NCBI GenBank assembly: GCA_027340875.1
Contig: DAIENX010000097.1
Coordinates: 1 to 23,145 of the forward strand
Length of the DNA: 23,145 nt
Direction of reading: 5' to 3'
Origin: Elusimicrobiota bacterium
Lineage (GTDB): Bacteria; Elusimicrobiota; Elusimicrobia; Elusimicrobiales; UBA9959
Shown piece by piece: positions 1-23,145 of this stretch. Positions within the stretch are counted from its first letter, which is position 1, and every line of letters begins with the position of its first letter. Under the pieces are notes generated by a model. That model was not told where the DNA came from, made no database searches, and saw nothing but the letters and a program-made list of their open reading frames with translations. Made by a program: the position numbers and the translations under genes.

Positions 1-2
1 CC

Positions 3-434
3 GCGGACCCCGTTAAGAACTATCCCACCTGGACCGTGCCGGCCAGGCTGGTGCGGCAGGTCGGCGAGCGCCTGCGCTCCGAGTTCTCCTTCGACTACCT
101 GGACGTGCTGACCGCCAACGACTGGCTCCCGGTCCCCGCCGCCGGCGAGACCCCCGCCAAGGAAGGCTCGTTCGAGGTGGTCTATATAGTTTCCGCCCTC
201 GAGGCCGGCCACCGGGTCTGCCTGCGCGCCTCCGTACCGCGCGCCGACGGCGCCTCTCTCCCCAGCCTGTACGGCATCTTCATGGCCGCCGACTGGCAGG
301 AGCGCGAGGTCTACGACATGTACGGCATCCATTTCGAGGGACATCCCAACCTCAAGCGGATCCTGACCCACGACCAGCTCAAGGGCTTCCCGCTGCGGAA
401 AGACTACAAGCATACCCCGGACAGCTACGATTAA
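3..434 (+). CDS. nuoC: NADH-quinone oxidoreductase subunit C (5'-truncated by window edge)
   Basis: Frame is open from base 3. Contains the NuoC signature [26 protein letters not shown]...GFPLRKDY and lies directly upstream of nuoD. Confidence 0.93.
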
Positions 435-435
435 G

Positions 436-1572
436 ATGACAACCGCCGAGACGACGGCCCTCAAGGCCGACCAGATGTTCATTAACTTCGGGCCCCAGCA
501 CCCGAGCACCCACGGCGTCCTCCGGATAGCGCTCACCGTGGAGGGCGAGGTGGTGGTGAAAGCCGACCCCGACGTGGGCTACCTGCACCGCGGCATAGAG
601 AAGCTTTTCGAGGCCCGCACCTACCCGCAGGGCCTGATCCTGACCGACCGGCTGGACTACATCTCGTCCATGCACAACAACCTCGGCTACGTGCTGGCCG
701 CCGAGAAGCTGGCCGGCATCGAGGTCCCGCAGCGCGCGCAGTACATCCGCGTGCTGACCGCGGAGCTCAACCGGATAGCCAGCCACCTGCTCTTCTTCGG
801 CACGTTCGGCGTCGACATGGGCGCCTTCACGCCGTTCCTGTACGCTTTCCGCGAGCGCGAGATGATACTCGACCTGTTCGAGAACCTCTCCGGCGCGCGC
901 CTGCTGTACTCCTACATGCGCGTGGGCGGCGTGGCCGCCGACCTGCCGGAAGGCTGGACGGCCAAGTGCCGCGAGTTCGTGAAGTTCTTCAAGCCGCGCC
1001 TGAAGGACTACGACACGCTGCTGAGCTACAACCCGATCTTCAGGGACAGGACCGTCACCGTCGGCTGCATCAGCGCCGGTAAGGCCGTGTCCTGGGGCCT
1101 TTCCGGTCCGAACCTGCGCGCCAGCGGCCTGGCCTACGACGCGCGCAAGAACGACCCGTACTGCGTGTACGACAAGATGGATTTCACCGTGCCGACCGCC
1201 AAGACCGGCTCCTGCTGGGACCGCTACTACTGCAGGATGCTGGAGATGGCGCAGTCCGCGGAGATGGTGACCCAGTGCCTGGACGCGCTCGAGGGAGCGG
1301 ACCTGAAGGGCGGCGAGATAATGGCCAAGGGCGTCGCGAAGATGTTCAAGGCGCCCGCCGGCCAGGCCTACGCCCACGTGGAGGCCTCCCGCGGCGACCT
1401 CGGCTTTTACGCCGTCTCCACCGGCGGCATGAGCCCCTACCGCATGCACGTGCGCGGACCCTCTTTCATCAACGTGGCGATACTGCAGGAGATCCTGGTC
1501 GGCTGCAAGATAGCCGACGTCGTCGCCATACTGGGCTCCCTGGACATAGTCCTCGGAGAAGTGGACAGGTAA
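436..1572 (+). CDS. nuoD: NADH-quinone oxidoreductase subunit D (378 aa)
   Basis: Motifs NFGPQHPSTHGVLR, GYLHRGIEK, DRLDY, ELNRIASHL, EASRGDLG, RGPSF and C-terminal LGSLDIVLGEVDR. No CxxC NiFe ligands, so not a hydrogenase large subunit. Confidence 0.97.
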   Translation: MTTAETTALKADQMFINFGPQHPSTHGVLRIALTVEGEVVVKADPDVGYLHRGIEKLFEARTYPQGLILTDRLDYISSMHNNLGYVLAAEKLAGIEVPQRAQYIRVLTAELNRIASHLLFFGTFGVDMGAFTPFLYAFREREMILDLFENLSGARLLYSYMRVGGVAADLPEGWTAKCREFVKFFKPRLKDYDTLLSYNPIFRDRTVTVGCISAGKAVSWGLSGPNLRASGLAYDARKNDPYCVYDKMDFTVPTAKTGSCWDRYYCRMLEMAQSAEMVTQCLDALEGADLKGGEIMAKGVAKMFKAPAGQAYAHVEASRGDLGFYAVSTGGMSPYRMHVRGPSFINVAILQEILVGCKIADVVAILGSLDIVLGEVDR

Positions 1573-1582
1573 GCCTTTTAAC

Positions 1583-2863
1583 ATGACCGAAGAAACGATA
1601 GCCGCTGCCCCCGCGATCCCCGAACCGGTGTTCAACACCGCCAACGGCAGGCTGCTGATGCCGGACAACCGGTACTGGCCCACCGACAAGTGGAAGAGCC
1701 CGTTCTCGCTGCCGATCTACAGGAACGGCTTCGCGATACTGGTCGGTTTCTTCTCCGGATTGCTGCTGGCCGTCTGGATGCTGGGCGAGCTCGGCCCCAG
1801 GATAGACCCCCTTTACCAGGCCGGCGTGCAGTACGCGCTCGGCGCGGGCGTCCCGATGGTCCTGATAAAGCTGGCCTGGACCTTCATAAAGGGCGCCGTC
1901 CTGCTGGCCGTGCCGCTGCTGAACGCGCTTTTCGCGGTCTGGTGGGAGCGGAAAGTTTCCGGCCACATCCAGTCCCGCATGGGCCCGATGTACGTGGGCC
2001 GCTTCCAAGGCGTGCTGCAGACCGCGGCCGACGGCCTGAAGCTCTTCCTTAAAGAGGACATAGTCCCCGAGTGCGCCGACCACCTGGTGCACCTGCTCGC
2101 CCCCGTCGTGGTGATAGTCCCCGCCATACTCGCTTTCGCCCCGATACCGTTCGGCCGCGAGCTGATCTACGCGGACATGGACATAGGCACCGTCTACGTC
2201 TTCGCCGTGGCCGGCGTCTCGGTGATGGGCATAATCATGGCCGGCTGGGGCAGCGGCAACAAGTTCTCGCTGCTCGGCGGCCTGCGCTCGGCGGCCCAGC
2301 TGGTCTCCTACGAGATACCCCGCACGTTCTCCGTGATCCCGGTCATCATGCTGGCCGGCACGCTGAACCTGGCCGGCATAGCCGAGATGCAGACCGGCTA
2401 CTGGGGCGGCATCCTCCCCAGGTGGTTCATCTTCTACCCGGTGGTCGGACAGCTGTCGTTCCTGCTGTTCCTGATAGCCTCGGTGGCCGAGACGAACCGC
2501 ATACCGTTCGACATCCCCGAGGCCGAGTCCGAGCTGGTCGCCGGCTTCAACACCGAGTATTCCGGCATGAAGTTCGCGCTGTTCTTCCTCAGCGAGTTCG
2601 CCTACGTGCTGCTGTCCTGCCTGCTGATGGCCGCCTTCTTTTTCGGCGGCGGCGAGCCGCCGCTGCCGGGCCTGGGCTTCATACCCGGCTGGGCGTGGTT
2701 CTTCGGCAAGGCGCTGACGCTGATGTTCTGCTTCCTCTGGTTCCGCTGGACCTTCCCTAGGTTCCGCGTTGACCGCCTGATGGATTTCAACTGGAAGTTC
2801 CTGCTGCCGGTCAGCCTGCTCAACATAGCGGCCGCCGGCGTCTTCCTGTGGTTCTTATCATGA
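1583..2863 (+). CDS. nuoH: NADH-quinone oxidoreductase subunit H with N-terminal extension (426 aa)
   Basis: Motifs [75 protein letters not shown]...WK. Confidence 0.96.
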
Positions 2864-3372
2864 TCAAATACCTGAGCTTCGTAGCGGACGCCTTCATCAA
2901 CACCCTCAAGGGCCTCTGGCTCACCTTCAAGGTGATGTTCCTGCCCACGGTGACGGTGCAGTACCCCACCGAGAAGCTGGTGCCCTACCCCAGGTTCCGC
3001 GGCATGCTGGCCTACGACGCGGAGAAGTGCATAGCCTGCGGCATGTGCGTGCGCGCCTGCCCCTCCAAGTGCATAGAGCTGGCCAAGGCCGTCGGCCCCG
3101 AGGGCAAGCCGGTGCCGAAGATAGACTGGTACACGATAGACTACGGCCGCTGCAATTTCTGCGGGCTCTGCGAGGAGTCCTGCCCCACCAAGCCCAAGAA
3201 GGCCGTCTGGCACTCGCTCGACTACGAGGCGGTGTTCGACAACCGCGACCAGATGGTCCGCCGCTGGAAGCGGGGTGACGGCCTCTGGGGCGTGGCCCGC
3301 TCCTCGGCCGGTTCCGAGTACGGCCCCCTGCGGGGCCAGATACACATACAGGAAGTGCCGGTGAGAAAATGA
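2860..3372 (+). CDS. nuoI: NADH-quinone oxidoreductase subunit I (2x[4Fe-4S])
   Basis: TVQYP..RFRG plus two ferredoxin motifs, [12 protein letters not shown] and [15 protein letters not shown] at 2860 overlaps the nuoH stop (ATGA) and is preferred over the GTG at 2848. Confidence 0.95.
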
Positions 3373-3863
3373 CAGAACAAATAGTGTTTTACCTGCTTGC
3401 CGGCGTCATAGCCCTCTCCGCCATCGGGGTGGTGACGCTCTCCAACGTGATGCACAGCGCCCTCTGTCTGGGCCTCAGCCTGGCCGGGGTGGCCGGCCTG
3501 TTCGCCGTGCTCGGCACCGACTTCATCTTCGCCGCGCAGATCCTGGTCTACGTAGGCGGCATCGCGGTGCTGATCCTGTTCGTGGTGCTGCTGGCCGGCA
3601 ACAACTCCGGCGGCAAGCTGCCCCGCCAGGTGAACCGGCAGTGGCTGCCGGCGCTGATCATCTGCACGGCCTTCATCTGGGCCTTCTACCGGATAACCGC
3701 CGTCTACGCCGGTTCCACGGTCAAGCTGCCTCCGACCGCCTCGGTGCGGGGCATAGCCTCCATCATGCTGGGCGAATTCGCCGTGCCGTTCGAGCTGATC
3801 TCCATAGTGCTGCTGGCCTCGATGACCGGCGCCGTGCTGTTCGGCAGGAGGAAGCCGGAATGA
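3369..3863 (+). CDS. nuoJ: NADH-quinone oxidoreductase subunit J
   Basis: Hydrophobic protein with [24 protein letters not shown] and [10 protein letters not shown] motifs. ATGA overlap with nuoI. Confidence 0.95.
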
Positions 3864-4165
3864 CCCTCTACCACTACCTGGCCCTCTCCGGCCTGCTGTT
3901 CGCCTCCGGAGTGTTCGGCGTGCTGACGCGCCGCAACATCATCGGCATCCTGATGTCGATAGAGCTGATGCTGAACTCCGCAAACATCAATTTCGCCGCC
4001 TTCAACAGCTACCTGTACCCGGACCGCCCGCTCGGCCAGGTGGCGGTGATCTTCATCATCACGCTGGCCGCCGCCGAGGTGGTGGTGGGCCTGGCCCTGG
4101 TGATGGCCATCTACAAGAACCTCAAGAGCGTCTACGCCGAGGACTACAATATCCTGAAAGGATAG
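3860..4165 (+). CDS. nuoK: NADH-quinone oxidoreductase subunit K (101 aa)
   Basis: C-terminal part of ORF 3641..4165, starting at ATG 3860 (ATGA overlap with the nuoJ stop). Motifs RRNII..LMSIELMLN and AAAEVVVGLA with both conserved Glu. Confidence 0.95.
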   Translation: MTLYHYLALSGLLFASGVFGVLTRRNIIGILMSIELMLNSANINFAAFNSYLYPDRPLGQVAVIFIITLAAAEVVVGLALVMAIYKNLKSVYAEDYNILKG

Positions 4166-4175
4166 CCGCAAACCC

Positions 4176-6113
4176 ATGCTCGAATACGTCTACATACTGC
4201 CGCTGTTGTGCTTCGCCGCCGCGGGCCTGATACTGGCCTTCGGCAAATGGTTCCCGGGCAAGGGCGCCTCGATAGGCATCGCCGTGGCCGGCTTCAACTT
4301 CGCCGTGGCGGCCACACTGTTCTTCAAGGCCCTGGGCGGCGGACTGCAGCTGCCGTACGAGCATTCTATCCCCTGGTTCAGCTTCGGCGAGCACCTGGCC
4401 ACGCTCGGCGTCTACGTGGACGGCCTGACCATCGCGATGCTGATAGTGGTTACCACCGTCAGCCTGCTGGTGCATATCTACTCGCTGGGTTACATGCACG
4501 GCGACCCGCGCTTCAAGCGCTTCTACTCCTATCTCTCTCTGTTCACCGCCTCGATGCTCGGCCTGACGATAACCAGCAGCATGATGGTGTTCTTCATGTG
4601 CTGGGAGCTGGTAGGCGTCTGCTCCTACCTGCTGATCGGCTTCTGGTTCGAGAAGCCTTCCGCCGCGTACGCCGGCAAGAAGGCCTTCATCACCACCAAG
4701 CTGGGCGACCTCGGCTTCCTGGTCGGCCTGCTGGCCCTGTTCTACTGCGCCGGCACCTTCGAGATCTCCAAGATCCTCGAGCTGGCCCACGCCAACGCCC
4801 TTCCGATAGCCGCGGCCGGCGGCGCCGCGATCCTGCTCTTCTTCGGCGCGGTCGGCAAGTCCGCGCAGTTCCCGCTGCTGATCTGGCTGCCGGACGCGAT
4901 GGAGGGCCCGTCCCCGGTCTCCGCGCTGATCCACGCCGCCACGATGGTCGCGGCCGGCGTCTACATGGTCGCCCGCCTGTACGCGGTCTACGCGCTGTCC
5001 CCCGCGGCGATGAACGTCGTCGCCTGGACCGGCGCGATAACCGCCTTCACCGCCGCTTCTATGGCGCTGACCTGCTTCGACCTTAAGCGCGTGCTCGCCT
5101 TCTCCACCGTCAGCCAGCTCGGCTACATGATGCTCGCGCTCGGCGCCGGCAGCTTCACGGCCGGCATGTTCCACCTGACCACGCACGCCTACTTCAAGGC
5201 GCTGCTGTTCCTCGCGGCCGGCTCGGTGCTGCACGCGGTGCACAGCAACGACATGCGCGAGATGGGCGGCCTGCGGCACAAGATGCCGGTAACCTATTTC
5301 ACGTTCCTAGCCGGCACGCTGGCGCTGGCCGGCATCCCGCCGTTCGCAGGCTTCTTCTCCAAGGACGAGGTCCTGGCCGGCGCGCTGGCCAGGAACCCGT
5401 ACCTGTTCCTGCTGGGCGCCGTGGCCGCCGCGATGACGGCCTTCTACATGGCCCGCGCGTTCATCATGACCTTCCACGGCAAGCCGCGCGACGCCCATAA
5501 GCACGACCACGCGCACGAGAACCCGGCCACGATGACCGTGCCGCTGATGTTCCTGTCGGTGCTGGCCCTGATCTCCGGCTGGGCGCTGGCCCACGGCGAA
5601 CTGTTCGAGCACCTGGTCAATTTCGAGGGCGCGCTGCCGTTCGAGCTGCACCACGTCTCGCACGGCACGGTGGCGCTGGTCTCCACGATAGTCGCGGTGG
5701 TCTCGATGGGCAGCGGCCTGTGGCTGTACCGCTTCAAGCCCGAGATCCCGGCCGCGCTCAGGGAGAAGTTCTCCTTCTTCGTGGACATGCTCGAGAAGCG
5801 CTACTGGCTGGACGCCTTCTTCCTGATGTGGGTGGACATCGGCGACTGGTTCAGCCGCTTCCTGTTCGTCTTCGATTTCGAGTTCCTCGACCAGATGGCC
5901 ATAGACGGCTGGGCCTGGCTGACGCTGAAGCTCGGCGCCGTCCAGGGCTGGATCGATACCTACATAGTCGACGCGACCGTGGACATGTTCGGCACGGTCT
6001 CGCTGGCCGGCGGCAGGCTCGCCCGCACGGTGCAGACCGGCTTCGTGCAGAACTACCTGCTTTTCGTGGCCGTCGCGGTCTCGATATTCGCGGCCATAGC
6101 TTTTTCGGGATAG
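4176..6113 (+). CDS. nuoL: NADH-quinone oxidoreductase subunit L (645 aa)
   Basis: Motifs YSLGYM, WELVGVCSYLLIGFW, GKSAQFPL..WLPDAMEGPSPVSALIHAATMV, THAYFKALLF, GFFSKD, QTG.VQNY. Confidence 0.97.
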   Translation: MLEYVYILPLLCFAAAGLILAFGKWFPGKGASIGIAVAGFNFAVAATLFFKALGGGLQLPYEHSIPWFSFGEHLATLGVYVDGLTIAMLIVVTTVSLLVHIYSLGYMHGDPRFKRFYSYLSLFTASMLGLTITSSMMVFFMCWELVGVCSYLLIGFWFEKPSAAYAGKKAFITTKLGDLGFLVGLLALFYCAGTFEISKILELAHANALPIAAAGGAAILLFFGAVGKSAQFPLLIWLPDAMEGPSPVSALIHAATMVAAGVYMVARLYAVYALSPAAMNVVAWTGAITAFTAASMALTCFDLKRVLAFSTVSQLGYMMLALGAGSFTAGMFHLTTHAYFKALLFLAAGSVLHAVHSNDMREMGGLRHKMPVTYFTFLAGTLALAGIPPFAGFFSKDEVLAGALARNPYLFLLGAVAAAMTAFYMARAFIMTFHGKPRDAHKHDHAHENPATMTVPLMFLSVLALISGWALAHGELFEHLVNFEGALPFELHHVSHGTVALVSTIVAVVSMGSGLWLYRFKPEIPAALREKFSFFVDMLEKRYWLDAFFLMWVDIGDWFSRFLFVFDFEFLDQMAIDGWAWLTLKLGAVQGWIDTYIVDATVDMFGTVSLAGGRLARTVQTGFVQNYLLFVAVAVSIFAAIAFSG

Positions 6114-6153
6114 CCGTCCGGCAGCTCCGGGCGGTATTGACTCGGTGAATATT

Positions 6154-6160
6154 CAGGAGA
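6154..6160 (+). promoter_or_regulatory. Shine-Dalgarno of nuoM
   Basis: CAGGAGA 8 nt upstream of ATG 6169. Confidence 0.6.
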
Positions 6161-6168
6161 ATTAAAAC

Positions 6169-7632
<1,464 letters not shown>

Positions 7633-7653
7633 CGGCAGGTCCCGCGCAACTAT

Positions 7654-9075
7654 ATGCTTAACATAGCCCTGATCAACCCCGAGATAATGCTGGCCCTGGC
7701 CGGGCTCTTCATACTGGTCATCGGGGCTTTCATCAGCGAGGAGCGCGCGAAGGTGCTTATGCACCTCGGCACCCTCTGCGTGACCGTGGTCCTGATGCTG
7801 GTCCTCTCGCAGCCGGCCGGCTACGGCATAGGCGCCATGTGGGTGGCCGACCCGGGCGCGCTGCTGTTCAAGTCCGTTATCCTGATATCGGCGGCGCTGA
7901 CGCTGCTGCTGTCGGTCAACTATCCAAATATCCCGGCGCGGCACGTCGGCACCTATACCGCCCTGCTGCTGTGGGCCAGCTGCGGCATGATGCTGCTGTC
8001 CGGCGCGGTGGACCTGGTCTACCTGCTGATAGCGCTGGAACTCATCAGCATCCCCTGCTTCATCCTGACCGGCTTCGAGCAGAAGAGCGAGAAGTCCTCC
8101 GAGGGCGCGCTTAAGTACTTCCTGATGGGCGGCCTCTCCACCGCGGTCACGGTGTTCGGCATCTCGATGTTCTACGGCGCCACCGGCGGCACCACGCTGC
8201 TGGCCGAGAGCGCCTCGGTCTCGCTGCACATGACCGACCCGGTCTACATCATCGGCATGCTGTTCGTGATGGTGGGCTTCGGCTTCAAGATCTCCATGGT
8301 GCCGTTCCACTTCTGGGCCCCCGATGCCTACGAGGGAGCTCCCACTCCGGTCACCGCCTACCTGTCGGTGGCCTCCAAGCTGGCCGCGCTGGGCGCGATG
8401 CTGCGCATCTTCACCTCGGTGGTGCCTCACTACGCCATCAACGCCTCGCTGGTGGTGGCCGTGCTGGCCGCGCTGACGATGACGCTCGGCAACCTGGCCG
8501 CGCTCTATCAGACCAACGTCAAGCGCCTGCTGGCCTATTCCTCCATCGCGCAGGCCGGCTACATGCTGATAGGCCTGGTGGTGGCCGACCCTATAGGCCG
8601 CGAGAGCGTCTTCTTCTACGCGTTGGCGTATCTCGCCACCAACATGGGAGCCTTCGCCGTGGCCATAGCCGTGGCCGGCAAGGCCGGCTCCTACGAGCTC
8701 GATATCTTCAACGGCCTGGCCAAGCGCTCGTTCGGCCTGGCCGTGGTGATGGTGATGTTCCTGCTTTCGCTGGCCGGCATACCGCCGCTGGCCGGCTTCG
8801 TGGCCAAGTTCTACGTCTTCGCCTCGGCCGTCAACTCGCAGCAGTACCTGTGGCTGGCGATAGTCGGCGTGGTGAACAGCGTGATCTCGGTCTACTACTA
8901 CATGGGCATAGCGCGCCGGATGTTCTTCGTCGAACCCGATACGGCGGAGGGCGTGGAGCACGACGTCTACGTCTCGGGCGTGATCTTCGTGACCTGCGCG
9001 GCCACGCTGCTGATGGGCATACTGCCCGGGCCGCTGATAGAAGCCGCCAAGTCCTGCGCCACCTTCCGGTTCTGA
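7654..9075 (+). CDS. nuoN: NADH-quinone oxidoreductase subunit N (473 aa)
   Basis: Motifs EGALKYF, GFKISMVPFHFWAPDAYEGAPTP, KRLLAYSSIAQAGY, SLAGIPPLAGFVAKF, SVYYY. Confidence 0.97.
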   Translation: MLNIALINPEIMLALAGLFILVIGAFISEERAKVLMHLGTLCVTVVLMLVLSQPAGYGIGAMWVADPGALLFKSVILISAALTLLLSVNYPNIPARHVGTYTALLLWASCGMMLLSGAVDLVYLLIALELISIPCFILTGFEQKSEKSSEGALKYFLMGGLSTAVTVFGISMFYGATGGTTLLAESASVSLHMTDPVYIIGMLFVMVGFGFKISMVPFHFWAPDAYEGAPTPVTAYLSVASKLAALGAMLRIFTSVVPHYAINASLVVAVLAALTMTLGNLAALYQTNVKRLLAYSSIAQAGYMLIGLVVADPIGRESVFFYALAYLATNMGAFAVAIAVAGKAGSYELDIFNGLAKRSFGLAVVMVMFLLSLAGIPPLAGFVAKFYVFASAVNSQQYLWLAIVGVVNSVISVYYYMGIARRMFFVEPDTAEGVEHDVYVSGVIFVTCAATLLMGILPGPLIEAAKSCATFRF

Positions 9076-9095
9076 CCATAGCAGGCGAAAAAGGA

Positions 9096-9121
9096 AAAAG
9101 GCCCCGTAAAAGGGGCCTTTT
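9096..9121. terminator. Bidirectional intrinsic terminator between convergent nuoN and Nudix genes
   Basis: AAAAGGCCCC-GTAAAA-GGGGCCTTTT perfect 10-bp inverted repeat with A-rich and T-rich flanks. Confidence 0.85.
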
Positions 9122-9144
9122 CATTTTGGCGCGGCGCCGGCGGG

Positions 9145-9558
9145 TCAGAGGTTCTTTAGCAGCGCGAGCAGCTCCTGGTCGCTCGGGTAGCGCATCAGGC
9201 GGCCCGCTTCGTCCAGCGTCAGCCAGCGTATCTCCAGCACCTCGTCCGGGGTGGTGGGCTTGCCGTCGCCGCCGTCGCGGCGCATCAGGAACCAGCGTAC
9301 GTCCTTGGCCACCTGCTCGCCGCCGCGCAGGAAGGAATAGCGGGCCGTCAGCAGCGGGCGCAGTATCGCGCATTTCCAGCCTGTCTCTTCCAGGACCTCG
9401 CGCACCGCGGCCTGCTCGGCCGTCTCGCCCGGGTCCAGATGGCCTTTGGGGAAGGTCCAGACCTCGTCGCCCAGCAGGTTGCGCACCCGGATTGCCAGCA
9501 CGCGGCCGTCCTCGAGGATGATGCCGCCGGCGGAGTGTTCTTTTTTCGTTTCGGGCAT
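9145..9558 (-). CDS. Nudix hydrolase (Ap4A-hydrolase/MutT-like)
   Basis: Nudix box WTFPKGHLDPGETAEQAAVREVLEETG and N-terminal SAGGI. ATG 9558 is preceded by GGTGAG. Alternative GTG start at 9567. Confidence 0.9.
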   Translation of the reverse strand: MPETKKEHSAGGIILEDGRVLAIRVRNLLGDEVWTFPKGHLDPGETAEQAAVREVLEETGWKCAILRPLLTARYSFLRGGEQVAKDVRWFLMRRDGGDGKPTTPDEVLEIRWLTLDEAGRLMRYPSDQELLALLKNL

Positions 9559-9576
9559 ACTGCTCACCGCTAAGAT

Positions 9577-11769
9577 CTATATGGGCTGCAGCGGAGCGTA
9601 CTTGAGCATGAAGGTCTGGCGCACGCCGCTGTCGAACACCACGGTGACCTTGGCCAGCTCCCCTGAGCCTATCTGGTCCACCACGCGGCCGGGTCCGTGT
9701 ATCGGATGCATGACCTTGCGGCCTTTGCCCACGCGCGGGATGGACGGCGGCGGCTGGTACGAGGCTATCACCTGCACGTCCTCCTCTCCGCGGCGCGGCG
9801 CCGTTTCCTTGGCCACCTTGCTCTCGTAGATGAAGCGGGAGGCCAGGTTGGGGTAGGTGGTGCCGTAGACGCGGCGGGTGTTGGCCCAGCTGAGGTACAG
9901 GCGTTCCTTGGCGCGGGTCATGCCCACGTAGGCGAGCCTGCGCTCCTCCTCCAGGTCCTCCTCGGAGGAGTTGGCGGCGTTTATCGGAAAAAGGTTCTCC
10001 TCCAGGCCGGTCAGGAACACGGCCGGGAACTCGAGGCCCTTGGCCAGGTGCACGGTCATCAGCGTGACAGCGTGCGCGTCGGTGTTCATCGCGTCCACCT
10101 GGCTGGCGAGCATCACGTCCTCGAGGTACTTGTGCAGGGTGGGGGCCTGGCCTTCCTTGGCGCAGCGCTCCTCGAAATCCTTGACCGCGTTCACTAGTTC
10201 CTGCAGGTTGCCGAGGCGCGCGAGCGACTCCTGCGGGTCCTTCTCCGCCTCGTCCTCGCACATCTTCCAGTAGCCGGAGTTGGTCAGTATCTTTTCCAGC
10301 ATCGCCGAGGGAGTGGCGCTGAACAGGTCGGATTTGACGCCCTCGAGGAGGTCGAAGAACTCCTTGATGCCGCGGCGCGCGGTGTTGGTGATGTCGGGCA
10401 CCTGCTCGGCGGAGAGGAAAGCGTCGTAGAGGGGCATCTCCTTCTGCCTGGAGTAGGAGAGCACGCGCTCTATAGCGGTCTTGCCTATGCCGCGGGCCGG
10501 CAGGTTGATGACGCGCAGCAGGCTCACCGTGTCGCCGGGGTTCACCAGCAGCTTCAGGTAGGCCAGCGTGTCCTTGACCTCCTTGCGCTCGTAGAAGCGC
10601 ATCGAGCCTATCAGCCTGTACGGTATGCGGCGGTTGCGGCAGGCCTCTTCGAAAGCGCGGCTCTGGTTGTTGGTGCGGTAGAACACCGCGATATCGTTGT
10701 AGCCGAGGCCGGCGCGGTTGGTGAGCTGGCGGATCTCCTCCGCCACGCCCTTGGCCTCGTCGTTTTCGTTGTTGAACTCCAGCAGGCGGGGTGGCTCCCC
10801 GTGCTCGGCCTTGGTCCAGAGGTTCTTGGGCCTGCGGTTGCGGTTGTGCTTGATGACCTCGTTGGCCGCGTGCAGGATGCGGGCGGTGGAGCGGTAGTTC
10901 TCCTCCAGCACCACGGTGGCCGCGTCCGGGAAGTCCTTCTCGAACTCCATGATGTTGCGGATGTCCGCCCCGCGCCAGCCGTAGACGGACTGGTCAGGGT
11001 CGCCCACCACGCAGAGGTTCTTGTGCCTGGCCGAGAGGGTCTTCACCAGCACGTACTGCGCGTGGTTGGTGTCCTGGTACTCGTCCACCAGGATATACTG
11101 GAAGTTCTCCTGGAAATATTCCTTTATCTCCTCTTTCTCGTTGAGCAGCTCCACGGTGCGCACTATCAGGTCCCCGAAGTCGAGCGCGCCGGCTTCGACG
11201 AGCTTCTTCTGGTAGCGGTGGTAGATCTTCGCGGCCTTCAGCCGCGCCTCGTCGCCGACGGCCTCGGCGTTTATCATGTAGCTCTGCGCGTCCAGCAGGT
11301 CGTCCTTGGCGCGGGAGATTATCGACAGGTACATCGAGGCCTTGTTCTTTTCCTCGGCGTAGCCGAGCTCCTCCATCGCCAGGTTGATCAGCTTCTTCTG
11401 GTCGTCGTCGTCGTAGATCACGAAGTCGCGCTTCACGCCTATCAGGCTGCCGTGCTGGCGCAGGATGCGCGCGCCCAGCGCGTGGAACGTGTGTATCCAC
11501 ATCCCGCCGGAGTAAGGCACCAGCTTGCCTACGCGGTGCTGCATCTCCTGCGCGGCCTTGTTGGTGAACGTGATGGCCAGTATCCGGGAGGGGGAGATGC
11601 CGGAGGCTATCAGCAGGGCTATCTTGGAGGTGAGCGTCTTGGTCTTGCCGGTGCCGGCCCCGGCCAGTATCAGCAGCGGGCCCGCGAAATACTGCACGGC
11701 CTCGCCCTGCTTAGGGTTGAGGCCTAGCTTTGGCAGCAGCGCGGGGTTGAGGTTGAGGTCCAGGCTCAC
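9577..11769 (-). CDS. pcrA: ATP-dependent DNA helicase PcrA/UvrD (SF1)
   Basis: Motifs LAGAGTGKT, TFTNKAA, DEYQDTN, GDPDQSVYGWRGA, LEENYRST, MTVHLAKGLEF, EERRLAYVGMTRA, and a C-terminal Tudor-like domain (VMHPIHGPGRV...LKYAPL). Confidence 0.95.
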   Translation of the reverse strand: MSLDLNLNPALLPKLGLNPKQGEAVQYFAGPLLILAGAGTGKTKTLTSKIALLIASGISPSRILAITFTNKAAQEMQHRVGKLVPYSGGMWIHTFHALGARILRQHGSLIGVKRDFVIYDDDDQKKLINLAMEELGYAEEKNKASMYLSIISRAKDDLLDAQSYMINAEAVGDEARLKAAKIYHRYQKKLVEAGALDFGDLIVRTVELLNEKEEIKEYFQENFQYILVDEYQDTNHAQYVLVKTLSARHKNLCVVGDPDQSVYGWRGADIRNIMEFEKDFPDAATVVLEENYRSTARILHAANEVIKHNRNRRPKNLWTKAEHGEPPRLLEFNNENDEAKGVAEEIRQLTNRAGLGYNDIAVFYRTNNQSRAFEEACRNRRIPYRLIGSMRFYERKEVKDTLAYLKLLVNPGDTVSLLRVINLPARGIGKTAIERVLSYSRQKEMPLYDAFLSAEQVPDITNTARRGIKEFFDLLEGVKSDLFSATPSAMLEKILTNSGYWKMCEDEAEKDPQESLARLGNLQELVNAVKDFEERCAKEGQAPTLHKYLEDVMLASQVDAMNTDAHAVTLMTVHLAKGLEFPAVFLTGLEENLFPINAANSSEEDLEEERRLAYVGMTRAKERLYLSWANTRRVYGTTYPNLASRFIYESKVAKETAPRRGEEDVQVIASYQPPPSIPRVGKGRKVMHPIHGPGRVVDQIGSGELAKVTVVFDSGVRQTFMLKYAPLQPI

Positions 11770-11863
11770 GAAGGTAATTTTATAATTTTACCGGCCCGTA
11801 TAAGAAGCGCCGTCGGGCCGGGCGCGCCGGCGGTGGCCGCCGTTTTGGTATCATTGTACTGCC

Positions 11864-13111
11864 ATGACGAAAGAGAGACTGGACCTGTTCTTTTCGGCCG
11901 AGGAGAAGTCCGGGGAGCGCAAGATCAACCGCCTGCGCCTGTCCTTCCTGGGCGTCTTCTTCGCCAACGAACTGCTGAACTACCACGCGCTGGGCGTGGT
12001 GGAGTACCGCCTGCACCTGCGCGCGGTCTGGACCATGCTGGCCTGGGGCCTTTACGGTACCGCCGCCTGGTACGCGGTGAACAGGGCCGGGCTCTATGCC
12101 AGGTGGATGAAATACCTCTCGGCCGCGGCCGACGCGCTTTTCCTTACTCTGACGATAATCCTCGTGGAGGGCAACAACGGACCGCTGGTGCCGTTGTATT
12201 TCGTGCTGATAGCCGTGTCCGCGCTGCGCTACAGCTACAAGTCCATACTCGCCTCGGCCGTACTGTCAGCGATGGGCTACGCCGCGGTCTGGCGCTGGTC
12301 GTTCGGCAACCAGAACCTGGTCCCTATCTCGGCCTACGCGGCCGTCATCAACATGCTGATACTGGCGCTGGCCGGCGTGCTGGCCGGCTACGTGGCCAGG
12401 AAGATGCGCCTGCTGGTGTTGAAGTTCGCCGACAGCCAGGTGCGGCGCGAGCTGGCCGAGAGCGCGCTGTCGCGCTACGTCTCCCACCAGGTGGCCAGGA
12501 AGATACTGGAGTCCCCGGAGTCGGAGGCGCTGATGGGAGAGGGCCGCCGCACGCACGCGGCCGTGCTGATCTCCGACATCAGGGGCTTCACGACCATGTC
12601 CGACGGGATGGACCCGGCCGAGCTGGTGAAGCTGCTGAATGCCTACTTCGGCCGCATGGTGGACGTGGTCTTCAGGCACGACGGCACTCTGGACAAGTTC
12701 GTGGGCGACGCGTTGATCGTGGTCTTCAACGACCCGCTGTCGCAGCCGGACGCCGAGTGCCGCGCGGTGGCCTGCGCGGCGGAGATGCAGAAGGAACTGG
12801 CCGCCTTCAACGGGACGCAGACGGCCTCGGGCGGCAGGACGCTCGGGGTCGGTATAGGCGTGCACTGCGGACCCGTGGTGGCCGGCAACGTGGGCTCCTC
12901 CACGCGCATGGATTATACGGTGATGGGGGATACCGTCAATTTCGCCTCCAGGCTGCAGGGCAAGGCGCCGGCCGGGGCCGTATATGTCTCCGGGGCCGTC
13001 AGGGAGGCCACCTCCGGGCATTACTCCTATGAGGACCTGGGGAAGATGGATTTCAAAGGCTACAGCGAGCCCGCGGCGGTATACCGGCTGGCCGGAGCGG
13101 CCGGCGTCTGA
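11864..13111 (+). CDS. Membrane-anchored class III adenylate/guanylate cyclase
   Basis: About 5-6 hydrophobic N-terminal helices, then SDIRGFT, DKFVGDA, GIGVHCGPVVAGNVGS, DYTVMGDTVNFASRLQ. The Lys in DKF and the N..SR catalytic residues fit an ATP-specific cyclase. Confidence 0.92.
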   Translation: MTKERLDLFFSAEEKSGERKINRLRLSFLGVFFANELLNYHALGVVEYRLHLRAVWTMLAWGLYGTAAWYAVNRAGLYARWMKYLSAAADALFLTLTIILVEGNNGPLVPLYFVLIAVSALRYSYKSILASAVLSAMGYAAVWRWSFGNQNLVPISAYAAVINMLILALAGVLAGYVARKMRLLVLKFADSQVRRELAESALSRYVSHQVARKILESPESEALMGEGRRTHAAVLISDIRGFTTMSDGMDPAELVKLLNAYFGRMVDVVFRHDGTLDKFVGDALIVVFNDPLSQPDAECRAVACAAEMQKELAAFNGTQTASGGRTLGVGIGVHCGPVVAGNVGSSTRMDYTVMGDTVNFASRLQGKAPAGAVYVSGAVREATSGHYSYEDLGKMDFKGYSEPAAVYRLAGAAGV

Positions 13112-13133
13112 CGGCTGAGTGCGGCCGTAAAGC

Positions 13134-13162
13134 GAAAGGCCGGCCCAGGGGGCCGGCCTTTC
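13134..13162. terminator. Bidirectional intrinsic terminator between cyclase and DHS-like gene
   Basis: GAAAGGCCGGCCC-AGG-GGGCCGGCCTTTC 13-bp perfect stem between convergent genes. Confidence 0.8.
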
Positions 13163-13180
13163 CTCTTTATCCGCGGGGCG

Positions 13181-14200
13181 TCAGTTGCCCAGCACGTAGT
13201 TGAACATAAGCGGGGCCACTATCGTGGCGTCGCTCTCTATCACGAAGCGCGGCGTGTCCACGTCCAGCTTGCCCCAGGTTATCTTCTCGTTCGGCACGGC
13301 GCCGGAGTAGGAGCCGAAGCTCGTGATGCTGTCGGAGATCTGGCAGAAGTAGCCCCACATGCGCGGCTTCTTCTTCAGGTCGAACTCTATCATCGGCACC
13401 ACGCAGATCGGGAAGTCGCCAGCTATGCCGCCGCCGATCTGGAAGAAGCCCATGCCATTCTTCGTCCTGACGCTGGCCTTCTGGTACCAGTCGGAGAGCT
13501 CCATCATATACTCGACGCCTCCGCGGATGGAAGTGGGTTTCAGCTCGCCCTGTATGCAGTGGGCGGTGAACACGTTGCCCAGCGTGGAATCCTCCCAGCC
13601 GCCCACGAAGATGGGCAGGTTGCGCTCCGCCGCGGCCAGCATCCAGCTGTCCTTAGGGTCGCGCTGGTAGAACTTCTTCAGCTCGCCGGAGAGCAGCAGC
13701 TCGTAGAGGAACTCGTGCGGGAACTTGCGGACGCCCGCCTTCTCCGCCTTCTTCCAGCGGTCCAGGATGCGGTTCTCGACGTTCCTCATCACGTCCTGCG
13801 GTATGCAGGTGTCGGTGACGCGGTTGAAGCCCTTCTTCAGCAGCGCCTTTTCCTCATCGGGGCTGAGGTCGCGGTAATGCGGGACCAGTTCGTAATCCTC
13901 CCCGGCCACCAGGTTGAAGACGTCCTCCTCGAGGTTGGCGCCGGTGCAGGAGATGCCGTGGATCTTGCCCTTGCGGATCATCTCGGCCAGGCTGATGCCC
14001 AGCTCGGCCGTGCTCATCGCGCCGGCCATCGCCAGGAACATCTCGCCGCCGCCGTCTATGTGCTCGCGGTAGGCGTCGGCGGCCAGCTTGAGGGCCAGCG
14101 CGTTGTAATGCTTGAAGTTGCGGGTGATGAACGAGGAGACCGGTCCGCTGTAGGCCTTTTCCCTGGGAAGGCTTTTTTTCGCGGCAATAGTTTTAGGCAT
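13181..14200 (-). CDS. Deoxyhypusine synthase-like protein (bacterial DHS family)
   Basis: Motifs AGAMSTAELG, CTGANLEED, NRVTDTCIP, IGGGIAGDF, GSYSGAVPNEKITWGK (catalytic-type Lys), ESDATIVAPL. SD GAGGAG 7 nt upstream. Confidence 0.9.
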   Translation of the reverse strand: MPKTIAAKKSLPREKAYSGPVSSFITRNFKHYNALALKLAADAYREHIDGGGEMFLAMAGAMSTAELGISLAEMIRKGKIHGISCTGANLEEDVFNLVAGEDYELVPHYRDLSPDEEKALLKKGFNRVTDTCIPQDVMRNVENRILDRWKKAEKAGVRKFPHEFLYELLLSGELKKFYQRDPKDSWMLAAAERNLPIFVGGWEDSTLGNVFTAHCIQGELKPTSIRGGVEYMMELSDWYQKASVRTKNGMGFFQIGGGIAGDFPICVVPMIEFDLKKKPRMWGYFCQISDSITSFGSYSGAVPNEKITWGKLDVDTPRFVIESDATIVAPLMFNYVLGN

Positions 14201-14368
14201 GACAAGACTCCTCGTCGGCGGTTTCGCCGGTTTTTGGTTTATATCGGGATTCCTGCGGGACAGGAGGCTTTCCTGGCGTGCGGCTTGATGCTTGAAGGAC
14301 TGGAGTCAGCTGCGCCCGTAGCGCGGTTCACTTAAGTCTTTCGTTCCCGGCTGGTTCCCCGTATAATC

Positions 14369-14377
14369 AGTTTAGCA
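14369..14377 (-). promoter_or_regulatory. Putative extended -10 promoter for the DHS-like gene
   Basis: Minus strand TGCTAAACT (TGn-TAnnnT) just downstream of the ychF terminator. Confidence 0.4.
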
Positions 14378-14391
14378 AATGACGGGGAAAA

Positions 14392-14418
14392 GAAAAACCC
14401 CTTTTTCAGGGGTTTTTC
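14392..14418 (-). terminator. Intrinsic terminator of ychF
   Basis: GAAAAACCCCT-TTTTC-AGGGGTTTTTC 11-bp stem with a U-rich tail on the minus strand, about 20 nt after the ychF stop. Confidence 0.8.
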
Positions 14419-14439
14419 ATTGGGAAAACGCGGATCCGC

Positions 14440-15513
14440 CTAAACGTTGAACTTGAAGAAGCAGATGTCGCCGTCCTTCATCACGTATTCCTTGCCCTCG
14501 GAGCGGATCAGTCCCTTCTCGCGCAGCGTCTTTTCTTCCTTGTGCTTCATGATGTCGTCGAACGAGTAGACCTCGGCGCGGATGAAGCCCTTCTCGAAGT
14601 CGGTGTGGATACGGCCAGCCGCCTGCGGCGCCTTCAGGCCCCGCCTGAGGCTCCACGCGCGCACCTCGTCCTCGGAGCCCGCGGTGAAGAAGCTGATCAA
14701 GTCCAGCAGCCTGTAGCCCGCCAGCGCCATCTTCTCGAGGCCGGTGTACTCCTCGCCGAGGTCCTTCAGGAACACGGCCTTCTCCTCGTCCGGCAGTTCT
14801 ATGATCTCGGACTCTATTTTGGCCGAGATCTCCACCAGCACGGCCTCGCGGGTCTTCAGGAAATCACGCAGCTTCTGCAGCACTTCCTTGTCCGGCTGCT
14901 CGGAGGTGTTGGCCACGAAGAAGACGGGCTTGGTGGTCAGGAGGTTGAAGTCGCGCATTTCCTCGGCGGTATAGCCCGCGTCGCGCGCGGGCTTGCCCTC
15001 TTCGAGCAGCTTCTTTATCTTCTCCAGCCGCACCTGCTTCTCCTCGGCTTCCTTGGTGCGGGCCTTCAGGTCGCGCTGGTTCTTCTCCAGCGCCTTGTCC
15101 ACGGATTCCAGGTCCGCCAGCACCAGTTCCGTTTCGATGACCTCAATGTCCCGCACCGGGTCTATCTCTCCGAGCACGTGCACCACGTCCGGGTCCTTGA
15201 AAACGCGCACCACCTGCACTATTGCGTCCACCTCGCGTATGTTGGCCAGGAACTTATTGCCCAGGCCCTCGCCGCGGCTGGCGCCCTTAACGAGGCCTGC
15301 GATGTCCACGAACTTGATGTAGGACGGCACTTTCTTCGGCGGCTTGAACAGATCGAACAGCGCGTCCAGGCGCTTGTCCGGCACCGGCACCACGCCCACG
15401 TTCGGGTCTATCGTGGTGAACGGGTAGTTGGAGGAAGCCGCCCCGGCGCGCGTCAGCGCGTTGAACAGGGTGGATTTGCCTACGTTGGGTAGTCCTACGA
15501 TGCCGATTTCCAT
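14440..15513 (-). CDS. ychF: Ribosome-binding ATPase YchF (Obg family)
   Basis: Motifs [43 protein letters not shown], NxxE G4 variant (NTSE), and TGS domain [17 protein letters not shown]. Confidence 0.97.
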
Positions 15514-15618
15514 GTGTTATCCTTTAAAAACGCGAAAAAGCCGCATTAATTATACAATTTTGCCGGGTCGGCCCCGCTGTAAGGGCCCCGCGCAAAAAAT
15601 GTAAAATACCCCTACTTT
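15514..15618. promoter_or_regulatory. Divergent promoter region ychF/valS
   Basis: AT-rich. TATAAT on the minus strand at 15549-15554 (ychF) and TAAAAT on the plus strand near 15603-15608 (valS). No convincing -35 seen. Confidence 0.45.
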
Positions 15619-18249
15619 ATGGAAAAGAACGTCTCCCCGATAAAACCCCAGGAGAACGCCGGTTTCCCGGCCAGCTACCTGCCTGCCGAGGTGGAGCCTG
15701 CCTGGTGCGATAAGTGGGAGAAGAGCAAGCTGCATCACTACGACCAGGCCCGCCCGCGCCAGGAGACCTTCGTGGTGGACACTCCTCCGCCGACCGTGTC
15801 GGGCTCGCTGCATATCGGTCACGTCTTCAGCTACACGCAGACCGACATCTTCGTGCGCTTCCAGCGCATGCTCGGCAAGAACATCTTCTATCCGATGGGC
15901 TGGGACGACAACGGCCTGCCCACGGAACGCCGCGTGCAGAACCTCTTCGGCGTGCGCTGCGAGCCGTCGGTGCCGTACAAGACGGATTACAAGTCCTCCG
16001 GTCCGAAAAAGGAACTGAAGGATTACGAGCATATCTCGCGCCGCAACTTCCTGGAGCTCTGCGAGCAGCAGACCGCCGAGGACGAGAAACGCTATGAGGC
16101 GCTGTGGCGCCGGCTCGGGCTGTCCATAGACTGGCGGCAGACCTATTCCACCGTCGGGGCGCATTGCCGCAAGACCTCCCAGCTGTCCTTCCTCGACCTC
16201 TTCAAGAAGGGCCACGTTTACAGCGCCGAAACGCCCACGCTGTGGGACACCACGTTCCGCACCGCCGTCGCCCAGGCGGAATGCGAGGACCGCGAGGCCA
16301 ACGGCTTCTTCCACGACATAAAGTTCCAGGTGGAGGGCGGCGGAGATTTCACGATAGCCACCACCCGCCCCGAGCTGCTCGCGGCCTGCATAGCCGTGGT
16401 CGCCCATCCCGACGACGCGCGTTACAAGGCGCTGTTCGGCAAGAAGGCGCTGACGCCGCTGTTCAAGGCCCCGGTGCCGATAATGCCCTCTTTCCACGCC
16501 GACCCCGAGAAGGGCACCGGCATCATGATGGTCTGCACTTTCGGCGACATAGCCGACGTGCAGTTCTGGCGCGACCACAAGCTGCCGCTGCGCCAGGTGA
16601 TAGGCCGCGACGGGCGCCTGATCCCGGTGCAATTCGGACTGGGGCTTTTCGAGAGCGCCGACCACGCCGCCGCCAACGCCGCCTACGGCCAGCTCGCCGG
16701 CCTGTACGCTAAGCAGGCCCGCACGAAGACCGTGGAGCTGCTGCGCGCCGAAGGTTCGCTCGTGGGCGAGCCGCGCCCCACCAAGCAGGCCGTTAAGTAC
16801 TACGAGAAGGGCGACCTGCCGCTCGAATTCGTGCCGACGAGGCAGTGGTACATCCGCATCCTCGAGAACAAGCCGGCGCTGCTCGAGCAGGGCCGCAAGG
16901 TGAAGTGGCACCCCGACTATATGCTCAAGCGCTACGAGCAGTGGGTGGAGGGCCTCAACCAGGACTGGTGCATCAGCCGCCAGCGTTATTTCGGCGTGCC
17001 GTTCCCGGTCTGGTACCCGCTGGATCACGACGGCGCCCCCGACTATTCCAGCCCCATCGTGGCCGCGGCCGAGCGCCTGCCGGTGGACCCGCAGACCGAC
17101 GTTCCGCCCGGCTATACCGAAGCGCAGCGCGGCAAGCCCGGCGGCTTCATGGGCGACCACGACGTCATGGATACCTGGGCCACTTCCTCGCTGACGCCGA
17201 TGATCTCCAGCGGCTGGGCGACGGACAAGGAGAAGCACGCGCGACTCTACCCGGCCGACCTGCGCCCGCAGGCCCACGAGATCATCCGCACCTGGGCCTT
17301 CTACACCATCACGAAGAGCTGGATGCACGAGAACTCCGTGCCGTGGCATAACGCCGGCATCAGCGGCTGGGTAGTGAGCCCGGATAAGGGCAAGATGAGC
17401 AAGTCCAAGGGCAATACCATCACTCCCGAGGGCCTGCTGCAGACCTATTCGGCCGACGCGCTGCGCTATTGGAGCGGCAAGGCCAAGCTCGGCCAGGACA
17501 CGGTCTACGACGAGAACGTCTTCAAGGTGGGCATGCGCCTGGCCACCAAGCTCTTCAACGCCAGCAAGTTCGCGCTGATGCAGATGAAGGGCCCGGCCGC
17601 CGCCGGCGCCAGGCTCGGCCCCGCCGACATCACCGAGCCGCTCGACCGCGCCTGGGTGGAGCACCTCAAGGGCATAGTCGAGGCTTCGCGCCGGGATTTT
17701 GAAAACTACGAGTACGCCGGCGTGCTGCTCTACGTGGAGTCCGCTTTCTGGGATTTTTGCGACAACTACCTGGAGCTGGTTAAGAACCGCGCCTATTCCG
17801 GCAAGCCGGAAGCCGCGCGCTCGGCCTGCGCGGCGCTGGACTGGACGCTGTCCGTGTTCCTGCGGCTGTTCGCGCCGTTCATGCCTTTCATAACCGATGA
17901 GGTCTGGGGCTGGTCCTACGCGGCCGCCTCCGGCCGGCCGTCGGTGCACAAGGCGCCGTGGCCGTCCTCCGTGGAGATGTCTTCCGCCGCCGGAGACAAG
18001 CTGGTGCTGGAGACCGCCCGCAAGGTGCTGGAGGCCGTGCGCACGAAGAAGGCCGCCGAGAAGCGCAGCGTGAAGTGGCCGGTGGCCAGGCTTTCCGTGG
18101 AATGCGGTCCGAAGCAGGCCGCCGCGCTCAAGCTCGCGCTGGAGGACGTGCTGCTGGCCGGCTGCGTGGACAAGGCGGGGATGACGCTGAAAGAAACCCA
18201 GTCGGACGAAGCCTCCCTCTCCGTCAACGTGGAGCTGGGCGCTGCCTAG
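15619..18249 (+). CDS. valS: Valine--tRNA ligase, archaeal-type (type 2)
   Basis: Motifs DTPPPTVSGSLHIGH, YPMGWDDNGLPTER, IATTRPELL, GTGIMMVCTFGD, DWCISRQRYFGVPFP, DVMDTWATSS, RPQAHEIIRTWAFY, KMSKSKGN. Confidence 0.96.
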   Translation: MEKNVSPIKPQENAGFPASYLPAEVEPAWCDKWEKSKLHHYDQARPRQETFVVDTPPPTVSGSLHIGHVFSYTQTDIFVRFQRMLGKNIFYPMGWDDNGLPTERRVQNLFGVRCEPSVPYKTDYKSSGPKKELKDYEHISRRNFLELCEQQTAEDEKRYEALWRRLGLSIDWRQTYSTVGAHCRKTSQLSFLDLFKKGHVYSAETPTLWDTTFRTAVAQAECEDREANGFFHDIKFQVEGGGDFTIATTRPELLAACIAVVAHPDDARYKALFGKKALTPLFKAPVPIMPSFHADPEKGTGIMMVCTFGDIADVQFWRDHKLPLRQVIGRDGRLIPVQFGLGLFESADHAAANAAYGQLAGLYAKQARTKTVELLRAEGSLVGEPRPTKQAVKYYEKGDLPLEFVPTRQWYIRILENKPALLEQGRKVKWHPDYMLKRYEQWVEGLNQDWCISRQRYFGVPFPVWYPLDHDGAPDYSSPIVAAAERLPVDPQTDVPPGYTEAQRGKPGGFMGDHDVMDTWATSSLTPMISSGWATDKEKHARLYPADLRPQAHEIIRTWAFYTITKSWMHENSVPWHNAGISGWVVSPDKGKMSKSKGNTITPEGLLQTYSADALRYWSGKAKLGQDTVYDENVFKVGMRLATKLFNASKFALMQMKGPAAAGARLGPADITEPLDRAWVEHLKGIVEASRRDFENYEYAGVLLYVESAFWDFCDNYLELVKNRAYSGKPEAARSACAALDWTLSVFLRLFAPFMPFITDEVWGWSYAAASGRPSVHKAPWPSSVEMSSAAGDKLVLETARKVLEAVRTKKAAEKRSVKWPVARLSVECGPKQAAALKLALEDVLLAGCVDKAGMTLKETQSDEASLSVNVELGAA

Positions 18250-18254
18250 GCTCC

Positions 18255-18351
18255 CGGACCTGGCAAAAAAGAGCCGGCCCCTTCCGGGACCGGCTCTTTT
18301 TTTTGTCCGCCAGTTAAATCTGGCGGTCCTTTCAGGATGAAGTTCGAGACT
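18255..18351 (+). repeat. Structured direct repeat, copy 1 (left island boundary)
   Basis: CGGACC-TGGCAAAAAA-[hairpin]-T8-G..[CCGCCAG/CTGGCGG hairpin]-core TGGCGGTCCTTTCAGGATGAAGTTCGAGACT. The core is 27/31 identical to 23010-23040. Confidence 0.8.
18265..18304 (+). terminator. Intrinsic terminator of valS (also hairpin 1 of the repeat)
   Basis: AAAAAAGAGCCGG-C-CCC-TTCC-GGG-A-CCGGCTCTTTTTTTT, 15 nt after the valS stop. Confidence 0.85.
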
Positions 18352-18607
18352 GCAAGGAGAGGGCCAGGCCGGGCGCGCCTGGCCCCCGTGTGGCCGTCGC
18401 ACCCGGCCTGGCCCCTGCCTGAACTGTACCCGCCCATTCATGATACGGCGCAATGACCCACCCGGGATAAATGCCAGTAAACCCGGCATAGGTTTTGTAG
18501 AATTATTCTGTTAGGGTCGGGCGACTTTTGTGATACTTATGTTGGCTTGCGTTTAGTATTCTTACTGGCGGATGCCTATGAAGATCCTTGAGTAATGGAG
18601 TGATTCC

Positions 18608-21409
18608 ATGAGAACCAAGATATTGTTGTCGTTTGTGCTACTATCGGTAAGTCTCCTTAATCGAGGGTATGCTGGTTTTCCGGCCTTCGTTCAAGCATCG
18701 CCGAGTGAATTCTCAAAATTGGAGCTTTCTAGTGGTGTTAAACTAATTGATTTCGATGTTTCTCGTGTTCGTCCTCAAGCGGTATTGCTGACAGTTGATG
18801 CGAAACAGGCATATACGCTGTCGCTGTGGGAGATCGGAAAGCCTTCCGCCGAGATGTTTTGGGCGATCCCTAAAGAATATCAGCCTAAAAACATCCTCTT
18901 CCATCCTGAGGATAAAAATTTCTTTCTGCTTGCGAAAGACCGAACTGATTATGTTATTTTAAAAATCAGCAAGGACCAGACAGTTAAAAGCCAAGTAATC
19001 TTCCGAACTAAAAAACAATTGCGCCGGTTGGTAGTCGGGCCACGGCCGTTTAGTTACGAATACAAATTGCCGCCGCTATACAGGCTATTCTTCGGCGTTA
19101 AGACCGGAGACAACATTTATGCTATTAATTCTGTTACAGAAGATGGCACCCGTGAATATCAAGTCATTGGGGCAAAATCCGATCCAGCGGAGATTAAAAG
19201 GCTTTCTTCGGATCTTGAAACAATAGGTTTAAAAGCGGCGTCTGCCCTTCCGTTATCTTTTCACCCTGCAGGCCATATAATGTTGTGGGAAGACGCGGAT
19301 AATTGTTTTCAGAAAGCAAAATACGCCAGCACTTCGTGGGGAGACACCAAACCGCTGTGGAGGCGGAAGGTCTGCGGCGGTACGGTTACTGTTACCCCGA
19401 ACGGGCTTGGGATACTTAACTGGCGTAAGGGCCAACCTGGAGTGGTTCTTTATCTTGACAATGGTCGGGACGAGCGGGTTTTGGCTTCGAGTTACACTTT
19501 CAATGGAACCCCATCGTCAACCCCCGATGGTAAGGGCATCGTCGGTGAAGTGAAAGATGACAATGGCGTCGTGACATTGGTCTATACTCCTGTCGATGTT
19601 CCCCTTGCCGATGTGGCAAATGCCTGGATGTTCGTTGGAAACCGCAATGAGACAGAATTGTTCCATGGCAGCGGCGGACTACTGCGCGATTTGAAAGACG
19701 ATCAGTTGTATAACCTGTACGAATCAGAGTTCTACACCTGTGGCGGGTATGATGAAACTCTGCCCGCGCGCCCGTATCTTGTTACCACAGATGTGTTCTG
19801 GGAAATATATGCCGCTGCATATGAGGGGATGTTCGTGCTGCAAGAGCGGAAGGCCGCCATGCCGGAGTTCCGGAAGTTTATCGAGGGCGGTTCCGGCTAC
19901 TTCACAAAATCTCCCACAAGACTTCGCCGTGTCTTTCAGGTGCTGCTAAATGTTTTAACCGAGGATAATCCTCAGGCCGGCAGTGAGGCGGACAAAATAC
20001 TGAAGGCGGAGGGGCAATCGCCTTCGAATGTGTTGGGGGTCGAACGATTCTTTTACGGGGATTTAAAGATTCGTGGACATTACAACTATAGCCGCGAGAC
20101 GCAACGCTATTTTAAAGCATTTAGATACCTCTCAATGATCTCCTTTACTCCGCAGGAGATGGGTGAACTGCAAAGCCTTCCTCAGGAAATAAAAGCGCAT
20201 GGGTTGGCGTGGATCAGCGCTTACAAGCCATTCATTGCGCCATCACGTGCCCCAGGGATATTGCATGCGACGGATTTTCCCAAATACCTTGGGCGTTCAA
20301 AACAGGATGAACAGACTATCTTCCCGCTTGCATGGGGGATGGATAACGAGGTGCTTAATTCCACTGTCTACCATGAGTTATGGCCGGAAGGGGAACAGAT
20401 AAAAGGTCCTGGTGGATTGCGGTTGCTGCCCTCCGGACTGGACCTGGCTGCGGTAATGGGGAGTTCGCTTGCAGAGGTGCTGCTTGAGGATGCAGGTGAA
20501 TTCCAGAAATACCCGCCGCTTAAGGATATGCTCGTTGCATTGCGGGCAAAGCTTACCCCTGAAACAAGGGGGGATAACCTTTACGACAATTGGATAAATG
20601 CGCTGGCTACTCAATGGAACGATGCGGCACTGGTGAGTAAGGATCAATTCGCCGGGGATACCTGGGCGGCTAAGCGCCTACAGACCGGGCTTGCCTCATG
20701 GGCGACCCTGCGGCATGCTACCGTACTTGTCAATGAGCGTACTGTCGCGGAATGCGGTGAGTCAGGCTTCGAGGATATTATAATGGAGAAACCGCGTGGT
20801 TACGTTGAACCGGATCCGGCAACTTTCGAGGCAATAGCGGGGCTATTTGCCGCCGCCTCGGAAATTGCAAAAGGCCTGCCGGCTGGCGATGATTCGCTTT
20901 ATGATAAAAACGATAAACGAAATTATGGCTTAAAAGAGGGGCTGGTTAAGAGACTCGCTGAAGTCAGGGAGAAGGCATTGTCGTTTGCTGCTATCTCGCG
21001 CAAGGAAATTGCAGGCCAACAGCTGACAGAGGACGAGTATGATGCAATTCACTATCTCGCCAGAGTGGCAGAGTACAACTTTTTGGTCCTAAAGAGCTTG
21101 GCAAAAGAGGATTTGGCTATATCCACGCCTGATCCAATGCCGAAGATCGCGGATGTAGCAGGCGGGCCGCTCACAGGTTTTCTGCTTTCTGCGGTAGGGC
21201 GTCCGATGGAATGGGATGCGATAACGCCATATTTTGGCCGCAGGCAGATAACACGCGGGGCGGTATATTCGTATTATGAATCCCGCTCTTCCATCCTTCG
21301 AAATGATGCAGAGTGGCTAAAGAATCTGCCGCAGGCTACACATCCTGCCTGGGTGCAGAAATTCGTGAGCCCGGAGCAAGTCTCTTGTCCGCCAGTCGCG
21401 CCATTCTAG
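18608..21409 (+). CDS. Exported DUF3160-family protein with N-terminal beta-propeller-like region (933 aa)
   Basis: Signal peptide MRTKILLSFVLLSVSLLNRGYA and SD GGAG at 18597-18600. DUF3160-like motifs PYLVTTD, RGHY, LQTGLASWATLRHATVL, GYVEPDP, IADV, GAVYSYYE, D.EW were recognised from memory, not by HMM. Confidence 0.8.
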   Translation: MRTKILLSFVLLSVSLLNRGYAGFPAFVQASPSEFSKLELSSGVKLIDFDVSRVRPQAVLLTVDAKQAYTLSLWEIGKPSAEMFWAIPKEYQPKNILFHPEDKNFFLLAKDRTDYVILKISKDQTVKSQVIFRTKKQLRRLVVGPRPFSYEYKLPPLYRLFFGVKTGDNIYAINSVTEDGTREYQVIGAKSDPAEIKRLSSDLETIGLKAASALPLSFHPAGHIMLWEDADNCFQKAKYASTSWGDTKPLWRRKVCGGTVTVTPNGLGILNWRKGQPGVVLYLDNGRDERVLASSYTFNGTPSSTPDGKGIVGEVKDDNGVVTLVYTPVDVPLADVANAWMFVGNRNETELFHGSGGLLRDLKDDQLYNLYESEFYTCGGYDETLPARPYLVTTDVFWEIYAAAYEGMFVLQERKAAMPEFRKFIEGGSGYFTKSPTRLRRVFQVLLNVLTEDNPQAGSEADKILKAEGQSPSNVLGVERFFYGDLKIRGHYNYSRETQRYFKAFRYLSMISFTPQEMGELQSLPQEIKAHGLAWISAYKPFIAPSRAPGILHATDFPKYLGRSKQDEQTIFPLAWGMDNEVLNSTVYHELWPEGEQIKGPGGLRLLPSGLDLAAVMGSSLAEVLLEDAGEFQKYPPLKDMLVALRAKLTPETRGDNLYDNWINALATQWNDAALVSKDQFAGDTWAAKRLQTGLASWATLRHATVLVNERTVAECGESGFEDIIMEKPRGYVEPDPATFEAIAGLFAAASEIAKGLPAGDDSLYDKNDKRNYGLKEGLVKRLAEVREKALSFAAISRKEIAGQQLTEDEYDAIHYLARVAEYNFLVLKSLAKEDLAISTPDPMPKIADVAGGPLTGFLLSAVGRPMEWDAITPYFGRRQITRGAVYSYYESRSSILRNDAEWLKNLPQATHPAWVQKFVSPEQVSCPPVAPF

Positions 21410-22824
21410 GCGTATTGCTTTCGACTCTTCTCACTCCTGCCGGCGCAGTCGGGCCGGCAGATGGGGTGCGGCTGGTATTTGCCGGAGATATCTTACTGTC
21501 TCGCCAAGTGGAAAGAGAACTTGAGCTCACAAAAAATTCTCCGTGGAAAGAGTTGTCTCCGCTGTTTCATGGGGCGGATTTTGTAATGGGGAATTTTGAG
21601 GGGGCAGTAGGGGCGTCGGACTCGTGCCCCGCTGAACTGGCGGAGAAACATCTTTGTTTTGCGGTGCGGGAAAAATTTCTTCCCCTTCTGCATGACGCTG
21701 GATTTTCCGCGGTTGGGATCGAGAACAATCATAGCGTAGATTTGGGACCTACAGGAAAACAGCGCACGGCAGAGGCCCTTAATAAGGCGGGGGTGGGGGC
21801 TTTAAGCTTTGCAGGCTCGCCGTATTTTTGCCGAAAAAAAGGAATTACTGTATCTATAGTTGCCGTCGATCTTATTTCGGCCAAGGTGCCGTTGGTGGAA
21901 TTAAGGCAGAAATTCCGCTTGGCCTCTAATTTTTCGGACCTGGTCGTGGCGTATGTCCACTGGGGCAGCGAGTTAAAGGATTGGGTTTCCGATGAGCAGG
22001 AGTTGATGGCAAGTTGGTTGGTCGAAAACGGAGCTGACTTGATTGTTGGCCACCATCCTCATGTAATTGAGAGGGCATCTTGTGTGTCCGGCAAGCCGGT
22101 GTTTTACTCGCTTGGGAATGATTTGTTCGACCAGAAATATCCTGCAACTAAAGAAGGGGCATTGGCTGACTGCGTGATAAAGAATGGGGAAATGCGCTGT
22201 GGGGCATTGCGCAGCAAAACCGGTGAAAGTTCTTTCTTCCCATTGGCGTCAGAACTGGATAAAGACCTTACTGATAACCTGTCATCATGCACCGTCAGAC
22301 TTCATGGGACATTGGCAATAGACGGTTTTTCGATGCGGCCGGTGATGGATGACGAGTTGGCTACTTCTGCAAACATCGCAATAGAGGCGCTTAAAGATGG
22401 TCGTCGGGTCTGGCGCACTCCGGCGAAAAAACTATTGTCGTTGGAAAAAATGCAGGTGAAAGGTGGCCGGGACTTGCTGCTTACTCTTGAAGAACATTAT
22501 TCGCCACTCGACAAAGAGCATTCTCCCAGGCCATATGTGTATGATGTCGGAGCATCGATGCTCGCGGCTAAATGGAGAGGGTCTGCTCTTGCGTGGCCAT
22601 TGATCGATGCTGTCGTGGTGAAAAAGCAGGCAGGAATGCTGTGCGCACTTCATCGGGGAGATTCGTTTTTGATCCCAGAGCCAGAAACAAAAAGCGTAAG
22701 AACAGCAATCTATCAATGGAATGGCTTTGGGTTTTCAGGTGTGCAGGACCGTGCCGCAACGGAATCCTGCCGGAGCTATTATAAAAAAGAAGCGGAGTCT
22801 TTCGGGCTGCGATTCGTTGACTGA
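21385..22824 (+). CDS. CapA (PGA_cap) family metallophosphoesterase with signal peptide and C-terminal extension
   Basis: Motifs AGDILLSR, GNFEG, NNHSVDLG, VHWGSE, GADLIVGHHPHV, YSLGND. An in-frame TTG at 21385 has GGAG 8 nt upstream and yields the signal peptide MSASRAILGVLLSTLLTPAGA. The ORF track start is GTG 21313. Confidence 0.88.
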   Translation: MSASRAILGVLLSTLLTPAGAVGPADGVRLVFAGDILLSRQVERELELTKNSPWKELSPLFHGADFVMGNFEGAVGASDSCPAELAEKHLCFAVREKFLPLLHDAGFSAVGIENNHSVDLGPTGKQRTAEALNKAGVGALSFAGSPYFCRKKGITVSIVAVDLISAKVPLVELRQKFRLASNFSDLVVAYVHWGSELKDWVSDEQELMASWLVENGADLIVGHHPHVIERASCVSGKPVFYSLGNDLFDQKYPATKEGALADCVIKNGEMRCGALRSKTGESSFFPLASELDKDLTDNLSSCTVRLHGTLAIDGFSMRPVMDDELATSANIAIEALKDGRRVWRTPAKKLLSLEKMQVKGGRDLLLTLEEHYSPLDKEHSPRPYVYDVGASMLAAKWRGSALAWPLIDAVVVKKQAGMLCALHRGDSFLIPEPETKSVRTAIYQWNGFGFSGVQDRAATESCRSYYKKEAESFGLRFVD

Positions 22825-22872
22825 GGCGGAAATGGAAGTGTTGCTTGGGGGAAGGGAAATCGCATCAAATTA

Positions 22873-22900
22873 AAAACCGCGGCTCTGATGGCGCGGTTTT
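22873..22900 (+). terminator. Putative terminator hairpin after the CapA-family gene
   Basis: AAAACCGCG-N10-CGCGGTTTT 9-bp stem. Confidence 0.55.
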
Positions 22901-22928
22901 GCTCTGTTTCCGAAAAAGCCTTCCTCAT

Positions 22929-23040
22929 CGGACCCATAATGGCAAAAAATAACCGCCGGGCGGTGCCGGCGGTCATTTTTTTGCGCCAAATCCAGAACGG
23001 GAAGAAATTTGGCGGTCGCTACAGGATGAAGTTAGAGACT
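22929..23040 (+). repeat. Structured direct repeat, copy 2 (right island boundary)
   Basis: CGGACC-CATAA-TGGCAAAAAA-[ACCGCCGG/CCGGCGGT hairpin]-T7-G-[CGCCAAAT/ATTTGGCG hairpin]-core TGGCGGTCGCTACAGGATGAAGTTAGAGACT. Confidence 0.8.
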
Positions 23041-23145
23041 ACTTTGCGCAACATCCCGAGGTAACTTTATAAATACCGCTGATGAGCCGTACAATCAGCG
23101 GTAGGCGGATCTTATCCGCGAGAAGCCGTCGCGGGCGCGGCCACT

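What the first reader, a model, noticed from the sequence alone, without database searches (positions are those of the whole stretch)
5802..6041. NuoL lateral helix lengthened by about 26 aa (2M-complex signature) although the operon has only one nuoM
Seen: there are 77 residues from YWLD (5802) to QTG (6033). The segment contains a tandem repeat offset by 27 aa (FLFVFDFEFLDQMAIDG / VQGWIDTYIVDATVDM). Known, from recalled sequences: the same interval is about 48-52 aa in E. coli NuoL and Thermus Nqo12. An insertion of about 26 aa in helix HL marks '2M' complex I homologues, where it spans an extra antiporter-like subunit. Here the order is simply L-M-N. Inference: the membrane arm may take a fourth antiporter subunit, either two copies of the single NuoM (or NuoN) or one encoded in trans. 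That would be a cryptic higher H+/e- pump, which fits a low-potential donor or reverse electron flow given the missing NuoEFG. Alternatively it is a relic after loss of the second nuoM.
Basis: partly seen in the sequence, partly recalled or inferred. Interest (0 to 1): 0.8.

Follow-up and report, generated by a model that had tools for sequence, protein, structure and literature searches.

The report
Long NuoL strap, one nuoM gene
The strap helix of this bacterium's second respiratory complex I is one pump-width longer than usual although the operon has only the usual three pump genes, a layout common across bacteria, and the middle pump (NuoM) is likely built in twice from its single gene, which would add a proton to each turnover.

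Summary
Observation confirmed. NuoL spans 77 residues from YWLD to QTG, against 48 in E. coli and 53 in this genome's canonical NuoL. The extra is a tandem copy of the module that contacts NuoM in E. coli. The operon is an 11-subunit cluster (no nuoEFG) with one nuoM, and the assembly holds no orphan antiporter gene.

The layout is neither local nor a relic. In 142 junctions sampled without regard to helix length, long helices sat before L-M-N 45 times and L-M-M 3 times; short helices never preceded two nuoM. Spacings cluster near 52, 78, 104 and 130.

nuoM has a strong ribosome-binding site in 34 of 48 long-helix operons against 16 of 86 short ones (stronger in 33 of 38 same-genome pairs); nuoN does not differ. 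Only 5 independent contrasts underlie this, and it is not significant after that correction.

Best reading (0.6, inferred): an L-M-M-N arm from one nuoM gene, coupling ferredoxin to menaquinone with a fifth proton. No structure or stoichiometry supports it. The mismatch is in print (Yu 2022) and this scan noted it on at least 8 other windows.

The parts
4176..6113 (+). nuoL, 645 aa
   Evidence: TIGR01974 591 bits, above cut-off
5802..5873 (+). Start of lateral helix HL (YWLD anchor; D546 corresponds to E. coli D542, 21 residues before the first module)
5874..5954 (+). HL module 1 (D567-I593, 27 aa; one residue longer and more diverged than the family's 26-aa unit)
   Evidence: invariant D567, D572; family profile
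5955..6032 (+). HL module 2 (D594-V619, 26 aa)
   Evidence: invariant D594, V598, D599
6033..6113 (+). QTG-x-VQNYL motif and last transmembrane helix (TM16), of the ordinary type
6114..6168 (+). 55-nt nuoL-nuoM spacer: small hairpin (6113-6135), then AGGAG (6155-6159) 9 nt before the nuoM ATG
   Evidence: sequence; folding (overall z -0.2, not unusual); duplex energy -7.4 kcal/mol; same motif in genus relatives
6169..7632 (+). nuoM, single copy, 487 aa; central charged axis intact (E138, K221, H228, H235, K252, H309, H335, E394)
   Evidence: TIGR01972 591 bits; alignment to E. coli NuoM
7654..9075 (+). nuoN, 473 aa
   Evidence: TIGR01770 398 bits
3..4165 (+). nuoC (cut by the contig start), nuoD, nuoH, nuoI, nuoJ, nuoK; no nuoEFG between D and H

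Best explanation
This 11-subunit complex I has a lateral helix one 26-27-residue module longer than usual and a single nuoM gene, and it likely assembles as L-M-M-N, using that one gene product twice. Shown: the duplication, the single gene, the absence of an orphan partner in the assembly, and the wide spread of the layout. Inferred: each module docks on one NuoM, so helix length acts as a ruler for the number of NuoM copies; nuoM is uncoupled from nuoL and has its own strong ribosome-binding site so that it is made in excess. Further inferred: the fourth antiporter subunit moves a fifth proton when a low-potential donor (probably ferredoxin) reduces menaquinone. From recalled textbook potentials, ferredoxin to menaquinone gives about 0.7-0.85 eV per 2 electrons and NADH to menaquinone about 0.5 eV. 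Forward use is more likely than reverse in this genome, but direction is untested.
For: (1) The duplicated unit starts at the position of E. coli D563. Belevich 2011 (PMC3274701, abstract and passages) places P564-L565-N566 at the helix's contact with NuoM. Both copies keep the motif in 50 long-helix rows: D 89/100%, D 89/100%, G 81/85%, V 89/97%, N 83/79%. (2) Lengths are quantised. In the NuoM-centred sample, 137 measured spacings fall at 48-54 (87) or 76-82 (49, plus one degenerate tail, L178, set to 77 by eye), none at 55-75. Among 150 representatives under 50% identical to each other: 51-53 (31), 76-79 (69), 81-89 (5), 103-105 (6), 132 (1); 35 were not parsed and 3 (131, 138, 161) were mis-anchored. 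26 residues of helix is about 39 A, one antiporter width (recalled geometry). Yu 2021 (PMC8165549, passages) states that HL is just long enough to span the number of antiporter subunits in MBH, MBS, Mrp and complex I. (3) All 7 L-M-M clusters seen have the long helix (4, 3); 0 of 87 short-helix junctions have two nuoM. (4) nuoM ribosome-binding site at or below -6.5 kcal/mol in 34 of 48 long one-nuoM operons against 16 of 86 short; nuoN control 20 of 44 against 23 of 58; the long operon's nuoM site is stronger in 33 of 38 same-genome pairs, 2 further pairs skipped; the direction is the same in all 6 phylum samples. In this genome: -7.4 with a 55-nt spacer here, -3.7 with a 3-nt spacer in the canonical operon. 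The metric ranks this genome's multi-copy ATP synthase genes (-10.8, -9.2, -5.6, -5.3) above the single-copy ones (-0.2, -1.7, -3.2) (subunit names inferred from order and one Pfam hit). Proportional synthesis is described as the rule in bacteria (PMC7195860, passages). (5) 34 of 34 long-helix clusters with D and H in view lack nuoEFG between them. The genome has futalosine-pathway genes, four ferredoxin-oxidoreductase-family genes and cytochrome bd.
Against: No structure, stoichiometry or proton count exists for this type. The ribosome-site contrast rests on 5 independent changes on the NuoM tree (same direction 2.6, opposite 0.4; sign test median p 0.5), so the pooled counts overstate it. 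The metric is imperfect: single-copy nuoK scores -10.3 here and -12.5 in the canonical operon, stronger than nuoM. In Bacteroidota-group genomes only 1 of 8 long operons has a strong site, and in two phylum samples nuoN's site is as strong as nuoM's. E. coli tolerates some 6-7-residue loop insertions in HL, and natural irregular insertions exist (L109, 21 aa; L268, about 50 aa with two hydrophobic segments), so HL can loop out. Spacings of 104 and 132 would imply 3-4 NuoM copies, which strains the energetics. In the window's lineage module 1 has drifted (the strict motif scan scores 0 modules) and NuoM has L at E. coli D246. In true 2M operons the second NuoM comes from a neighbouring subfamily, not from a recent duplication of the first. 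Helix class follows the NuoN tree (8 changes) as well as the NuoM tree (7) against 17 on the NuoL core, so linkage alone can explain that pattern.
Confidence: 0.6

Rival explanations
1. The arm is ordinary (L:M:N = 1:1:1). The extra module loops out, lies on the membrane surface, or shifts TM16 one step further towards NuoJ/K/A/H, as a stabiliser or a docking site for the unknown electron-input partner.
For: Only three antiporter genes. E. coli tolerates some short HL insertions. Irregular natural insertions occur. One, two and three extra modules all occur, and the two-extra forms seen in context have one nuoM.
Against: A loop gives no reason for steps of 26 residues or for keeping the NuoM-contact motif in both copies. 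TM16 and its QTG motif are unchanged. It does not explain the nuoM-specific initiation signal.
Confidence: 0.2
2. The fourth slot is filled by an antiporter subunit encoded elsewhere (the canonical operon's NuoM or a Hyf/Ehr-like subunit).
For: This genome has a second NuoM (45% identical, C76) and two Hyf-like antiporter genes (C69). The assembly is 92% complete. 25 of 48 long-helix genomes have a second match to the NuoM family.
Against: 23 of 48 have only one match (completeness not given), including one with two extra modules (G100). A single-contig genome (G158) has the layout and one match. Some close relatives show the long operon without a canonical one in their assemblies (G026, G035, G038, G040).
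Confidence: 0.08
3. The extra width is taken by a second NuoN or by an unrelated accessory membrane protein.
For: Helix class follows the NuoN tree as well as the NuoM tree. nuoN also has longer spacers in long operons (median 10 vs 4 nt).
Against: The duplicated motif is the NuoM contact in E. coli. nuoN's ribosome site does not differ between classes. No extra antiporter-like gene is seen in the cluster in relatives; small accessory genes were not surveyed.
Confidence: 0.08
4. Relic of a 2M ancestor that lost its second nuoM.
For: The first NuoM of the Chloroflexota 2M operons groups with the single NuoM of long-helix operons. Yu 2022 offers 'evolutionary transition' as one option.
Against: One-nuoM is the majority state (45 against 3; 65 against 4 of 80 loci) across many phyla at about 50% NuoM identity, with both modules conserved. 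Where the extra module was lost it was lost whole (L251, L254, L259, L261 at 51, nested in the long clade).
Confidence: 0.04

Closest known systems
Single-nuoM clusters with the NuoL insertion in 'Ca. Manganitrophaceae' (Complex_I_1 and _2; Yu, Chadwick, Lingappa, Leadbetter 2022, PMC9040806; section 10 and passages read, Fig. S2 not held)
   Same: About 26-residue HL insertion in clusters described as similar to canonical forms in gene content and order; left unexplained by the authors.
   Different: Here an Elusimicrobiota cluster without nuoEFG. The paper does not propose reuse of one NuoM in the text read, and reports no survey across phyla. The sequences were not compared.
2M complex I (Chadwick et al. 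2018, ISME J 12:2668; not held, known only through passages of PMC9040806, PMC6606698, PMC7117926, PMC8004040, PMC12342949, PMC7419157)
   Same: Lengthened HL; often no N-module; proposed fifth proton. Thermoflexus 2M loci were recovered by the same HL motif (spacing 79) and their first NuoM groups with the long-helix clade.
   Different: 2M is defined by a second nuoM gene, which is absent here. The original paper may already discuss one-nuoM relatives; I could not read it.
11-subunit complex I-like enzymes without NuoEFG, reported for groundwater Elusimicrobia (bioRxiv 10.1101/765248, passages)
   Same: ABCDHIJKLMN, no diaphorase module, hypothesised ferredoxin donor.
   Different: The passages read do not mention HL length or pump number.
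MBH, MBS and Mrp (Yu et al. 2021, PMC8165549, passages)
   Same: HL length matches the number of antiporter subunits spanned.
   Different: There each subunit has its own gene.

Membership tests
Complex I / Nuo (11-subunit type) | NuoA-D, H-N core with L, M, N above family cut-offs | tested here: met
   A and B on overlapping contig C31 and contiguous in relatives
Complex I / Nuo (11-subunit type) | No nuoEFG in the cluster | tested here: met
   D is followed directly by H; EFG lie in the separate canonical cluster on C76
2M complex I | About 26-residue insertion in NuoL helix HL | tested here: met
2M complex I | Second nuoM gene in the cluster | tested here: not met
   L-M-N in the window and in all 9 relatives with M and N in view, of 12 fetched
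2M complex I | Four antiporter subunits in the assembled arm; five protons per turnover | not testable with these tools
   needs structure, stoichiometry and pumping assays
Long-HL single-nuoM clusters (Manganitrophaceae Complex_I_1/2 type) | HL insertion together with canonical L-M-N content | tested here: met
Long-HL single-nuoM clusters (Manganitrophaceae Complex_I_1/2 type) | Common descent with the Manganitrophaceae insertion | not tested
   those sequences were not fetched
Green complex I / Mrp-type | MrpD-like subunits replacing NuoL | tested here: not met
   NuoL scores 591-615 bits on Nuo models against 317 or less on Mrp models

The most novel reading that the evidence does not exclude
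A large share of bacterial complex I homologues set their pump number with a helix ruler: each 26-residue module in NuoL recruits one more copy of a self-stacking NuoM made from one gene, giving four-, five- and six-antiporter arms that gene counts miss. About a third of the operons sampled here (48 of 138 classified) would then pump more protons than annotated.
Probability: 0.45. Interest if true: 0.85.

Novelty: new member of a known kind. Interest (0 to 1): 0.55.

Why it matters
If right, H+/e- stoichiometry of complex I cannot be read from gene content, and energy budgets for many Elusimicrobiota, Omnitrophota, Chloroflexota, Acidobacteriota and others need revising. It would also give a simple handle on the open question of how antiporter subunits couple: add or delete one module and count pumps and protons. 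The locus itself is an ordinary member of this widespread, noted but unexplained class.

Tried and rejected
Complex prediction of two NuoM copies with a 55-row alignment: no verdict (score 0.00); used neither for nor against. AlphaFold2 model of NuoL alone: HL predicted helical, but residues 567-645 have pLDDT below 50, so the path of the helix is uninformative; no fold search was run. RNA runs: no RNA holder listed. No promoter or terminator consensus at the nuoL-nuoM junction. Self-alignment of the repeat within the window: not above background. Search for NuoM columns shared by both large long-helix clades: 7 conservative hydrophobic differences, nothing interpretable. Chadwick 2018 is not held, so a prior statement of the reuse idea there cannot be excluded. 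Fig. S2 of Yu 2022 is not among the supplements held; those listed were not read. Searches for a published structure or a 'two copies of NuoM' proposal found none; solved-structure hits to the HL profile all had one module. Automatic helix calls were corrected by eye for 19 rows; 4 of 142 junctions stayed unresolved. The 80 loci were selected by a long-helix query (best 80 of 135), so they were not used for frequencies. NuoM-centred samples took at most the 30 best-scoring matches per phylum.

Full report
Locus. The window is contig C84 of a 2.8-Mb assembly (92% complete, 5.5% contaminated); close homologues are named Elusimicrobia. It begins inside a nuo cluster: C-D-H-I-J-K-L-M-N. nuoA and nuoB lie at the end of C31, which overlaps the window start at 95.5% identity, and relatives show ABCDHIJKLMN in one piece. 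The genome also has a canonical 14-gene cluster on C76 and a Hyf/Ehr-like cluster on C69. These three clusters account for all 8 antiporter-like genes found, so there is no orphan nuoM in the assembly.

Observation. The YWLD-to-QTG spacing is 77, against 48 in E. coli and 53 in the C76 NuoL. The repeat cannot be shown from the window alone but is clear in the family: D567/D594 and D572/D599 are invariant in 21 homologues, and distant homologues show two near-perfect D-x3-[VI]-D-G-x-V-N-G units 26 apart. Solved chains carry one such unit. The unit starts 21 residues after the anchor aspartate, as E. coli D563 does after D542, and Belevich 2011 places P564-N566 at the helix's contact with NuoM.

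How common. A scan with the helix motif returned 80 loci (best 80 of 135), all long: 65 L-M-N, 4 L-M-M (Thermoflexus), 9 with no nuoN seen after nuoM and 2 cut after nuoL. Four Anaerolineae/Chloroflexota loci have spacings of 104-105 with one nuoM. To avoid selecting on the helix, I sampled nuoM in six phylum-level draws: 142 nuoL-nuoM junctions, of which 87 short, 51 long and 4 unresolved. Long: 45 L-M-N, 3 L-M-M, 3 with no following gene seen. Short: none with two nuoM. No spacing fell between 55 and 75. The 150 best representatives of a profile search over 1.84 billion proteins gave the same ladder, up to 132 (35 unparsed, 3 mis-anchored). In 23 of 48 long-helix, one-nuoM genomes the NuoM family model matched once in the whole assembly, and one single-contig genome has the layout. 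All 34 long clusters with D and H in view lack nuoEFG there.

History. On the same 82 rows and equal column numbers, helix class needs 7 changes on the NuoM tree, 8 on NuoN and 17 on the NuoL core (quick trees, weakly resolved for NuoL). The helix therefore travels with the downstream M-N block, which either co-adaptation or simple linkage would give. A short-helix group nested in the long clade lost exactly one module, and the second NuoM of true 2M operons comes from a neighbouring subfamily.

Translation signal. If NuoM is needed twice, proportional synthesis predicts stronger initiation on nuoM. Here nuoM has a 55-nt spacer and AGGAG (-7.4 kcal/mol); the canonical nuoM of the same genome starts 3 nt after the nuoL stop with -3.7. 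In the unselected sample 34 of 48 long against 16 of 86 short operons have a strong site, nuoN does not differ (20 of 44, 23 of 58), and the long operon's site is stronger in 33 of 38 same-genome pairs. The metric orders this genome's ATP synthase genes by copy number. Against: only 5 independent contrasts exist on the tree and the sign test is not significant; nuoK, a single-copy subunit, scores higher than nuoM; and Shine-Dalgarno strength is a weak predictor of translation in general (recalled).

Mechanism. Most likely (0.6) the arm is L-M-M-N, with one HL module on each NuoM and TM16 in its usual place. The NuoM charged axis is intact, so both copies could pump. The genome has futalosine-type menaquinone genes, four ferredoxin-oxidoreductase-family genes and cytochrome bd, and keeps a separate NADH-type complex. 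A ferredoxin-to-menaquinone role with a fifth proton fits recalled potentials; donor, direction and proton count are all inferred. Rivals: an ordinary 1:1:1 arm with the module looped out or TM16 displaced (0.2), a partner in trans (0.08), a second NuoN or accessory protein (0.08), a relic (0.04).

Comparison. This is not a 2M complex by its defining gene content. It matches the one-nuoM clusters with the insertion that Yu et al. 2022 noted in Manganitrophaceae and left open. Chadwick 2018 could not be read. Six searches found no structure and no explicit proposal of NuoM reuse. This scan has recorded the same mismatch on at least 8 other windows; my reading was formed before that look-up, and those notes are not independent support.

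Verdict. Real and conserved; a new member of a noted, unexplained and widespread kind. Added here: an unselected frequency estimate, the length ladder and a controlled but phylogenetically thin initiation signal. Interest 0.55; 0.85 if the ruler model holds.

Noticed in passing
window:1583-2863: NuoH is 426 aa; family models match only from about residue 90, leaving an N-terminal extension with a hydrophobic segment. Close relatives align over the full length.
   Followed up: no
L268 / L300 (G227:C9), 3' end of nuoL: About 50 residues with two hydrophobic segments are inserted between the two HL modules.
   Followed up: no
L102, L106, L108, L115; proteins P0039, P0045, P0064, P0066, P0070, P0115, P0178: NuoL with two extra modules (spacing 103-105) or three (132); the four loci have one nuoM.
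   Followed up: partly
L251, L254, L259, L261: Short-helix (51) operons nested inside the long-helix NuoM clade: loss of exactly one module.
   Followed up: partly
window:6865-6867 (NuoM L233): Leucine at the position of E. coli NuoM D246, which is aspartate in 56 of 67 long-helix rows; it coincides with a drifted module 1 in this lineage.
   Followed up: no
L037 (G036:C166), between nuoK and nuoL: 1.2-kb gap inside an otherwise compact operon; content not examined.
   Followed up: no
window:1-511 against contig C31 end: 95.5% identical overlap, suggesting two strains in the assembly.
   Followed up: partly
window:18608-22824: Two large ORFs (933 and 503 aa) with predicted-looking signal sequences at the contig end; the second resembles a CapA-type metallophosphoesterase (recalled, not tested).
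   Followed up: no
G000:C71:59507-60736: Heme-copper oxidase family match in an 801-aa frame, possibly a quinol nitric-oxide reductase (identity not tested).
   Followed up: no

Follow-up and report, generated by a model that had tools for sequence, protein, structure and literature searches.

Integrons are ordered arrays that grow at one end and are composed of recombinase-free units. Several tandem island systems have also been described. The ssrA islands of Dehalococcoides follow one another at a tRNA-like gene, in its 3' part, with short direct repeats and a conserved adjacent motif; a CcrB-related serine recombinase, DsiB, is found beside the target, and 15 islands are listed without an integration module (PMC3146451). 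SCC composites are tandem serine-recombinase islands bounded by integration-site repeats, and a recombinase-less unit, the pseudo-SCC, has been proposed to depend on a neighbour's enzyme (PMC2900268). At tRNAs of Prochlorococcus, incoming tycheposons displace older ones and partial tRNA copies lie between them (bioRxiv 10.1101/2020.12.28.424599). According to a 2014 island-database paper, no serine integrase was known to have a tRNA gene as its target (PMC4383910), and a minority of elements with serine recombinases appears later in the tycheposon preprint (bioRxiv 10.1101/2020.12.28.424599).

The window, by which I mean the whole 23,145-nucleotide stretch analysed here from an Elusimicrobiota assembly (G000), carries two repeat copies, A and B, around a small gene unit. 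I put at about 0.65 the probability that these repeats are serine-integrase att sites using the terminal CCA of tRNA-Glu(CTC), and that the 4.7-kb integrase-less island between them was likely displaced by a later insertion. Islands without an integrase that accrete in tandem, in the manner of the Dehalococcoides ssrA islands and pseudo-SCC, would account for the evidence. The window unit is one partly decayed member of an island family.

Re-examination of the sequence recovered the elements that a preliminary description had named in both copies: hairpin 1 (18271-18296 in copy A, 22952-22973 in copy B), hairpin 2 (18307-18326 and 22984-23014) and the 31-nt cores at 18321-18351 and 23010-23040, identical at 27 of 31 positions. 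About 0.002 such core pairs would be expected by chance in the window (binomial estimate), and the genome BLAST E value is 6e-5. The homology is limited to roughly 36 bp (AAAT plus the 31-nt core), not the covarying repeat of about 100 bp that had been proposed. The apparent covariation of hairpin 1 is that of two unrelated terminators, one native to valS and found also in island-free relatives, the other part of a separate conserved block; A5-hairpin-T5 sites number 68 in a genome-wide scan. A site defined by hairpin covariation is unsupported, and the supposed CGGACC..TGGCAAAAAA prefix is not retained after valS in five aligned relatives. What had been overlooked is that the minus-strand core is a tRNA 3' end and the remainder the tail of an integrase gene. 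The suggestion of att-like sites belonging to a tandem-integration system, with its recombinase located elsewhere, has held up well: further copies bounding variable cargo and empty alleles after valS were both found in relatives, and a family of large serine recombinases is tied to the sites.

The chromosomal flank is valS, encoding an alternative-type valine-tRNA ligase (15619..18249, plus strand; NF000540 above cut-off). Behind it lies the chromosomal arm B' (18265..18320), made up of a hairpin of terminator type flanked by A and T tracts (18271-18296) and of the tRNA trailer; hairpin 1 of copy A and the 5' arm of its hairpin 2 belong to this arm. Core A (18321..18326, minus strand) reads CCGCCA, the displaced 3' end of tRNA-Glu(CTC). 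In the empty relatives G002, G017 and G071 an intact tRNA-Glu(CTC), convergent with valS, stands exactly at the position of copy A behind the same valS terminator, and the layout of arm B' is alike in these three and in the filled alleles of G015 and G018 (alignment). The filled alleles of G015, G018 and G000 agree with the empty ones through the core and diverge right after TGGCGG. Copy A is the chromosome-side end of the island, and copy B, with core B (CCGCCA, 23010..23015, minus strand), is where the window island meets the following one, whose P arm (23016..23145, plus strand) is 100% identical to G001 over 130 bp and runs off the contig.

Among the 30 tRNA-Glu loci of the genus, 27 are tRNA-Glu(CTC) and the other three tRNA-Glu(TTC), which ends in a different core. 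The 27 lie directly behind valS (three loci) or ychF (three), both empty; adjoin an integrase gene (eight); or stand beside an integrase-type arm cut by the contig end (five), an integrase tail behind an IS30-like end (two), a window-type right-end block (three) or another arm (two), the last contig being too short. A tRNA-Glu(TTC) missing from the assembly was considered as the target and rejected, as relatives carry Glu(CTC) at copy A. Nor is ssrA the target: the tmRNA of G000 is on contig C81 with an ordinary terminator. Against the accretion reading, 10 of 16 relatives with the same valS type have neither tRNA nor site right after valS, the contig stops 130 bp into the next island, and the window's assembly has no intact Glu-type integrase; no contig continuing to the right of copy B was found there either. 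Judging from the relatives G063 and G019, the window probably connects to the tRNA-Glu(CTC) on contig C22, which retains only about 29 integrase codons behind an IS30-like end. An overlap of C22 with C23 was rejected as a contig join, since it consists of two copies of the IS end.

The 25 bp to the right of the core form the attP arm of a family of large serine recombinases, and the genes of this family run on across the site. In the window island this right half-site, or P arm (18327..18351, plus strand), reads WRSFQDEVRD in the integrase frame, and 23010-23072 reads WRSLQDEVRDYFAQHPEVTL*, an integrase tail in its attP form; an integrase with this ending occurs in G003. The C-terminus depends on what occupies the site: of 30 integrase loci, 27 read into a tRNA end and one into the P arm, ending WRCSQDIARDNFAQHPEVTL*. 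The proteins have Resolvase, Recombinase and zinc-ribbon domains and weakly match the A118 integrase and YokA in sequence; they score 73-79 bits against a CcrB cut-off of 900 and fall far under the cut-offs for CcrA, CcrB and CcrC. The integrase is present in 46 of 80 family genomes, mostly in genera with the P-arm pattern, which itself occurs in 36 of 80 (control 0). G000 has two related intact integrase genes, at tRNA-His and tRNA-Ser, and on contigs C39 and C46 a single integrase gene lies between two inverted arms.

On the right arm, and there only, an exact TTCGAA starts at +17 in all 13 tRNA arms; of the 26 distinct P arms, 13 have it at +22 and 13 lack it. The motif is thus shifted outward by 5 bp in attP relative to the tRNA arm. 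It may be the motif bound by the integrase zinc domain; a 5-bp motif shift in attP has been described for the LI integrase (PMC3783163). To the left of the core only about six bases are conserved over 76 sites, with a mean of 0.23 bit at -7 to -30, and TTCGA occurs in 2 of the 76. The family resembles the phage-type LI and A118 integrases in domain order and in the 5-bp outward shift (PMC3783163), and differs from them in a left half-site almost without conserved sequence and a site-dependent C-terminus.

In the accretion reading, the integrase would cut inside the 6-bp core and would use the T-loop TTCGAA of the tRNA as its zinc-domain motif, which in the island arm lies another 5 bp outward, and would require little of the left arm beyond AAAT(T). 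Because so little would be demanded there, an island already in place would still offer a usable target at its tRNA-side joint, and islands would accumulate with the newest beside the tRNA. The window unit likely entered, or can leave, with the integrase of a sister island or jointly with its neighbours; part of its left end is now gone. Classical serine integrases disfavour pairings besides attP x attB (PMC3783163), and reuse of the tRNA-side joint would therefore require an unusual leniency. An enzyme that truly reuses its own product site would break with the one-way behaviour usual for such integrases, and it could be employed to load DNA repeatedly at a single locus. By the same classical rules a 4.7-kb circle from copy A x copy B is not predicted. 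The excised circle of that size envisaged in the preliminary description was not seen in the contig sets of four runs, nor was a joint or an empty allele, although rare forms drop out of contigs.

The window unit itself keeps the inner part (18354..18463, plus strand) of a conserved left end of about 650 bp, with a long inverted repeat at 18361-18414; about 555 bp are absent between 18351 and 18354 compared with full left-end copies, and similarity among islands ends at 18463. At the other side is the conserved right-end block of the integrase-less units (22862..22938, plus strand), with a terminator-like hairpin at 22872-22900 and a dyad at 22909-22932, absent from the integrase modules examined. 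It is followed by an optional second terminator-like hairpin (22952-22973, within 22944..22983), which is hairpin 1 of copy B and is missing in some units, and by a short P' arm remnant (22981..23009, plus strand) that holds hairpin 2 of copy B and resembles the arms at tRNA-Glu(CTC) on C22 and at tRNA-Asp on C44. In autonomous islands the P' arm is formed by the last codons of the integrase gene. I found the right-end block in 30 units, which come from 23 genomes and have 22 distinct cargo ends, a set chosen from loci known to carry the block, so that it is no census and its kin are not independent. One cargo end is found both beside tRNA-Asp (G020) and, with 86% identity over 822 bp, beside tRNA-Glu(CTC) (G074). 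The block is common to three genera (mean column identity 74% in 27 units), and its first hairpin is paired in 96.6% of cells, with changes on both sides in 4 of 11 pairs, above all shuffles. Homologues of the left side of copy B adjoin an intact tRNA or the arm of another island, the tRNA standing at the core B position in 10 of the 30 units. Complete two-unit arrays, from valS or ychF to tRNA-Glu(CTC), occur in G063 and G019 without an integrase (serine integrases only were searched for), and G009 and L053 combine an older unit with an integrase-bearing one.

How does this arrangement compare with the described systems? Like the ssrA islands, these are tandem islands with short direct repeats, some of them without an integration module (PMC3146451). 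The ssrA islands, however, use the tmRNA T-loop with a 20-bp repeat and a six-gene module with DsiA and DsiB, (PMC3146451), whereas the present islands have a 6-bp core and insert at the acceptor end of a tRNA (Glu, Asp, Ser or His), and a single integrase gene reads through the site; moreover, their integrase-less units have a conserved right-end block and the autonomous units a second, inverted attP. SCC and pseudo-SCC share the tandem serine-recombinase islands with repeats, but their target is orfX rather than a tRNA (PMC2900268), and the present integrases lie well below the Ccr cut-offs. Among tycheposons, 910 of 937 have tyrosine recombinases with att sites some 40 nt long, and replication genes are present in many (bioRxiv 10.1101/2020.12.28.424599). 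As in a CIME, the window unit contains no integration or transfer gene, only the DUF3160 and PGA_cap genes, and has att sites at both ends (18321 and 23010) with the P arm of the next island adjoining, its link to a tRNA being deduced; a review of CIMEs and of accretion at ICE and IME att sites describes CIMEs as decayed ICEs or IMEs, with a tRNA example that has tyrosine integrases, unlike the serine integrases here (PMC5704250). I found no description of this island family in main-text literature, and the word tRNA does not occur in the main text of PMC10083194; the TIGER/Islander tables may already list such islands. The family shows a way in which accessory genes pile up at tRNA ends in an uncultured lineage, and it supplies exact att sequences for serine integrases that use a tRNA CCA end.

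A bolder proposal, which I hold only tentatively and rate as rather unlikely, is an integron-like serine-integrase system throughout the lineage, with standard-ended cassettes excised and inserted singly at several tRNA CCA ends. Non-autonomous cassettes, with the 650-bp left end and the right-end block, would take up varied cargo at fixed borders, and a one-sided integrase would read the tRNA T-loop and ignore the other arm, so that the target would never be consumed and arrays would grow. As in integrons, the array is ordered, grows at one end and has recombinase-free units; unlike them, it would do without an integron integrase of the tyrosine type and without single-strand sites of attC type, its sites being explained as tRNA end plus integrase tail, and its units are multi-gene islands. 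The two PF00589 genes of G000, of about 303 aa, are on other contigs and not beside the array.

It is unlikely that the units are dedicated cassettes, excised one by one as circles and reinserted at any suitable tRNA by an integrase encoded elsewhere. The block is conserved over three genera while the cargo varies (30 units fall into 22 clusters), the cargo is sharply delimited on both sides, arrays without integrase exist, and related cargo ends occur at differing tRNAs and array positions. However, neither a circle nor the loss of a single unit was seen in the contigs of four runs, copies A and B form an attR-like x attP-like pair and not attL x attR, and a fixed integrase-plus-promoter platform was not found. 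Moreover, the units are several kb long, multi-gene and decaying with distance from the tRNA, and the arm between block and core ranges from 15 to 97 bp, resembling erosion.

Distinctly improbable is a fixed relic, an immobile integrase-less backbone of single origin whose cargo is swapped by homologous exchange between conserved ends. The missing 555 bp of copy A and the decayed distal sites in G019, G063 and L054 would suit it, and exchange within the long left end is suggested by L054 and C78 of G000, which have the same cargo (99.7% over 9.7 kb) but differ in the P-arm variant before it. Yet the P' arm to which the block is joined is not the same throughout, with cores of the Glu(CTC), Glu(TTC), Asp and His types, copy A retains the entire 25-bp half-site, and cargo 92% identical to that of the window, with the same conserved left border, occurs in an independent groundwater run (X5).

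An assembly chimera, in which valS and copy A were misjoined to the cargo through the repeat at 18354-18464, is very improbable. Unitigs of three runs do break within this repeat, overlapping by only 24 bases, and cargo depth exceeds that of the valS flank (17.9 vs 12.3, 11.6 vs 6.0 and 13.5 vs 12), depth not being copy number; but neither unitig differs from the window at any base, window-specific ones included, a read pair is longer than the repeat, other assemblies show the same layout, and a misjoin would alter the cargo and not the identity of the sites. Scarcely credible is the repeated structured RNA or miniature element marking hot spots that had earlier been raised: the block's first hairpin keeps its pairing, but it is terminator-like and not among the hairpins first named, the 36 bp or so common to the copies are tRNA end plus integrase tail, empty alleles weaken the idea, and an Rfam search of the repeats and one full left end gave no family at gathering score.

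As first noted, the foreign-looking unit between the copies has two genes and no mobility gene. The first (18608..21409, plus strand) encodes a 933-aa DUF3160 protein (PF11369, E 1e-58) with a predicted signal-peptide-like N-terminus, for which the literature found gives no function, and the second (21313..22824, plus strand, true start uncertain) a PGA_cap (CapA-like) protein of metallophosphoesterase fold (PF09587, E 5e-44). The cargo is foreign and is known without these ends in other phyla: its GC is 50% against 64% for the genome, and its GC3 0.51 against 0.90 for valS. Arms or a tRNA are present at none of 23 foreign DUF3160 loci (three with 1.5-kb flanks only). A search of 79 other family genomes did not find the cargo DNA; the protein occurs in 3 of 300 other genomes of the phylum. 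A PGA_cap gene adjoins DUF3160 in 20 of the 23 foreign loci.

Every element named in the preliminary description could be located at the two repeat copies that flank the cargo (copy A, 18255-18351; copy B, 22929-23040), and their cores (18321-18351 and 23010-23040) are identical at 27 of 31 positions, against a chance expectation of about 0.002 in the window. The window takes up an entire contig (C84) of the source genome. The proposed homology over some 100 bp holds for AAAT plus the 31-nt core and for nothing beyond. The core opens with six bases whose minus-strand reading is CCGCCA, a tRNA 3' end. I compared copy A with the DNA downstream of valS from 16 relatives, and an intact tRNA-Glu(CTC) occupies exactly its position in G002 and G017, while G015 and G018 have the core with a window-type arm there, G001 and G022 carry window-type sites farther downstream, and 10 of the 16 have neither tRNA nor site directly after valS. 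A tRNA-based search added a third empty allele (G071). Hairpin 1 of copy A (18271-18296), previously counted as part of the repeat, is the native valS terminator, because empty and filled alleles both have it; they also share the trailer and diverge immediately past TGGCGG. Copy A retains the 25-bp half-site and the inner left end, to 18463, and lacks about 555 bp of the approximately 650 bp that make up a complete left end of these islands.

This left end is non-coding and rich in inverted repeats (about 6950-7650 of extracted locus L053; 18354-18463 and 23070-23145 in the window), has no match in Rfam, and occurs in pieces on another contig of the source genome (C11), distant from any core. 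An alternative type of valS lies between ychF and tRNA-Glu(CTC) (window, 14440-18249; loci L101, L132, L135 and L148), the tRNA directly follows ychF in G005, G010 and G024, and a close match to the window valS is absent from 8 of 24 genomes of the genus. The valS gene may also have been inserted at this tRNA-Glu(CTC) hot spot long ago.

To the left, copy B is composed of a hairpin, a dyad, an optional terminator and a short P' arm. This block, whose conserved right-end stretch lies at 22862-22938, has matches in 38 of the 80 genomes searched; among the weaker hits, many are no more than terminators. Among loci already seen to carry the block I counted 30 units from 23 genomes in three genera, whose upstream kilobase falls into 22 clusters. 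Right of the core stands a P arm (the island-side right half-site of attP) in 16, an intact tRNA in 10 (Glu(CTC) in three, Glu(TTC) in three, Asp in four) and the arm of another island family in four. Given these three kinds of right-hand neighbour and the varied upstream DNA, the block is the right end of integrase-less units; copy B is thus the right end of such a unit, followed by a newer island. At four loci with Glu(TTC)-type cores (L187, L190, L196 and L198) the block gives way to an arm belonging to another island family. Integrase-less units can also end in a second type of right-end block, whose first hairpin is related to that of the window type but whose middle differs (L054, about 10024-10149; L085, L095, L094 and L191).

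The source genome has three PF07508 genes, two of which, at tRNA-His and tRNA-Ser, read into the tRNA complement. This family occurs in 46 of 80 genomes, and its proteins carry all three large serine recombinase domains. Of 30 integrase loci, 27 run into a tRNA end, two stop at contig ends and one runs into a P arm, ending in WRCSQDIARDNFAQHPEVTL and a stop codon. Copy B, in the same frame, reads WRSLQDEVRDYFAQHPEVTL and a stop; the conserved core is therefore the tail of the integrase gene in the attP state. Upstream, an inverted P site is present at 12 of these loci, one of them confirmed in the array analysis; one locus has an inverted tRNA and three have neither, the other 14 offering too little DNA to judge. 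In P arms TTCGAA stands 5 bp farther out from the core than it does in tRNA arms, the same outward shift as is reported for the LI integrase (PMC3783163). On the left side of the core, conservation across 76 sites is limited to about six bases. No intact Glu-type integrase is present in the source assembly, and at tRNA-Glu(CTC) on contig C22 about 29 integrase codons are left, behind an insertion-sequence end that I take to be IS30-like. Such an end cuts the integrase gene beside tRNA-Glu(CTC) at nearly the same point in the source genome (C22:1-245) and in G008 (L138). At L061 (G067, C72), a 20-bp palindrome connects tRNA-Glu(CTC) to an inverted P arm, a layout that looks as if an integrase had been lost from between two inverted arms.

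Target, core and arm identity are shown, as is the array layout in relatives. G063 and G019 have complete two-unit arrays running from valS or ychF to tRNA-Glu(CTC) with no integrase between, older units precede an integrase-bearing one in G009 and L053, and the same cargo end lies at tRNA-Asp in one genome and at tRNA-Glu(CTC) in another. One cargo is 99.7% identical between a valS array (L054, 1-9664) and another site in the source genome (C78, 314-9978), and the P-arm variants preceding it differ. Crossover would take place inside the core, one-sided recognition would keep the tRNA-side joint reusable, and the array would grow at its tRNA end, integrase-less units perhaps moving by the enzyme of a sister island or along with their neighbours. 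Three points count against this scheme: the window contig ends short of the tRNA, so that the link lies off the contig; the contigs searched contained no excision product; and serine integrases do not usually act again on their own product sites. The system works like Dehalococcoides ssrA islands (PMC3146451), CIME accretion (PMC5704250) and pseudo-SCC (PMC2900268). By the traits checked for each, it is not an ssrA-GI, an SCC element or an integron. My literature search found no description of this family, and TIGER/Islander tables may include such islands.

With 50% GC against 64% for the genome, the cargo codes for two proteins, one with DUF3160 and one with PGA_cap, and its DNA was not found in 79 other genomes of the family. 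The two genes occur together at 20 of 23 foreign loci, mostly from Deltaproteobacteria and Acidobacteria by record title, and none of the 23 has arms or tRNA. An independent groundwater run holds a 92%-identical copy beginning at the same left border. The CapA-like domain and the signal-peptide-like N-terminus allow no more than a guess at a role in the envelope.

Genes for tRNA-Asn, Ile, Glu(TTC), Ala(TGC) and Leu(GAG) are missing from the ARAGORN predictions for the source assembly, which is incomplete. Downstream of several of its tRNA genes, namely Arg(GCG) on C1, Val(TAC) on C44, Gln(CTG) on C62 and Ala(GGC) on C106, stands a common palindromic repeat whose tail is GGATTCGAA-like. In the window itself, 1-9075 is a long co-directional gene run, presumably of NADH dehydrogenase subunits judging from the translations.
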